NCBI GenBank assembly: GCA_964352775.1
Contig: CAYGTK010000001.1
Location: 14,240-78,239 of the forward strand
Origin: an uncultured Chitinophagaceae bacterium
GTDB lineage: Bacteria; Bacteroidota; Bacteroidia; Chitinophagales; CAIOSU01
Direction of reading: 5' to 3'
Length of the DNA stretch: 64,000 nucleotides
The notes under the pieces: model-generated
The model's input: only the letters and a program-made list of their open reading frames with translations
Databases searched by the model: none
What the model was told of the DNA's origin: nothing
Made by a program: the position numbers and the translations under genes
Shown here: positions 1 to 64,000 of the stretch, piece by piece
How the letters are laid out: each line of letters begins with the position of its first letter
How positions within the stretch are numbered: position 1 is the first letter of the stretch

Positions 1-1
1 A

Positions 2-676
2 GAATACAGTCTACGCTTTTTGCCTGCTCGCATTTTGGGAACGATAATAGATTATTATAAGTCTATTGAGTTCAATAAAAAAAGCGAGCATAGCGAACAT
101 AACATTACCAGTTTCACGGACCTTATTAAGCAACTGGAGAACTGGCATACGGATAAGAAGAACCAAGAGGTTACTCACCAGAAGCTATTAGATACCGTAA
201 CCAAGTTCTTAGATGGGAAAGACATCAATAATGGAGTTTTCTCCCTAAAAGAGGACAACTTAACCGATGAGATATTCCGCAAGTTGGTGGAATTCGTAGA
301 GTTCAAAAACGAGCAAGGTGGTTTAGAGGATAAGGCAACTGCACAGGATATTGATGTGGAGTACATTAACTACTTGATCTCTTACAAAGAGAAGTTGGTG
401 CTTTATTTGAACGATACCTGTAAGAAGGTTGGCCACGAGAAGTTCCTTCATCATTATATGGATGCTTTGTTGAAACTCCACACCATGCTATTGGGTACCG
501 CTCAAGATGCGAAGATGGAGGAAAAGATAAAGGGCTTTATGGATACCGTGCTATCTCATAGCCGTAAAGAGACCATTATTATCGAGATATTGAGTCACGA
601 CCCATTATTTGCACTCACCATTTTGCGGGAGTTCTCTCTAGATAGCATTGCGCACCAGATAAAGCATAGCTACTAG
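2..676 (+). CDS. hypothetical protein, C-terminal fragment (gene begins upstream of window)
   Basis: The frame of ORF 20..676 has no stop back to base 2, so it is cut by the window edge. No motif recognised. Confidence 0.45.
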   Translation, partial: EYSLRFLPARILGTIIDYYKSIEFNKKSEHSEHNITSFTDLIKQLENWHTDKKNQEVTHQKLLDTVTKFLDGKDINNGVFSLKEDNLTDEIFRKLVEFVEFKNEQGGLEDKATAQDIDVEYINYLISYKEKLVLYLNDTCKKVGHEKFLHHYMDALLKLHTMLLGTAQDAKMEEKIKGFMDTVLSHSRKETIIIEILSHDPLFALTILREFSLDSIAHQIKHSY

Positions 677-693
677 GTCCCTTTGCGATCTTG

Positions 694-701
694 TATCTTT
701 G
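694..701 (+). promoter_or_regulatory. Bacteroidota -7 promoter box TAnnTTTG (TATCTTTG) for hflX
   Basis: Exact consensus match 7 nt upstream of ATG 709. Confidence 0.45.
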
Positions 702-708
702 CTATTGT

Positions 709-1908
709 ATGAGTAAAAACAAGAATTTACATATTGTTAGTGAAGAGCATGGACCTGAAAAGGCAGTCTTAGTAGGATTGATAACCCAAGAGCAACCGGA
801 GGAGTTGTTAATGGAGTACTTGGACGAGTTAGCCTTTTTGGCTGAAACGGCAGGTGCAAAGACGGTAAAGCAGTTTTATCAGAAGGTGGATCATCCTGAT
901 ACTCGATTTTATGTACGGAAGGGTAAGTTGGAAGAAATAACCTCTTACGTTAAGGCTAAGGATATTGACTTGGTGATATTTGATGACGAGATAAGTCCAT
1001 CACAGCAGCGGAACTTGGAGAAGGAGTTGAAGGTGAAAGTAGTAGATAGATCGATGCTGATACTGGATATTTTTGCCGACCGTGCTAAAACTGTTCAGGC
1101 GAAGACGCAGGTGGAGTTAGCGCAAATGCAATACTTATTACCTCGAATTCGTGGTATGTGGACTCACCTTGATCGTCAGAAGGGTGGTATTGGTATGCGC
1201 GGTGCTGGTGAAAAAGAGATAGAGACCGATAAGCGGGTGATTAATGATAAGATATCGAATCTTAAAAAGGATCTTGAAAAGATAGATAAGCAGAACCAAA
1301 CGCAGCGCAAATCACGGGGCCAGATGATACGTGTAGCCTTGGTAGGATATACCAATGTGGGTAAGAGTACTATTATGAACCTACTTAGTAAGTCGGAGGT
1401 GTTTGCGGAGAACAAGTTGTTTGCTACACTTGATACTACAGTTAGAAAAGTGGTTATCGATCAAATACCTTTCCTCCTGTCAGATACAGTAGGGTTCATC
1501 CGGAAATTACCTCATCACTTGGTAGAGAGCTTTAAAAGTACCTTGGATGAGGTTCGTGAGTCGGATATCCTATTACATGTAGTTGACCTTGGGCACCCTC
1601 AGCACGAAGACCATATTAATGTGGTGAACGAGACCTTAGCTGACCTTGGTGCTGATAATAAGCCCACCCTAATGATATTCAACAAGCTTGACCTTTACGA
1701 GAAGCGAGCTTTTGATGAATTATTAGAAGAAGAGGTAAGAACTGAGCTCCTTAATCAGTTAAAAACATCTTGGCTAAAAAAGACGGATGGGAATGCTGTA
1801 TTCATGTCGGCCTTGCAGAAAGAAGGGGTGGATGCTTTCCGTAGCCGGATAATTGAAGAGATAAAAGACTTGTACTACCAGCGTTATCCCTACGAAGCAC
1901 GTTATTGA
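709..1908 (+). CDS. hflX: GTPase HflX
   Basis: HflX N-terminal domain plus G-domain motifs GYTNVGKST (G1), DTVGF (G3) and NKLD (G4). ATG 709 is preferred over the TTG at 691. Confidence 0.9.
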   Translation: MSKNKNLHIVSEEHGPEKAVLVGLITQEQPEELLMEYLDELAFLAETAGAKTVKQFYQKVDHPDTRFYVRKGKLEEITSYVKAKDIDLVIFDDEISPSQQRNLEKELKVKVVDRSMLILDIFADRAKTVQAKTQVELAQMQYLLPRIRGMWTHLDRQKGGIGMRGAGEKEIETDKRVINDKISNLKKDLEKIDKQNQTQRKSRGQMIRVALVGYTNVGKSTIMNLLSKSEVFAENKLFATLDTTVRKVVIDQIPFLLSDTVGFIRKLPHHLVESFKSTLDEVRESDILLHVVDLGHPQHEDHINVVNETLADLGADNKPTLMIFNKLDLYEKRAFDELLEEEVRTELLNQLKTSWLKKTDGNAVFMSALQKEGVDAFRSRIIEEIKDLYYQRYPYEARY

Positions 1909-1996
1909 TAATTTTTTTCTGTTCTAGTGTAACCTCTTCCTGATGCTTGCGTAAAAGAGGGTGATAAATACCTTATCACGACGTAAAAATCAGGAA

Positions 1997-2932
1997 ATGT
2001 TCAAATTCACAAGTTTTTCAGCCATCCTACTAAGCGCCATGGCTTTGTTCATGAGCAACATGTCTACAACACCGATGGAACTGGAGGGCAATTCTTTAGG
2101 AGCCCCCGAGTTTGATTTCCGCTATCAAGGCGAGATCGAAACTGGTGTTCAAGCAATGCCCTTAATAGGACAATTGTCGAAAGATGGCGATGCCATGTAT
2201 TACACTTCACAAACAAGTAGAGGTAAAATGCTTCTATATCGTATGGAGCGCGAAGCCAATGGCGAATTTTCTGAGCCTGAACGCTTAGAAGGATTGATCG
2301 AAAGCGACATCACCGATGTGTTAATGCCGACTTTAACAGCGGATGAAAAAACCATCGTGTTCGTTCACAGTCCAAAAGGATTCCAGAAAGGAAGTGACCT
2401 ATATATAGCAGAATCTGCTGGAAGAGATGGAGCATACAAAAATGTTCGTCCTTTAGATGAGATCAACAACCCTGATCTAGCGGAATTCTACCCTTGGATA
2501 TCTGCTGACGGTTTGAGTATCTATTATTCTCGCCAAGAAGGAAAAGACATTAAGATATACGCTAGTACACGTACTGGCAAGAACAAACGTTTTAGTGAGC
2601 CAACTAAAGTTGACATCAACATACCTAAAGTTGAGAACAACATGAGTGCTTGGTTATCTAACAACGAATTGGAAATGTTCGTGCTGTCAGGTAATAACAT
2701 CTACTATTCAACTCGTACTTCTAAGTCAGATGATTTCTCTTCTCCTATAGAGATAGCTAAAGCTAACAGCGATGGATTCTTGAGCGGAGTAACTATCACG
2801 CAAGATCAAGAAGAGATGTATGTATACAACTCACTAGGGTTCAGAAATACACAACTTATCCGTTTTAAAAATGCTGCAGAGCGTAACGTGATACAACAAG
2901 ATATAGATAAGGTTAAGATAGACCTTAAGTAA
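1997..2932 (+). CDS. secreted protein with TolB-like (PD40) beta-propeller repeats
   Basis: N-terminal signal peptide from M13 of ORF 1961..2932. Repeated segments such as ISADGLSIYYSRQEG and LTADEKTIVFV resemble PD40 repeats. Confidence 0.5.
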   Translation: MFKFTSFSAILLSAMALFMSNMSTTPMELEGNSLGAPEFDFRYQGEIETGVQAMPLIGQLSKDGDAMYYTSQTSRGKMLLYRMEREANGEFSEPERLEGLIESDITDVLMPTLTADEKTIVFVHSPKGFQKGSDLYIAESAGRDGAYKNVRPLDEINNPDLAEFYPWISADGLSIYYSRQEGKDIKIYASTRTGKNKRFSEPTKVDINIPKVENNMSAWLSNNELEMFVLSGNNIYYSTRTSKSDDFSSPIEIAKANSDGFLSGVTITQDQEEMYVYNSLGFRNTQLIRFKNAAERNVIQQDIDKVKIDLK

Positions 2933-2957
2933 GAAGTTTTTTGGTTTAGTTATGGGT

Positions 2958-2996
2958 GAAGCCGCCTCCTCCCCGGAGAGCGGCTTCTTTTATTTT
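2958..2996 (+). terminator. rho-independent terminator
   Basis: Stem GAAGCCGC (2958-2965) pairs with GCGGCTTC (2980-2987), followed by TTTTATTTT. Confidence 0.7.
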
Positions 2997-3075
2997 ACTG
3001 GCACTGTTTTTGTTAAATTATGTTTGAGTAATACCTCAACGGAACATAGTCCGTTACAGAACTAAACTTAAGGCC

Positions 3076-3429
3076 ATGAACATACTTTCTTCTTTCAAAC
3101 GACTTACCACAAACGTTCCGCTAGTGTCTACTTTGTGGACTTTCAGAAAAGACTTCCCTCAATTCCTTCGAATGATGAAGGCCTATTTTACAGGAGGTTA
3201 CCGCGCAATTCCGTGGAAAACTTTTGCGAAAATGGGATTTGGTGCACTATATCTTGTTTTCTTTATCGACTTCATTCCAGACTTTATTCCTATCATTGGT
3301 TTTATAGATGATGCTGCTGTATTACTATGGGTATGGAGTTCCATTAAGAAAGATCTGGTAAACTATGATATTTGGGAGAAAACAAAGGAAAACAGCAACT
3401 CGGAAAGAGCAGCAATTGCTCAGAGGTGA
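3076..3429 (+). CDS. DUF1232 / YkvA family membrane protein
   Basis: Hydrophobic core with DFIPDFIPIIGFIDDAAVLLW, typical of the DUF1232 family. Confidence 0.7.
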   Translation: MNILSSFKRLTTNVPLVSTLWTFRKDFPQFLRMMKAYFTGGYRAIPWKTFAKMGFGALYLVFFIDFIPDFIPIIGFIDDAAVLLWVWSSIKKDLVNYDIWEKTKENSNSERAAIAQR

Positions 3430-4132
3430 TAGTTATTTCATACCAATAACTATACACTACGAGCGGCGAACTAATAGCCGAGTCTCTTTCGGTAAAAAAG
3501 GATTGAACATTCGTGTATCCGACCTCGTTTCGGAAAGCCAACAACAGCAGCAAATTGCAGCGTTCAAACGATGGGCAGTATCTGCCATTGCTAGCAAACC
3601 ACAGTTAGCTACTCAATATCAGGTTAAGGAATATACTACAGGAGATGAGTACACCATACAAGGTGAACAATTCACATTACAGCTTCATAGAAAGAACGTA
3701 AAAACAGTACGTGCAGCCATAAAGGGTGATAAGGTCGTTGCCAACATTCCTAATGACTTTGCTACTGAACAGTTAGCTAAGGAACTACCAAGTGCTTTAA
3801 GTAGAGCTGCTGCTAAGCATACCCACAACAATGTTTTTGACAGGATGATGGCCATTAATGACCGATACTTTCAAAAACCTGTTCAAGAGCTGAAGCTAAA
3901 GTACACGCATAGTGTTTGGGGAAGCTGTTCCAGTAAAGGGAATATCAATTTGAGCACAAGGCTTTTATTAGCACCACAGTCGGTAATGGACTATGTAATA
4001 GTACACGAACTAGCACATTTAATAGAGCGAAACCACTCTGCTAAATTCTGGAATATTGTAAAAGGTGTAATGCCAAACTACAAGGAAAAAGAAGCCTGGT
4101 TAAAGCAGTATGGCCACTTGTGTAAGTTTTAA
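3365..4132 (+). CDS. YgjP-like (DUF45) zinc metallopeptidase family protein
   Basis: C-terminal HELAHLIERNHSAKFW (HExxH) and the overall DUF45 layout. The start is uncertain: ATG 3365 overlaps the upstream gene by 65 nt, and TTG 3416 is an alternative. Confidence 0.75.
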   Translation: MIFGRKQRKTATRKEQQLLRGDSYFIPITIHYERRTNSRVSFGKKGLNIRVSDLVSESQQQQQIAAFKRWAVSAIASKPQLATQYQVKEYTTGDEYTIQGEQFTLQLHRKNVKTVRAAIKGDKVVANIPNDFATEQLAKELPSALSRAAAKHTHNNVFDRMMAINDRYFQKPVQELKLKYTHSVWGSCSSKGNINLSTRLLLAPQSVMDYVIVHELAHLIERNHSAKFWNIVKGVMPNYKEKEAWLKQYGHLCKF

Positions 4133-5061
4133 GGAACGATAACCTTTAGCGATGCAGGAACTACCCTTACTACAACTGGGGTTTGCCCTAACAGTTCCCC
4201 CTCTACTTCAACATAAATAGGTGTGTCAGAGTCGATCACTATCTTCTTTGCCTTGATAATATTTACTTTTTCTAGCTTATCAATGGTGCCTGAATAGAGT
4301 TTACCTATATTAAAAATGAGCCCCCATTTGGTAAAGTTTCGGAATAGGGCTGTGTCTAGCAATCCGTCGCTCGGGTCTGCCTTAGGACCGAATAACATAC
4401 CACCACCAGAATATTTACAATTGGCTATGTTGATGCTGTACATAGAGTCTGTAATGGTGTTATTATCATCAAACGTAACCGTAACTTGAGTAGGCTCATA
4501 GCCACTAAGTGAAGTGAGTAGTGCTTTTAGGTAAGTCCACTTTCCTGAAGACGCTTTTCCTTGATTAGCGACCTCAACCACAGAGGCATCAAAGCCCAAG
4601 CCAGCAATGTTTACAAAGAATCTGTTCTGAACCCCTTCAGGGTAGGTAGATAGAACTTCACCTGCATCTATTAAGCGGGTGTTGCCTTTGGATATTAATG
4701 ATACAGCTGCCCTTTTATCGGTAGGTATCTTAAGCGTTTTAACAGTATCGTTACCCGTACCAATTGGTATTATTGCTAGGGTAACTTCACTAGAGGGCAC
4801 AGTTGTTTGCGAGAGGATGCCATTCACCATTTCGTTAACAGTACCATCACCACCTATCCCAATAATGTGTCGTGCGCCGCCCTCGATCGCTGCTTTAGCT
4901 AGCTCTATACCGTTTTTTTGGTGTTTGGTACTGTGTGCGGCATACTTTATACCTGCTTTATCTAGTTCCGTAAGTACAAGTTTACATTCTGCTGCACCCT
5001 TTGCGCCTCCAGAAACAGGGTTCATTATAGCAACCCACTCAATAGTATTATTTATAGACAT
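4129..5061 (-). CDS. diacylglycerol/lipid kinase family protein (YegS/BmrU type)
   Basis: DAGK catalytic-domain motif GGDGTVNEMVNG and a PIGTGND segment. Confidence 0.85.
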   Translation of the reverse strand: MSINNTIEWVAIMNPVSGGAKGAAECKLVLTELDKAGIKYAAHSTKHQKNGIELAKAAIEGGARHIIGIGGDGTVNEMVNGILSQTTVPSSEVTLAIIPIGTGNDTVKTLKIPTDKRAAVSLISKGNTRLIDAGEVLSTYPEGVQNRFFVNIAGLGFDASVVEVANQGKASSGKWTYLKALLTSLSGYEPTQVTVTFDDNNTITDSMYSINIANCKYSGGGMLFGPKADPSDGLLDTALFRNFTKWGLIFNIGKLYSGTIDKLEKVNIIKAKKIVIDSDTPIYVEVEGELLGQTPVVVRVVPASLKVIVP

Positions 5062-5110
5062 CGGGGCTAAAATAGGCGATCTTGTTTAAGTGGGAATGCA
5101 TTTGATGCAA

Positions 5111-5884
5111 CTAAGCACCTGGCAATATGGCATCAAATGCACCTAACAGCTTAAGAGCCATTACCACTATCATAGCTAACAGTAGTCGGCGTATCCATAC
5201 ATCGCCGCCTGCAACGCTGAAATGGCTGCCAGCCCAACCACCAATGGATTGACCAATGGCAAGGCTAATACCGTATTTCCAATCTACTAGGCCTTCCATA
5301 ACAAAAATACCTAAGGCAGAAATAGTATAGATAAAGGCCACCATTACTTTGATGCTGTTACTCTTTACCAAGTTCATGCGATTCACGATTGTAAGGCATG
5401 CTATTATCAAAAAACCCGTTCCTGCTTGAATAAAGCCACCGTAAATACCAATAAAAAAGAAGATAACGATACTGATAATTCGGTACTTACCTTCGGTGCG
5501 CTCCGTCAGTTTCTCTAGATTTTTTAATGGATTGAAAACAATGGTAGCGCCAACTAACAGCATAACAATGGCGAGTATCCTATCAAATAACTCTCCCTTA
5601 ATGTCCACGGCTATTTTTGAGCCGATGATGGCTCCAAATAGCGCAGCAATGCCTAGTACCAATCCAAATTGCCAATTGAAATAGCCCTTTTGTTTAAAAC
5701 CGCTTATAGCTGCCAAGTTTTGTGAAAAGATGGCAACACGGTTAGTAGCATTGGCCACATTACCTTCAAAACCAAGAAAAAGGAAAACGGGAAGGGTAAG
5801 TAACGACCCACCCCCAGCAACGGTATTAATAAATCCCGCTACTAGGCCACAAACGGCTAAAATTGCTGCTTTATCTAACTCCAT
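5111..5884 (-). CDS. TauE/SafE family sulfite/anion exporter
   Basis: Polytopic membrane protein of about 8 TM helices with TauE-like Gly-rich helices (GGGSLLTLP). Confidence 0.75.
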   Translation of the reverse strand: MELDKAAILAVCGLVAGFINTVAGGGSLLTLPVFLFLGFEGNVANATNRVAIFSQNLAAISGFKQKGYFNWQFGLVLGIAALFGAIIGSKIAVDIKGELFDRILAIVMLLVGATIVFNPLKNLEKLTERTEGKYRIISIVIFFFIGIYGGFIQAGTGFLIIACLTIVNRMNLVKSNSIKVMVAFIYTISALGIFVMEGLVDWKYGISLAIGQSIGGWAGSHFSVAGGDVWIRRLLLAMIVVMALKLLGAFDAILPGA

Positions 5885-5893
5885 AGGGATGCT

Positions 5894-5901
5894 TATCTTT
5901 G
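5894..5901 (+). promoter_or_regulatory. -7 promoter box TATCTTTG
   Basis: Exact TAnnTTTG match 43 nt upstream of ATG 5945, in a divergent intergenic region. Confidence 0.4.
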
Positions 5902-5909
5902 CACGGCGT

Positions 5910-5917
5910 CAAAAATA
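5910..5917 (-). promoter_or_regulatory. -7 promoter box (TATTTTTG on minus strand)
   Basis: CAAAAATA on the plus strand, 25 nt upstream of minus-strand ATG 5884. Confidence 0.4.
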
Positions 5918-5944
5918 ATATAAAGCGGCGCTGAAAAGGAAACG

Positions 5945-6634
5945 ATGAGCAACCTAGCCAACAAACGAGTAGCAATTGTATTAGGGTCAAGTGGCCTTAT
6001 TGGAGGCAATTTGGTGAATCTGCTTTTACAAGATGAGAGCTATGGGAAGGTGCGTATACTTGTTCGCAGAAAGACCAACATGATGCATCCTAAGCTAGAA
6101 GAGCAGTTGGTGAATTTTGATGCTCTATCAGCTTACGACGACCTTTTCGAGGGTGATGATGTGTTCTGTTGCCTAGGCACTACCATAAAAAAAGCTGGTA
6201 GCCCAAAGAAATTTAGAAAGGTAGACTACGATTATCCCCTAGAGGCTGCAAAACTGGCTATAGAAAAAGAGGTGAAGAACTACCTACTTATTACTTCTAT
6301 GGGAGCGGACTCAAAAGCTTTTGTCCTATATAGTCGGGTAAAAGGAGAATTAGAGGAAGCGATCAAAGAACTAGAATTTCACGGCACTCACATTTTTCAA
6401 CCATCACTACTGTTAGGCGATAGAAGCGAAACGCGATTTGGTGAAGGTATTGGGCAGAAGGTAATGGAAGTGGTGAATCCCTTAATGTTCGGGCCACTTG
6501 AGAAGTATAAGGCCATAGATGCCAAAGATGTAGCCTATGCAATGGCAGACGTAGCTAAAAACGACCCCAAAGGTGTATTCATTTACCAAAGTGATGTGAT
6601 CCAAACTATGGCCGATAAAGCAAAGCAGGAATGA
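5945..6634 (+). CDS. NAD(P)H-binding oxidoreductase (HTATIP2/NmrA-like)
   Basis: N-terminal Rossmann motif VLGSSGLIGGNL and an atypical-SDR size. Confidence 0.65.
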   Translation: MSNLANKRVAIVLGSSGLIGGNLVNLLLQDESYGKVRILVRRKTNMMHPKLEEQLVNFDALSAYDDLFEGDDVFCCLGTTIKKAGSPKKFRKVDYDYPLEAAKLAIEKEVKNYLLITSMGADSKAFVLYSRVKGELEEAIKELEFHGTHIFQPSLLLGDRSETRFGEGIGQKVMEVVNPLMFGPLEKYKAIDAKDVAYAMADVAKNDPKGVFIYQSDVIQTMADKAKQE

Positions 6635-7362
6635 ATTTAGCTTTAGATGTAGGGAACACGTATACTAAACTGGCCATTTTTGATGGGGATGAACTGGTAT
6701 ACAGCGAGGCACACGAGTTGATGTCTATCGAACGACTGCGAGAAATAATAAGTGAGTACCCTATCAAACGGGCCATATTCTCCTCCGTTTCGAAATCGTA
6801 TTACAACTTTGAGCGTCTATTAGATGAGAGTTATTACTTCCTAAAGCTTAGTCATAACACTCCAACGCCAGTAGTTAACAAATATGCTACTCCTAAAACT
6901 TTGGGTAAAGACCGCATAGCTGGTGCAGTAGGGGCACATGCACTCTACCCTAATGATAATGTATTAGTAATAGACGCTGGAACCTGCGTTACTTATGATC
7001 TTACAACGAAAAATGGCGAATACTTAGGGGGTAATATTTCCCCTGGCTTAACCATTAGGTTGAAAGCATTGAATAATTACACGGAGCGACTTCCCTTATT
7101 AGAGAAACAAAAAATAGACTACCTAATAGGGAATAGTACAAATACATCAATACTGAGTGGAGTTATAATGGGCCTAGCTGCTGAACTGGACGGCATGATA
7201 AATGCTTACGCTGAAAAATATCCTGAGCTTAAAGTCGTTATCACGGGCGGAGACGCTAAATTCTTTGAAAGCTATATGAAAAACTCCATCTTTGCCGTCC
7301 CAAATTTAGTGTTGGTCGGACTAAATAAGATCATAGAATATAATGCACAGCCCAATGCCTAG
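6631..7362 (+). CDS. coaX: type III pantothenate kinase
   Basis: N-terminal LALDVGNTYTKLAIF and an ASKHA fold with GKDR and IDAGT motifs. Confidence 0.9.
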   Translation: MNLALDVGNTYTKLAIFDGDELVYSEAHELMSIERLREIISEYPIKRAIFSSVSKSYYNFERLLDESYYFLKLSHNTPTPVVNKYATPKTLGKDRIAGAVGAHALYPNDNVLVIDAGTCVTYDLTTKNGEYLGGNISPGLTIRLKALNNYTERLPLLEKQKIDYLIGNSTNTSILSGVIMGLAAELDGMINAYAEKYPELKVVITGGDAKFFESYMKNSIFAVPNLVLVGLNKIIEYNAQPNA

Positions 7363-8731
7363 GCTAATTTTACTAATCCTTCTTATACTAGGTTCTTTGG
7401 CCTCCTACTCGCAAGACCTTTCCTATTATTCACGCTTTGGTTTTGGAGATGCCCAAACAGGAGTGTTCGCTAACAATGCTGCTTTAGGCGGAATAGCTGG
7501 TGGTTACCAAGATGTGTTTCATATAAACATGGTTAATCCTGCATCATACGCTAAAGCTTCTTATACCATACTAAGTACAGGGTTGGCTGTTGGAAACAGA
7601 CGCTTAGTAAGTAACAATACCGAGCTAAGTGCTGGAGATGCATCCTTAGATTATATGGCTATTCAGTTCCCTATATACAAAACCAAGGTCTATAACGATG
7701 ACCTTGAACTGATAAAGGAAACCCCTAAACTAGGATTAAGCATTGGCCTATTGCCATATTTTCAAAGTAACTACCGACAAGATGTGTCGCTAACTTTAGA
7801 TGACAGTACTAGCTTTAGTAAGCTATATGACCGCAGTGGGCGCTTATACCGAGTGTACCTTGGGCTAGGTGGTGAGGTATTTTCTAACAAGAATAATTCT
7901 CTTCGCTTTGGTGCAAACTTCAACTACATATTTGGTGAGATATCGCAAGGAGAGGTAGTTAATTTCTCAGAGGACATCAGTTCATTTAACACACGTACAC
8001 GAAGTTTTTTCAGAGTAAGTGATGCTGCATATGACATAGGTGTTCAGTTTCGCAGAGACATAGGTAATTCCACAATAGATAAAAACGGAGCAAGAAAGCG
8101 TGACTTGTACCTTATTGCTGGGGCATATGCACATTTACCATTCAACATAAAGGCTAGTATAACTACGGTAACAGATAGATTCCGACTAATAAATGGTTCA
8201 GTTAGTAATGTGGATACCTTTAGCAATACTGCTCAAGAGGGTTTACAAGTGCGCTTTCCAAGTACTTATGGTGGGGGTGTAACGCTTACTAAAGAAAACT
8301 ACTTGAAAGACCAACACTGGTTGGTTGGGTTCGACGTTGCTTATACCACTTGGGCAAATACAGACCAACCGCTAGGTAACTCTACTACGTTGAACAATAG
8401 CCTAAGAGCTAGTGTTGGGGTAGAATTCACACCAAATACAAGTCCATTTGCTGGGTTCTTCAAACGAACGACATATCGCTTTGGGGGATACTACGATAAT
8501 GGACATTTAGAGGTGTTTGGGAATAGGATAAGAGAGTTTGGCACGAGTTTTGGCCTATCCTTCATGGTTATTGATCGACAGTATAAAATACCGGTAACCA
8601 AAATAAACCTGAGTTTACAGGTAGGACAGACCGGAACAACTGCTAGCGATCTTTACCAAGAAACATTTTTCAAGGTTAATTTAGGCCTTGATCTTTATGG
8701 AAACTGGTTCGTTAAACGAAAATATAATTAA
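7355..8731 (+). CDS. predicted outer-membrane beta-barrel protein (uncharacterised)
   Basis: Signal peptide, alternating beta-strand pattern and a C-terminal aromatic residue. Start may be 7343 or 7355. Confidence 0.5.
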   Translation: MPRLILLILLILGSLASYSQDLSYYSRFGFGDAQTGVFANNAALGGIAGGYQDVFHINMVNPASYAKASYTILSTGLAVGNRRLVSNNTELSAGDASLDYMAIQFPIYKTKVYNDDLELIKETPKLGLSIGLLPYFQSNYRQDVSLTLDDSTSFSKLYDRSGRLYRVYLGLGGEVFSNKNNSLRFGANFNYIFGEISQGEVVNFSEDISSFNTRTRSFFRVSDAAYDIGVQFRRDIGNSTIDKNGARKRDLYLIAGAYAHLPFNIKASITTVTDRFRLINGSVSNVDTFSNTAQEGLQVRFPSTYGGGVTLTKENYLKDQHWLVGFDVAYTTWANTDQPLGNSTTLNNSLRASVGVEFTPNTSPFAGFFKRTTYRFGGYYDNGHLEVFGNRIREFGTSFGLSFMVIDRQYKIPVTKINLSLQVGQTGTTASDLYQETFFKVNLGLDLYGNWFVKRKYN

Positions 8732-8732
8732 C

Positions 8733-10385
8733 ATGAGAACTTCTACCTACTTAACCAACACGATAATAGCGGTAGTTCTTTCTATGATATCGCTTCCTGT
8801 AATTGCACAAGACACGCAAGTTGAACCCTGTTCAAAAACAGGTCCTGACGAAAGAAAAACAATGCAAGAGTATTCGTTATTCAACGAATTCTACAAGCAA
8901 GACAATATAAAAGACTCTTATAAGCACTGGTTATACGTGTATAACAATGCACCAGGGTTTAGAGAAACTACTCACACCCGTGGGGTATCTATGTTCCAAG
9001 ATAAGTTAGACGCTCTTAAAAAGGCGGAAAAGGGTGACACCCCTTTGTACAAGACTACTTTGGACACGCTCCGCGAGATCTATAACAAGCGTATAGATTG
9101 TTTTGGTGATGATGATGGCGCTATAGCTGGACGATTGGGATACGACCTTTACAAGTACCAGCCAAAAGAAATAAAGGACAACTTAAAGATGCTTAAGCAG
9201 TCTGTAGAAAAAGGCGGGAAGTTCACCGACTATTTTGTTATCCAATCCTACATTATCACCATTGAGAAGGCGGTAAAAAAGGAAATGATAACAGAGGAAG
9301 AATTATTGGAGGAGTACTTCAGAGTATCTGACGTTATGACTGCCAATATGGAAGGTGTAAGGTACGAGGCGGGCGCAAAAGTGGAGTACAAAGCCACCTC
9401 AAGCACAGATGGTTTTGTAGTCACTTACATGAATAGTAAAGGGAAAAAAGAGCAAAAAATCGTTGAGGGTAAAGAATGGACTATTTCTCTTGTCGGAAAA
9501 AAGGATGAGGGTGTTTATATTTCTGCTAAAGCTAGTGGTAATGCCTCGCCCATAAAGGTATCCGTATTTTATGCGGGTAAACTTATCGATAAAGCATCGA
9601 GCTCTGGAGACCAAGCTGTGGCTACCGCCTCAGGAGTTGTTGTAACAGAAAAGCGTGCCGGTAAGTACGAAAGTGTTAAGGAGTTTATTGATAACAGAAT
9701 GCTAGCTTTTGTAAGCTGTGATGTGGTTATACCAAGACTAAAAGAAGAGTATAAAACCAAACAGAACGATCAAGATTTTTGGAGAAAAGGGTTTGCTCAG
9801 CTTAGCCAACTCCGATGCTTTGATGAGCCATTAACTATTGAGCTAGCCGAGAAATTGGCTTCCATTGACCCTAACGAAGATATTTATCGTGTAATTGGCA
9901 GATACTACCAGAAGAACAAAGACTACACTAAGGCCATTGATGCATATCAAAAAGTGTTAGAGTTTGCTGATGATGATAACGAGCGTGGTGAATACTTGAT
10001 GGACATTGCAGCAATGTACCGTACAAAAGGCGACTACCCTTCAGCAAGAAAATATGCACAACAAGCTGCCGCAAAAAAAGGTGGCTGGGGCGAACCTTAC
10101 CTATTGATAGGTGATCTGTACCGTGGAAGTGGTAAGAAATGTGGTTCAGGTACTGGCTGGGATAGCCAAATTGTTACCTGGGCAGCAGTTGATATGTACG
10201 AAAAAGCAAAGGCCGTTGACGGATCTGCAAGTAGTAAAGCCAACAAGAAAATAGCCGATACTAAAAAGTATATGCCAACGCAGGGAGATTGTTTCTTCCG
10301 TAACTTGAAAGAAGGCGATAGTTATCCAGTTGGATGCTGGATAGGTGTAACGACTACCGTACGCTACGGTCCGGACCCAGAGTAA
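8733..10385 (+). CDS. TPR repeat-containing secreted protein
   Basis: Signal peptide from ATG 8733, directly after the upstream stop. C-terminal TPR-like helices (YYQKNKDYTKAIDAYQKVLE, YRTKGDYPSARKYAQQA). Confidence 0.6.
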   Translation: MRTSTYLTNTIIAVVLSMISLPVIAQDTQVEPCSKTGPDERKTMQEYSLFNEFYKQDNIKDSYKHWLYVYNNAPGFRETTHTRGVSMFQDKLDALKKAEKGDTPLYKTTLDTLREIYNKRIDCFGDDDGAIAGRLGYDLYKYQPKEIKDNLKMLKQSVEKGGKFTDYFVIQSYIITIEKAVKKEMITEEELLEEYFRVSDVMTANMEGVRYEAGAKVEYKATSSTDGFVVTYMNSKGKKEQKIVEGKEWTISLVGKKDEGVYISAKASGNASPIKVSVFYAGKLIDKASSSGDQAVATASGVVVTEKRAGKYESVKEFIDNRMLAFVSCDVVIPRLKEEYKTKQNDQDFWRKGFAQLSQLRCFDEPLTIELAEKLASIDPNEDIYRVIGRYYQKNKDYTKAIDAYQKVLEFADDDNERGEYLMDIAAMYRTKGDYPSARKYAQQAAAKKGGWGEPYLLIGDLYRGSGKKCGSGTGWDSQIVTWAAVDMYEKAKAVDGSASSKANKKIADTKKYMPTQGDCFFRNLKEGDSYPVGCWIGVTTTVRYGPDPE

Positions 10386-10410
10386 TGAATAAATAGACAA
10401 ACAATAAGAA

Positions 10411-10446
10411 GCCTGTTGCACTAGTTTTGCAACAGGCCTTTTTTAT
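10411..10446 (+). terminator. rho-independent terminator
   Basis: Stem GCCTGTTGCA (10411-10420) pairs with TGCAACAGGC (10428-10437), followed by CTTTTTT. Confidence 0.65.
10422..10429 (+). promoter_or_regulatory. -7 promoter box TAGTTTTG embedded in the terminator hairpin
   Basis: Exact TAnnTTTG match 15 nt upstream of lptC ATG 10445. Confidence 0.35.
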
Positions 10447-11020
10447 GGAGCATATACGACTATATACTTTCCTTCTTTTAGCAGCAAGCTTACTGTTTGC
10501 GCAAAGCTGTGTTAATGACCTGGAAGAAATAAAACAGGTAACTGTTGAGCCAGAAGACTTATTCGAGGTTGGTGAAGGCGTGGAAATAGTTTATAGTGAT
10601 TCTGGTACCCTTAAGGCTAAAATTATTGCAGATGTGCTACTACGGTCAAATAACCCAGAAGACCCCTATACAGAGTTTAATGAAGGCCTTAGGGTTTACT
10701 TCTTTAATGCATCTGGCGAGATAGACAGCAAGCTAAAGGCTGGTTATGGAAAGATCTACAATAACGACCAAGAACTGTTAGTGCAAGACGATGTGCGTGT
10801 GGTAAACACGCTTGGTGATAAGCTTTCGTCAGAAGAATTAGTTTGGAAGAAGAATGAGCGAAAGATCTACTCCGATAAATTCGTTAAGATACAAACAGCC
10901 GAAGAGATCATTTATGGGAATGGCTTAGTGGCAAATGAAGATTTCACTGAGTATACCATTAAAGATGTAACAGGAGTAGTGAGTGTAGAAGGTACAGGGT
11001 TTGAAGACGAAGAAGAATGA
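10445..11020 (+). CDS. lptC: LPS export system periplasmic protein LptC
   Basis: About 190 aa with an N-terminal anchor/lipobox (LLFAQSC) and an OstA-like beta-jellyroll pattern (SEELVWKKNERKIYSDKFVKI...GNGLVANEDF). Confidence 0.65.
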   Translation: MEHIRLYTFLLLAASLLFAQSCVNDLEEIKQVTVEPEDLFEVGEGVEIVYSDSGTLKAKIIADVLLRSNNPEDPYTEFNEGLRVYFFNASGEIDSKLKAGYGKIYNNDQELLVQDDVRVVNTLGDKLSSEELVWKKNERKIYSDKFVKIQTAEEIIYGNGLVANEDFTEYTIKDVTGVVSVEGTGFEDEEE

Positions 11021-11038
11021 TCTATTTTAGAAACTGAC

Positions 11039-12301
11039 ATGGTAACAAGCATTCTCATCATCTTATTGGCGCTCTTTTTCTCCGCCTTCTTTTCTGGAGT
11101 GGAGATAGCATTCGTATCGGCCAATCGCCTAAAGATGGAATTGGTAAAGCAGCAAAATACACTTAGCGGGCGTATATTAACTCGCTTGACCCATCACTAC
11201 GATCAGTTGATGGCAACCCTATTGATAGGGAATAACATCGCCCTTGTGATATTAGGACTATTCAGCGCAAAGCTATTTACAGAGATGCTTCCTCCAATGA
11301 GCGATTTCTGGATGTTGCTTATCCAAACACTGGCTACCACAATAGTAGTTTTAATAGCTGGTGAGTTCCTACCTAAGATCTTATTTCGCCTAAAGGCGAA
11401 TGACTTACTTAATATTCTAGCTGCACCTATCCAGTTGATCTATTACTTACTATATGTAATTGCTTGGCCTATTACACAACTGACTAAAGGTCTTTTGAAA
11501 GGCATGTTCGGTATGGATGGCACTCCAACTCGGCAAGTTTTTACCAAAACAGATCTAGAGCACTTCATAAAACAATTCATTTCCGACGATGAGGAAGAAG
11601 AAGAATTGAATACTGATATTTTTGAACGCGCATTAGCCCTTACGGAAGTGAAGGCCCGAGAATGTATGGTGCCCCGAATGGAAATTGTAGCTGTAGAAGT
11701 AAATGTGGGTATTGAGGAGTTGACCAAGGTGATGATAGAAACCAAACTATCGAAAATACTGGTGTACGAAGAGACCATAGACAATATACTAGGATATATC
11801 CACCATTTTGACCTTCTGAAAAAGCCTGCAGCTATACGTGATATCATCTTCCCTGTGCAGGTAATACCAGAAACTATGCCCGCCAAAGACGTGATGAATC
11901 AGTTCATCAAAGCACATAAAAGTATCGCCGTTGTAGTAGATGAATTTGGAGGAACAGCAGGCATTGTAACCCTAGAAGATGTACTAGAAGAAATTTTTGG
12001 TGACATTCAAGACGAACATGATGCGCAGGAATTCGTAGAAGAGCAATTATCAGAGCATGAGTATATATTTTCAGGCAGATTAGAGGTTGATCACCTTGAA
12101 GAAACATATGGTCTTAGTTTTCCCGACGGAGACTATGAGACCTTATCAGGCTTCATTGTAGTAAATCATGAAAGCATTCCAGATATGGACGATGAAATAG
12201 AAATAGCAGGTTTTAAATTCAGCATTTTAAGTACCGCAGACACCCGAATAGAAATGGTTAAACTGACGGTATTACAAGATGGTGAAGGCCTTACTTCTTA
12301 A
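11039..12301 (+). CDS. CNNM/DUF21-CBS-CorC hemolysin family protein (GldE-like)
   Basis: N-terminal DUF21 TM region, a CBS pair, and a CorC_HlyC C-terminal domain. Confidence 0.85.
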   Translation: MVTSILIILLALFFSAFFSGVEIAFVSANRLKMELVKQQNTLSGRILTRLTHHYDQLMATLLIGNNIALVILGLFSAKLFTEMLPPMSDFWMLLIQTLATTIVVLIAGEFLPKILFRLKANDLLNILAAPIQLIYYLLYVIAWPITQLTKGLLKGMFGMDGTPTRQVFTKTDLEHFIKQFISDDEEEEELNTDIFERALALTEVKARECMVPRMEIVAVEVNVGIEELTKVMIETKLSKILVYEETIDNILGYIHHFDLLKKPAAIRDIIFPVQVIPETMPAKDVMNQFIKAHKSIAVVVDEFGGTAGIVTLEDVLEEIFGDIQDEHDAQEFVEEQLSEHEYIFSGRLEVDHLEETYGLSFPDGDYETLSGFIVVNHESIPDMDDEIEIAGFKFSILSTADTRIEMVKLTVLQDGEGLTS

Positions 12302-12326
12302 ATTTGTCAATACTGCCGAATAGCTA

Positions 12327-12334
12327 TACTTTTG
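12327..12334 (+). promoter_or_regulatory. -7 promoter box TACTTTTG
   Basis: Exact match 24 nt upstream of ATG 12359. Confidence 0.4.
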
Positions 12335-12358
12335 CAATTCATTTTTAAAAGCTTATAA

Positions 12359-14461
12359 ATGGGCGTTTTTATTACCATCCGAGAGAAATTCGGTACCCTT
12401 TTAATATTTGTAGTGGCATTGGCCATACTAGCATTCTTACTAATGGATGTATCTGATTCCAGTAGTAGCATGTTTGGCGCTAGCACAGATAATTCTGTCG
12501 GTTCTATAGGCGGCGAAAAAGTCGACTATGTTTCCTATCAGAAAAAAGTGAACGAACTTACTCGTAACTACGAGTTGCAGAACCAAGGCCGTAAGCCAGA
12601 TGCATCTTCGCAGCAACAGATACAAAACCAAGCTTGGCAAGACTTAGTGAATGATCAGTTGTTCAACGAAGCAGCTGATGATCTAGGGTTGAAAGTAAGT
12701 AAGCAAGAGCTTGCTGATATGTTCCAAGGACAATATCCAGATGATGTTGTTGTTCAACAATTCGCCGATCCTAATACAGGTCAGTTCAATAAAGCTGCGG
12801 TTATCAATTATATCCAAGGTGAAGGTCAGTTGGAAGGAGAAGACAAAGAGCGTTGGGATTCTTTCAAGCGCTTTTTAGCTAAAAAGAGAAAGCAAGACAA
12901 GTACTTGAACTTGACTAAGAAGGCTATATATGTACCTTCAGCATTCGCTAAAGAACAATTCACTTTATCTCAGTCTACAGTAGACTTGGAATACGTTTAC
13001 CTTCCATACGCTGGTGTTGACGATGCTTCTGTTTCGGTTACTGATGCTGAACTAAAGGCTTACATTGATGAGAACAAGGGAAAGTACAAGCGTGAAGAAA
13101 GCAGAAGCGTAAAATTCGTTTCGTTTGAAGTGTTACCTACGGCCAGAGATTCCTCTGCGGCTCTAGATCGTTTAAGTTCTGACTTGGACCGTTTCAAAAA
13201 TGCAAAAAGCGACTCTCTTTTCGTAAACGCTAAGTCGGATGATCGTTTTGACTACCGTTACAAGAAGAAAAGCCAAATGATCACTTCTATGGCAGATAGC
13301 CTTTTTTCTGACGAGATGGAGGTTGGTACTGTAATAGGGCCGATATTGGAAAAAGGGTCTTACAAGGCTATCAAATTCTTAGGTAAGCGAATGGTGCCAG
13401 ACTCTGTTTTGGTGAAGCACATCCTTTTAGTACCTCAAACTCAAGAAGAGGTAAATACCAAAAGAGCACTAGCAGATTCACTTAAACAGTTAATTGAAGA
13501 TGGTGTAGATTTTACAAAGCTTTCAATAGATTATTCTGAAGACGAAAAAAATAAATTTGGAGGGGGGGATCTAGGCTGGAAAAATCCAGGAGAACTTGCA
13601 CCTAACTTAGATGCTAATGCCTTCTATTGGAAGAATGAAGGTGATGTATTCGTTGGTTTCTCTGATCAAGGCTACCACGTAGTACAAATAGTTGCAGCAC
13701 CAGCTACTGAGGAGGGTGTTAAAACTGCAACATTCTCTCGCCAAATAGTTGCTCTAGCTGAAACAGATAGAGAAGTATTTTCTAAAGCCAACAAATTTGC
13801 TTCTAATAACCGTTCGGTAGAAGATTTTGCAAATGCGGAGAGTGACTTTACTGTTCAGTCTGCTGAAGACTTAAAGTCATCTGCTGACTTAGTACCTGGA
13901 TTAGGAAGTGCACGTGGTTTAGTAGCATGGGCTTTCGAAGCAGAAAAGGGTCAAGTTGCCGATGATATTTTTACTATTGATAACAAGTATGTTGTTGCGG
14001 TATTAACAGACGTTACACCAGGTGGAACAGCTCCTTTGGATAAAGTACGCGCTGAAGTAGAGAATGCTGTTAAGAAACAAAAGAAAGGCGAGCAGATAGC
14101 TAGTGGTATTTCTGATGGTAGTAGCTTATTAGATGTAGCTGGTTCAAATGGTAAGGAAGTAGGTAAAGCTTCAAGTCTATCTCTAAATAACACGTTCATA
14201 CCAGGTGTTGGTCTTGAAAACGGTGTTATAGGTAAAGCGCTTACTATGAATAAAGACGCTAAGGCAGTAGTAAAAGGAAACAATGGTGTGCTTTACATTA
14301 AGGTTACTGGAGCTTCTCGCCCAGCTGACTTGAATGATGCAAGCTTACAGCAAAGGCAATTAGCTGCCTCAAGACGTAGTTCTGTGGACTTCAGTTTACC
14401 TGCTGCTTTAAAAGAAGCGGCTAATGTAGAGGACCAACGCTATAAGTCGGTTAGTTACTAG
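12359..14461 (+). CDS. PpiD/SurA-like periplasmic peptidyl-prolyl isomerase
   Basis: N-terminal TM anchor, a SurA_N-like chaperone region, and a parvulin segment (VKHILL...GGGDLGW). Confidence 0.8.
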   Translation: MGVFITIREKFGTLLIFVVALAILAFLLMDVSDSSSSMFGASTDNSVGSIGGEKVDYVSYQKKVNELTRNYELQNQGRKPDASSQQQIQNQAWQDLVNDQLFNEAADDLGLKVSKQELADMFQGQYPDDVVVQQFADPNTGQFNKAAVINYIQGEGQLEGEDKERWDSFKRFLAKKRKQDKYLNLTKKAIYVPSAFAKEQFTLSQSTVDLEYVYLPYAGVDDASVSVTDAELKAYIDENKGKYKREESRSVKFVSFEVLPTARDSSAALDRLSSDLDRFKNAKSDSLFVNAKSDDRFDYRYKKKSQMITSMADSLFSDEMEVGTVIGPILEKGSYKAIKFLGKRMVPDSVLVKHILLVPQTQEEVNTKRALADSLKQLIEDGVDFTKLSIDYSEDEKNKFGGGDLGWKNPGELAPNLDANAFYWKNEGDVFVGFSDQGYHVVQIVAAPATEEGVKTATFSRQIVALAETDREVFSKANKFASNNRSVEDFANAESDFTVQSAEDLKSSADLVPGLGSARGLVAWAFEAEKGQVADDIFTIDNKYVVAVLTDVTPGGTAPLDKVRAEVENAVKKQKKGEQIASGISDGSSLLDVAGSNGKEVGKASSLSLNNTFIPGVGLENGVIGKALTMNKDAKAVVKGNNGVLYIKVTGASRPADLNDASLQQRQLAASRRSSVDFSLPAALKEAANVEDQRYKSVSY

Positions 14462-14520
14462 CACATTTTTAGCGACCTTTTCTAATTAACTTCGTGTTAA
14501 TACGTTACAGTATTGAAAAC

Positions 14521-15042
14521 ATGAAGGAAAAAGACACAACGCTTATTAACAGAGTGGCCACTAGCGCATTGGCCACACTAGACTTAGGAGAACTCTACCC
14601 AACTAAGAAGATAGCTGTTTTCGACCTAAAAGACTTTCTTTTCCGTGAGGCTATCCTAATGGAAAAGAAGTTTAGGGAAGACTTAGCGGCTTTAGATGCT
14701 TCCTCATTTCAAGACAAGATAGTTGCTATTACCTGTTCGGCTGATGCTCTAATTCCAAACTGGGCTTTTATGCTCGTAGTAGGAAAGCTACAAGGGATAG
14801 CTGATAGTACCTATTTCGGTACCTCAGATGAAGTAGAAGAAAAGCTGCTACTCCAAGCAATAGAAGAATTAGATGTTAAGCAATATCAAGATGGCCTAGT
14901 TGTAATAAAAGGATGTGGCGATAAGGCAACCCCAGCCGCTGCATTTGTTGCTGTTAGTCGCAAATTAATACCTGTAGTTAAAAGCTTGATGTTCGGAGAG
15001 CCGTGTAGTACTGTACCTGTTTATAAGCGCCCAAAAAAATAA
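14521..15042 (+). CDS. DUF2480 family protein
   Basis: About 170 aa. The N-terminal INRVATS...LDL segment, the CSADALIPNWAFML core and the GEPCSTVPVYK tail match my recollection of the DUF2480 family. Confidence 0.55.
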   Translation: MKEKDTTLINRVATSALATLDLGELYPTKKIAVFDLKDFLFREAILMEKKFREDLAALDASSFQDKIVAITCSADALIPNWAFMLVVGKLQGIADSTYFGTSDEVEEKLLLQAIEELDVKQYQDGLVVIKGCGDKATPAAAFVAVSRKLIPVVKSLMFGEPCSTVPVYKRPKK

Positions 15043-15046
15043 CCCC

Positions 15047-15958
15047 ATGAAACGTACCTTGACCATTGCCTTTTTAACGATAAGCGTTATGTCCATTGGA
15101 CTACTATTAAGCTCAAGTTCTGATACCGAAAAAGTGGTTACGGAAACTACGGACGACCCCAACGCGGTAGCGCAAAAGATAAAGCCGATCAAGCTGCCCG
15201 CAGATCTTAGCTTTGCTGGCGAAGCCGTTCCTATTGATATTCCTGACGTACGCGAGAGAATGGATAGGGAGATGCTAGTGAATACTTATTGGCATTCTAA
15301 TTCTATTCAACTGTTTAAGCGAGCCAACAGGAGTTTTCCTGTTATCGAAAAAATACTAGCAGAAGAAGGTGTGCCTGACGACTTCAAATATTTAGCCTTG
15401 GCTGAAAGCGGGCTATTGAACGTAACCTCTCCAGCCAGAGCTGAAGGTGTTTGGCAATTTTTGAAAGGTACTGGGCAAGAATATGGTTTAGAGGTAAATT
15501 CAGAAGTAGATGAGCGTCGTCATTTGGAATTGGCTACAAAAGCAGCAACTGGTTACCTAAAAGAGGCTAAAGAGCGTTTTGGTAATTGGACCTTAGCTGC
15601 AGCATCGTATAACATCGGTAAACCGCGTTTGTCGGGCATCATTGAAGATCAGAAAGTAACTTCTTACTACGATCTCTATTTAAATGACGAAACGGCCAGG
15701 TATGTGTTCCGTATTATTGCTATGAAAGAGTTGTTTAACAACCCTGAGCGCTATGGCTTTATGTTAAGCCAAGAGGATATGTATCATCCCTATGAGTACC
15801 GAATTGCTAAAGTAGATTCAGCTATAAATAACCTCCCCGCTTTCGCTATAGAACAAGGCACCAACTACAAGACACTTAAGATATTGAACCCTTGGTTGCG
15901 CAAACCATATCTTTACAACAAGTCGAAAAAGACCTACGAAATAAAGCTTCCACTATAG
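15047..15958 (+). CDS. lytic transglycosylase domain-containing protein
   Basis: SLT motifs AESGLL, GVWQF and AASYNIG, plus a signal peptide. Confidence 0.8.
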   Translation: MKRTLTIAFLTISVMSIGLLLSSSSDTEKVVTETTDDPNAVAQKIKPIKLPADLSFAGEAVPIDIPDVRERMDREMLVNTYWHSNSIQLFKRANRSFPVIEKILAEEGVPDDFKYLALAESGLLNVTSPARAEGVWQFLKGTGQEYGLEVNSEVDERRHLELATKAATGYLKEAKERFGNWTLAAASYNIGKPRLSGIIEDQKVTSYYDLYLNDETARYVFRIIAMKELFNNPERYGFMLSQEDMYHPYEYRIAKVDSAINNLPAFAIEQGTNYKTLKILNPWLRKPYLYNKSKKTYEIKLPL

Positions 15959-15973
15959 CTTATAGATAAACCC

Positions 15974-15981
15974 TATTTTTG
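15974..15981 (+). promoter_or_regulatory. -7 promoter box TATTTTTG
   Basis: Exact match 8 nt upstream of ATG 15990. Confidence 0.45.
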
Positions 15982-15989
15982 CTGCCATT

Positions 15990-16709
15990 ATGGGTAAAGT
16001 GCTTTCCATCATCATTCCAGCCTACCACGAAGAGGCTACCATACACTTAATACTCACCAAAGTGGTGAATGTTAAGTTAGATCACGATTTCGAAAAGGAA
16101 GTAATAATTGTAGATGACGGATCAAAGGATGATACTATAGGCGCAGTTAAGCGCTTTTTAGCTCAATACCCTGATGAAAACATGCGCTTGGTAGAACATG
16201 GGCAGAACAAGGGCAAAGGTGCTGCTTTACATACTGGTATAAAGGAGGCTACTGGCGATTACATCATTGTGCAAGATGCTGACTTAGAATATGACCCTGA
16301 GGAATTCAACATTCTACTTCAACCTATAATTACTGCCGATGCAGAAGTAGTTTATGGTTCGAGGTTTATGGGTGGTAAACCTCACCGAATATTGTTCTTC
16401 TGGCACTCCATAGGTAATCAGTTCCTTACTTTCTTGTCTAACATGAGTACCAACCTCAACTTAACGGATATGGAAACCTGCTACAAGCTCTTCCGTGCCG
16501 ATATAGTTAAGGGATTAATGCTACAGGAAAAGCGCTTCGGTTTTGAGCCAGAGGTTACTGCTAAAATGGCCCGTATAGCCAACATCAAGATATACGAAGT
16601 AGGTATTAGTTACTATGGCAGAACTTATGCTGAAGGAAAGAAGATAAACTGGAAAGATGGAGTAAGAGCTATATACTGCATCTTCAAGTACGGTCTTTTA
16701 GGTCTCTAA
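15990..16709 (+). CDS. family 2 glycosyltransferase (polyprenol-phosphate sugar transferase-like)
   Basis: SIIIPAYHEE, VDDGSKD and QDADLEYDP (DxD) motifs. Confidence 0.85.
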   Translation: MGKVLSIIIPAYHEEATIHLILTKVVNVKLDHDFEKEVIIVDDGSKDDTIGAVKRFLAQYPDENMRLVEHGQNKGKGAALHTGIKEATGDYIIVQDADLEYDPEEFNILLQPIITADAEVVYGSRFMGGKPHRILFFWHSIGNQFLTFLSNMSTNLNLTDMETCYKLFRADIVKGLMLQEKRFGFEPEVTAKMARIANIKIYEVGISYYGRTYAEGKKINWKDGVRAIYCIFKYGLLGL

Positions 16710-16754
16710 GTCATTTGAGGTGGCCTAATAGTTGCACAACTTAAAAAAGTAAGG

Positions 16755-16762
16755 TAGATTTG
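16755..16762 (+). promoter_or_regulatory. -7 promoter box TAGATTTG for tRNA-Phe
   Basis: Exact match 13 nt upstream of the tRNA 5' end. Confidence 0.45.
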
Positions 16763-16775
16763 CCGTCCGTTTAAT

Positions 16776-16848
16776 GGTGCGGTAGCTCAGTTGGTAGAGC
16801 AATGGACTGAAAATCCATGTGTCGGCGGTTCGAACCCGCCCCACACCA
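16776..16848 (+). tRNA. tRNA-Phe (anticodon GAA)
   Basis: Hand-folded 73-nt cloverleaf: acceptor GGTGCGG/CCACACC, D arm GCTC-AGTTGGTA-GAGC, anticodon arm ATGGA-CTGAAAA-TCCAT, T arm GGCGG-TTCGAAC-CCGCC. There is one C5:A68 mismatch and no encoded CCA. Confidence 0.9.
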
Positions 16849-16857
16849 CTTGAACTT

Positions 16858-16896
16858 GAACCCATCCTCGCTTCCAGAGGATGGGTTCTTTATTTT
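16858..16896 (+). terminator. rho-independent terminator after tRNA-Phe
   Basis: 12-bp stem GAACCCATCCTC / GAGGATGGGTTC, followed by TTTATTTT. Confidence 0.75.
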
Positions 16897-16944
16897 ACAC
16901 CCATCTATCTAACAGTATCTCCATTTGGTTGTTATTTCTGTGCG

Positions 16945-16952
16945 TACCTTTG
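16945..16952 (+). promoter_or_regulatory. -7 promoter box TACCTTTG
   Basis: Exact match 4 nt upstream of ATG 16957. Confidence 0.4.
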
Positions 16953-16956
16953 CACT

Positions 16957-17241
16957 ATGAAGAACGAACAGTTAGCTAAATACATGCGAATAATGGCCGT
17001 GGTCATTGGTATCGGCTTTATGTTTTTATTCTACTTCCGCCCACCAATTGATAAATACGGCATGGGCAGTAACTACCCAATACCTGCAAAAGAGTCGTAC
17101 TCAGACGGTAAGCTCCGCGCAAATGGCCTAAAGCTTAATAACAGGAAACACGGTAAATGGACCTTTTATGATAAAGATGGTAAGATAGAAAAGGAACTGG
17201 TGTTCAAAAATGGTGAAATTGTAAAGGAAGATGGAGAATAG
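16957..17241 (+). CDS. small membrane-anchored protein with MORN/YwqK-like repeat
   Basis: M47 of ORF 16819..17241; the longer form would overlap the tRNA and its terminator. One TM helix and a GKWTFYDKDGKIEKELVFKNGE repeat. Confidence 0.45.
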   Translation: MKNEQLAKYMRIMAVVIGIGFMFLFYFRPPIDKYGMGSNYPIPAKESYSDGKLRANGLKLNNRKHGKWTFYDKDGKIEKELVFKNGEIVKEDGE

Positions 17242-18277
17242 AATTAAGCACTTATTTCATCGTCTAGCATGGATAAGCCTTATCCTGATCTACCTAGTTA
17301 TTCTAGCAGGTAGTGTGGTACGTATGACGGGCTCGGGTATGGGTTGCCCTGATTGGCCGATGTGTTTTGGTTTGATCATTCCGCCAACTGACGTTAGCCA
17401 GATCACTTTTGATGAAAGCATAAGCTATCAAACTGGGCAGATGTTACTTCACGATAAGGTACTTTATTCCGCTAAGGAGACTATTCCAGCTGGTGCTAGT
17501 TGGCAAGCCCAAGATTGGGAGGCTTATACCAAACACGACTATACTATATTCAACGTGTATCATACTTGGACTGAATATGTCAATCGATTGATCGGCGCAT
17601 TGTCGGGCATCCCAATTCTACTACTTTTCTTTACTGGTCTGGTTGGGGTATTCCGAAAAAGGCTGCTCTTTTCATATCTAGCATTAGCAACCGTTACATT
17701 GGTGTTACTTGGCTTTCAAGCATGGCTAGGGTCTATAGTGGTTGAAACTGTTTTAGCGCCTGTTATGATCACCTTTCATATGCTTGTGGCATTGTTAATA
17801 GTTGCCTTACTCATCTACATCATTCTTTATTCCAGAAATGGTGTGATGAAGCTAACCGTGCCTTCTTCCCTAAAAGTGGTTTTGTTTATAGCGGTGGCCT
17901 TATCGCTCATCCAGATCCTGTTAGGTACACAAGTACGCCAGCAGATAGACCACATAGCCCACCATATGGACCTACCTAGAGGGGAGTGGATAGCGAATGT
18001 GAATAGCATATTTGAAATACATCGCAGCTTTGCTATTCTGGTAGTGTTAACCAATGCTTGGCTATTCTACAAAAACTGGTCGGGTAACTTAGGTATTAGC
18101 GCGTTGACAGCTATCGGGATGATAGTAGTGTTGGAAGTATTAACGGGCATGGTATTGGCCTATTTAGACATGCCCCCAATAGCTCAGTCTATACATCTGT
18201 TTTTTGCTAGCATTCTCTTTGGGTTACAGATCTATTCGTGGTTAAACATATCTACATTCTCCAACCGCGAGCGATAG
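17231..18277 (+). CDS. ctaA: heme A synthase (COX15/CtaA family)
   Basis: GSGMGCPDWPMCFG motif, polytopic membrane protein with conserved His-containing helices. Confidence 0.85.
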   Translation: MENRIKHLFHRLAWISLILIYLVILAGSVVRMTGSGMGCPDWPMCFGLIIPPTDVSQITFDESISYQTGQMLLHDKVLYSAKETIPAGASWQAQDWEAYTKHDYTIFNVYHTWTEYVNRLIGALSGIPILLLFFTGLVGVFRKRLLFSYLALATVTLVLLGFQAWLGSIVVETVLAPVMITFHMLVALLIVALLIYIILYSRNGVMKLTVPSSLKVVLFIAVALSLIQILLGTQVRQQIDHIAHHMDLPRGEWIANVNSIFEIHRSFAILVVLTNAWLFYKNWSGNLGISALTAIGMIVVLEVLTGMVLAYLDMPPIAQSIHLFFASILFGLQIYSWLNISTFSNRER

Positions 18278-19515
18278 ACCAACAATAGCCCCGCAAAGCA
18301 GAAAACGAATATGCCCAATATCAGTTGGGTGTAAATAATGTTATTCCCTTGAGCGAAAAAAGGCATTGCAAAGCAAGCGGTAAATAGTAAGCGGAACAGC
18401 ACATTTATAGAGAAGAACACACTACTGGTTCTGCCAATTATCTGGTTCGAAATGTGATTGAAGAAATAGGTTACGCGCAGTATTCTAATGCCTGCGTTAC
18501 ACAAGCCCATAACCACCGCTACAGCATAAAAAACGACCAAGTCACTATTAAAAAAATGAGTTACGAAAGCCCCACCGATCATTACCGATAAAAAAGCTAT
18601 TGCTCGAACTTTTGATACCCCATCAAATATTCGATGGATAAAAAGCCCCGCCATTAAGCTGCCTAGTGCAAAGTACCCTTCGTAAGCCCCAAACACATCC
18701 CCGCTTTCTTCTAAGTGCTTGTGCACATATTCCGGTATCAAATAGAAGTTAGTGAGTAGTATGCCAACAAAAGGCATAAAAGAGGATACACCAAACACCA
18801 TAAGCAATGGGTTACGCTGTAAAAAGGTGAACCCCTTGATTATCCGTTGTTTGACATTCTCAGGGTCAGCCGTTCTAATAGCTATGGGTGTGAAACGGAT
18901 GCGACTTATTAATGCCAGACCTACAATGTAAGTTAACCCATCTACCAGCAAGATCTTTTTGAGCGTCCAAGGTTCGATATTGAAGCCCACCTGAAAGGAA
19001 AAGCCGAAGAGCGATAACAGCCCATTCTCTGTTCCTTCTAAAAGAATAGCTGCCAGCATACCTGCCATAGCTGAAGAACTTTGCCCTACAATTTCTAGGT
19101 ACGATGTTATCCTGCCATAATCTTTCCGCTCCGTAATTTCTTGCGCAAAGGCGTAAAGGTTGGGATAGTGAATATTATATATCAGAAAGGTAGACCCAAA
19201 TATGGTAGCTGCCATCCAAGGCAACACGCTGCCTAAATGGTAACCCAATGCTGCCATTGATAAAAGCAAGGTTGCACCAGCCGCAGTAATACCTAGCATG
19301 ATGTGCTTGCGATTATACTTATCTACTAAGGTTCCCGAATAGGGACTCCAGAACATGGATAGGAAGGTGGTAGCAAAGTACACCCATTTGAACTGAGTAG
19401 GCAGCCCAAAATGGTCGCTGAAATACCAAGGAATGGCGATCATACTAATGCCCTGAGCAATACCAGAAATGGTATTGGCGCTAAATAAAAAGAATAGCGC
19501 TTGTTTATTCTTCAC
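18232..19515 (-). CDS. MFS transporter
   Basis: About 12 predicted TM helices and the MFS loop motif GTLVDKYNRKH. Confidence 0.8.
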   Translation of the reverse strand: MKNKQALFFLFSANTISGIAQGISMIAIPWYFSDHFGLPTQFKWVYFATTFLSMFWSPYSGTLVDKYNRKHIMLGITAAGATLLLSMAALGYHLGSVLPWMAATIFGSTFLIYNIHYPNLYAFAQEITERKDYGRITSYLEIVGQSSSAMAGMLAAILLEGTENGLLSLFGFSFQVGFNIEPWTLKKILLVDGLTYIVGLALISRIRFTPIAIRTADPENVKQRIIKGFTFLQRNPLLMVFGVSSFMPFVGILLTNFYLIPEYVHKHLEESGDVFGAYEGYFALGSLMAGLFIHRIFDGVSKVRAIAFLSVMIGGAFVTHFFNSDLVVFYAVAVVMGLCNAGIRILRVTYFFNHISNQIIGRTSSVFFSINVLFRLLFTACFAMPFFAQGNNIIYTQLILGIFVFCFAGLLLVYRSRLENVDMFNHE

Positions 19516-19553
19516 AGGGAATTTAGTTTTAGCGGGCTAATCTACATAAACCC

Positions 19554-20003
19554 ATGATCAGAGAAGATGTTCTAGAAAAATTACGCCGTTACTGTGCCTA
19601 CCAAGAGCGATGCGTAAAAGAAGTGAATGAAAAACTGTTCAAACTAGAGATATATGGGGATGATAGAGATGACTACGTGCTGGCCTTAAAGCAAGATGGA
19701 TTCCTAGATGAAATTCGTTTTGCCGAGGCTTTTGTAAGGGGGAAATTTCGCATGAAACAGTGGGGGAAGCATAAATTGGTTCGCGAATTAGAGTTTCGTA
19801 ACATAAAGCTCAGCTTTATCGGTAATGCGCTCAAACAAATTGAAGAAGCAGATTACCTAAAAACACTTGACCAGCTTTTAGAGAAAAAGCTTCTGCTAAC
19901 TAAAGGGCCTAATGCTTATAGTGTTAAGCATAAAGTAGCTCGGTCAGTAATATCTAGAGGTTTTGAGCCTGAATTAGTTTGGGAGAAGCTTGGAAGAAAC
20001 TAA
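19554..20003 (+). CDS. recX: regulatory protein RecX
   Basis: About 150 aa with an LRRYCAYQERC start and three-helix repeats typical of RecX. Confidence 0.75.
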   Translation: MIREDVLEKLRRYCAYQERCVKEVNEKLFKLEIYGDDRDDYVLALKQDGFLDEIRFAEAFVRGKFRMKQWGKHKLVRELEFRNIKLSFIGNALKQIEEADYLKTLDQLLEKKLLLTKGPNAYSVKHKVARSVISRGFEPELVWEKLGRN

Positions 20004-20052
20004 TAAGGGCCACCCAATGGATAGCCCTTATTCTATAGTCTTTTTATTAAGA

Positions 20053-20757
20053 TCATTTCTTGCGTAAAGTGTATTTCACACCAAACTCTCCACCAGCTCT
20101 ACCGTTCCAAGTAGTGGTTCTATCTTTCATTCCTCCTAAGGCATCTTCTGTAAAGTCATTATTGTATATGTCAGTAAACGTTCCACCAGCAGTAATACCA
20201 ACAAATATCTGGATGATCTTTGCAATATTGATGGTCATTCCTCCACCCATACTAGCTCCAACTACTCCAGTAGAAAAATTATCCTTGTAAGTATCTTGCG
20301 CGTCTTCATTGTCAGATAGACGATCATCGTTCAAGTTGTTCGAAATATCAACACCAGTTAAAATATGGAAGTCAAGTCCAAAGTAAAAATATCCTTCTAC
20401 AGTATTCTCACCAGAACCAGTTACGGTAATATGAAGTGGAATAGTAAGGTAATTGTTATGAAACTTTGTTACAAAACGGTCGCCTAACACAGTTCCATTA
20501 TCTGTACCAGTAGATAAAAAGCTCGAGCCAATACCTGTGATAACACCTACATTCTGCTTAAAGTTATATTGGAATAATGCCATGAAAGCACCTCCAATAC
20601 GTGGTACATAATCATAGTTAGGGTTGTCAGAGTCTTGCTGGTTCACAAAGATAGATCCAAATGCTTGCCCTTTAAGTCCAAAATGGAATCCCTTTTGAGC
20701 AAATGTACTTGTGCCCAAAAACATGATCAAGGCAACCAGTGTAAATAATCTTTTCAT
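20053..20757 (-). CDS. outer-membrane beta-barrel (porin-family) protein
   Basis: Signal peptide, Gly/aromatic-rich alternating strands, and a terminal beta-strand ...GVKYTLRKK. Confidence 0.6.
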   Translation of the reverse strand: MKRLFTLVALIMFLGTSTFAQKGFHFGLKGQAFGSIFVNQQDSDNPNYDYVPRIGGAFMALFQYNFKQNVGVITGIGSSFLSTGTDNGTVLGDRFVTKFHNNYLTIPLHITVTGSGENTVEGYFYFGLDFHILTGVDISNNLNDDRLSDNEDAQDTYKDNFSTGVVGASMGGGMTINIAKIIQIFVGITAGGTFTDIYNNDFTEDALGGMKDRTTTWNGRAGGEFGVKYTLRKK

Positions 20758-20782
20758 TTCAGTCGTTTTGTTTGGTGAGTGA

Positions 20783-20790
20783 CAAAGTTA
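20783..20790 (-). promoter_or_regulatory. -7 promoter box (TAACTTTG on minus strand)
   Basis: CAAAGTTA on the plus strand, 25 nt upstream of minus ATG 20757. Confidence 0.4.
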
Positions 20791-20890
20791 AGAAAATTCA
20801 GCATATGTAACTCACTTGTAGACGAATGTTGAGTTCTAAACACTACATAAGCTAAAAAACACCCTTAACTTGCACTTAAGAGTTCGAATA

Positions 20891-22648
20891 ATGCGCCTAT
20901 TTTTTATCGTAATGATCCTTTCCTCTACTATGCTTTCCGCCACTGCAGGTGTGGTAAAAAAGGCCAGTCAGTTAATATATGCTGGCAACTATCAAGAAGC
21001 CAACCTCCTGTTAGAAAAGGGCTTTGTGAAGGATACTAATGATTTCGCCTTGTATTACTTGAAAGCTTTAAGTTTTTATCGGAAGGATAACCCAAATGCG
21101 TCTTTAGAAAAGGCCTTTCAGTTCAACTCTACCGCTGTCCGTTTATTAGACCACACAATTGATGAAAAACTCCTAGCAAAATACGCAACGCTAGACATTA
21201 GAGAATATACCATTAACGATCTTCAGCAAAGGATATATAGAGACGCTTTTGAACAGGTAGACAGTGTGAATGCCATCCAGAATTGGGAGCATTATATGGC
21301 TTTTTACAAAGGCTCTCCCTACTTGATGCAGGCGGTAAGAAGCCGGAACGCTTTAGCTTATAATGCCGCTAAAGGGAAATTCACCTACCAGAGTTTTAAG
21401 GAATTTATGGAGATGTACCCCAATGCTAGTCAAACGGCCGAAGCTGAACAGCTGTATGAAAGCTTGCTTTATAGAGAAAAGACCAAGGATGGTAGTGCTA
21501 CTTCTTATATGGATTTCATTAAGGCGTATCCAAAAAGTCCCTATGTAGCGGAAGCAACCAAGCTTTACGAAACACAGATCTATAAAGAATATACCGCCGA
21601 TGACCAACCCATTAGCTATATAAACTTTGTAAAAGATCACCCTAAGAATCCTTATCGAGTTTTTGCAGAAGATAGCATATATAGCAAGTTAACCGTTGAC
21701 AATACTATTGACGACCTGGATTATTTTGTTAGAAAATTTTCAGGCAATAGAAATGTAAAGCTGGCTTGGAAACGTTTGTACGAATTATACAATGTTACTA
21801 GAAATGCCGAGCAATTATTAGCCTTCAGCAAGGAATACCCGGGCTTTCCATACCGCGAACAACTTAAGAAAGACCTTGATCTAGCATCGCTAAAGCTAGA
21901 GGTGTTCGAAGTAAATGGTTTTTACGGTGCCATGGACGAAGTTACTGGAGACACTATCATTCAGCCTGCTTATCGAGAGCTGTATCCATTCACCGAAGGA
22001 TTGGCAGCCTTTAGCCCAGGAGAGTGTTCAGGTACATGTTTATACGGATTCTTAGACAAAAAAGGACGAGAAGTAATAGCGCCTATTTATAGCGAAGTAG
22101 TAAGTTTTGAAGACGGTTTAGCAGCAGTAAGCTCGAGCGAATGTTTAAATGATGATTGCCGTTGGGGTTATATTGATAGAAATGGAGAAATAATTGCCGA
22201 TCTGGTCTATTTAGAAGTATCAGAATACCGCTCGGCATTAGCACTTGTAGAGTGCCAGAATGAAAAGTATGGCTTTATTGATCGTAATGGTCAGCAAGCC
22301 ATACCATGTTCCTTTGTTGATGCTGGGAATTTTCAAGAAGGTTATGCACCGATAAGTGATAGCACGGGAAAATGGGGCTTCATTGATGGTAAAGGACAAA
22401 TAGTTTTACCAATGCAGTTCACCAATGCTAGGGAGTTTGCCTTAGGCTTTGCACCAGTGGCAGATACATCTGGTAAATGGGGATTTATAAATACAGAAGG
22501 CATCTGGCATATCAAACCGCAATTTGCTTACGCCAATTCGTTTATGTCAGACAGTACAGCATCGGTACTAATAGAAGGTCTAAAAGGTGTTTTAGCTATA
22601 AAACGAGAAGCTAAGATCGATCTTAAAGGGAATATCTTAGAACCTTAG
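20891..22648 (+). CDS. WG (KWG) repeat-containing protein with N-terminal TPR/YfiO-like repeats
   Basis: Signal peptide from ATG 20891. Repeated YPKSPY/HPKNPY helices are followed by multiple WGFID/YGFIDRNG/WGYIDRNG units. Confidence 0.7.
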   Translation: MRLFFIVMILSSTMLSATAGVVKKASQLIYAGNYQEANLLLEKGFVKDTNDFALYYLKALSFYRKDNPNASLEKAFQFNSTAVRLLDHTIDEKLLAKYATLDIREYTINDLQQRIYRDAFEQVDSVNAIQNWEHYMAFYKGSPYLMQAVRSRNALAYNAAKGKFTYQSFKEFMEMYPNASQTAEAEQLYESLLYREKTKDGSATSYMDFIKAYPKSPYVAEATKLYETQIYKEYTADDQPISYINFVKDHPKNPYRVFAEDSIYSKLTVDNTIDDLDYFVRKFSGNRNVKLAWKRLYELYNVTRNAEQLLAFSKEYPGFPYREQLKKDLDLASLKLEVFEVNGFYGAMDEVTGDTIIQPAYRELYPFTEGLAAFSPGECSGTCLYGFLDKKGREVIAPIYSEVVSFEDGLAAVSSSECLNDDCRWGYIDRNGEIIADLVYLEVSEYRSALALVECQNEKYGFIDRNGQQAIPCSFVDAGNFQEGYAPISDSTGKWGFIDGKGQIVLPMQFTNAREFALGFAPVADTSGKWGFINTEGIWHIKPQFAYANSFMSDSTASVLIEGLKGVLAIKREAKIDLKGNILEP

Positions 22649-22660
22649 AACTAGCTGGCT

Positions 22661-22668
22661 TACATTTG
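22661..22668 (+). promoter_or_regulatory. -7 promoter box TACATTTG
   Basis: Exact match 25 nt upstream of ATG 22694. Confidence 0.4.
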
Positions 22669-22693
22669 TGTTATAGAGCAAAACGTGCAGATA

Positions 22694-23257
22694 ATGAATA
22701 TCGAAATATATACAGAGTATACCCCCAATCCTGAATCACTCAAATTCGTAGCTAACAAAATGCTACTTCCTGAGAATAGTGCAGACTTAGCTAGTAAAGA
22801 AGAGGCTGGTAGTTCACCATTGGCAATGGCTTTGTTTGAGAAGCCTTATGTTCAACGAGTATTTATCGCCAATAACTTTGTAACCATTACAAAAGCTAGT
22901 GATATAGAGTGGATAGAGATAATGCAAGAGCTAAAAGAGTTCTTGAAAGAATACATCTCGTCCGACAAGGTCATCATTAACATGGAGCAATTGCAGGAAG
23001 AACGCGTTGCCCTGCACGATGGTGATGAAATAGCTACCAAGATCATCGGTTTGCTCGATCAATATGTAAAACCAGCTGTAGAAATGGATGGCGGAGCTAT
23101 TCAATTCAAATCCTTCGATGAGGGTATAGTTACACTAACATTGCAAGGTTCTTGCAGCGGCTGTCCATCGTCTACCATTACATTAAAGAACGGTATTGAA
23201 GGCTTACTGACCCGTATGGTTCCTGAGGTAAAAGAAGTGGTTGCTGAAATGGAGTAG
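22694..23257 (+). CDS. NifU/Nfu family Fe-S cluster assembly protein
   Basis: Nfu_N-like N-terminal domain plus a NifU C-terminal domain with GSCSGCPSS (CxxC). Confidence 0.8.
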   Translation: MNIEIYTEYTPNPESLKFVANKMLLPENSADLASKEEAGSSPLAMALFEKPYVQRVFIANNFVTITKASDIEWIEIMQELKEFLKEYISSDKVIINMEQLQEERVALHDGDEIATKIIGLLDQYVKPAVEMDGGAIQFKSFDEGIVTLTLQGSCSGCPSSTITLKNGIEGLLTRMVPEVKEVVAEME

Positions 23258-23264
23258 CCTAGTG

Positions 23265-24311
23265 CTAGTTATGCTTGTTGGCTAATTGACCGCAAGCCGC
23301 ATCAATATCTTTACCACGGCTACGGCGAACATTGGCTGTTACACGGTGACTTTCTAAGTAATCTACAAAACGCTGCCTTTCGTCCGATTTGGTTTTCATG
23401 AAGTCGGCATTGCTGATAGCATTGTATTCAATAAGGTTAACCTTAGCTGGAACTCGTCTACATAGGTCCACTAGCTCTTTAGCGTCTTCCATAGAATCGT
23501 TTACTCCGCGCAGTAAAATGTATTCGAAAGTGATCTTGTTTCCTGTATTATCGTGAAAGTAGTTCAGCGCATCTATCAATCCCTCTAGCGTATTCGACTC
23601 GTTGATAGGCATTATAGTATTCCGCTTCTTATCATTAGCTGCGTGTAGTGATAGTGCTAAATTAAAGCGCACCTTATCGTCCGCCAGCTTCTTTATCATC
23701 TTGATAATTCCCGCCGTGGAAACTGTTATTCGTTTTGGCGACATGCCCAAGCCCTCAGGCGAAGTAATGCGGTCAATACTATCCAGCATGTTCTTATAGT
23801 TGAGCAATGGTTCGCCCATACCCATGTATACTATGTTAGAAAGAGGTTTGCCGTAATTTTCTTCTGCCTGCTTGTTAAGTGCTACTACTTGATCGTATAT
23901 CTCCCCAGCTTCTAGGTTTCGCTTGCGGTCCATATAACCCGTTGCACAAAATTTGCAAGCCAAGCTGCAACCTACTTGCGATGATACACAAGCCGTATAT
24001 CTACTATCTGTAGGTATTAATACCCCTTCTATTATTTCTCCGTCAAACAATTTGAATCCACACTTTACCGTGCCGTCTTCGCTGTTCTGCGCTTCTGCAG
24101 TAGTTAGGCTATTAATAGCATAATTCTCTTCTAACGAGGAGCGTAAACCCAATGGCAGGTTACTCATCTCTTCAAAAGTAGTAGCAGCCTTTTGCCAAAG
24201 CCATTGCCATATTTGTTTTGCCCTAAAGCTGGGCTGTCCTAACTCAGTAAGCGAAGCAGTTAGCTGCTCTAGGTTTAGTTTTCTAATATCCTGTTTAGTG
24301 CTTATAGCCAT
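23265..24311 (-). CDS. rlmN: 23S rRNA/tRNA adenine-C2 methyltransferase RlmN (radical SAM)
   Basis: CSLACKFCATG radical-SAM cluster motif, GMGEPL, and the C-terminal catalytic Cys context DIDAACGQL. Confidence 0.92.
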   Translation of the reverse strand: MAISTKQDIRKLNLEQLTASLTELGQPSFRAKQIWQWLWQKAATTFEEMSNLPLGLRSSLEENYAINSLTTAEAQNSEDGTVKCGFKLFDGEIIEGVLIPTDSRYTACVSSQVGCSLACKFCATGYMDRKRNLEAGEIYDQVVALNKQAEENYGKPLSNIVYMGMGEPLLNYKNMLDSIDRITSPEGLGMSPKRITVSTAGIIKMIKKLADDKVRFNLALSLHAANDKKRNTIMPINESNTLEGLIDALNYFHDNTGNKITFEYILLRGVNDSMEDAKELVDLCRRVPAKVNLIEYNAISNADFMKTKSDERQRFVDYLESHRVTANVRRSRGKDIDAACGQLANKHN

Positions 24312-24317
24312 AAGCTA

Positions 24318-24325
24318 CAAAGGTA
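24318..24325 (-). promoter_or_regulatory. -7 promoter box (TACCTTTG on minus strand) for rlmN
   Basis: CAAAGGTA on the plus strand, 6 nt upstream of minus ATG 24311. Confidence 0.4.
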
Positions 24326-24388
24326 ACGATTAAGCTAATGTAAAGCCAGATGCGAACATTTGTCGATGGAAAGGAAACATTTGTGAGC

Positions 24389-24402
24389 AATAACGCGTTA
24401 TT
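24389..24402. promoter_or_regulatory. 14-bp perfect palindrome AATAACGCGTTATT, candidate TetR operator
   Basis: Perfect dyad, 76 nt upstream of the tetR-family ATG 24478 in the divergent rlmN/tetR region. Confidence 0.3.
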
Positions 24403-24459
24403 ACCAGAAATTTAACGGAAACTTTCAGGGTTTATATAGTTTCCAAAGTTTATTATCGA

Positions 24460-24467
24460 TAATTTTG
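24460..24467 (+). promoter_or_regulatory. -7 promoter box TAATTTTG for the efflux operon
   Basis: Exact match 10 nt upstream of ATG 24478. Confidence 0.4.
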
Positions 24468-24477
24468 CCCTCCAATT

Positions 24478-25086
24478 ATGGACACCATTAAAAATATATT
24501 CAGCAAGGCCGAAGAGCTTTTTCTACGTTACGGCGTGAAAAGCGTGAGCATGGATGATCTTGCGAATGCCCTGGGTGTCTCCAAAAAAACTATCTACCAA
24601 TACGTTGCCAATAAGCAAGACTTGGTGATACGCGCCATCCAGCAGCACATTGAAGATGAGAAGGAAGCCATAGGTAAAATACAAGCAGAGAATGATAGCG
24701 CTATAGAAGAGATATACAATATTGGAAGACATGTTGTAAATCACCTTAAAAGCCTTAACCCTTCTTTGCTCTACGATATGCAGAAGTATTACCCAAATGC
24801 ATGGACGCAGATAGAAGACTACAAACACGCTTTTATTTACGAAACCATAATGACCAACATAAAAGCTGGTATGAGCCAAGGCTTATACCGTGGTGATATT
24901 GACCCCGACCTAATGGCCCGCTTTTACATTGCTGGAACCGATATGATGACCAGTATGGGTCAAGATAGGCAGCGCGATGTCAATTTCACCCTTGCCGAAG
25001 TGTATTCGGAGTATCTGAAATTCTATGTCAGAGGAATAGCTTCTGATAGAGGATTAGAAGTATTGAATCAACTTAAAACCACATAA
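24478..25086 (+). CDS. TetR/AcrR family transcriptional regulator
   Basis: N-terminal HTH (GVKSVSMDDLANALGVSKKTIYQYV) and about 200 aa in length. Confidence 0.85.
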   Translation: MDTIKNIFSKAEELFLRYGVKSVSMDDLANALGVSKKTIYQYVANKQDLVIRAIQQHIEDEKEAIGKIQAENDSAIEEIYNIGRHVVNHLKSLNPSLLYDMQKYYPNAWTQIEDYKHAFIYETIMTNIKAGMSQGLYRGDIDPDLMARFYIAGTDMMTSMGQDRQRDVNFTLAEVYSEYLKFYVRGIASDRGLEVLNQLKTT

Positions 25087-26411
25087 TGAGAAACGCTATA
25101 GCCATAGTCTTATTCTCGCTGCTGCATATAGCCCCTGCTATGGCACAAACGAGTATGAGCTTATCTCTGGAAGAGGCACAAGCCTTTGCCTTAGAGAATA
25201 GCTTCTTAATGAAGAATGCCAATTTAGACTTTAAGGAGCGTCGCTGGCAAACCGTAGAGGTACTTACCGAGGGACTGCCAAATATCTATACACAGACTTC
25301 GTACCGAAATAATTTCAACATTGCTGAGTCTATTATTCCTGGCGATTTTGTTGGTCAACCAGGTCAAGATGTAGAGGTGCAGTTTGGGGTAAAGCACAAT
25401 ATAGCTGTAGACTTTGCCTTAGAGCAACTTATAGTAGATGGCCGCTATTTTATCGGTTTGAAGGCCAATAAAGCCATCTTAAGTGTAGCCCAAGGGCAAA
25501 TAGATCTTACAGCTATACAACTGAAGGAAGTAGTTGCCACTACCTATTACTCTGTACTGGTAGCTCGTGAGAACAAGGCATTGGTAGATACCAATATTGC
25601 CACACTTAAAAAGATACTTTATGAAACTACAGAGCTATACAACAGTGGTTTTGCTGAAGAACTAGATGTAGATAGACTACAATTAAATCTCTCCAGCCTA
25701 GAGTCGCGCAAACGTTCGGCAGATATGCAGTACGAGCTGAGTTTGAATGTAATGAAGTATCAGTTAGGCTTGACTTTGGACATTGAATTAGATCTTACTG
25801 ATAGTTTGAAAGCCCTGCTAGTAGTGCCTGAAACCATCGAAACAGGTGATTTCAATTATCAAGACCGATTAGAGTATCGCTTACTGGCAACTCAAACACG
25901 GTTAAGAGGATACGAGGCGGCCAGTATTAAGGCAGGTTATTATCCATCGCTCTATTTCAATGTGGGGTATGGTTTCAATAACCAACGCGGTACTTTCAGT
26001 GAACTGTGGAGCGAAAAATGGTTCCAGAGTGGTTACTATGGCCTGCAATTGAACGTACCCATATTCGATAGCTATAAGAAAGGTGCACAAGCTCAGCAGA
26101 TAAAAATGAAGCAGCTGCGCTTGCAGAATGATCTGGCCAACTTCCAAAATCAAGCTGAGCTTGAAGTAAGCCAAACCAGCACTAACTATTCCAATGCATT
26201 AGAGGAGTTCAAAAATCAAGAGAAGAACTTGGCCCTTGCCCAGAAGATATATAACAAGGTAAATATCATGTATCGTGAAGGAGTAGGATCAAGTCTGGAA
26301 TTAGCAGAAGCGGAGACTAGCTTGAATACAACACAGATAGACTACGTAAATGCTATCTACAATTTATTGACTAAGAAAGTAGAACTACAAAAAGCTCTTG
26401 GAGAGCTGTAA
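25086..26411 (+). CDS. TolC family outer-membrane efflux protein
   Basis: Signal peptide, a duplicated OEP coiled-coil/beta pattern, and its position in an efflux operon. Confidence 0.85.
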   Translation: MRNAIAIVLFSLLHIAPAMAQTSMSLSLEEAQAFALENSFLMKNANLDFKERRWQTVEVLTEGLPNIYTQTSYRNNFNIAESIIPGDFVGQPGQDVEVQFGVKHNIAVDFALEQLIVDGRYFIGLKANKAILSVAQGQIDLTAIQLKEVVATTYYSVLVARENKALVDTNIATLKKILYETTELYNSGFAEELDVDRLQLNLSSLESRKRSADMQYELSLNVMKYQLGLTLDIELDLTDSLKALLVVPETIETGDFNYQDRLEYRLLATQTRLRGYEAASIKAGYYPSLYFNVGYGFNNQRGTFSELWSEKWFQSGYYGLQLNVPIFDSYKKGAQAQQIKMKQLRLQNDLANFQNQAELEVSQTSTNYSNALEEFKNQEKNLALAQKIYNKVNIMYREGVGSSLELAEAETSLNTTQIDYVNAIYNLLTKKVELQKALGEL

Positions 26412-26424
26412 TAACCATTATACT

Positions 26425-27570
26425 ATGAAACAATTGCTAATTGCATTCATCGCTTCCCTTTTCCTACTGCTCGTAAGTTGCGGAGGAAATGACGATAGTT
26501 TGGAAGGAAAAAAGGCTCAGCTATCAAAGCTAAAAGCAGAAGCTGGAGAAATAGAATCTCAAATTCTACAATTAGAGAATGAGCTACAGAAGTTAGACCC
26601 TAGTTTAGCAGAAGGCCCTAAAGGTAAATTGATAAGCACCTTACCAATAGAGCAAGGTACATTTGCCCACTACTTTGAGGTACAGGGTAATGCCGAATCT
26701 CAAGAAAACATTAGCGTATCCACTGATATGGGGGGGCTTATTACCAAGGTTTATGTAACCGAAGGCCAAAAAGTAAGTGCAGGACAAACCCTAGTACAGT
26801 TAGATAATAGCGTACTACTCAATAACATCGAAGAACTAAAAACCTCTTTAGGTTTAGCAGAGATCGTTTTCCAAAAGCAAGAGAAGTTGTGGGACCAGAA
26901 TATTGGGTCGGAGATACAATTTCTACAGGCTAAGAATAATAAGGAAACACTTGAACGTAAGCTTCAAACCACCTACTCTCAATTAGAAAAGATGCAAGTT
27001 AAGGCACCTATAAGTGGTACTGTAGATGAGGTATTTGCCAAGCTTGGCGAAATGGCTTCTCCAGGAAGAGCGGTGGTAAGAGTGGTGAAACTAGGCGTTC
27101 TGAAAATTGAGGCTGCAGTACCTGAAAACTATATAGGCACCATCAATAAAGGCGATAAAGTAAATGTGAATTTCCCTGCAATAGGGCTTACTCGCGAAGG
27201 TACTGTTAAGGCTGTAGGGCAAGTGGTTAATACCATTAACAGAACTTTTACCGTCATCTTAAATATTGACAATAAGGACGAGGCTATTAAGCCAAACCTA
27301 CTGGCAGAAGTACTAGTTGAAGATTATACGGTAGAGAAAGCTGTAATAATACCTACTCGCCTTATCCAAACTACTCGTAATACCGACTATGTGTTCATCG
27401 TTGCTAAAAATGCTGAAGGCGAGGCTGTGGCCAAGAAGAAAGTGATACAAAAGGGAAAGTCTTACGAAGGCAAAACGGAGATTTTGGAAGGGCTTTTAGC
27501 CAGTGAGGTGATAATAGACGGTGGTTACCGCGATGTAACCGATGGAGACTTAGTAAGAATGGCTAAGTAA
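26425..27570 (+). CDS. efflux RND transporter periplasmic adaptor (MFP) subunit
   Basis: Lipobox LLLVSCGG from ATG 26425, a coiled-coil hairpin, and HlyD-like barrel segments (APISGTVDEV). Confidence 0.85.
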   Translation: MKQLLIAFIASLFLLLVSCGGNDDSLEGKKAQLSKLKAEAGEIESQILQLENELQKLDPSLAEGPKGKLISTLPIEQGTFAHYFEVQGNAESQENISVSTDMGGLITKVYVTEGQKVSAGQTLVQLDNSVLLNNIEELKTSLGLAEIVFQKQEKLWDQNIGSEIQFLQAKNNKETLERKLQTTYSQLEKMQVKAPISGTVDEVFAKLGEMASPGRAVVRVVKLGVLKIEAAVPENYIGTINKGDKVNVNFPAIGLTREGTVKAVGQVVNTINRTFTVILNIDNKDEAIKPNLLAEVLVEDYTVEKAVIIPTRLIQTTRNTDYVFIVAKNAEGEAVAKKKVIQKGKSYEGKTEILEGLLASEVIIDGGYRDVTDGDLVRMAK

Positions 27571-27600
27571 GCATTAGATAATTGGAGAGAGAGAACGACC

Positions 27601-30600
27601 ATGAACAAAGAGACTCAGAATAAAGAGAACATCACTAGAGAGTTCGGATTATCGACCATGTCGGTTGATAACCGTACCAGTGTGTTGGTGCTTATTTTCA
27701 TCATCATCATCTTGGGTGCTGGTGCATATGGCACTATGCCTAAGGAGAATTTCCCCGAAATAACAATACCTACCATTTACGTAGGTACGCCATACCCTGG
27801 TAACTCACCAGTAGATATTGAGAACTTGATCACCCGTCCGTTAGAGAAGGAGATCAAATCGATAACAGGGGTTAAAAAGTTAAAATCCACTTCTATTCAA
27901 GACTACTCCACCATTGTGGTAGAGTTCAACTTTGATGTAGATGTGCAAGAGGCCTTGCTTGATGTAAAAGATGCAGTAGATAAGGCGAATAGCGAACTTC
28001 CTAATGACCTAGATCAAGACCCCAAGGTGTTTGAGATGGATTTTAGCGAGATACCAGTAATGAACATCAACATTTCAGGAGACGACTTTTCTCCAGAAGA
28101 CTTGAAGTTCTACGCTGAGTATTTGGAAGAGGAGATAGAAGACCTGACCGAAATATCAGAAGTAGACCTAAAAGGGGCGAAAGATAAAGAGGTGAAAATT
28201 CATGTAGACCGCCATAAGATGGAAAGCATGCAGATATCTTTCGGAAATATAGAGGACGCGATAAACTACGAGAACAAGACCATTTCTGGTGGCGACATTC
28301 TTACCGACGAATTCCGTAGAAGTATTCGTGTAGTAGGAGAGTTCGTGAATGTGGACGAGATAAAGAACGTGATCGTTAAGAGTCGCGATGGTAATGCTGT
28401 TTTTCTAGGAGACATTGCCGATGTTAGCTTTGATTACGAAGAAGCGTCTAGTTATTCCCGAAGCAGTGGCTTTGATGTGGTAACGCTAAACATCAAAAAG
28501 AAATCAGGAGAGAACTTACTGAACGCTACTGATAAAATAAAAATAATTGTAGCTGATGCAATAGAGAAGAAGCTACCTAAGAACCTTAAAGTAGAAATAA
28601 CCAACGACACCTCACGGATGACCCGTATTCAAGTAGAGAACTTGGAGAACAGCATCTACTCTGGGGTTATATTGGTGGTGCTGGTATTGCTATTCTTTTT
28701 AGGGTTACGTAATGCCTTGTTCGTTGGTATAGCCATACCAATGTCTATGCTATTAGGCTTCGTGATATTAAATGCCATGGGCATCACCCTGAACATTATG
28801 GTGCTCTTCTCCTTAGTGCTAGCGCTGGGTATGTTGGTGGACAATGGAATTGTGGTGGTAGAGAACATCTACCGTCAAATGCAAGAGGGAAAGAACAGCA
28901 TTCAAGCAGCAAAAGAAGGTGTAGGTGAAGTTGCATGGCCTATTATTTCTTCAACTGCAACTACTTTGGCAGCCTTCTTCCCACTAATATTCTGGGATGA
29001 TATTATGGGGGAGTTCATGAAGTACTTACCTATCACACTCATAATAGTATTATCATCCTCCTTGTTCGTGGCGCTGGTAATGAATCCTGTGCTCACCTCC
29101 ATACTAATGAAGGTGCAAGAAACTAACATGGAAGAGACCCGAACGGCTAAGTCTAAAAAGCAGCGCCGTCGCTTCTTGTTGATCGCATTAGCGGCTATAG
29201 TTGTAGGCATGTTAGTACACACTTACAAGTGGGTAGCAGTTCCTGGAGATGATGACTTGACCATAATGGGTAACCTTATACTTTTTGTGGCCTTGCTTGG
29301 CTTGCTCAACGTATATGTACTTACCCCACTATCCATCCGCTTCCAGAATGTGTTCCTACCAAGGTTAGAAAACTTCTACTATAAGATCATAAATTTCGCA
29401 TTACATGGCTGGGGACCTACCATCTTTATGGTAAGTACGGTATTGATGATGATATTCTCGACCCTGTTCTATTTTGGAAGCGACCCTAAGGTGGTAACCT
29501 TTCCAGCAAACATCCCGAATTACGTTAACGTATTCGCTGAAATGCCTACAGGTACTGATATTGAGCGGACGAATGAGATAACTAAGGAAATAGAAGCCAA
29601 GGTATTTGCCTATGTAGATTCATTCCGAGAAATGGGGATGGTAGAATCGGTAGTGACTAATATTGGTGAAGGAACTTCCGACCCACAATCAGGACAAGTA
29701 CAGCAGGGTAAATCGCCTAACAAAGCAAAAGTTACAGCTGCATTTGTAGAGTTTCAGAACCGACCAGAGGATTACGGTAATACGACCTTCATGCTAGATG
29801 GTCTACGAAAAGTATTAAGCGATATACCTGGCGTTAAGATAACTGTAGATAAAGACCCCAATGGTCCACCAGTAGGCCCGCCAATTAGTGTGGAAGTAGC
29901 TGGGGAAGACTATGACAAGTTGATAGCCCTGAGCGAGAAGGTGAAGAAATACATTAACGATGCCGATATACCTGGTATTGAAGAGTTAAAGACCGATCTT
30001 GATATCGGTAAGCCTGAATTATTGGTAACAGTAAATAGAAAAGCAGCGCGTAGGTATGGATTAAGCACTGCACAAATAGCCTCTACCATTCGTACCGCCT
30101 TGTTCGGTAAAGAAGTGTCTAAGTATAAAGAGGGTGAGGATGATTATCCTATCATGCTTCGCTTGCAAGATAAGTACCGCTACAACTTAGAGAGCCTAAT
30201 GGGGCAGCGCATCACCTATCGGAATCAAGACAACGGTAAAATAGTACAGATACCAATTTCAGCAGTGGCTGATGTGGAATATACTTCTACCTACGGTGCG
30301 GTAAATCGTAAGGATTCAGAACGGGTGATCACTATCTATTCCAATGTGCTTGATGGGTATACGCCTGCTAAAATAATAGAGCAACTGGGCGAACTTTTTG
30401 CCACCTACGAACTACCTGATGGTTATGCTATTAGATATACTGGTGAAGTAGAAGAGCAACAAAAATCAATGGCCTTCTTGAGTAAGGCATTCATGATAGC
30501 TGTATTGCTCATTTTCTTGATCATCATTACGCAGTTCAACTCACTTACTGCACCTATCATCATCTTGTTATCAGTAGCCTTTAGTACTACTGGGGTATTC

Positions 30601-31116
30601 TTAGGTCTAGGTATTTTCCAAATGGAATTCTCGGTTATCATGACCGGTATTGGTATTATTTCCCTAGCGGGAATTGTGGTTAACAATGCCATCGTATTGA
30701 TAGATTACACCAACCTAGTACGCGATAGAAGACGGAAAGAATTAGGTGTAAAAGGCCGCTTGAATCGTGAAGAAATAGTGCGTTGCATTATGGAAGCAGG
30801 TAAAACACGTTTGCGCCCAGTATTGCTTACCGCCATAACAACAGTGCTTGGTTTAATACCGTTGGCCGTAGGATTTAACATCAACTTTTACTCCCTATTC
30901 CGTCGTTTCGACCCTGAGATATTCATCGGTGGAGATAACGTAGTGTTCTGGGGGCCAATGTCGTGGACAGTAATATTCGGATTAACATTCGCTACTTTCC
31001 TTACACTGGTAGTAGTACCAGTAATGTACTTGCTTTTTGATAGAGCAGGATACAAAGTAAGTAGCCTATTAGGTAATAACGAAGAAGAAAAAACTAGTCC
31101 ATCTCCTACTGTGTAG
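27601..31116 (+). CDS. efflux RND transporter permease (AcrB/AcrD/AcrF family)
   Basis: 1171 aa with the duplicated 6-TM plus large-periplasmic-loop architecture. Conserved TM4 region GMLVDNGIVVVENI and TM10 region GIVVNNAIVLIDY. Confidence 0.9.
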   Translation: MNKETQNKENITREFGLSTMSVDNRTSVLVLIFIIIILGAGAYGTMPKENFPEITIPTIYVGTPYPGNSPVDIENLITRPLEKEIKSITGVKKLKSTSIQDYSTIVVEFNFDVDVQEALLDVKDAVDKANSELPNDLDQDPKVFEMDFSEIPVMNINISGDDFSPEDLKFYAEYLEEEIEDLTEISEVDLKGAKDKEVKIHVDRHKMESMQISFGNIEDAINYENKTISGGDILTDEFRRSIRVVGEFVNVDEIKNVIVKSRDGNAVFLGDIADVSFDYEEASSYSRSSGFDVVTLNIKKKSGENLLNATDKIKIIVADAIEKKLPKNLKVEITNDTSRMTRIQVENLENSIYSGVILVVLVLLFFLGLRNALFVGIAIPMSMLLGFVILNAMGITLNIMVLFSLVLALGMLVDNGIVVVENIYRQMQEGKNSIQAAKEGVGEVAWPIISSTATTLAAFFPLIFWDDIMGEFMKYLPITLIIVLSSSLFVALVMNPVLTSILMKVQETNMEETRTAKSKKQRRRFLLIALAAIVVGMLVHTYKWVAVPGDDDLTIMGNLILFVALLGLLNVYVLTPLSIRFQNVFLPRLENFYYKIINFALHGWGPTIFMVSTVLMMIFSTLFYFGSDPKVVTFPANIPNYVNVFAEMPTGTDIERTNEITKEIEAKVFAYVDSFREMGMVESVVTNIGEGTSDPQSGQVQQGKSPNKAKVTAAFVEFQNRPEDYGNTTFMLDGLRKVLSDIPGVKITVDKDPNGPPVGPPISVEVAGEDYDKLIALSEKVKKYINDADIPGIEELKTDLDIGKPELLVTVNRKAARRYGLSTAQIASTIRTALFGKEVSKYKEGEDDYPIMLRLQDKYRYNLESLMGQRITYRNQDNGKIVQIPISAVADVEYTSTYGAVNRKDSERVITIYSNVLDGYTPAKIIEQLGELFATYELPDGYAIRYTGEVEEQQKSMAFLSKAFMIAVLLIFLIIITQFNSLTAPIIILLSVAFSTTGVFLGLGIFQMEFSVIMTGIGIISLAGIVVNNAIVLIDYTNLVRDRRRKELGVKGRLNREEIVRCIMEAGKTRLRPVLLTAITTVLGLIPLAVGFNINFYSLFRRFDPEIFIGGDNVVFWGPMSWTVIFGLTFATFLTLVVVPVMYLLFDRAGYKVSSLLGNNEEEKTSPSPTV

Positions 31117-31199
31117 CGGTGGAATTTCATACAATAAACCCAAAATAGTGTACATGCCTAGCAATAGGTGTCGCGTTATAAAGGGGTAAATGGGTGGTT

Positions 31200-31242
31200 G
31201 GTGAGGCGGTAGTTCAATAGAGCTACCGCCTCACCTTTTTTA
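31200..31242 (+). terminator. rho-independent terminator of the efflux operon
   Basis: Stem GGTGAGGCGGTAG / CTACCGCCTCACC, followed by TTTTTTATT. Confidence 0.75.
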
Positions 31243-31288
31243 TTACTTCGCTTACAAGCAAAACCTAGATCATTATTTAACCTTGCCC

Positions 31289-31350
31289 GCTCCACACACC
31301 GCAAAGCGCAGCCCTACATATATAGGGCTGCGCTTTGCGGTGTGTGGAGC
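31289..31350. repeat. perfect 28-bp inverted repeat with 6-nt loop
   Basis: GCTCCACACACCGCAAAGCGCAGCCCTA (31289-31316), loop CATATA, then the exact reverse complement (31323-31350). No T-tract follows. Confidence 0.9.
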
Positions 31351-31404
31351 TGCGCGGGAGAGCATATACTAATAGTAACTATCAGAAAGCTCTACCTTTA
31401 AAAA

Positions 31405-32736
31405 ATGAAACGGAGAACATTTATCTCGCGATCGGCTATGACTACCGCTGGGGGTTTATTGCTACCTTCTTTTTTAATGTCATCGTGCGGAAAGGAAGAT
31501 GGTATAGAGCTTAAAGACTACGACGGTAAGGTTATAGTAATAGGCGCAGGAGCTGCGGGCTTGTTCGCCGCACAAATGCTTAAACAGCAAGAGGTAGATG
31601 TTGAAGTTCTAGAAGCTTCTGCCGTACATGGTGGCCGCATGGGTAAGTTGACCGGGTTTGCCGATTATCCCTTGGATACGGGAGCACAGTGGCTGCATGG
31701 TCGCCGAAGTATTGTTGGCGACTTGATAAAAGATAACAACGTGGCCAATAGCCTAGATGATACCGACCTTACCTATTGGTTTCAACAGCAATTAACCAGC
31801 AACTTACCCAAAGACCCGTTTATTTTTGAAGGTAGTGGTAAGCCCGATGTTTCGTTTGATGCATATGCTATGCAGCAAGGTTTTGGCACAGAATACAACG
31901 ACATAGTTGAAGGCATAGCGGGCGATTATGGTGCTGCAGCTTCTCGCTTATCGGTGTTCCATTTAAATGAGGAGGAGTATGAGTGGAGTTCGGGCGATGA
32001 GGACTATAAATTTGAGGGTGCTTTTTTTGATGTGATCGACCAATTCGTAGCTGCTGATGTAGCGCAAAACATTAGGTACAACACTGTAGTGAACAGCATA
32101 AATTATGCTGGCGAGCGCATTGAAATAACCGACACCGATGGAAACAGCTATATGGCCGATAAGGTGATAGTTACGCTACCCATTAGCCTACTAAAGCAAA
32201 ATGCGATAAGCTTTACCCCTGCTTTACCAAAGGAAAAAACCACAGCCTTTTCTAAGATCGGGATGGATGCGGGCATGAAGGTGTTTTTGAAATTCAACAC
32301 CACTTTTTATGAAGACAATATTTTGGGGGGAAGCATCTGTGCAGCTTATGCTAATGAGCGAATAGGTAAAACTGGGAATGACAATGTGCTGCTAGCTTTT
32401 GTAATGGGCGAACAGGCCGAATACCTCAATAGTCTAGGTAGCGACCAAGCCATTGTAAGCGAACTTATTGCCGAGCTAGACCAAATGTACAACGGCCAAG
32501 CAAGCGCACAACTAATAGATAGTGTGGTGCAGAACTGGACTAATGAACCTTTCATTCAAGGGGCATACTCTTATAGCACGGTGGGTATGGGTAATGCACG
32601 CAGCATTGCGGCTCAAACTGTGGACGACAAGCTTTACTTTGCTGGAGAAGCAATGAATTTAAATGGGCATCATCAAACCGTACATGGTGCTGCTGAAACG
32701 GGTATTGAAGCCGTTACGGCAATTCTAACCGCTTAA
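31405..32736 (+). CDS. flavin-dependent amine oxidase family protein, predicted Tat-exported lipoprotein
   Basis: Twin-arginine KRRTFISR plus lipobox MSSCG. FAD motif VIGAGAAGLFAA...LEASAVHGGR and a C-terminal amine-oxidase motif YFAGEA. Confidence 0.8.
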   Translation: MKRRTFISRSAMTTAGGLLLPSFLMSSCGKEDGIELKDYDGKVIVIGAGAAGLFAAQMLKQQEVDVEVLEASAVHGGRMGKLTGFADYPLDTGAQWLHGRRSIVGDLIKDNNVANSLDDTDLTYWFQQQLTSNLPKDPFIFEGSGKPDVSFDAYAMQQGFGTEYNDIVEGIAGDYGAAASRLSVFHLNEEEYEWSSGDEDYKFEGAFFDVIDQFVAADVAQNIRYNTVVNSINYAGERIEITDTDGNSYMADKVIVTLPISLLKQNAISFTPALPKEKTTAFSKIGMDAGMKVFLKFNTTFYEDNILGGSICAAYANERIGKTGNDNVLLAFVMGEQAEYLNSLGSDQAIVSELIAELDQMYNGQASAQLIDSVVQNWTNEPFIQGAYSYSTVGMGNARSIAAQTVDDKLYFAGEAMNLNGHHQTVHGAAETGIEAVTAILTA

Positions 32737-32754
32737 AAAAGAAGTGAATTCTTA

Positions 32755-34059
32755 TTAGACCCGCTTAATACTCGCCCCTAAGGCATTTAAGCGCTGATCT
32801 ATACGTTGGTAGCCGCGGTCGATCTGGTTGATGTTAGAAATGCGAGAAGTGCCTTCTGCTGACAATGCAGCTATTAGTAATGATACTCCTGCACGTATAT
32901 CAGGCGATGACATGCTGATGCCCCGTAGAGGATAGGTTTTATTCAGACCCACTACAGTTGCACGGTGTGGGTCACAAAGAATTATCTGTGCACCCATGTC
33001 TATCAACTTATCGGTGAAGAATAGACGACTCTCGAACATTTTCTGGTGTACTAATACCGTACCCTTAGCTTGTGTAGCTACTACTAATGCAATACTCAAT
33101 AGGTCGGGCGTAAACCCTGGCCACGGAGCATCTGCTATAGTCATTACCGATCCATCGATAAACGACTGTATCTCGTAATGGTCTTGTTCTGGAACGTGGA
33201 TGTTGTCATCCTTTATGTCGAATTGGATTCCTAAGCGACGGAATACGGTAGGTATCAATCCTAAGTACTCGGCCTTTACATCCTTAATAGTTATTTCAGA
33301 GCCTGTCATAGCTGCTAGGCCAATGAAGCTACCTATCTCGATCATATCGGGTAGCATGCGGTGTTCTGTTCCGCCTAATTCCGTTACGCCGTGAATTATT
33401 AATCGGTTAGAGCCAATGCCTTCAATATTTGCTCCCATGCGCACTAGCATATTGCACAATTGCTGCAAATACGGCTCGCAAGCTGCATTGAAAATAGTAG
33501 TAGTTCCTTCAGCCATTACGGCGGCCATTACCACGTTAGCCGTTCCCGTTACAGAGGCTTCATCCAATAGCATGTAAGCTCCCTTCAATCGCTTTGCTGT
33601 TACAGAGTAGAAATACTCCATAGCATCATAATTGAACTCCGCTCCAAGCTTTTGGAAACCTAAAAAGTGAGTGTCTAATCTTCTTCTACCTATTTTATCT
33701 CCGCCAGGCTTTGGTAAATACGCTTTACCATAGCGGGCCAATAAAGGACCTACCAACATGATAGATCCACGCAGGCCAGCGCCTTTTTTTTTGAACTTGT
33801 CGGAGGTAAGGAAATCGAGATCTACATTATCAGCCTTAAAGCTGTACGTATCGTCGGAGAGTTGCTTGACGGTTACACCAAGGTCGCCCAGAATATCAAT
33901 TAGGAGTTTTACATCGCGGATGTCAGGAATATTGGAGATGACCATCTCCTCTGGAGTAAGGAGTACGGCACAAAGTATCTGTAATGCTTCGTTCTTGGCT
34001 CCTTGTGGGGTTATCTCCCCATGTAGTTTGCGGCCGCCTTCTACCTCAAATATATCCAT
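32755..34059 (-). CDS. murA: UDP-N-acetylglucosamine 1-carboxyvinyltransferase
   Basis: Full-length EPSP-synthase-fold MurA with GAKNEALQIL and the active-site loop PGGDKIGRRRLDTH. Confidence 0.93.
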   Translation of the reverse strand: MDIFEVEGGRKLHGEITPQGAKNEALQILCAVLLTPEEMVISNIPDIRDVKLLIDILGDLGVTVKQLSDDTYSFKADNVDLDFLTSDKFKKKGAGLRGSIMLVGPLLARYGKAYLPKPGGDKIGRRRLDTHFLGFQKLGAEFNYDAMEYFYSVTAKRLKGAYMLLDEASVTGTANVVMAAVMAEGTTTIFNAACEPYLQQLCNMLVRMGANIEGIGSNRLIIHGVTELGGTEHRMLPDMIEIGSFIGLAAMTGSEITIKDVKAEYLGLIPTVFRRLGIQFDIKDDNIHVPEQDHYEIQSFIDGSVMTIADAPWPGFTPDLLSIALVVATQAKGTVLVHQKMFESRLFFTDKLIDMGAQIILCDPHRATVVGLNKTYPLRGISMSSPDIRAGVSLLIAALSAEGTSRISNINQIDRGYQRIDQRLNALGASIKRV

Positions 34060-34071
34060 GATGTGTTTTAC

Positions 34072-34734
34072 TTATCGTCTTCTGTTATTGTTGCTTCTAC
34101 CCTTGTTGTTAGGTCGGCGTTTGCCGCCGCCTTTCTTGTTGTTACTTCGCGAGTTCTGGTACTGCGGATTAGAAATACCTGCTGCTTTCACCAGTATATC
34201 TAAGTCTACATCCTCTCCAACCTTAAGTTGATTTTTCGACATGGATACCATGTCTTCCATTACCACTTGATCGTTAGCATCGTCGCGGTTCCAGTTACGG
34301 TGTACCAGCTTCATGTAGTTTCCTATCAGCGTGGTAAATGCTTCTTTCTTCTCTGGGTCGGTCATTTTAGCAGCCTTGTCTATCATGGTCTGCACGTTCT
34401 TACCATAGTGGCGGAACTTGATTCGCTGACGAGGATAACCAGGATGCGGAGGCTTTTCGTTAACCATCTCACGAGCAGGCATCGGGAAATCGCCATCCAC
34501 ATCAATGTCAAAGTCTGACATGATGTAGAAACTATCCCAAAGCATTTGCTTGTATTCTTCTACGTTAGCTCCACCTATATTAGGGTTCATTTGACCCATT
34601 AACTCCACTACCCCTTTGGCTAGCTTGGTTCTTTTTTCTTTGTCTTCCACGGTCTTCAAATGATTGACCATCATCTGGAAGTTTCGGCCGTATTCGCGTA
34701 AGCGCAAATGTTCGCGGCTTGAATTGTATTGCAT
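34072..34734 (-). CDS. DUF4290 domain-containing protein
   Basis: The N-terminal YNSSREHLRLREYGRN signature and the position immediately upstream of murA match what I recall for Bacteroidota DUF4290. Basic Asn/Arg/Lys-rich tail. Confidence 0.65.
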   Translation of the reverse strand: MQYNSSREHLRLREYGRNFQMMVNHLKTVEDKEKRTKLAKGVVELMGQMNPNIGGANVEEYKQMLWDSFYIMSDFDIDVDGDFPMPAREMVNEKPPHPGYPRQRIKFRHYGKNVQTMIDKAAKMTDPEKKEAFTTLIGNYMKLVHRNWNRDDANDQVVMEDMVSMSKNQLKVGEDVDLDILVKAAGISNPQYQNSRSNNKKGGGKRRPNNKGRSNNNRRR

Positions 34735-34754
34735 AAAATTTACTTGATAAGCTC

Positions 34755-34762
34755 CAAAGTTA
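34755..34762 (-). promoter_or_regulatory. -7 promoter box (TAACTTTG on minus strand)
   Basis: CAAAGTTA on the plus strand, 20 nt upstream of minus ATG 34734. Confidence 0.4.
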
Positions 34763-34793
34763 ACGAAAATGTAGCTGCTAGGCTCATTGCTTA

Positions 34794-37151
34794 CTATACG
34801 GAACGATGGACTTTCACCTTTGCGTATTTCAGCATGATGCGTTTATTACCAATTCCGTTAAAAAATACGGTAGCAATACGGTTATCACCAGCCCCTTCAA
34901 TACTAATGACCTTGCCTGTACCGAACTTCTGATGGTCTATCTGCATACCCACTTGTAAGCCACTTACATCATCACCCGCAAAAGAAGGGATGGACTGTTC
35001 CGTTTTACTCACCTTGGTTAAGTTTCTACTGAAACCTGCGCCTAATGGTTTGGTAGGTATGCTATCTAGTTTCTTCTTGAACCTATTGAAATCACCCCAA
35101 TTCTGCTTAGTGGGCTTTGCCTCTGCCTGGCGGCCCTCATGATCTAAGTGCTTCTCCGATATTTCATCTAAAAATCGGCTTTTCTCATTGTATTGTAGAT
35201 TACCAAAGCGATAACGAGTAGCTGCCCAGCTCAACACCAATTGCTGTTCGGCTCGGGTTACGGCTACATAGTAGAGTCGGCGTTCTTCCTCCAAGTCAGT
35301 TCGCGAAGCAGTAGCCATCATGCTAGGAAATAGGTTCTCTTCCAATCCTACCACATAAACCGCTGGAAATTCCAATCCCTTGGCAGCATGTATGGTCATT
35401 AGGCTCACCCAATCTTGATCACCCTTTTCGTCATCAGCATTCGTAAGTAGTACCACATTCTGTAAGTAGCTGGCTAGGCTTTTATCATTAGCCAATAGCT
35501 CTTCTGCATTCTCATCTTGTTCTACCTCATCATCATCCGTATACTCTTTTATACTGTTAAGTAGTTCTTGGATGTTCTCATACCTACTTAATCCCTCTAC
35601 ACTTTTATCGTTGTATAGCTCTTTTAATATAGTGGTGCTCTTTGCCACGTGCATAGCCAAGTCAAAGGCATCACGATCGTATTGCATGGCGGCAAAACTT
35701 TTTATCATATTGGTAAAGTCTACCAATAAGCCCGAAGCGCGATTATTGAATGCGCCATATTGACGCGCATTGCATAGAATTTCCCAAAGAGGTTTTTCTT
35801 CTTGCGCAGCAATTACAGTGGCCTTTTCAATAGTGGTTTGCCCAATACCACGAGTAGGGTAGTTCACAATTCTGCGAAGAGCCTCCTCATCATGGTGATT
35901 CATGGTTAGCTTTAGGTAAGCTAACAGGTCTTTTATCTCTTTACGTTGGTAGAAGGAAAGTCCGCCGTAAACCTTGTAGGCAATCCCACGCTTACGCAAA
36001 GCTTCTTCAAACGAACGCGATTGTGCATTAGTACGATATAGAATAGCGAAATCGCTGTTCCGAAGTTGCTCGGTCATTTTAGTGGAAAAGATATGGTCGG
36101 CTATCCATTTTCCCTCGTCGTTATCGCTAAGGGTTTTCACCACTTTTATCTTCTTCCCCTCTCCTTTTTCGGTGAAAATCTCTTTAGCTAACTGATTTTT
36201 ATTGTTGTGAATTATCTCGTTGGCTGCTTCTACAATGTGTTCGGTACTGCGGTAATTCTGCTCTAGTTTAAACACTCTAAAATCAGGGTAGTCTTTCTCA
36301 AAATTGAGGATGTTCTGAATATCTGCCCCACGGAAGGAGTAGATGCTTTGTGCATCATCGCCCACTACACAGATGTTCTCATAAGCTGCTGCCAGCTTTT
36401 TAGTAACCATGTACTGGGCATAGTTGGTGTCTTGGTACTCATCTATCATGATGTACTTAAACACCTGTTGGTACTTGTACAACACATCAGGATGACCCTC
36501 TAGTAGCACCCACATTTTGTAAAGCAAATCATCAAAGTCCATAGCCCCTGCCATAAAGCAGCGCTTGGTATACTTCATATAAAGCTCTGCCATTTTAGGG
36601 CGTCCACTGCTTTCATCTTCACTCACCAAATAAGGGTCTTGCATGTAACCCGTGGGGGAAATAAGACTGTTCTTAGCTGAAGAAATACGATTGTAAATGA
36701 TGTTGGGCTTGTACAGCTTATCGTTCAAGTTCATTTCTTTCACCAAATTCTTGATGAGGTTTTTGCTGTCTTGCGTATCGTATATAGTGAAGTTCTGCGG
36801 GTAACCTATCTTCTCTGCTTCTATCCTTAAAATGCGGGCAAATACAGAGTGGAAAGTACCCATCATCACATTTCGGGCCTCGTTACCTACAATGCGCCAG
36901 ATACGTTCACGCATTTCTTTGGCGGCCTTATTGGTAAAAGTTAGGGCTAGAATATTGAAGGGGTCTATAGGTTTTTGTACTTCATCACCATCTTGGTTAA
37001 AGTATTTACTACCCACGTTTATCATATAAGCTATGCGGTAGGTTAGCACCCTAGTTTTACCCGACCCTGGACCCGCAATTATCATAACTGGGCCGTTGGT
37101 AGCTGTTACCGCTTCATACTGCGATGGGTTCAATTCCTTCAAATAATCCAT
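34794..37151 (-). CDS. UvrD/PcrA/Rep family ATP-dependent DNA helicase
   Basis: Helicase motif I AGPGSGKT, DEYQDT (motif II), TIHAAKGLEF, and a C-terminal Tudor-like tail (HQKFGTGKVISIEG). Confidence 0.9.
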   Translation of the reverse strand: MDYLKELNPSQYEAVTATNGPVMIIAGPGSGKTRVLTYRIAYMINVGSKYFNQDGDEVQKPIDPFNILALTFTNKAAKEMRERIWRIVGNEARNVMMGTFHSVFARILRIEAEKIGYPQNFTIYDTQDSKNLIKNLVKEMNLNDKLYKPNIIYNRISSAKNSLISPTGYMQDPYLVSEDESSGRPKMAELYMKYTKRCFMAGAMDFDDLLYKMWVLLEGHPDVLYKYQQVFKYIMIDEYQDTNYAQYMVTKKLAAAYENICVVGDDAQSIYSFRGADIQNILNFEKDYPDFRVFKLEQNYRSTEHIVEAANEIIHNNKNQLAKEIFTEKGEGKKIKVVKTLSDNDEGKWIADHIFSTKMTEQLRNSDFAILYRTNAQSRSFEEALRKRGIAYKVYGGLSFYQRKEIKDLLAYLKLTMNHHDEEALRRIVNYPTRGIGQTTIEKATVIAAQEEKPLWEILCNARQYGAFNNRASGLLVDFTNMIKSFAAMQYDRDAFDLAMHVAKSTTILKELYNDKSVEGLSRYENIQELLNSIKEYTDDDEVEQDENAEELLANDKSLASYLQNVVLLTNADDEKGDQDWVSLMTIHAAKGLEFPAVYVVGLEENLFPSMMATASRTDLEEERRLYYVAVTRAEQQLVLSWAATRYRFGNLQYNEKSRFLDEISEKHLDHEGRQAEAKPTKQNWGDFNRFKKKLDSIPTKPLGAGFSRNLTKVSKTEQSIPSFAGDDVSGLQVGMQIDHQKFGTGKVISIEGAGDNRIATVFFNGIGNKRIMLKYAKVKVHRSV

Positions 37152-37155
37152 TACT

Positions 37156-37163
37156 CAAAAATA
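37156..37163 (-). promoter_or_regulatory. -7 promoter box (TATTTTTG on minus strand)
   Basis: CAAAAATA on the plus strand, 4 nt upstream of minus ATG 37151. Confidence 0.35.
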
Positions 37164-37280
37164 GCCCATTTGGGGGGCAAAGCCGAATGACAATGCCTTT
37201 GATTTTGTACAAGTATCCCTTTTTATTTGCACGCTCCCGAATTGACACATTTTCCTACCTTTAAACCAAACATCCACATC

Positions 37281-37673
37281 ATGAAGTCTTTCTTTTCCGT
37301 TCTATTTCTAACCGTCGCATTCTCTTTCTGTGCACAAGCTCAAGGATTAAGTTTTAACCGTGTAGTAAGCCTAAAGGGAATAGTTTCCGTTAACAACACT
37401 TACGAAACCGTTGCTACCGTGCCAGCAGGTAAAGTATGGAAAATAGAAAACGTTTCGCTAGAATCAAGTCTATTTTGGTATCAAGAGGTAAGTGCAGGCG
37501 AGTACATTTTAACAGGAATAGGCTCTACCAGATATATGTCCCCTCCAGGTTCAACTGGAACAGATAAAATTTCTAATGCTGTTTGGTATGGTGAAGGAGA
37601 GCAAGTTATACTTCGTACATCTAGCCAGCCAAAAAAATATGCCTACTCCATCATAGAATTCAACGTCAACTAG
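37281..37673 (+). CDS. small secreted hypothetical protein (130 aa)
   Basis: Signal peptide MKSFFSVLFLTVAFSFCAQAQ from M19 of ORF 37227..37673. Beta-rich, with no recognised family. Confidence 0.45.
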   Translation: MKSFFSVLFLTVAFSFCAQAQGLSFNRVVSLKGIVSVNNTYETVATVPAGKVWKIENVSLESSLFWYQEVSAGEYILTGIGSTRYMSPPGSTGTDKISNAVWYGEGEQVILRTSSQPKKYAYSIIEFNVN

Positions 37674-37812
37674 CTGACCAATAGTGTCACGATAATGTCA
37701 ACAGTTTGGCCTAAAAGCTAGGTATACAGAGCTTTGTCAGCTGGCTGTCACTCCTCTAGTAATGGGTTTTCTTTCTTCGTTTTCACAAACAAGAACGAAA
37801 ACCTATTTTACT

Positions 37813-40800
37813 ATGAGACATTTTTCACAACTACTCTTTTCACTTCTAGTCTGCTGCCCACTATGGGTGATGGCACAAGTAGACGGGGGCACCGTAGCTA
37901 CTGAAGCTGGCGAAACCACCGTTTATACTTGCCCAGGAGATATGATGGCTGACCTTATCAGCTTTGACAGTACTACTACATCAACAGCTAACTACGCCTA
38001 TGTAGTAACCGACGACAACAACATTATCCTAGGTTTACCCCCGGGTGACATGGTCGATTTCGAAGGTGCCGGCGTTGGTAATTGCCGCCTTTGGGGATTG
38101 AGTTACACGGGTAATATCACTGCCATGATGGGTGACGATGCAGCAGCGGTGAACCTTTCAGATGGCATGTTCCAATTATCTTCAAACTGGGTTACCGTAG
38201 TGCGCGACACACCTGTTACCACAACAGTAGCTACTGCAGCAGGAGAAACAAGAATATATACCTGCCCAGGTGACGGCATGCCCGATCTAATAAGTTTTGA
38301 TAGCACAAGCACATCAAATGCCAACTTCCAATACGTAATTACCGATGATAACAATATCATACTAGGACTACCTCCGGGCGATATGGCTGATTTTGAAGGC
38401 GCTGGAGTAGGTAATTGCCGTGTATGGGGGTTAAGCTACACGGGAAACATTACCGCTATGATGGGTGACGATGCAGCAGCGGTTACTTTAACTGATGGCT
38501 GTTTCCAGCTGTCTTCTAATTGGGTAACTGTGGTGCGCGATGTACCTGTAGTTACTACTGTAGCTACTGAAACGGGTGCTACTATGATATATACTTGTCC
38601 AGGTGATGGTATTCCTGACTTAATGAGCTTTGATAGCGTAAGCACTTCAAACGCTAACTTTCAATATGTAGTAACCGATGATAACAATATTATCCTTGGA
38701 CTACCTCCAGGCGATATGGTTGATTTTGAAGGTGCTGGCACAGGTAACTGCCGCGTATGGGGATTAAGCTACACGGGTAATATCACCGCTATGATGGGTG
38801 ACGATGCTGCTGCTGTAACATTAACAGATGGTTGCTTTGAGTTGTCTTCTAACTTTGTAACTGTAATTCGCGATGTGCCTGTTTCAGGTATGGTTAGCAC
38901 CGAAAGTGGAGAAACTACAGTTTACACTTGCCCAGGCGATGGTAATCCTGATATTATCAGCTTTGATAGTACTAATGCTACCAACTCGCTTTTCCAATAT
39001 GTAATTACTGATGATAACAATATCATTCTAGGACTTCCTCCTGGCGATATGGCTGATTTTGAAGGTGCTGGTGTAGGTAACTGCCGTGTATGGGGATTGA
39101 GCTATACCGGAAACATTACAGCCATGATGGGCGACGATGCTGCCGCAGTTATGTTAACGGACGGTTGCTTTGAGCTATCTTCTAACTGGATAACCGTAGT
39201 TCGCGATGTGCCTGCTACAACAACCGTTTCCTCACAATCGGGTGCAACTACTATTTACACCTGCCCAGGAGACGGAATGCCTGACTTGATGAGATTTGAT
39301 AGCGTAAGTACTTCTAATTCTAACTTCCAGTACGTGGTGACTGATGACAATAACATCATCCTTGGTCTGCCTCCAGGCGACATGGTCGATTTTGAAGGTG
39401 CTGGTGTAGGTAATTGCCGCGTATGGGGATTGAGCTATACAGGTAACATCACCGCAATGATGGGTGACGATGCAGCAGCAGTTACGTTAACAGATGGTTG
39501 CTTTGAGTTATCTTCTAATTGGGTTACTGTTGTGCGCGATGTGCCTGTGGTTACTACTGTGGCTACGCAAATGGGCGCAACTATGGTATACACTTGCCCA
39601 GGTGATGGTATTCCAGATCTAATGCGTTTTGATAGCGTAAGTACTTCTAACGCTAACTTCCAGTATGTAGTTACTGATGATAACAACATCATACTAGGTT
39701 TACCTCCGGGCGACATGGTTGATTTTGATGGAGCAGGTGTAGGTAATTGCCGTGTATGGGGATTGAGCTATACGGGTAACATCACTGCTATGATGGGTGA
39801 CGACGCTGCAGCAGTTACTTTAACAGATGGTTGCTTCGAGTTGTCTTCCAACTTTGTAACTATTTTTCGCGACGTGCCTACTTCAGGTACTGTAAGTGCT
39901 GAAAGCGGGGCTACTACAATTTACACTTGTCCTGGTGATGGCAATCCTGACTTAATGCGTTTTGATAGCACGAACAACACCAACTCGCTTTTCCAATATG
40001 TAGTAACAGACGATAACAACATCATTCTAGGACTTCCTCCAGGTGATATGGTTGACTTTGAAGGTGCAGGTTTCGGAAATTGTCGCGTATGGGGATTAAG
40101 CTACACGGGTAGCATCACTGCAATGATGGGTGACGATGCAGCAGCTGTTACTTTAACGGATGGTTGTTTCGAATTGTCTTCCAACTTTGTAACAGTAGTG
40201 CGCGACACTCCAGTAGTTACTACGGTAGCTATTGCAGGTGGTGCAACAGAAATAGATGTATGTCCAAGTGATGGCATTGCTGACGAAGTAGAATTTGAAA
40301 GCGTAAGCACTTCTATGGCTGCCTTCCAATATGTAGTGACGGATGAGAATAACATTATCCTAGGTCTTCCTCCAGGCAATATCGTTGATTTTGAAGGAGC
40401 TGGTAATGGTATCTGCCGTGTATGGGGATTGAGCTACACAGGCAACATTATCGCTTCAGCAGGAGATGACGCTGCGACCGTTAATTTAACGGATGGTTGC
40501 TTCAAATTGTCTTCTAACTTCGTAACCGTAAATCGCGATAGCGCGGGTGCAGCATGTGCTACTTCGGTACGTAATATTGAAGACAACTTCTCGCTACGTT
40601 TATACCCTAACCCAGTAAGTTCTAACTTGAACATCGACTTCCGCAGTGCGGATAGCGAGCCTGTACAAGTTCGTGTAATGAACATTACTGGTGCAGTAGT
40701 TAGCACTCAAGTGTTGCAGGGTGGGCAAGGAAACCGCAGTGTTTCGTTAACCGTAAATGATTACCCAAGCGGTATTTATATAGTGAATTTATTAAGCGGC

Positions 40801-40836
40801 AATAGTTTCAGTCAAGCGAAATTCTTGGTGCCTTAA
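37813..40836 (+). CDS. T9SS-sorted surface/secreted protein with eight tandem 111-aa repeats
   Basis: Signal peptide (..PLWVMAQ) from ATG 37813. Eight units carry YTCPGDG...YVVTDDNNIILGLPPGD..DFEGAG.GNCRVWGLSYTGN...DGCFELSSN. The C-terminal approx 90 aa look like a type A Por/T9SS sorting domain (LRLYPNPVSS...GIYIVNL...AKFLV). Confidence 0.85.
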   Translation: MRHFSQLLFSLLVCCPLWVMAQVDGGTVATEAGETTVYTCPGDMMADLISFDSTTTSTANYAYVVTDDNNIILGLPPGDMVDFEGAGVGNCRLWGLSYTGNITAMMGDDAAAVNLSDGMFQLSSNWVTVVRDTPVTTTVATAAGETRIYTCPGDGMPDLISFDSTSTSNANFQYVITDDNNIILGLPPGDMADFEGAGVGNCRVWGLSYTGNITAMMGDDAAAVTLTDGCFQLSSNWVTVVRDVPVVTTVATETGATMIYTCPGDGIPDLMSFDSVSTSNANFQYVVTDDNNIILGLPPGDMVDFEGAGTGNCRVWGLSYTGNITAMMGDDAAAVTLTDGCFELSSNFVTVIRDVPVSGMVSTESGETTVYTCPGDGNPDIISFDSTNATNSLFQYVITDDNNIILGLPPGDMADFEGAGVGNCRVWGLSYTGNITAMMGDDAAAVMLTDGCFELSSNWITVVRDVPATTTVSSQSGATTIYTCPGDGMPDLMRFDSVSTSNSNFQYVVTDDNNIILGLPPGDMVDFEGAGVGNCRVWGLSYTGNITAMMGDDAAAVTLTDGCFELSSNWVTVVRDVPVVTTVATQMGATMVYTCPGDGIPDLMRFDSVSTSNANFQYVVTDDNNIILGLPPGDMVDFDGAGVGNCRVWGLSYTGNITAMMGDDAAAVTLTDGCFELSSNFVTIFRDVPTSGTVSAESGATTIYTCPGDGNPDLMRFDSTNNTNSLFQYVVTDDNNIILGLPPGDMVDFEGAGFGNCRVWGLSYTGSITAMMGDDAAAVTLTDGCFELSSNFVTVVRDTPVVTTVAIAGGATEIDVCPSDGIADEVEFESVSTSMAAFQYVVTDENNIILGLPPGNIVDFEGAGNGICRVWGLSYTGNIIASAGDDAATVNLTDGCFKLSSNFVTVNRDSAGAACATSVRNIEDNFSLRLYPNPVSSNLNIDFRSADSEPVQVRVMNITGAVVSTQVLQGGQGNRSVSLTVNDYPSGIYIVNLLSGNSFSQAKFLVP
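37891..40554 (+). repeat. coding tandem repeat array, 8 x 333 bp
   Basis: The Tyr codon of the YTC motif (Asp codon at the equivalent position in unit 8) recurs at 37924, 38257, 38590, 38923, 39256, 39589, 39922 and 40255, an exact 333-nt period. Confidence 0.9.
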
Positions 40837-40860
40837 TTTTAAGATAAGGTTTAGTATTTG

Positions 40861-40893
40861 GCCCTGTGTTGTATTCAGCACAGGGCTTTTTTT
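40861..40893 (+). terminator. rho-independent terminator
   Basis: Stem GCCCTGTG (40861-40868) pairs with CACAGGGC (40879-40886), followed by TTTTTTT. Confidence 0.75.
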
Positions 40894-40942
40894 GTCCCTA
40901 AGCAACAAACCGCTATTTTCAGGGCGCAACAAAAAAACAGAG

Positions 40943-41710
40943 ATGGCAATTCAAGATAAGTTCAGTCTATCGGGCAAAGTGGCTGTGATAACAGGAGCAA
41001 GTAAGGGTATTGGTGAAAGTATGGCCCGAGCCTTTGGCGAGGCAGGCGCAAAAGTCGTGATCAGTAGCAGAAAACAAGAAGCTCTAGACGTAGTAGCTGC
41101 TTCGTTCAAAGAGGCTGGAATTGATGTGTTGGCTGTAGCTGCCAATGTGGGCAATATGAAGGACAATAAGCGACTGGTTGAAGCCACGCTAGACCACTTT
41201 GGTGGTATAGATATTTTGGTGAATAATGCAGCGGCTAACCCTGTATTCGGACCCGCTTTACAAACGGAAGAATGGGCTTTTGATAAGATCATGAACGTGA
41301 ACGTGAAAGGCCCATTTGAGTTGGCGAAAAAGTGCTACCCATCCATGAAAGAACGTGGCGGAGGCTCTATCATCAATATCAGTAGTGTGGGTGGTATTCG
41401 TCCTGAATTTGGCTTGGGAATATATAGCGTAAGTAAGGCTTCCTTAATATCACTTACCAAGGTATTGGCAAAAGAATGGGGAGTAGATAAAATACGTGCC
41501 AACGTAATCTGTCCAGGCTTGATTAAAACCAAATTCAGCGAAGCATTGTGGAAGAACGACGATATATCTGATATGGTCATGCAACACCTATCAATTAAAG
41601 AATTTGGCGAACCAGAGGATATTGCTGCTTTAGCATTATACCTTGCCGCCGATGCTGGCCGATACGCCACAGGCGGTGTGTTTACTAGCGATGCTGGACT
41701 GACTATCTAA
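40943..41710 (+). CDS. SDR family oxidoreductase
   Basis: TGASKGIG cofactor motif, NNAA, and catalytic YSVSK (YxxxK). ATG 40943 is preferred because the longer ORF would overlap the terminator. Confidence 0.85.
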   Translation: MAIQDKFSLSGKVAVITGASKGIGESMARAFGEAGAKVVISSRKQEALDVVAASFKEAGIDVLAVAANVGNMKDNKRLVEATLDHFGGIDILVNNAAANPVFGPALQTEEWAFDKIMNVNVKGPFELAKKCYPSMKERGGGSIINISSVGGIRPEFGLGIYSVSKASLISLTKVLAKEWGVDKIRANVICPGLIKTKFSEALWKNDDISDMVMQHLSIKEFGEPEDIAALALYLAADAGRYATGGVFTSDAGLTI

Positions 41711-41744
41711 ACCTTCTTTTTTAAAGAACCCCAAAGAAAACGAT

Positions 41745-42959
41745 ATGGTAGAACTATTTGCTACAGAGAAGCTGAAAGGCATTTACCCTAAAATAGAAGC
41801 CCTGTTAGAGAAGGAGATATATCCGAATGAGCAGCGTTTCATGAATCAACCTTTTAAGCAGACAGAGCAGGAACTAAAAGCCGTTCGCGAGAAGGTTAAA
41901 GAAATGGGATTATGGAATATAGCCCTCTCAGAACACCATGGAGGTGTGGGATTGACTTTGATGGAATTCGCCCAATTAAGCGAACTGTTGGGCCGCACAC
42001 CAGTTGGGCACTACCTGTTTAATTGCCAAGCACCTGATATAGGGAATATCGAATTAATGAGCGCCTTTGCTTCCGATGAGTTGAAGACGAAATACTTACA
42101 ACCACTTTTGGATGGTGACATCCGAAGCTGTTTCAGCATGACCGAACCAGCTTTGGCGGGAAGTAACCCTATCCTGATGCATACCAATGCTGTAAAGGAT
42201 GGAAATGACTATGTGATAAACGGTAGAAAGTGGTTCACCACCGCCGCCGATGGTGCTGATTTTGCCATTGTAATGGCGGTAACCAACCCCGATGCTGGCA
42301 CCTACCAAAAGGCGAGTATGATAGTGGTGTCAACTGATAATCCTGGCTTTAGGTTGCTACGCAACATTCCAATTATGGGCGAGCCTGGGGAAGGCTATTT
42401 GAGCCATGCGGAGATAGATTATGTGGATTGCCGTGTACCCGAAAGCAATATTATTGGTGGAGAAGGAATGGGCTTTGCCTTAGCACAAGAACGCTTAGGG
42501 CCTGGACGAATACATCATTGTATGCGCTGGATAGGAATCTGTGAACGTGCTTTTGAAATGATGTGTAAACGTGCAGCAGAACGCGACTTAGGCGGCGGTA
42601 AAAAACTAGGTCATCAACAAACCATCCAGAATTGGATCGCTGAAAGCAGAGCTGAAATTGATGCAGCACGTTTAATGGTACTACATACTGCTCATGGAAT
42701 GGAGCAGCACGGCGCAAAAGCCGTTCGTAATCAAATAAGCACTATCAAGTTTATGGTGGCCAATACCTTGCAGAAGGTTCTAGATAGAGCCATTCAAACC
42801 CATGGCGCCTTGGGTATTACCGACGACCTGTTGTTATCTTTCTGGTTCCGCCACGAAAGAGGAGCTAGGATCTATGATGGACCAGATGAAGTACATAAGT
42901 CAGTACTGGCCCGTTCTATTTTGAAGCAATATGGTTTGGATAGTAAAAGAAGTAAATGA
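41745..42959 (+). CDS. acyl-CoA dehydrogenase family protein (ACAD10/ACAD11-like)
   Basis: ACAD fold with CFSMTEP, and with ERLGPGRIHHCMRWIG and DGPDEVH segments that I recognise from the ACAD10/11 subgroup. Confidence 0.88.
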   Translation: MVELFATEKLKGIYPKIEALLEKEIYPNEQRFMNQPFKQTEQELKAVREKVKEMGLWNIALSEHHGGVGLTLMEFAQLSELLGRTPVGHYLFNCQAPDIGNIELMSAFASDELKTKYLQPLLDGDIRSCFSMTEPALAGSNPILMHTNAVKDGNDYVINGRKWFTTAADGADFAIVMAVTNPDAGTYQKASMIVVSTDNPGFRLLRNIPIMGEPGEGYLSHAEIDYVDCRVPESNIIGGEGMGFALAQERLGPGRIHHCMRWIGICERAFEMMCKRAAERDLGGGKKLGHQQTIQNWIAESRAEIDAARLMVLHTAHGMEQHGAKAVRNQISTIKFMVANTLQKVLDRAIQTHGALGITDDLLLSFWFRHERGARIYDGPDEVHKSVLARSILKQYGLDSKRSK

Positions 42960-43015
42960 TCTAGATATATATAGCAACGGACATCCGGAAATGCGATGAA
43001 CTGGAGTAATCTAAA

Positions 43016-44023
43016 GTGGTCAGTTTCCTAGAAGACCAATTGGATGATGCACCAAAGGAGATAGAGGTAAAGCAATTCCCCAGCGGGTTTTCTAACCTTA
43101 CTTATCTAATAACGGCTGGTGAAAAAGAATACGTTTTACGTCGTCCTCCATTTGGTGCCAACATTAAGTCGGCACACGACATGGGCAGGGAGTTCAAGGT
43201 GTTGAGCCTATTGAAACCGCACTTTGATAAAGTACCTGCTCCAACTCTTTATTGCGAAGATGACGAAGTGCTTGGCGCACCTTTCTACATGATGGAACGA
43301 GTGAAGGGATTGATTCTTCGAAATAGCGTTCCTGATGGAGTAGATCTAAGTGAAGCGAAAGTTAATGCGCTTTCAAAAAGAAAAGTAGAGCAATTGGCTC
43401 AATTGCATAGTCTCGATCTAGAGACTACTGGATTAAAAGATTTCGGTAAACCAGAGGGGTACATCCAACGTCAAGTAGAAGGATGGATAAAACGCTATTA
43501 CAATGCCGAAACGGACACCATTGAAGGAATGAATGCTTTAGCAGAATGGATGCCCAAAAATATGCCCGATAGCGCAGAAGCGGCTTTCATTCACAACGAT
43601 TACAAGTACGATAACTTGGTTCTTAACCCAGAAACCTTAGAAATTGAGGCTATACTAGATTGGGAAATGGCAACTGTTGGTCATCCTTTAATGGACTTGG
43701 GTACTACTCTAGGCTACTGGGCGGAAGCAAAAGATTCCGATATGCTTAAGCCTTTTAACTTGACCTGGTTACCTGGTAATTTAGATCGCCAGCAGGTGGT
43801 AGACCATTATAGCAAGCAAGTGAACAAAGAGCTAAAGGATATTCTATTCTACTACGTGTTCGGTCTATTCAAAATAGGAGTGATAGGGCAGCAGATATAT
43901 GCCCGTTTCAAAAAAGGCTTAACAAAAGACCCTCGTTTCGGGTTCTTGATATATATCGTTAAAGAGGCCTCCAAAAATGGAATGAAAGCCTTAGATAAAG
44001 ACCGTATAAGTAACCTTAACTAG
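43016..44023 (+). CDS. phosphotransferase (APH/choline-kinase-like) family protein
   Basis: Kinase motifs HNDYKYDNL (HxDxxxxN) and LDWEMATVGHPLMDLG. The N-terminal region resembles the ACAD10/11 kinase domain. GTG start, with an in-frame TAA 9 nt upstream. Confidence 0.85.
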   Translation: MVSFLEDQLDDAPKEIEVKQFPSGFSNLTYLITAGEKEYVLRRPPFGANIKSAHDMGREFKVLSLLKPHFDKVPAPTLYCEDDEVLGAPFYMMERVKGLILRNSVPDGVDLSEAKVNALSKRKVEQLAQLHSLDLETTGLKDFGKPEGYIQRQVEGWIKRYYNAETDTIEGMNALAEWMPKNMPDSAEAAFIHNDYKYDNLVLNPETLEIEAILDWEMATVGHPLMDLGTTLGYWAEAKDSDMLKPFNLTWLPGNLDRQQVVDHYSKQVNKELKDILFYYVFGLFKIGVIGQQIYARFKKGLTKDPRFGFLIYIVKEASKNGMKALDKDRISNLN

Positions 44024-44027
44024 TACC

Positions 44028-44921
44028 ATGCTGAAATTTGAAGACCTAAAGAACATCACTATTCTTGGAGCTGGAACACTCGGCTTACGAGTCGGGCTGC
44101 AGTCAGCCGTAAGCGGCTACAATGTAGTGATATTTGATATTAAGGAAGAAGCGCTTGAAAAGGCGAAAGTGATCCACCAGAAAATCCTGAACCACTTGGT
44201 GCGCCATGGGAGAATACTAGCCGACGAGATACCACAAATAGTAAACAGGATCACGTGGACCACAAGCGCGGAAGAAGCAGCTAAAGATGCCGACCTGATA
44301 AACGAATCTGTAATAGAAGAGGCGGACATCAAGAACAAGGTATGGGAGCAATTCGGGAAACTATGCCCTGAAAAAACCATTTTTACTACTAATACTAGCT
44401 ACATGCTACCCAGCATGTTCGCTGCCATTAGTGGCCGCCCAGAGCAGTTCTGCGCTTATCACTTTCACGATGTGTTTACGGCTAATGTTGTAGACATTAT
44501 GCCACATCCTGGCACTTCGCAAGAGGTGATCGATCTATTGATGGAACTTGGAACAAAGTTAGAGCAAGTGCCTGTGTTCGTTAAGCGTGAGAACCCTGGT
44601 TATATTTTCAATCAGATGCTAATGGCAGTGCTAGGTGCTGCTGGTGCATTGGTTACATATGATGTAGCCAGCATTCACGATGTGGACCGTAGTTGGATGG
44701 GTAACTTCAAAATGCCAATCGGTCCATTTGGTATAATGGATGAAATAGGCTTGGATACCGCTTGGCATGTAGTTCATGTTCGCAAAGATGAACGAAGCGT
44801 AAAATTCGCGGAGCTACTTAAAAGCTATCTAGATGCAGGCAAATTAGGAATGAAATCTGGCGAAGGGTTTTATACCTACCCTAAGCCAGCCTATGCACAA
44901 CCTGATTTTTTGATGGGTTAG
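44028..44921 (+). CDS. 3-hydroxyacyl-CoA dehydrogenase family protein
   Basis: N-terminal Rossmann ILGAGTLGLRVG, the 3HCDH_N/3HCDH_C layout, and a terminal GEGFYTYP. Confidence 0.8.
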   Translation: MLKFEDLKNITILGAGTLGLRVGLQSAVSGYNVVIFDIKEEALEKAKVIHQKILNHLVRHGRILADEIPQIVNRITWTTSAEEAAKDADLINESVIEEADIKNKVWEQFGKLCPEKTIFTTNTSYMLPSMFAAISGRPEQFCAYHFHDVFTANVVDIMPHPGTSQEVIDLLMELGTKLEQVPVFVKRENPGYIFNQMLMAVLGAAGALVTYDVASIHDVDRSWMGNFKMPIGPFGIMDEIGLDTAWHVVHVRKDERSVKFAELLKSYLDAGKLGMKSGEGFYTYPKPAYAQPDFLMG

Positions 44922-44924
44922 AAT

Positions 44925-45335
44925 TTACCCTTTCAATCTACCAGCTATGAGCCCGCCCACATAGGCAGAGGGTAGATAAATCAGGATGTCTGTGATGCCC
45001 ATCCATAATGGAGGGTGAATGATAAAAAACAATCCTATTCCCACCAGCGTAAAAATTGCTCCAATTATAATAGCAGGTCTTATGCTTGTACCCTTATTAA
45101 TTAAAACTGCTGTTGCAGCACCAAGCATTACGCCAAGTAAGTGACCAAAAATAACCCAGACAAGTGCGCCAGCGGGCTGGGCATCATGGTATGCCCTCAT
45201 TTCTTCAGCGGTGGCGTCCATGCTCGGAAATTCTCCTACAATCGGAAAAATATTGTGACCAACTTCCTCCATGATGCCCACTAGTGTGCCTGCTATGAGC
45301 ATGCCGGCTATCACGGCTAAAATTGTACGTAACAT
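44925..45335 (-). CDS. hypothetical membrane protein (approx 4 TM)
   Basis: Hydrophobic helices only, with no recognised family. Lies 43 nt downstream of uvrA on the same strand. Confidence 0.5.
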   Translation of the reverse strand: MLRTILAVIAGMLIAGTLVGIMEEVGHNIFPIVGEFPSMDATAEEMRAYHDAQPAGALVWVIFGHLLGVMLGAATAVLINKGTSIRPAIIIGAIFTLVGIGLFFIIHPPLWMGITDILIYLPSAYVGGLIAGRLKG

Positions 45336-45378
45336 GATTTAAAGGTTGATGAACTATGAATTTACAAAAATCTGATGA

Positions 45379-48243
45379 TCAGACCTTTGCCGCCATTGTT
45401 TCCAATTCCTTCTTCAAGAATTTACCTGTGTGGCTCTCTTTGCACTCTGCCACTTTCTCTGGTGTGCCAGTAACTACAATGTTACCCCCTCGATTACCAC
45501 CTTCCGGACCAAGGTCGACAATGTAGTCGGCCACTTTTATCACATCCATGTTATGCTCGATGATAAGAACCGTGTTGCCCTTATCTACTAGTAATTGTAG
45601 AACACCTAGGAGTACTCTTATATCCTCAAAATGTAGACCTGTGGTAGGTTCGTCTAGAATGTAAAAGGTGCTGCCCGTATCTTTTTTACTTAGTTCGCTA
45701 GCAAGCTTTACCCGTTGCGCCTCGCCACCTGATAATGTGGGTGATGATTGTCCCAAGCGGATATAACCCAAACCTACATCCTGCAAGGTTTTCACTTTGC
45801 GATAGATGTTAGGGATGGCTTCAAAAAAAGCAACTGCCTCGTCAACAGCCATATCCAGCACATCGCTGATGGTTTTTCCTTTAAAGCGCACTTCCAAGGT
45901 CTCCCGATTATAGCGGTGACCCATACAACTAGGACATTCCACATATACGTCGGGCAAGAAATTCATCTCAATGGTTTTCACCCCTGCACCTTGGCATTCT
46001 TCGCAGCGGCCTCCCTTTACATTGAAAGAAAAACGTCCTGGTTTGTAACCACGGATCTTCGCCTCTGGCATATTAGCGAACAGACTTCTGATATCGCTAA
46101 ACACGCTGATATAAGTAGCAGGGTTGGAACGCGGCGTTCGCCCAATAGGTGATTGATCTATTTCAATTACCTTATCGATATGCTCTAGGCCGTCAAACGT
46201 TTTATAAGGCATCGGCTTTTGACGAGAACGATACAAATGCTGACGCAAAATTGGATACAAGGTATTATTGATCAAAGTAGATTTTCCACTACCAGATACA
46301 CCTGTTACTAGTGTCATCGTACCCAGCGGTATTTCTATGCTTACGTCTTTCAGGTTATTCCCTGTTGCGCCTGTAAGTTTTAGGCTTTTCCCGTTCCCTT
46401 CTCTTCGTTCTTCAGGTAGAGCAATACGCTCTTCTCCTGATAGATACTTAGCGGTTAGGGTAGGTATTTTTAGAAACTTCTCAGGAGTTCCCTCTCCTAC
46501 TATCTCACCACCTAAACGACCTGCGCCTGGCCCAATATCAATGATATAGTCGCTGGCTAGCATAATGTCTTTATCATGCTCTACTACCAATACAGTATTA
46601 CCTACATCAGCCAATTCCCGAAGGGATTCTATCAGTCGCTGATTATCGCGCTCATGCAGTCCGATGCTTGGCTCATCCAAAATATAGGTGATACCCTGAA
46701 GTTTACTCCCTATCTGTGTAGCCAATCGAATTCGTTGTGACTCTCCACCTGATAAGGTTCTGGTAGGTCGATTGAGCGATAAATAATCCAAACCGACATC
46801 CAATAGGAACTGAACCCTAGCCCGTATTTCCTTCAAAATATCACGCCCAATAGCTCTTTGGCGATCGGATAAGCGGTCTTCCACACCATCAAACCAATTG
46901 TATAGGTCAGATAGGTTCATCTGCGCTAGCTCGGCGATATTATATTCTGCTACTTTAAAGTAAAGTGATTCTCTTTTTAGTCGAGCACCATTACAGGATG
47001 GACAAGTAACAATTGTCATAAACTCTTCTGCCCATCGTCGAATACTGTCAGAAGAAGATTCTTCATAACTGCGACGCACCATATTTATCACTCCTTCAAA
47101 ATCGCTACTGTAGCGACGCTCCATTGCTGTGGTCTTTTTGAAGGTATCTGAGCCATCCTCGTCACCATATAAAATGAGATTGAGTAGGGGTGCAGGTATA
47201 TCTTTTACAGGCATACTTAAGGTGAAATCATGCTTCTTCACCATTTTACGTAGCTCGCGGAACACATAGTTATCGCGCACTTCGCCCAATGGAGCTATAC
47301 CACCTGTGTTGATGCTCAAGTTTTGGTCCGGCAGCACCATTTCCATATCTATGGTAGGCATACTACCCAAACCGTTGCAAGTTGGGCAGGCACCATAAGG
47401 TGAGTTGAAAGAGAAACTATTTGGTGATGGATCTTCATAAGACAAGCCCGATTCCGGGTCCATCAACAACTTACTGAACATGCTCACCTCGCCCGTTTCA
47501 TGGTCTTGAAGCATCAACAGACCGTTACCCATTTCCATGGCCTGTTGGAGTGATTTGTTCAAGCGATCTTCAAAAGCTTCTGTCACTTCCAAGCGATCAA
47601 TAACCGCCTCAATATCGTGGATCTTGTAGCGATCTACCTGCATTTTTGGTGCTATATCTTCTATCTCTCCATCTATCCGCACTTTTAAAAACCCTTGCTT
47701 ACGGATCTTTTCAAATAACTCACGATAGTGCCCTTTTCGTCCACGAACCAAAGGAGCAAGAACGATTATTTTCTTTCCTTCAAAATTGGTCTTGATATGA
47801 TCAAGTATCTGCTTCTCATCGTAGCGCACCATCTTTTTCCCACTCGTGTAGGAGTATGCCTCACCCATTCGGGCGAATAGCAAGCGAAGGAAATCGTATA
47901 CCTCAGTAATAGTTCCTACGGTAGATCTTGGGTTCTTGTTGGTAGTCTTCTGCTCAATGGAAATAACTGGACTTAAGCCTGTTATCTTGTCCACCTCGGG
48001 GCGTTCTAAACCGCCCAAAAACTGGCGGGCATAGGCTGAAAAACTTTCGATGTACCGGCGCTGTCCCTCTGCATAAATAGTATCAAAGGCCAAGGATGAT
48101 TTTCCGCTTCCGCTGATACCCGTAATAACCACGAATTTGTTCCGTGGTATGCTTACATCTACGTTCTTGAGATTGTGCTCACGAGCCCCATAAATATGGA
48201 GATATTCTATCTCAATATCACTTATAGCAGGCAGGTCACTCAT
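45379..48243 (-). CDS. uvrA: excinuclease ABC subunit UvrA
   Basis: Two ABC modules ([20 protein letters not shown]), signature [16 protein letters not shown], and CxxC zinc modules. ATG 48243 is preferred, supported by the adjacent -7 box. Confidence 0.95.
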
Positions 48244-48249
48244 AGGGCG

Positions 48250-48257
48250 CAAAATTA
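48250..48257 (-). promoter_or_regulatory. -7 promoter box (TAATTTTG on minus strand) for uvrA
   Basis: CAAAATTA on the plus strand, 6 nt upstream of minus ATG 48243. Confidence 0.4.
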
Positions 48258-48300
48258 CGGCATTTTAACGCCCTTTGGAAGTGTAAAGTTTAGTTTCCCC

Positions 48301-48330
48301 AATAAAAAAGGCGAGCCAACTAGCTCGCCT
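48301..48330 (-). terminator. rho-independent terminator of the TonB-dependent receptor gene
   Basis: On the minus strand, AGGCGAGC-TAGTTG-GCTCGCCT followed by TTTTTTATT. Confidence 0.75.
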
Positions 48331-48353
48331 TTCTTCTTTATAAATAGACAGGT

Positions 48354-51194
48354 TTATTCTGTTGCTCTTAATCGGTAACTAAAGCCAATTGAAAAATCGC
48401 GACCAGGGACCAACCTAGAGAATACTGCTGGTTCTACATCATATTCCGCTTCATATTGTTTCAACCTGTCATCATTTATCAGGTTACGAGCTGTAAAACT
48501 GATGGAGAACTGATCTGTTTTACCAAAACGCTGACTGATCTTCAAGTTAAGATTGTGAAATGGTACTTCGTATACATCTGGTGAACGACCGATACCAACT
48601 ACTGCTAAGCGCTTACCCTGCACGTTGTAAGATAAACTAGCTGTCAAACCAATTTCGCGGCTGGTATAGTTAAAGCCTGCGTTGATCAAAAATGGAGATT
48701 GACCAAACATAGGGCGGCTAGTGGCTGTGGTTTCCCCTTCTTTTTCATAACGGCGGCGGGCTATTAATTCTTCCTCTGTAAAATCAATGCTAGACTTTAC
48801 ATAGGTTAGGTTCAACACTACAGCAAGGTTTTTTAGCTTCTCCGTAATAAAGCTAAAATTCTTCCTAAGCTCTATTTCTGCACCAAAAACTACTGCCCTA
48901 TCAATGTTTTTTGGAGTTACCTCACGGGTAACCCTATCATTCAGGGCTACTATTTCAATAGGATTCTTAAAGTTTTTGAAGAAACCGCTTATGGAAACCA
49001 TTTCACCACTATTGAAGAAATACTCCCAGCGAACATCAACGTTATCAATACTGGTTTTTTCTACATCAATATTACCATTAAAGCGCACCTCTGTAATTGG
49101 GTCGAAAATAATAGCTGCAGACTTCTCTTTAAACGATGGGCGGGCCGTAGTTCTAGAGTACGATAAGCGCAAGTTCATATTCTCTGATAAGCTATAGATG
49201 AATTGAGCAGAAGGCAAAAAGTCTATTTCATTAAAAATATTCTCATTCTCAAAAGCTACGCTGGAAAATCTTCTACGCCCAGTGTACCAAATGTCTGACT
49301 TCTCAATTCTGATACCCCCAACTAATTTCAAGCGAGCATGAATAGGTAGCTCAATCATGGAATAAACTGCTGCTACATTACTAATTGCCGTAAAATTACT
49401 TGACGCATTCTCTGTTGTAGTAACAAACGTTCCATTCTCATTTGTCTCTGGCATCCAAATATTCTCTTCTTCCCAAAACCAATCAGCACTTCCCCCATCA
49501 ATGGAGGTAATTGCATCACGATTATTAATGGTCAGCTCATAAGTAACGAAATCGCGTCGTTTAGTTACGTTGTAAAAGCCACTCTTGATCTTGGCATCTC
49601 TACCACCGAACATGGTCAGCTTCTTGGTGTGGTCTAGTTTTATATTACCAGTGTGCTCATTCAGGTCACGATATATTCTGCGTGCTCTTCCTGTACCCTC
49701 ACTAAGTACGGTGTCGCCTGTACCAGTTATGTTAAAGCGCATCTGTCTAAGGTCTGGCTCTAACATTATGGAGTAGGTGTAACCACCTTTCCACTCTATT
49801 TCTTGGCTATCATCTTTTAGCACGTGCTTGCCAGTGAGCAAAAAGTTAGTGAGTGAACGCTGAGTATAGGTCAATATATCGGTAACGCCGTTCTGTGCCG
49901 CTTCTGTATCGTTCCAAGTGCGTGCCGTTGCCGAAGCTTCGCCGTTCTGAGTATGGAATATTTGGGCGCTGTATTTATTTCTGTCTGTTTTTAAGGCAAT
50001 GCCTGCCAACCCACTCCATATAACACTCTGCTGACCTAGTGGACCACGCTGAACAGTAATATCTTCAGGGTCAAATCGCTTAGCCGTGGGGTCGGGATCA
50101 TGAAAATAACTACCGAATTCTGCCTCCTCGTAGTATTGAAAGCTATTGGAGTAGGTTAAACCTGCATTAAAACCAAAAGTGTATTTTTTACCCTTGAACT
50201 GGTTACCATAACCAATACGGTAGCGCTGGTTCAAAAAAGCCTGCTCTCTAGCTGCTGAAAGAACAGGAGAAAGGCTTCTTGTAACTTCCGTAAGACTAGG
50301 GTCGTCATTTATTTGCAAACCGATACCAATAATGGAGTCGTAAGAGAAGGCCAATTTGCGTGTACCATCGTCAATACCTAACCAATCGGTTTTTCCACCC
50401 CTATACAAAATGAAATCTTCGTTAAAAGTAGTATTGGTGTTGTATCCCAAAGAAGCCCCTACGTCAAACTGCATAGCGTCAGGAAAACTTTTGGTGGCAA
50501 TATCTACCACACCACCGGTAAAATCGCCAGGTAAGTCTGGGGAAAATGTTTTGTAAACAATAAGATTATCGACTAGGTTGGTTGGGAATATATCCATCTG
50601 CACCGTGTTTCTATCTGGGTCTAAACCAGGTATCTCCATACCGTTCATGATCGTTTTGGTATAGCGATCTCCCAAACCACGAACGTATACATACTTACCC
50701 CCTTCAACTGAAACTCCAGGAACTCTCTGCAAAGCAGAGGCTGCATCGTTATCTCCCGTGCGACGTATACTTTGTGAGGAAACGGCATCTAATACAGACA
50801 CAGATTTCCTTTGAATAGTTAAAAGAGCGTTCTCTGTGTTTTTCGTTTGGGTGGCGGTTACCACTACTTCATTCAGTTCTTCCGCATCTACACCTAAACG
50901 CACATCTATAACTGTTACTTTTCCATCTTCAATTATTACCTCCGTAACCTTCTTAGTACTGAAAGAAATAAATGAAAAATTGATAGCATAAGTACCCGGA
51001 TCAAGCTCTAAGCTATAGTTTCCATCAAGGTCGGTAGCGGTTCCTATATCAGTACCATCTACTATTACATTACCTCCAATAATGGTCTCGCCACTTTCAT
51101 CGTCGAATACGGTTCCGCGTAGCGTACCTTTTTGTGCAACAGCAGCCGTACTTAATAATGCTACTGCCAGCAGCGAGAAAACCAACTTTTTCAT
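48354..51194 (-). CDS. TonB-dependent receptor with N-terminal carboxypeptidase-regulatory-like domain
   Basis: Signal peptide, GTLRGTVFDDESGETIIGGNV (CarbopepD_reg), a plug (DAASALQRVPGV), a large beta-barrel, and a C-terminal ...FSIGFSYRL. Start may be 51194 or 51203. Confidence 0.85.
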   Translation of the reverse strand: MKKLVFSLLAVALLSTAAVAQKGTLRGTVFDDESGETIIGGNVIVDGTDIGTATDLDGNYSLELDPGTYAINFSFISFSTKKVTEVIIEDGKVTVIDVRLGVDAEELNEVVVTATQTKNTENALLTIQRKSVSVLDAVSSQSIRRTGDNDAASALQRVPGVSVEGGKYVYVRGLGDRYTKTIMNGMEIPGLDPDRNTVQMDIFPTNLVDNLIVYKTFSPDLPGDFTGGVVDIATKSFPDAMQFDVGASLGYNTNTTFNEDFILYRGGKTDWLGIDDGTRKLAFSYDSIIGIGLQINDDPSLTEVTRSLSPVLSAAREQAFLNQRYRIGYGNQFKGKKYTFGFNAGLTYSNSFQYYEEAEFGSYFHDPDPTAKRFDPEDITVQRGPLGQQSVIWSGLAGIALKTDRNKYSAQIFHTQNGEASATARTWNDTEAAQNGVTDILTYTQRSLTNFLLTGKHVLKDDSQEIEWKGGYTYSIMLEPDLRQMRFNITGTGDTVLSEGTGRARRIYRDLNEHTGNIKLDHTKKLTMFGGRDAKIKSGFYNVTKRRDFVTYELTINNRDAITSIDGGSADWFWEEENIWMPETNENGTFVTTTENASSNFTAISNVAAVYSMIELPIHARLKLVGGIRIEKSDIWYTGRRRFSSVAFENENIFNEIDFLPSAQFIYSLSENMNLRLSYSRTTARPSFKEKSAAIIFDPITEVRFNGNIDVEKTSIDNVDVRWEYFFNSGEMVSISGFFKNFKNPIEIVALNDRVTREVTPKNIDRAVVFGAEIELRKNFSFITEKLKNLAVVLNLTYVKSSIDFTEEELIARRRYEKEGETTATSRPMFGQSPFLINAGFNYTSREIGLTASLSYNVQGKRLAVVGIGRSPDVYEVPFHNLNLKISQRFGKTDQFSISFTARNLINDDRLKQYEAEYDVEPAVFSRLVPGRDFSIGFSYRLRATE

Positions 51195-51211
51195 ATCCTC
51201 CATTTGTAACT

Positions 51212-51241
51212 CAAAAGCCCTCCGGCCTGAGGCCGGAGGGC
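51212..51241 (-). terminator. hairpin terminator/attenuator between the lipoprotein and TonB-receptor genes
   Basis: 11-bp GC-rich stem GCCCTCCGGCC / GGCCGGAGGGC with a 3-nt loop, followed on the minus strand by TTTTGAGTT. Confidence 0.6.
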
Positions 51242-51270
51242 GTATAAACTTTAATTTATTTCGTTATAAC

Positions 51271-52491
51271 TTACTGTAGTAGTCCAGCGTCATCAACCCA
51301 GGTCCAACCTGTAAATTCAGAAACTGTAGCCCCCACTGTAGCCGTAGCCGGGGTAGAAACTATAGGGTCTGCCAAAAATGCATTGATAACTGTTGAAGTA
51401 TCCTCATCATCGAAAAACAATGTGCTATCCAAAGTTGCACCTACTAGTTCAATGTCACCAGTAAATTCAAGTGAACCGTTAAGGTAGTTGTCTCCACCGC
51501 TTCCATTGATAGATACCCAGTTGGTAAATCCTTCAAAAGAGCAGTTAGAAATAGTGCCTTGTGCACGGCTTTTCAATATCATCGCCCCATTTGCAGCACC
51601 GTTCAGCGCTTTACAAGTAACATTGCGTACGGTGAATGTACCACCATCATTAGTGCCCACTAATTCAGGGCCGTCAAATTCGAAAGCAGCATTACCATCA
51701 GTACCACCTTCAACCAAGATCAGTGCATTGTTAATAGTTCCGCTGTAAGCTTGGTCTAAGTCTAAACCATCATCACCTTGGCGGTACACTACTAGGTCAG
51801 ATAAGTTAACAGCACCACCAAATATCTCAATACCATCATCCTTACTTGCTATTACTTCAATATGGTTAATGGTAGTTCCGCTGCCAACACCACCTAAGGT
51901 TAAACCTTGTAGTTCGTTATCAGCTTCTAGTATAATACCATTGTGACGGATAGATACGTACTGGATATTCCCTGAATTCTCAGCAGCGTTCGTTCCACCA
52001 TAGTTACCTAAGTTAAGAGCAGCTGGTATTCCTTCAATTATATCGATAGCTCCTTCAGAGGCAGAAATAGGTGCATTACCTAATACGATAAACCCTCCCC
52101 AAAGGCCATTATTAGTACCATCTAGGTTAGTACCTCTTTTCTGACCTATTTCAATATTGTCTTGAATAGAAGTCATAATAATTGGATTAGCAGGGGTTCC
52201 AACAGCATTGATCTTTCCTCCAGGAAGGATAATAAGTGCAGAAGCATTCTCTCCTTGGCCATCACCAAATTTCAAAATAGCTCCTGGCTCAATAGTTAAA
52301 GTAGCTCCACTTTCTACTACCCAAAAACCATCAAGTGTTTGTATTTCGCCAGTAGCAAAGGTTCTGTCAGAAGAAATACGTGTTACACCATCTGTGTTGT
52401 CTGGGTCTTTATCATCATCATCATCACAAGAAGTGAATAGACCGGCTAAGATCATAAGGCCAGCTAAAAATTTAATTAGGGAACTGTTCAT
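51271..52491 (-). CDS. predicted surface lipoprotein, probable beta-helix fold (uncharacterised)
   Basis: Lipobox GLFTSC followed by DDDDDKD, from M65 of ORF 51271..52683. Gly/Asn/Asp-rich repetitive strands (GGVGSGTTINHIEV..DDGIEIFGG..DDGLDLD). Confidence 0.6.
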   Translation of the reverse strand: MNSSLIKFLAGLMILAGLFTSCDDDDDKDPDNTDGVTRISSDRTFATGEIQTLDGFWVVESGATLTIEPGAILKFGDGQGENASALIILPGGKINAVGTPANPIIMTSIQDNIEIGQKRGTNLDGTNNGLWGGFIVLGNAPISASEGAIDIIEGIPAALNLGNYGGTNAAENSGNIQYVSIRHNGIILEADNELQGLTLGGVGSGTTINHIEVIASKDDGIEIFGGAVNLSDLVVYRQGDDGLDLDQAYSGTINNALILVEGGTDGNAAFEFDGPELVGTNDGGTFTVRNVTCKALNGAANGAMILKSRAQGTISNCSFEGFTNWVSINGSGGDNYLNGSLEFTGDIELVGATLDSTLFFDDEDTSTVINAFLADPIVSTPATATVGATVSEFTGWTWVDDAGLLQ

Positions 52492-52668
52492 GGTTTTTTG
52501 TTTTCTGTTCGTGTGTAATTTCGATGGCAAAGATGGAGGTCTGCTGTTATGCTGCCTTGACCCTGTTGTTAAGAAAACCTTAACTTTAGATGAAAGGGCA
52601 TTATCTGTTAGCCCTCTGGTTAAAGGTTTGTTAATGTTGCAGTAACCAAATGGACTTACTGTTAACTG

Positions 52669-52676
52669 TAATTTTG
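52669..52676 (+). promoter_or_regulatory. -7 promoter box TAATTTTG for the two-component operon
   Basis: Exact match 8 nt upstream of ATG 52685. Confidence 0.4.
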
Positions 52677-52684
52677 CCAACAAA

Positions 52685-53371
52685 ATGACCCCTATGTCTC
52701 AAGCAATTAAGATATTACTGGTAGATGACGAACCCGACATACTCGAGTTCATGCAATACAACTTAGAAAAGGAAGGCTATGCTATCAGTTTAGCTAGCAA
52801 TGGTAAAGAAGCCATTGAAGTAGCCAAAGAGATAACACCCCACCTTATTCTTCTAGATATTATGATGCCAGAACAAGATGGTATTGAAACGTGTAGAGAG
52901 TTAAGAGAGATAGGGGATTTAAAGAACACTTTGATAGCATTTCTTACTGCTCGAAACGAGGATTACTCACAAATAGCTGGTTTTGATGTGGGTGCAGACG
53001 ACTATATCACTAAGCCCATAAAGCCGCGTTTACTTATTAGCCGTATAAAAGCATTGCTACGCCGCTTTACTACTGAACAAGAAGAGCAAAAAATAAGTAT
53101 CGGCGATATAGAAATAGATAGAGAAAAGTATGTGGTACGTAAAGGAGGTGACACCCTTAATCTGCCTAAAAAGGAATTCGAATTACTGGCTTTATTGGCT
53201 TCTAAGCCAGGTAAGGTTTTTTCCAGAAAAGAGATATTGAATAAGGTATGGGGAAATGAGATAATAGTGGGTGACCGTACTATTGACGTTCACATCCGCA
53301 AGCTGCGCGAAAAATTGGGTGATGATTATTTCAAGACCATCAAAGGCATCGGCTACAAATTCGACCTCTAA
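52685..53371 (+). CDS. OmpR/PhoB family response regulator
   Basis: Receiver domain (LLVDDEPD, phospho-Asp in LDIMMP, ITKP) plus a winged-helix trans_reg_C domain (TIDVHIRKLREK...GIGYKF). Confidence 0.9.
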   Translation: MTPMSQAIKILLVDDEPDILEFMQYNLEKEGYAISLASNGKEAIEVAKEITPHLILLDIMMPEQDGIETCRELREIGDLKNTLIAFLTARNEDYSQIAGFDVGADDYITKPIKPRLLISRIKALLRRFTTEQEEQKISIGDIEIDREKYVVRKGGDTLNLPKKEFELLALLASKPGKVFSRKEILNKVWGNEIIVGDRTIDVHIRKLREKLGDDYFKTIKGIGYKFDL

Positions 53372-53374
53372 TTG

Positions 53375-54421
53375 ATGAAGAACCCCTCACCAAAAGAAAT
53401 AGCGCTCATATCATCTGGGGTCCTCACGGGTTTTTTATTTGTTAGCTTGTTACTAGCATGGAAACTCGCTATACTAAATACCTCTTGGTATGTTGTGCTC
53501 GGCTTTGTTGTAGTTGTTTTTGGTCTATCCTATTGGATGTTCAGTTACTTTTTGCGACAATTCATTTACCGTAAAATCAAGCTGATATACAAGCACATAC
53601 ACGACCTTAAGGCTCCCAAGGGTGCTAAACCCTTACAAATAGACCTTGGAGAAGACATTATTACCGATGTTGAGCAAGAGGTGTACGATTGGGCAACTGA
53701 TAAAACTCAAGAGATAGAAACCCTCCGTAACATGGAGACCTACCGAAAGGAGTTTCTTGGCAACGTTTCGCATGAATTAAAAACTCCCATTTTCAACGCG
53801 CAAGGTTACTTACATACCTTGATAGATGGTGGCTTGAAAGATGAACGCATAAATAAAAGCTACCTGTATAAAGCTTCAAAGAATCTCGATCGCCTAAATC
53901 ATATTGTAGAAGACTTGGAGGTTATTGCTAAGTATGAATCGAATACGCTGCACTTAGACATCACCAAATTCAACATCACTGAATTAATAGAAGAGGTAAT
54001 AGAGAGCTTGGAGATGCAGGCTGACCTCAAAGACATCAAGCTAGCCTTAAAACCTAACACTAATAAAGCGGTATCTGTGCTAGCCGATAGAGAGCGTATT
54101 CGTCAGGTTTTGGTTAACCTAACCACGAATTCCATTAAGTATGGTAATGATTCTGGCAAAACCACCTATGGCATATTCGATATGGACCAAAACATCCTTA
54201 TTGAGGTAACCGATACAGGGTTGGGTATTGAGCAAGAGCACTTGCCTAGACTATTTGAGCGGTTTTATCGAGTTGATAAAAGTCGAGCTAGAGAAATGGG
54301 AGGAACAGGATTAGGATTAGCTATTGTTAAGCATATTGTGGAAGCCCATCACCAAACCATTAATGTTAGAAGTACCGTTGGCCTTGGTTCCACCTTCGGC
54401 TTCACAATAAAGAAGGCTTAG
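53375..54421 (+). CDS. sensor histidine kinase
   Basis: Two N-terminal TM helices, HisKA H-box NVSHELKTP, and HATPase boxes (NSIKYG, DTGLGI, GGTGLGLAIV). Confidence 0.85.
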   Translation: MKNPSPKEIALISSGVLTGFLFVSLLLAWKLAILNTSWYVVLGFVVVVFGLSYWMFSYFLRQFIYRKIKLIYKHIHDLKAPKGAKPLQIDLGEDIITDVEQEVYDWATDKTQEIETLRNMETYRKEFLGNVSHELKTPIFNAQGYLHTLIDGGLKDERINKSYLYKASKNLDRLNHIVEDLEVIAKYESNTLHLDITKFNITELIEEVIESLEMQADLKDIKLALKPNTNKAVSVLADRERIRQVLVNLTTNSIKYGNDSGKTTYGIFDMDQNILIEVTDTGLGIEQEHLPRLFERFYRVDKSRAREMGGTGLGLAIVKHIVEAHHQTINVRSTVGLGSTFGFTIKKA

Positions 54422-55269
54422 TTGTAAGTGTAAAAACCCTTACCTGATTTACGGCCGTGATGCCCGGCTTCAACTTTTTGCTGCTGTATTCTGCTTGGGC
54501 GAAACTTAGCATTTTGATGAAAAGAATCAAACATAGATGTAGTTACTGAAAAGTTAGTGTCTACCCCTATCAGATCCATTAACTGGAAAGGGCCCATTTT
54601 AAAGCCGCTGGCTTGCATCAAGTCATCAATATCTTCGTGTGAGGCTACTCGCTCTTCTAATACTTTTAGTCCTTCTACATAAAAATGTCTGGCTACTCGG
54701 TTAACAATAAAACCAGGGCTATCCTTTGCAATTACAGGGCTGCGCTTCATTTCTTTGGCTAGTTGATATACGGCATCTACCACTTCACTACTCGTTTCCA
54801 CGCCAGCAATAACTTCTACTAAGCGCATAATATGCGCTGGATTAAAAAAGTGCATGCCCACCACTCTTTCTGGGTTAGGTATCGGCGCAGCAATTCTTGT
54901 TATTGGAATGGAAGATGTGTTGGTGGCTAGAATAGTATCAGGGCCGTTTATCTCAGCTAGTTTATGAAAAAGTTCGTGCTTAACATCTAATCGTTCTACT
55001 ACCGCCTCAATAATAATATCGGCTTTAAGCGAATTGATAGAAGTGGTGAATTCTATATTTTGAAGGGCATTATCTCTTTCTACCTCCGTTACCTTGCCAC
55101 GAGCAATTCCTTTGTCTAGATTACTAATTATAGAATTCTTGGCTTTGGCCAGTTGTTCTTCGGCAATATCATATAGCAGCGTTCGTTTTCCTGCCATGGC
55201 TGCTAATTGGGTAATTCCGCTACCCATTGTGCCTGCACCTATTACTCCAATGCTGTTTATGCCTTTCAT
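54418..55269 (-). CDS. 3-hydroxybutyryl-CoA / 3-hydroxyacyl-CoA dehydrogenase
   Basis: IGVIGAGTMGSGI Rossmann motif, NTSS, HFFNPA, and GRKSGKGFYTY. Confidence 0.85.
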   Translation of the reverse strand: MKGINSIGVIGAGTMGSGITQLAAMAGKRTLLYDIAEEQLAKAKNSIISNLDKGIARGKVTEVERDNALQNIEFTTSINSLKADIIIEAVVERLDVKHELFHKLAEINGPDTILATNTSSIPITRIAAPIPNPERVVGMHFFNPAHIMRLVEVIAGVETSSEVVDAVYQLAKEMKRSPVIAKDSPGFIVNRVARHFYVEGLKVLEERVASHEDIDDLMQASGFKMGPFQLMDLIGVDTNFSVTTSMFDSFHQNAKFRPSRIQQQKVEAGHHGRKSGKGFYTYN

Positions 55270-55354
55270 GCTTTAAAGATAGCAGATACCAGCAGACATC
55301 AAGATGCTTTTAGTCCACAAAAATTAGCGAAATGCTTACCTTCCATTCTTTAAA

Positions 55355-56797
55355 ATGAAGCAAAAATTCCTTCCCAACCTTCTGTTCTTGCTATTCGTAA
55401 ATGTGCTGGTAAAGCCATTTTGGTTACTAGGGGTAGATAGAGAGGTGCAAAACACCGTTGGTGCTGAAGAATATGGCACCTATTTCGCCCTATTGAATTT
55501 TGCCTTTCTGTTTCAGATGCTGCTCGATTTCGGTATTGATAACTACAACAATCGCCATCTAGCCCAGCACGAAGATTTACTTAAGAACTACTTACCTAAC
55601 ATCCTATTACTCAAACTTGGCTTGGCCTTAAGCTATGTTGCGCTATTAGCAGGTGCTGCTTTAGTAATAGGTTATTCTAGCGAACAACTCTATTTGCTAA
55701 GTTGGCTAGGGTTGAACTTGGTACTCATTTCCTTTATCAAATACTTCCGCAGCAATATTTCAGCACTCCACTATTTTAAGATAGACAGCTTATTATCCGC
55801 TTTAGATAAAGTGTTGATGATAGCCGTCATCGGTTATTTATTGTGGTTTAGCGGTAGCGAGATAACTATTAAGCAATTTGTTATCGGACAAAGTGCCGCC
55901 TATGGCATTACCAGTTTGGTGGGCTTAATTGCATCTATGATATTATCGAAAGGACTTCAATTCAATTTCTCTTCTGATACCATAAAGGAAGTGGTAAAAG
56001 GCAGCTGGCCCTATGCCCTAGGTTTCTTTCTTATGTCGGTATTCAACAAGGTAGATGCTGTAATGATAGAACGCATGCTACCCAACGGTGCTGAAGAAGC
56101 AGGTGTTTATGCCTCCGCATACCGCCTGTTAGATGCTTTGAATATGGTCGGCTTTTTATTCGCAGGGCTTTTGCTTCCACTTTTTGCACGAATGTTAAAG
56201 CAGGGCGAAGCTGTTGGCCCATTGGTAGACCTTGCCTTTAAAACCATTTTCGCTATTGGGCTGATAATCTGTATCACCAGCACGTTCTTCCGAGTGCCAA
56301 TAATGGAAGTACTTTATGTAAGTACAAATGAGCATTCGGCTACCGTATTTGGCATCCTGATACTAAGCTTTTTGAGTGTAGGGTCGTGGTATGTATTCGG
56401 CACTTTATTATCCGCCAATAATAATCTGCGTCAGCTAAATATGCTCTTCGCCATCTGTATGGTCTTGAACGTGGTGCTGAATTACCTATTGATACCAAAG
56501 TACCAAAGCGTAGGCGCCGCTATCGCTACGCTACTTACGCAAACCATTGTGTTAGTGGCTGAAATAGTGATGAGCAAACGCTATCTAAAGGTCAATATCT
56601 CCTTATCTACCGCTGGTAGTTTGCTAGCTCTACTGATCTTTGTATTGCTGGGCAATCTATTTTTAAGCGATGTATTCAGCCTTTGGTATTGGAATTTTCT
56701 ATTCGTACTCACTATATCTTCCATTTTTGCGTTGATAGTCCGATCATTCGATGCTAGAGAGCTTCTAGCTTCCTTAAAACAGGGCAGAAGCGAGTAA
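55355..56797 (+). CDS. oligosaccharide flippase (Wzx/MOP superfamily) family protein
   Basis: 480 aa with about 12-14 TM helices, typical polysaccharide-biosynthesis-protein topology. Confidence 0.7.
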   Translation: MKQKFLPNLLFLLFVNVLVKPFWLLGVDREVQNTVGAEEYGTYFALLNFAFLFQMLLDFGIDNYNNRHLAQHEDLLKNYLPNILLLKLGLALSYVALLAGAALVIGYSSEQLYLLSWLGLNLVLISFIKYFRSNISALHYFKIDSLLSALDKVLMIAVIGYLLWFSGSEITIKQFVIGQSAAYGITSLVGLIASMILSKGLQFNFSSDTIKEVVKGSWPYALGFFLMSVFNKVDAVMIERMLPNGAEEAGVYASAYRLLDALNMVGFLFAGLLLPLFARMLKQGEAVGPLVDLAFKTIFAIGLIICITSTFFRVPIMEVLYVSTNEHSATVFGILILSFLSVGSWYVFGTLLSANNNLRQLNMLFAICMVLNVVLNYLLIPKYQSVGAAIATLLTQTIVLVAEIVMSKRYLKVNISLSTAGSLLALLIFVLLGNLFLSDVFSLWYWNFLFVLTISSIFALIVRSFDARELLASLKQGRSE

Positions 56798-56812
56798 AGA
56801 CGATCATTTCCT

Positions 56813-56820
56813 TAATTTTG
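56813..56820 (+). promoter_or_regulatory. -7 promoter box TAATTTTG
   Basis: Exact match 17 nt upstream of ATG 56838. Confidence 0.35.
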
Positions 56821-56837
56821 CAGAAATTTTTGTGTCC

Positions 56838-57806
56838 ATGGACAACTCCTACAACCTCGTGAACAGCCTCCGAATTCTACTAAAGTGGAAAGCGCCCATC
56901 ATTATACTCGTGACCATTGCTTCCATTGGAGCGGTGATAGTGTCGTACTTGATGCCTAACTACTACGAATCGAGCGCAAAGTTCTACCCTACTAACCCCA
57001 CCATTACCGATAGGCAAAACCTTTTCGCCAAAGATGGTAACGAGGGTTTTATTGATTACTTCGGTACTAAGAACGATGTGAATCGCTTGATGTCTATCGC
57101 TAACTCACCTGCAGTTACTGACTATATCATCCATAAGTACAAGTACAAGCAGATATATGATGTAGATACCACTAAGGCAGATTGGGCTTATTGGATGAAG
57201 AAGGAATTCTTAGAGAACTTCAAAGTATTGAAGACCGAATTTGGTGCAGTAATGATCATCTTTTCAGATACTGACCCTCAACGTGCGTCAGCTGTCACCA
57301 ACGAAATAGTGCAAAAAATAGATGAGCACAACCGCTGGGTTATTGTGAGCAACAAGCAGAAGATACTTAGCATATTTGAAGAACAGGTAGACACAAAACG
57401 TAAGGAGGTAACAGAAATAACAGATTCCCTTTCGACATTGATGGAGGTACACGGTATAGAGGTTATAGAAAGTAATAATGCCAACCAAGCTGCTATTGTA
57501 AAAGGGAGTGACCCTAGAATGATAGAAACGGTCAAAATTTTAAAGGCGCGTCAAGTAGCTTTGGTTACAGACCTTACAGACTATACCACTCTTCGCGATC
57601 AGTATGATGCTTCCGCAAAAGAGAATTTCTCTTCCATTTACATCATAGAGAAGGCTTACCCATCGGTTCGTAAATCGAAGCCTATTCGTTGGTTGATATG
57701 TGTGAGCACTTTCCTTATCGCACTTTTCCTATCTGTATTAGGCGCATTATTATTTGAAAAAGGAAAAGAGCTGAAAGCCGCTGTTGATGCTGAACCAGCT
57801 CGATAG
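56838..57806 (+). CDS. Wzz-like chain-length-determinant family protein
   Basis: N-terminal and C-terminal TM helices flank a coiled-coil-rich periplasmic region, between the flippase and Wzy-like genes. Confidence 0.5.
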   Translation: MDNSYNLVNSLRILLKWKAPIIILVTIASIGAVIVSYLMPNYYESSAKFYPTNPTITDRQNLFAKDGNEGFIDYFGTKNDVNRLMSIANSPAVTDYIIHKYKYKQIYDVDTTKADWAYWMKKEFLENFKVLKTEFGAVMIIFSDTDPQRASAVTNEIVQKIDEHNRWVIVSNKQKILSIFEEQVDTKRKEVTEITDSLSTLMEVHGIEVIESNNANQAAIVKGSDPRMIETVKILKARQVALVTDLTDYTTLRDQYDASAKENFSSIYIIEKAYPSVRKSKPIRWLICVSTFLIALFLSVLGALLFEKGKELKAAVDAEPAR

Positions 57807-59241
57807 ATTTTCTTTAGGCCTTTTTACGGGCTTCGGGCTACTCACCATTTTATGTTTGTGGGCAGGTTTCTATCTAGAACAGTACGTTTTAGTTACAGTG
57901 CCATTTGGTGTGCTTTTCGCATGGGTAGCACTCACCGATTTTAAGAAGATCTTTTACTTCCTATTGTTCTTACTACCTCTTTCTACTGAATTTGAAGTTG
58001 GTGGTGGTTTTTCAACCGACCTGCCTACAGAGCCTGTTATGGTGGCCCTCATGGCTATTTTTCTTCTTTTTATTGCTAGTAATCGCCACGTTATAGATAG
58101 GCAATTCCTCACGCACCCGTTAATGCTATTACTATATCTGCATTATGCTTGGATGATGTTTACGGCCATGCATGCGGTAGATGTTGTTATTTCTTTAAAA
58201 TTCCTGTTAGCAAAGTTCTGGTACATCATTGTGTTCGTTTTCACAGCGGCTATGTTGTTGACTAAGCAAGGGCACTTCCGAAAGTTCTTTTGGCTCATTT
58301 TTATTCCACTTCTGTTAGCATCCATCAAGATATTCATTCACCACTTGGTGGTTTACAATCTTTCCTTCGAGGATGTGAATGAGCCCATGGGACCTTTCTT
58401 CCGCAACCACGTGAACTATGCGGATATGATCACCGCCTTTTACCCCTTCCTATTCGTAGCTGCTACTTGGTATGAGAAAGGTTCATGGAAGAGGTGGTTA
58501 ATAAATGGCGCGAAGATCTATTTCGTAGTCGCCGTCTATTTCTCTTATACACGTGCTTGTTATTTGGCCTTGGCCCTTATTGCTGTGGCTTACTTTATTA
58601 TCAATTGGAAGATGCTGAGAGCCATGGTAGTGGTTGGCCTTGTAGGTGTTTTAAGTATGGTCGGATTCTTTATTTCCAATAATAACTTTGTTGAATTAGC
58701 ACCTGTATACGAAAAGACCATCCACTATAAAGAGTTTGGAGATCACCTTCAGGCTACCGTAAAAATGCAAGACCTAAGTAGTATGGAGCGAGTCTATCGT
58801 TGGGTAGCAGCGTTCTATATGGTGGCAGACAATCCTTGGGTGGGAGCAGGCCCTGGAAATTTTTACCCTACTTATAAGAAATACGCTATTTCAGATTTTG
58901 AAACCTACGTGAGTGATAACCCCGAACACAGCACCGTCCACAATTACTTCTTTTTAATGATGACCGAGCAAGGTTTTATTGGCTTGATAGTTTTTGTGCT
59001 ACTAACCCTTGGTATATTCTTTATTGCCGAATCGGTGTATCATCAAATGAGAGACGGTTGGCGAAAACAATGGATAATGGCATTTACGCTATCACTTATC
59101 ACGCTCTACCTGAACTTGATGCTAAATGACATGATAGAAGTGGATAAAACAGGAAGTTTCTACTTTATGGGCATTGCTTTTATCATCAGCCTATCAATAG
59201 CTGATAAACGAGAAAGAGCTTTAGAAGAAGCGACAGCTTAG
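57787..59241 (+). CDS. O-antigen ligase / polymerase (Wzy_C) family protein
   Basis: About 10-12 TM helices with a large loop, SYTRACYLAL, and HSTVHNYFFLMMTEQG (Wzy_C-like). Confidence 0.7.
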   Translation: MLNQLDRFSLGLFTGFGLLTILCLWAGFYLEQYVLVTVPFGVLFAWVALTDFKKIFYFLLFLLPLSTEFEVGGGFSTDLPTEPVMVALMAIFLLFIASNRHVIDRQFLTHPLMLLLYLHYAWMMFTAMHAVDVVISLKFLLAKFWYIIVFVFTAAMLLTKQGHFRKFFWLIFIPLLLASIKIFIHHLVVYNLSFEDVNEPMGPFFRNHVNYADMITAFYPFLFVAATWYEKGSWKRWLINGAKIYFVVAVYFSYTRACYLALALIAVAYFIINWKMLRAMVVVGLVGVLSMVGFFISNNNFVELAPVYEKTIHYKEFGDHLQATVKMQDLSSMERVYRWVAAFYMVADNPWVGAGPGNFYPTYKKYAISDFETYVSDNPEHSTVHNYFFLMMTEQGFIGLIVFVLLTLGIFFIAESVYHQMRDGWRKQWIMAFTLSLITLYLNLMLNDMIEVDKTGSFYFMGIAFIISLSIADKRERALEEATA

Positions 59242-60471
59242 TACTGTAATGTCATCAATGAATAGTCCGTTACCACGGTATTCGTTCACATGATCCATCA
59301 ACTTTGTAACCAAGTCTTCCATTGGTTCGTTACTATGGTTCTGCAAGAAACGTTCTACCCTGTCTAAGCTGTAGAACTCCCCTTTTTCATTCTCAAAATC
59401 GAGAAGTCCATCTGTATAATTGAATAGCATGGCATGCTTAGGAATATCTACTTCACCAGGATTAACGAAAGGTAATTCATCGAACATACCCAAAAGAGTA
59501 CAACCACTTTCTAACTCTACCATTTTACCATCAGCTATCAAAATAGATGGATTATGACCTGCATTTACATACCTAAGTTTACGTGTAGTATGGTTATATA
59601 TACCTAAGAAAATAGTAATGAACTTCTCCCCTTGGGTTATCTGTGCCACTCTGTGGTTCAACTCTTGGGTCAACTCATCTAAAGCTGTGAACTGATAAGC
59701 TAAGCTTCTCATGGTTGCTTGAAAGTTAGACATCAATAAAGCAGCAGCAACTCCTTTCCCAGAAATATCACCAATACAAAAAGCTGTCTCTTCGTCAGAT
59801 AATGGAAAGCAATCGTAATAATCACCACCAATGTCATTATGTGGTTGATATTCGGCAGCCATTTCAAGATGTTCATTATTCGGCAAGTCACTTGGTATGA
59901 GCATAGCTTGCACTTTAGCTGCTAAGGCCAATTCATTCTTCACTACCTCTTGCTGTACTTGCTTGGCAAAGAGTTTTTTATTCTCTACTGCTACTATCAC
60001 AATATTGGTAATGGTTTGAATGAACTTCAATTTCTCCTCTTGCGAGTCGTAATCATCAGTTTTTAAGTCCCCAATAAGTACATAGGCTAAAGCATGGTCT
60101 TTGTGATACACGGGAATAATAACATCAAAATCATTAAGTCCTGAATTCAATTGTTTTCCCTTAAGGGAAGTAATACTTCTGTAGTGTATCAAGTCAGCCT
60201 CAACATCTAAAAAGGGAGAGTCTTTTCCAATACCAGAATCACAAACACATTCCCAACCTTCATCTTTAATATAAACTTGTAGGCGCTGAATGCCCATTTG
60301 TGCTCTCAGGATGAATTCGTAGATCCGGAACAAGGCGGAGGTAGAGAAATTATTATTGATGGCTTGCGAAACCTCCAACAATGAATTGATCTGCAATTGC
60401 TTAACAGTAAGCAATCGCTCCATATATTCCGTTCTGTTATCAGCTAATTTATCGTCTGTGATCTCACGCAT
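59221..60471 (-). CDS. GAF domain-containing PP2C/SpoIIE family protein phosphatase
   Basis: SpoIIE motifs GGDYYD, GDISGKGVAAALLMS and NAGHNPS, preceded by a GAF-like region. ATG 60471 is preferred over the longer ORF. Confidence 0.8.
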   Translation of the reverse strand: MREITDDKLADNRTEYMERLLTVKQLQINSLLEVSQAINNNFSTSALFRIYEFILRAQMGIQRLQVYIKDEGWECVCDSGIGKDSPFLDVEADLIHYRSITSLKGKQLNSGLNDFDVIIPVYHKDHALAYVLIGDLKTDDYDSQEEKLKFIQTITNIVIVAVENKKLFAKQVQQEVVKNELALAAKVQAMLIPSDLPNNEHLEMAAEYQPHNDIGGDYYDCFPLSDEETAFCIGDISGKGVAAALLMSNFQATMRSLAYQFTALDELTQELNHRVAQITQGEKFITIFLGIYNHTTRKLRYVNAGHNPSILIADGKMVELESGCTLLGMFDELPFVNPGEVDIPKHAMLFNYTDGLLDFENEKGEFYSLDRVERFLQNHSNEPMEDLVTKLMDHVNEYRGNGLFIDDITVLSCRFF

Positions 60472-60517
60472 AGTGTTGTCGCTTAGCTTAAATATAGCAC
60501 AAATAGGTTGGGTAAGC

Positions 60518-61714
60518 TTAAAGGTCGGTGCGCACATCTAGCGCATCCCTAAAAGCATTTCCCACAAGGTTAAAGGCCATTACTAATATCATTATGGCCA
60601 CACCAGGCACCAATGCCATAAATGGCTTTCCGCTGATAATAAACCCATAATTCTCAGAAAGCATACTACCCCAAGATGGTGCTGGTGGTTGAACCCCGAT
60701 ACCAAGGTAACTTAATCCCGCCTCTACTAAAATAGCACTAGCAAAATTAGCTGCCGCAATTACAATAAGCGGCCCTGTAATATTAGGTATTACGTGTAGT
60801 ACAATAATGCGAAAGTTTGAATAGCCCAAGCTTTTTGCGGCCTCTACGAATTGTGATTCACGTAAACCCATTACTTGGCCACGTATTAATCGAGCTGCGT
60901 CTACCCACATGGATAGGCCTACGGCAATGAATATCTGCCAGAAGCCTTTCCCTAAAATAATAGTTAAAGCAAAGGCTAGAAGAAGGGTAGGAATAGCCCA
61001 GATAACATTGATGAACCACATAATGATGTCGTCCACAATTCCACGAAAATAACCTGCCATGGCACCGAGTATAACCCCAATGAATATGCTTATGATAACA
61101 GCAATAGCGCCTACCGATAAAGAGATCCTTACACCGATGAGGGTGCGGCTTAACATGTCGCGACCAAAATTATCTGTACCTAAAAGGAAGCTTCTACTAT
61201 CTATCTGATCTGGCAACAGGGCTTGCATTTCAGAAAGACTAGTGGTAACAATTGTTCCCGATGCAAGAGTTATAGTGGCCGCCTCACCATTCCACTCCAC
61301 TTCTTTTGAAGGGTCAAGCGCATAAAGCAGGTCTACTATATCTATTGCTTTTTCAACAGTTTTTCTCTTCTCTCCTTGATAAATAGAAGCCACTACTTGA
61401 TTTCCTTCTACTACATATCCCGTAATAGGTTTGAGCTCGTAAGGGTTTTCTCTACCAAAAAGCATGGTCATAAAAAACCCGTTCTGATCAACATTACGGT
61501 TCTTCTTCACCTTCAACATCTGTATCGTAAATCCAGGCGTATGGCTAGCCAGCTCTAATACTTGGTCGTTAGCATCGGGAGTTTGATCAGGTGTGATGCT
61601 ATAACCCAATATCGCTACTACTACCGCTAATATGATAACTATCAGGCCCAGTACTCCGGGCTTGTTGCGTTTAAAACGCTTTAGTGAACGACTAAATGGG
61701 GAATTGCTTGCCAA
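60518..61714 (-). CDS. ABC transporter permease (OppC/DppC family)
   Basis: BPD_transp_1 core with the EAA-like segment VEAAKSLGYSNFRIIVLHVIPN, and GTDNFGRDMLSR before it. TTG start. Confidence 0.8.
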   Translation of the reverse strand: MASNSPFSRSLKRFKRNKPGVLGLIVIILAVVVAILGYSITPDQTPDANDQVLELASHTPGFTIQMLKVKKNRNVDQNGFFMTMLFGRENPYELKPITGYVVEGNQVVASIYQGEKRKTVEKAIDIVDLLYALDPSKEVEWNGEAATITLASGTIVTTSLSEMQALLPDQIDSRSFLLGTDNFGRDMLSRTLIGVRISLSVGAIAVIISIFIGVILGAMAGYFRGIVDDIIMWFINVIWAIPTLLLAFALTIILGKGFWQIFIAVGLSMWVDAARLIRGQVMGLRESQFVEAAKSLGYSNFRIIVLHVIPNITGPLIVIAAANFASAILVEAGLSYLGIGVQPPAPSWGSMLSENYGFIISGKPFMALVPGVAIMILVMAFNLVGNAFRDALDVRTDL

Positions 61715-61731
61715 CTTATTTCAATAGCCTT

Positions 61732-61739
61732 CAAAAATA
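61732..61739 (-). promoter_or_regulatory. -7 promoter box (TATTTTTG on minus strand)
   Basis: CAAAAATA on the plus strand, 17 nt upstream of the minus-strand start at 61714. Confidence 0.35.
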
Positions 61740-61758
61740 CTATTCTAAACTCGAACGA

Positions 61759-62904
61759 TCAGGAATGCTGCCTACCTTTCCAATTATGTGCTAACAGAAA
61801 TGAGGCCGGCGCTATTACAACTACGTAAATGATATGGAGGAATTGCACAACGGGTAACCATATCAATAGCCCTCGTTGGCCACTGAACGTTGATGCTAAA
61901 CGCAACAGAGGTATCTCTATCCATAGCTTATTGACGAACAATAAGAAGAATAGTAGTAAGAACTTAAAATTGAACGACAGCCCAAGCACAAGTATTACTA
62001 GCAGCAATAAATTATATAAATAGGCCAGCACCAAAGTGCCCAATACTTTCCAATTGGTAAAACCTCTGCTTTTAGATACCCAGCGTAGTCGCTGATGCCA
62101 CAATTGAAGGAATGAATCTTCTGAACTAGTTTTTACAATAGCCAAAGGAGACTTGAGAAAACTAACCTTACCAGGATAAACCTTAGCTACTTTATGCATT
62201 AGCAATTGATCATCCCCCGTAGCCATTCCGTCTACACCTTCGTAGCCACCTACTTTACCAAAAACCATTCTCTCATAACACATATTCCCACCATTGCTCA
62301 TGCTTGGTGTGCCGCTACCTATACTTCCAGCTGTTACAGCCATCATACCTAGTACATCCAGCTCTTGCCACTTGCTTAGCATTCCATCTCCGCTTGCTAA
62401 TACAATTGGGCCTGTTATCAGCTTTGCTTGAGTTTGTTGATAGTAGCTTACTAGTGTTTCTAACCAAGTATTTGGCACTATGCAATCAGCATCCGTGGTA
62501 GCTATCAATTTGCTCTCGCTTCTAGCAATAACCCTTTCAATAGCTTTCTTTTTAGTAGCTATTGGTATGCGTTCCCCTTCTAAAAGTTCTTCTAAGCGAT
62601 AAACGGTTAAGCGGTCATCTATTATTCCACATGCTAGCTCAAAAGTTCGGTCTTCCGATCTATCGTCCACCAACACAATTTCGTAGTAGTTCTCTGGGTA
62701 GCTTTGGTTCAATAGGGCGTTCAGGCAATTTTCAATGTGTCCTTCTTCATTTCGGGCTACTACAATTACAGTTACTTTCAGTGGGCTTATCACTGGTCGG
62801 GGTTCAAATCGCTCTACTTTATTCCAGCCAGCGTAGTAGATCAATATCAGTATAGAATAGGCCAGTTGCAGCAGCAAACTCAGCAATAGAATTATGGCTA
62901 ACAT
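61759..62904 (-). CDS. membrane-integrated family 2 glycosyltransferase with processive-synthase signature
   Basis: VIVVARNEE, LVDDRSED, TDADC (DxD), TGDD and QRLRW (Q(Q/R)xRW), with N- and C-terminal TM helices. Confidence 0.75.
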   Translation of the reverse strand: MLAIILLLSLLLQLAYSILILIYYAGWNKVERFEPRPVISPLKVTVIVVARNEEGHIENCLNALLNQSYPENYYEIVLVDDRSEDRTFELACGIIDDRLTVYRLEELLEGERIPIATKKKAIERVIARSESKLIATTDADCIVPNTWLETLVSYYQQTQAKLITGPIVLASGDGMLSKWQELDVLGMMAVTAGSIGSGTPSMSNGGNMCYERMVFGKVGGYEGVDGMATGDDQLLMHKVAKVYPGKVSFLKSPLAIVKTSSEDSFLQLWHQRLRWVSKSRGFTNWKVLGTLVLAYLYNLLLLVILVLGLSFNFKFLLLFFLLFVNKLWIEIPLLRLASTFSGQRGLLIWLPVVQFLHIIYVVVIAPASFLLAHNWKGRQHS

Positions 62905-62990
62905 ATCACTCGTATTAAACCTTGCTGGCAGCTATCCGATTCTGTATCCAAATTTTCATAATGCTTTCTCATTTTCTGCTCGCAGAACCC

Positions 62991-62998
62991 TATTTTTG
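62991..62998 (+). promoter_or_regulatory. -7 promoter box TATTTTTG for carB
   Basis: Exact match 35 nt upstream of ATG 63034. Confidence 0.4.
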
Positions 62999-63033
62999 TG
63001 GCAACCTAATTAAGCACTTAACAAAGCCTTATT

Positions 63034-64000
63034 ATGCCCAAAGATAGTAGTATCCGTTCCATTTTGATCATCGGTAGCGGACCAATAATCATTGGTCAAG
63101 CATGTGAATTTGACTACTCTGGTTCACAAGCATCACGATCTTTAAGAGAAGAAGGGATTGAAGTCGTCTTGGTTAACTCTAATCCAGCGACCATTATGAC
63201 CGACCCAGTTACTGCTGACAAGGTCTATCTACTCCCATTAACTACCGATAGCTTTATAGAAATATTGGAGGAAAACCCTCAGATAGATGCCGTTCTACCA
63301 ACTATGGGCGGGCAAACCGCATTGAACCTTGCCATAGAGGCCGAACAATTAGGTATTTGGGAGAAATACAACGTTCGCATGATAGGTGTGGACACCAAGG
63401 CAATAGAGAAGACAGAAAATAGAGAGGAGTTCCGCCAGTTGATGATAGACATTGACATACCAGTAGCTACTTCACAAATAGCCAACTCTTACCTAGAAGG
63501 TAAAGAGATAGCGCAGCGAATAGGATTTCCGTTAGTTATTCGTCCATCGTTCACCCTTGGTGGCTATGGTGGTGGCTTTGTGAAAAACAAAGATGAGCTA
63601 GAAGAAAAATTAACCCGCGGACTAAATGCTTCACCAACGCACGAAGTGTTAGTAGAGCAAGCAGTATTAGGTTGGAAAGAATTCGAGCTGGAATTACTTC
63701 GCGATTCAAATGACAACATCGTTATCATTTGTACGGTAGAGAATTTTGACCCGATGGGTATTCACACAGGTGATTCTATAACCGTTGCCCCTGCAATGAC
63801 ACTTTCTGACAAGGCCTTCCAGACCATGCGGAACATGTCCATCAAAATGATGCGCTCGCTTGGGAATTTCGCTGGTGGTTGTAATGTCCAATTCTCTATT
63901 AACCCCGAGAATGAAGACATCATTGCCATTGAGGTGAACCCAAGGGTTTCACGCTCTTCGGCATTAGCATCAAAAGCAACGGGGTATCCTATTGCCAAAG
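63034..64000 (+). CDS. carB: carbamoyl-phosphate synthase large subunit, N-terminal part (continues past window end)
   Basis: My own translation from ATG 63034 gives [58 protein letters not shown]... and later [26 protein letters not shown]. The frame is open to base 64000 and is absent from the ORF track because it has no stop. Confidence 0.93.

Follow-up and report, generated by a model that had tools for sequence, protein, structure and literature searches.

Four plus-strand open reading frames (ORFs) run in one direction in the window, the 64-kb stretch of DNA analysed here: a classical, DHRS4-like SDR of the NADP(H) type (40943-41710; 255 aa from an ATG), an ACAD-fold enzyme of the ACAD10/ACAD11/LvaC type (41745-42959; 404 aa), a stand-alone APH-fold kinase of the ACAD10/11 type (43016-44023; 335 aa from a GTG), and a 3-hydroxyacyl-CoA dehydrogenase-family enzyme (HADH) of the NAD type (44028-44921; 297 aa). 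The intergenic gaps of 34, 56 and 4 nt are exactly those given in the first-pass annotation, and the Pfam domain scores of all four proteins lie far beyond chance: adh_short_C2 for the SDR (1e-61), three ACAD domains for the second protein (7e-11 to 2e-35), APH PF01636 for the kinase (1e-47), and 3HCDH_N and 3HCDH for the HADH (3e-41 and 2e-21).

Boundaries and surroundings of the operon

The 5′ boundary is marked by the strong intrinsic terminator of an upstream 1024-aa gene (40860-40893, plus strand), which lies 24 nt past the stop codon of that gene and consists of a 12-pair stem (40860-40887, 7 G-C pairs) with a 4-nt loop, followed by seven T residues; a longer, TTG-initiated ORF for the SDR, from 40892, would overlap it. 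A σ70 scan found no promoter upstream of the operon. Read by eye, the segment 40891-40921 (plus strand) contains TTTG, 19 nt and TAttTTca, ending 22 nt 5′ of the SDR ATG, a weak match to the Bacteroidota-type consensus that is possibly the promoter. At the 3′ end, a convergent minus-strand ORF for a 136-aa membrane protein (44925-45335) ends 3 nt beyond the HADH stop codon. Both the terminator and the convergent gene had been noted previously.

The start of the kinase gene may be read in either of two ways. It may be the GTG at 43016, or it may be an ATG at 42996 that has been displaced by a 1-nt indel: the segment 42996-43015 (plus strand) encodes, in another frame, the peptide MNWSNLK, which resembles the N-termini of short-form kinase orthologues (e.g. 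MENFERLKKHLEERL), and the two frames would fuse if the A3 run at 43013-43015 were one A longer.

The operon is surrounded by housekeeping genes (UvrD, UvrA, a TonB receptor), and a canonical Hbd-type HADH paralogue is present elsewhere in the window. As stated in the first-pass annotation for CoA ligase and enoyl-CoA hydratase, the cluster has no gene for a CoA ligase, crotonase or thiolase; a Pfam scan of about 50 ORFs of at least 120 aa across the window found none either, and no lactonase is linked to the operon. The pathway therefore cannot be closed from the hydratase, thiolase and CoA ligase complement of the scanned ORFs.

The ACAD-fold enzyme and the kinase

The ACAD-fold enzyme scores highest in the PDB against M. 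abscessus 4hr3 (275 bits), human ACAD11 (273 bits; about 40% identity to its ACAD domain) and mouse ACAD11 (270-272 bits), and the best classical ACAD in the PDB-wide ranking reaches 146 bits, about half of these scores. A small neighbour-joining tree agrees, clustering the protein with ACAD11 and 4hr3 rather than with FadE-type enzymes. Judged from its sequence, the protein is a member of the ACAD10/ACAD11/LvaC branch, as had been anticipated. The codons at 42492-42527 (plus strand) specify the phosphate-pocket helix RLGPGRIHHCMR (aa 250-261), in which R250, H258 and R261 align with R626, H634 and R637 of mouse ACAD11 and which also carries R255; 65 of 70 homologues have this motif unchanged. 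DGPDEVH (aa 378-384; codons 42876-42896, plus strand) supplies D378, a catalytic Asp in place of the classical Glu base, aligned with D753 of mouse and D754 of human ACAD11. Substitution of these four mouse residues abolishes turnover of 4-phosphoacyl-CoA (PMC12440821). In the same alignment columns, where the window enzyme has R/H/R/D, a classical ACAD encoded at a Bosea locus has V/I/V/E. The pocket alignment suggested in the first-pass annotation thus matches mouse ACAD11 at R250, H258, R261 and D378, and we propose that the enzyme is a 4-phosphoacyl-CoA phosphate eliminase.

The kinase retains all of the catalytic residues over its full length: R42 (β3), E59 (αC), R152 (in RQV), D195/K197/N200 within HNDYKYDN (aa 193-200), and D215 and E217 of DWE (aa 215-217), so that each of the four motifs quoted from the two proteins in the first-pass annotation is present. 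It scores 171-175 bits (35% identity) against the mouse ACAD11 kinase domain and 157 bits against 3dxp, and it conserves the Arg of ACAD11 that contacts CoA (PMC12440821). We propose that it acts as a 4-hydroxyacyl-CoA 4-kinase.

These features bear on whether the genes merely form an ordinary β-oxidation cluster, i.e. a classical FadE-type ACAD and an HADH beside a generic SDR and an unrelated antibiotic or aminoglycoside phosphotransferase. Gene names point that way: the ACAD homologues are called only "acyl-CoA dehydrogenase" in their sources, adjoining kinases are entered in plasmid records as "aminoglycoside phosphotransferase" or "phosphotransferase family protein", and the window kinase itself gives weak NCBIfam matches to APH(3′) and thiamine kinase, far under the cut-offs. 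This reading is contradicted by an ACAD that lacks the catalytic Glu and has the pocket specific to ACAD10/11, enzymes that are inactive on unsubstituted acyl-CoAs (PMC12440821); moreover, the APH(3′) match reaches 22 bits (cut-off 205) against 171-175 bits for the ACAD11 kinase domain, and the adjacency of kinase and ACAD is kept across phyla. We regard it as very improbable.

A different substrate for the kinase deserves more weight. Its nearest solved homologue is 9o56 (283 bits, 43% identity), a Caldalkalibacillus thermarum "ACAD10 kinase domain" homologue whose residue numbering agrees with that of the C. thermarum enzyme described in a 2026 preprint as an acetyl-CoA-stimulated 1-O-alkylglycerol kinase for which acyl-CoAs act only as activators (PMC13596139). 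In that study, the C. thermarum enzyme and several prokaryotic homologues phosphorylate chimyl alcohol, some of them in an acetyl-CoA-dependent manner, and all seven residues needed in the C. thermarum enzyme (R61, E78, D214, K216, N219, D234 and E236) are kept in the window kinase. The window kinase could on this basis phosphorylate 1-O-alkylglycerol or monoacylglycerol with acyl-CoA as allosteric activator only, and the operon could serve ether-lipid or glycerolipid salvage. The window kinase, however, lies within an operon of acyl-CoA enzymes, and lipid phosphorylation would leave no role for the SDR, the HADH or the tightly linked ACAD, although the pocket and Asp base of the latter are kept in 65 of 70 homologues; the neighbours that recur beside such genes are acyl-CoA enzymes (FadJ, thiolase, FadE-type ACAD), and no ether-lipid gene occurs among the annotated ORFs of the window. 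A requirement for a CoA compound would also be expected if acyl-CoA were the real substrate. We therefore consider a lipid kinase unlikely.

The flanking dehydrogenases and the conserved neighbourhood

The SDR carries TGASKGIG, NNAA and YSVSK motifs, and SSRK after β2. Residues after β2 of a Rossmann fold indicate the cofactor: the basic SSRK motif of the SDR points to NADPH and a reductive role, and Asp37 of the HADH at this place points to NAD and an oxidative role. In the PDB, the SDR is closest to DHRS4, a peroxisomal NADPH-dependent carbonyl reductase with which it shares the NADP-type SSRK motif and the catalytic S-Y-K (2zat and 3o4r, 198 bits), and the lead over the best non-DHRS4 chain (165 bits) is only about 33 bits. 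DHRS4 acts on retinal, ketosteroids and xenobiotic carbonyls; to our knowledge, no acyl-CoA role is established for it. The SDR passes no NCBIfam equivalog cut-off (NF005446, 276 bits, cut-off 373) and is generic by this measure. Its role is probably that of LvaD, the reduction of 4-oxoacyl-CoA to 4-hydroxyacyl-CoA.

The HADH exceeds the cut-off of NF006143 (328 bits, cut-off 312), and its highest PDB score is to the Acinetobacter baylyi diketoreductase 4dyd (179 bits), which is not a β-oxidation enzyme. With 4dyd and the PRK08293 enzymes it shares the two-domain 3HCDH fold and the catalytic Ser, His and Asn. It differs from them in the signature HFHD-VF..VVDIMPH, invariant in 11 orthologues, in an Asp at the position of the catalytic-partner Glu of the canonical His-Glu dyad, in a one-residue deletion, and in being almost always linked to the kinase: of 69 metagenome loci anchored on the HADH, 64 have a member of this subfamily directly 3′ of the kinase. 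By signature and linkage, this is a subfamily dedicated to the operon, and its role is probably the exit step, from 3-hydroxyacyl-CoA to 3-oxoacyl-CoA.

The kinase gene directly follows the ACAD gene in 49 of 61 genome loci, and such loci occur in Bacteroidota, Acidobacteriota, Gemmatimonadota, Chloroflexota, Planctomycetota, Verrucomicrobiota and Myxococcota. The SDR lies directly 5′ of the ACAD in 27 of the 61 genome loci and in 19 of 33 metagenome loci, and the complete SDR-ACAD-kinase-HADH order, found in 18 genome and 19 metagenome loci, recurs across Bacteroidota. In a Bosea plasmid cluster, a 45% identical SDR sits between ACAD and kinase. Other repeated neighbours are of fatty-acid type: a 600-aa FadE-type ACAD, an MDR oxidoreductase, TetR, FadJ and thiolase. 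On plasmid p1 of Burkholderia sp. FERM BP-3421, two NRPS genes are directly followed by an ACAD-kinase pair that matches the window enzyme in its pocket residues and precedes a thioesterase, an arrangement that would suit phosphorylation and then elimination as a biosynthetic dehydration of a carrier- or CoA-bound hydroxyacyl intermediate of secondary metabolism. Such a function is hardly to be expected of the window operon, which lies amid UvrD, UvrA and TonB receptor genes and has conserved partners of catabolic type; the annotated ORFs of the window include no PKS, NRPS or tailoring gene.

The two dehydrogenases could instead serve a kinase-ACAD core, acting as proposed, as a stereo-inversion pair at C4, the HADH oxidizing (S)-4-hydroxyacyl-CoA to 4-oxoacyl-CoA and the NADPH-type SDR reducing it to the (R)-isomer, the form that the kinase prefers. 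The ACAD10 kinase strongly favours (R)-4-hydroxyhexanoyl-CoA (PMC11342911); the HADH is divergent and operon-dedicated, its active-site motifs are altered (HFHD, an Asp in place of Glu), and a canonical Hbd-type paralogue is present elsewhere in the window; 4dyd reduces carbonyls past C3; and one NAD-type and one NADP-type enzyme would suit an inversion driven by redox. However, co-occurrence of the two genes is not strict (HADH without SDR in 14 of 33 HADH-anchored loci, SDR without HADH in 9 of 61 loci), the HADH passes the cut-off of a family named "3-hydroxyacyl-CoA dehydrogenase", and LvaC and ACAD10 release some 3-hydroxyacyl-CoA, an ordinary HADH substrate (PMC11342911). On balance, we doubt that inversion is their function.

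A proposed by-pass for C4-oxygenated acyl-CoAs

The resemblance of the ACAD and the kinase to the two halves of ACAD10/ACAD11 (2wbi, 8v3u, 8v3v), pointed out in the first-pass annotation, is borne out by PDB scores, by the complete kinase and by cross-phylum pairing. Both catalytic modules are present: the ACAD shares the catalytic Asp and the R/H/R pocket with the mammalian proteins, and the kinase shares HxDxK..N, DWE and the Arg that contacts CoA. Unlike the fused kinase-ACAD polypeptides, the window modules are two genes, with the ACAD 5′ of the kinase, co-transcribed with an SDR and an HADH, and they lack both an organelle targeting signal and the HAD phosphatase domain of ACAD10. They resemble in this respect the stand-alone Burkholderia pseudomallei pair (kinase Q63VL0, ACAD Q63VL1), each member of which can stand in for its counterpart domain of ACAD10 in vitro (PMC11342911); in a motif comparison, FNCxAPDxGN and GRLGPG are common to the two ACADs, and FNCQAPDIGN of the window enzyme is common also to LvaC.

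The Pseudomonas putida lva operon comprises LvaR, A, B, C, D and E (Rand et al. 2017, as summarised in PMC6692424). The window operon has in common with it the proposed sequence of SDR reduction of 4-oxo- to 4-hydroxyacyl-CoA, kinase formation of 4-phosphoacyl-CoA and phosphate elimination by an ACAD-fold enzyme, the adjacency of SDR and ACAD, and the LvaC motifs. It differs in having no LvaB, LvaE CoA ligase, LvaR regulator or transporter, in its additional HADH, in its ACAD10/11-type kinase (LvaA shows only about 29% identity to kinases of this type; PMC11342911), and in phylum, the summary in PMC6692424 describing lva homologues in Alpha-, Beta- and Gammaproteobacteria. The missing LvaB-like protein is not a difficulty, since neither ACAD10/11 nor the B. 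pseudomallei pair needs such a partner (PMC11342911).

The phospho-elimination chemistry assigned to the operon in the first-pass annotation is supported by the ACAD placement, the kinase type and the conserved pairing; for the SDR and HADH we infer roles from cofactor type and context. In the proposed route, the SDR would reduce 4-oxoacyl-CoA to 4-hydroxyacyl-CoA with NADPH, and the kinase, judged from its ACAD10/11 and B. pseudomallei homologues, would phosphorylate the 4-hydroxyl with ATP. The ACAD would then hold the phosphate in its R250/H258/R261 pocket, with Asp378 as base and FAD used transiently, and eliminate it to yield 2-enoyl-CoA and some 3-hydroxyacyl-CoA, a step predicted from homology and from residues validated by mutagenesis in ACAD11; the HADH would oxidize 3-hydroxyacyl-CoA to 3-oxoacyl-CoA with NAD. 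Hydration of free enoyl-CoA, thiolysis and CoA activation would fall to housekeeping enzymes.

The missing CoA ligase fits substrates that enter already as CoA thioesters and, together with the missing lactonase, makes 4-oxo- and 4-hydroxyacyl-CoAs from within β-oxidation the likely substrates; these would probably derive from mid-chain oxygenated or peroxidised fatty acids, and levulinate is not specifically indicated. Taken together, the operon is a credible further example of the known ACAD10/ACAD11 system, with kinase and ACAD as separate neighbouring genes, and we think it reasonably probable that its four genes form a self-contained unit for a by-pass that would return C4-oxygenated acyl-CoAs to β-oxidation.

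Composition and setting of the operon

The operon at 40943-44921 consists of four + strand genes that encode, in order, an SDR (40943-41710; ATG start, 255 aa), an acyl-CoA dehydrogenase-fold protein (ACAD; 41745-42959; 404 aa), an APH-type kinase (43016-44023; GTG start, 335 aa), and a HADH (44028-44921; 297 aa). These boundaries and the intervening gaps of 34, 56, and 4 nt match those of the first-pass annotation; all of the motifs quoted there were located, and the Pfam assignments are unambiguous. The sequence also bears out the limits described for the unit: the terminator of an upstream 1024-aa gene (40860-40893; a 12-pair hairpin followed by T7) precedes it, and a convergent ORF for a 136-aa membrane protein, the stop of which lies 3 nt past the HADH stop, closes it. 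None of the genes on either side is related to the operon; they encode UvrD, a repeat-rich T9SS-secreted protein, UvrA, and a TonB-dependent receptor. The secreted protein is the 1024-aa product (37762-40836, + strand); it is made up of a tandemly repeated 333-nt (111-aa) unit (7.6 copies, 76% matches), which has zero matches to Pfam families, while the C-terminal end is a T9SS Por_Secre_tail sorting domain.

An Rfam scan of 40000-46000 gave zero matches, and thus no riboswitch or leader RNA. A σ70 promoter scan returned a lower number of sites than in shuffled sequence, with zero upstream of the operon, as is expected for Bacteroidota; a TTTG/TAnnTT promoter may be read there, weakly. We rejected a tie between the operon and the TetR gene at 24478-25086, as that gene heads an efflux-pump operon 16 kb away: the genes at 24478-31116 (+ strand) encode TetR, an outer-membrane factor, a membrane-fusion protein, and an RND (AcrB-type) pump, an ordinary and unrelated efflux operon.

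The annotation had reported that the cluster lacks a CoA ligase, an enoyl-CoA hydratase, and an LvaB-like small protein. Our Pfam scan of ~50 larger ORFs of the 64-kb window agrees on the first two and found no acyl-CoA synthetase, crotonase, or thiolase among them; the third has no candidate either, as small ORFs are absent both from the gaps and from the edges of the operon. Neither an AMP-binding enzyme, as LvaE would be, nor any regulator in the place of LvaR was found flanking the operon, and the ~50 ORFs included zero AMP-binding enzymes. The locus is likened to ACAD10/11 and to the Lva pathway in its proposed mode of working, but the Pseudomonas putida levulinate (lva) operon has LvaB, LvaE, and LvaR, and because the window operon has none of the three, it does not qualify as an lva operon strictly defined.

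The ACAD and the kinase

The ACAD has the three-domain fold of its superfamily (Acyl-CoA_dh_N, _M, and _1, each above the Pfam cut-off). Its four best matches in the whole PDB are a Mycobacterium abscessus ACAD (4hr3, 275 bits), human ACAD11 (2wbi, 273 bits), and mouse ACAD11 (8v3u, 272 bits; 8v3v, 269 bits); the next match, the best classical ACAD, scores 146 bits, and no other ACAD structure scores higher than that. Identity to the ACAD domain of human ACAD11 is ~40%. In a neighbor-joining tree the protein groups with ACAD10/11-type sequences, with a classical Bosea ACAD outside; this is the single classical outgroup, because blastp of the flanking ORFs of the homologous loci at E<1e-8 gave no further classical ACADs.

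The active site carries the same signal. In mouse ACAD11, R626, H634, and R637, on a single helix, bind the 4-phosphate, D753 (human D754) stands in for the usual Glu base, and substitution of these residues abolishes turnover of 4-phosphoacyl-CoA (Rashan et al., PMC12440821). The corresponding phosphate-pocket residues R250, H258, and R261 of the window ACAD sit in RLGPGRIHHCMR, a motif identical in 65 of 70 homologues, and D378, in DGPDEVH, occupies the column in which 2wbi and 4hr3 have their Asp. At these columns the ACAD10/11-type sequences all have R, H, R, and D, vs. V, I, V, and E in the classical Bosea ACAD; R255, a general ACAD residue, is also present. Paquay et al. (supplement, PMC11342911) described a motif, FNCxAPDxGN, that ACAD10, ACAD11, P. 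putida LvaC, and the Burkholderia pseudomallei enzyme share and that MCAD, LCAD, and VLCAD lack; it occurs in the window ACAD as FNCQAPDIGN (LFNCQAPDIGNIEL). The phylogenetic placement and pocket alignment suggested by the first-pass annotation thus put the protein on the ACAD10/11 side with its pocket intact, and the grouping with classical FadE-type dehydrogenases that the annotation had named as evidence against its proposal is not what the PDB scores, the tree, the R/H/R/D residues, and the FNCxAPDxGN motif indicate. We reject a FadE-type reading on the first three of these grounds.

The kinase (PF01636, 1e-47) has as its best solved homologue the PDB entry 9o56 (283 bits, 43% identity), followed by the mouse ACAD11 kinase domain (171-175 bits, 35% identity), 3dxp (157 bits), and a next match at 41 bits. 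Its core, which the annotation had judged intact, contains every catalytic residue upon alignment to 9o56: R42, E59, D195, K197, N200, D215, and E217 correspond to R61, E78, D214, K216, N219, D234, and E236, completing the β3 Arg, the αC Glu, the HxDxK...N motif, and DWE. The Arg that contacts the CoA moiety in the ACAD11 model (mouse R176; PMC12440821) also has its counterpart: R152, within YIQRQVEGW, falls in line with the YCKRQV Arg of 8v3v, and 47 of 56 kinase orthologues carry an RQVxGW motif. An aminoglycoside-resistance enzyme is rejected by the APH(3') model (22 bits vs. a 205-bit cut-off), and antibiotic resistance and classical β-oxidation as functions of the locus are contradicted by this score together with the PDB ranking, tree, and residues of the ACAD. 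By every sequence-level defining feature tested, the window ACAD is a member of the ACAD10/11/LvaC-type family and its partner is a member of the ACAD10/11-type kinases.

This affiliation bears on the missing LvaB. LvaA shares only ~29% identity with the ACAD10/11 kinase domains and depends on the 12-kDa LvaB, whereas neither ACAD10/11 nor the B. pseudomallei kinase, itself a separately encoded protein, requires it (PMC11342911, PMC6692424). Because the window kinase belongs with these self-sufficient enzymes, one would not expect an LvaB-like gene in the operon, and its lack is no gap.

The same affiliation raises the question of the kinase substrate. A 2026 preprint reported that ACAD10 kinase domains, prokaryotic ones included, phosphorylate 1-O-alkylglycerols with CoA compounds present, and listed seven residues (R61, E78, D214, K216, N219, D234, and E236) of a Caldalkalibacillus thermarum "ACAD10 kinase" (PMC13596139); because these residue numbers coincide exactly with those of 9o56, we take 9o56 to be that protein. 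The closest solved relative of the window kinase is then such an enzyme, which speaks for a lipid kinase acting on 1-O-alkylglycerols; however, such an activity would leave the conserved ACAD, SDR, and HADH without explanation, and we regard it as unlikely.

The start of the kinase ORF deserves comment. GTG 43016 is the earliest possible start past an in-frame stop at 43007-43009. In another frame, ATG 42996 opens a peptide, MNWSNLK, that is similar to the N-termini of short-form kinase orthologues, and a single additional A in the A3 run (43013-43015) would bring that frame into the kinase ORF. The break between the frames may come from a sequencing error in the homopolymer, or the frameshift may be genuine, with translation restarting at the GTG; neither choice of start touches the catalytic core.

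The two dehydrogenases and gene linkage in other genomes

The first gene product is a classical SDR with S-Y-K catalytic residues (motifs TGASKGIG at aa 17-24, SSRK at 41-44, NNAA at 94-97, SS at 147-148, and YSVSK at 161-165). NADP(H) users typically have such a basic SSRK motif after β2. Among solved structures, the SDR is closest to DHRS4 proteins (198 bits vs. 165 bits for the best non-DHRS4 chain). The SDR falls below all NCBIfam equivalog cut-offs (NF005446/PRK07035, 276 bits vs. a 373-bit cut-off), and the sole NCBIfam model that it passes is the broad "glucose 1-dehydrogenase" subfamily NF005559 (258 vs. 215). Its length is similar to that of the 255-aa P. citronellolis LvaD homologue (PMC6692424), and in other genomes it recurs next to the ACAD.

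The last gene product scores 142 bits for 3HCDH_N and 76.5 bits for 3HCDH, and passes NF006143/PRK08293 (328 bits vs. a 312-bit cut-off); its closest solved relative is the Acinetobacter baylyi diketoreductase (4dyd). It has an acidic residue, Asp37, after β2, as is typical of NAD users. The catalytic Ser124, His145, and Asn195 are kept, and the Glu position is occupied by Asp156 (VVDIM), so that the canonical His-Glu dyad is not formed. Asp156 is invariant in 11 HADH orthologues, as is the subfamily signature HFHD-VF..VVDIMPH, whereas 4dyd, Hbd structures, and a second window HADH have Glu at this position; the operon enzyme is probably a functional His-Asp variant. The second HADH (54418-55269, - strand) is a canonical Hbd-type protein (3HCDH_N 212 bits; HFFNP...LVEVI), and because the two are only 31% identical, we regard the operon HADH as a specialised paralogue.

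A scan for the ACAD with one genome per species yielded >598 relatives, and the best 80 of these (55-69% identity) are spread over Bacteroidota, Acidobacteriota, Gemmatimonadota, Chloroflexota, Planctomycetota, Verrucomicrobiota, Myxococcota, and other phyla. The flanks were long enough for gene order to be read at 61 genome loci. In 49 of these the kinase comes straight after the ACAD, and 18 have the full four-gene set in the order of the window (in Cyclobacteriaceae, Algoriphagus, Spirosoma, Ohtaekwangia, and others); nine have the SDR without the HADH, and one has the HADH without the SDR. We also scanned metagenome contigs with a profile built from the 11 HADH orthologues. The kinase lies immediately upstream of the HADH in 64 of 69 loci with ≥300 nt of upstream sequence, and behind an insertion in two more, which indicates that this HADH subfamily is dedicated to the module; the SDR is also present in 19 of the 33 HADH-anchored loci with enough flank. 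Given this uneven presence, the SDR is a frequent member of the module but a dispensable one.

A specific role for both dehydrogenases can be envisaged, in which they are C4-specific enzymes and not generic helpers: the HADH, of a subfamily with a His-Asp dyad and an HFHD motif, would act as a 4-hydroxyacyl-CoA dehydrogenase and the DHRS4-like, NADPH-type SDR as a 4-oxoacyl-CoA reductase, jointly inverting (S)- to (R)-4-hydroxyacyl-CoA for an R-specific kinase. The preference of the ACAD10 kinase for the (R)-isomer (PMC11342911) gives such an inversion chemical appeal, but the co-occurrence of HADH and SDR is imperfect, and we consider the inversion improbable. If it were true, peroxisomal DHRS4 would also be predicted, from the gene linkage in bacteria, to serve an acyl-CoA function beside ACAD11.

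The neighborhoods of the module in relatives point to acyl-CoA catabolism. On a Bosea plasmid the order is ACAD - MDR - PaaI thioesterase - ACAD10/11-like - SDR - kinase - SDR - FadJ - thiolase, the first of the two SDRs being 45% identical to the window SDR, and on a Sphingobium plasmid it is MDR-like oxidoreductase - FadJ - ACAD - kinase - epoxide hydrolase ... P450. In nine metagenome loci (L084, 6922-8727, and 8 others), a 600-aa FadE-type ACAD with an Acyl-CoA_dh_C domain lies directly 3' of the HADH on the same strand, and extends the operon in these relatives towards ordinary β-oxidation.

Several other genes recur beside the module. A divergent MDR-type (zinc-ADH/quinone-oxidoreductase-like) gene, which the window lacks, adjoins it in Bacteroidota and on alphaproteobacterial plasmids (L012, 5647-6621, and 13 other genome loci; L086, 1345-2355, and 10 other metagenome loci; L081, 4561-5547; L082, 2898-3884); we speculate that it may be an enoyl or alkenal reductase for 2-unsaturated 4-oxygenated substrates. 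A TetR regulator is another recurrent neighbor in relatives. A histidine-phosphatase (His_Phos_1) gene occurs near the ACAD10/11-type ACAD in seven non-Cytophagales loci (L009, 2933-3595; L048, L061, L062, L066, L068, and L070), at a distance of ≤1.3 kb in six and of 3.7 kb in L048; in five of the seven no kinase was detected near the ACAD. A similar histidine-phosphatase arrangement has been noted in the P. citronellolis lva cluster (PMC6692424).

One locus has a different setting. On plasmid p1 of Burkholderia sp. FERM BP-3421 (L083, 5932-8066), an ACAD-kinase pair in which the R/H/R/D residues recur directly follows two NRPS genes and precedes an α/β hydrolase and a thioesterase. This NRPS-linked pair may exemplify phosphorylation followed by elimination in secondary metabolism; a biosynthetic role of this kind finds no support among the annotated ORFs of the window, and for the operon studied here we hold it to be very improbable.

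Proposed pathway and implications

We propose that the operon converts 4-oxoacyl-CoA by four steps. The SDR, by analogy with LvaD, would reduce 4-oxoacyl-CoA with NADPH; the kinase, as suggested by homology to characterised enzymes, would phosphorylate the 4-hydroxyl group at the expense of ATP; the ACAD, as suggested by homology and by residues validated by mutagenesis, would eliminate phosphate in an FAD-assisted, redox-neutral reaction to give 2-enoyl-CoA and some 3-hydroxyacyl-CoA, the elimination products of LvaC and ACAD10 (PMC11342911); and the HADH would oxidise the 3-hydroxyacyl-CoA with NAD. That the kinase-ACAD core acts in this way we consider likely; the four-step scheme as a whole is somewhat less secure, and we favor it with moderate confidence. 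Because no CoA ligase or lactonase is linked to the operon, we infer that the substrates already carry CoA, e.g. from β-oxidation of 10-hydroxy/10-oxo or peroxidised fatty acids, and are not levulinate in particular.

The locus is a known type of system with a modest organisational twist, and not a new kind of system; no description of the four-gene arrangement in Bacteroidota or of the dedicated HADH subfamily was found in the literature searched. Its compact, separately encoded enzymes should be useful for biochemistry and for engineering the use of 4-oxo and 4-hydroxy acids (levulinate, γ-lactones, and hydroxy fatty acids). The function of ACAD10 and ACAD11 was assigned only in 2024-2025, and the 2026 preprint proposes another substrate for the kinase domain; the conserved bacterial operons provide independent evidence on this dispute. 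Because the kinase is locked to a pocket-intact ACAD and to two acyl-CoA-type dehydrogenases across many phyla, the 4-hydroxyacyl-CoA route is favored, at least in bacteria. The minimal module that emerges from our work has four genes, one of them for a HADH subfamily dedicated to it, and would extend the range of this pathway from Proteobacteria to Bacteroidota.
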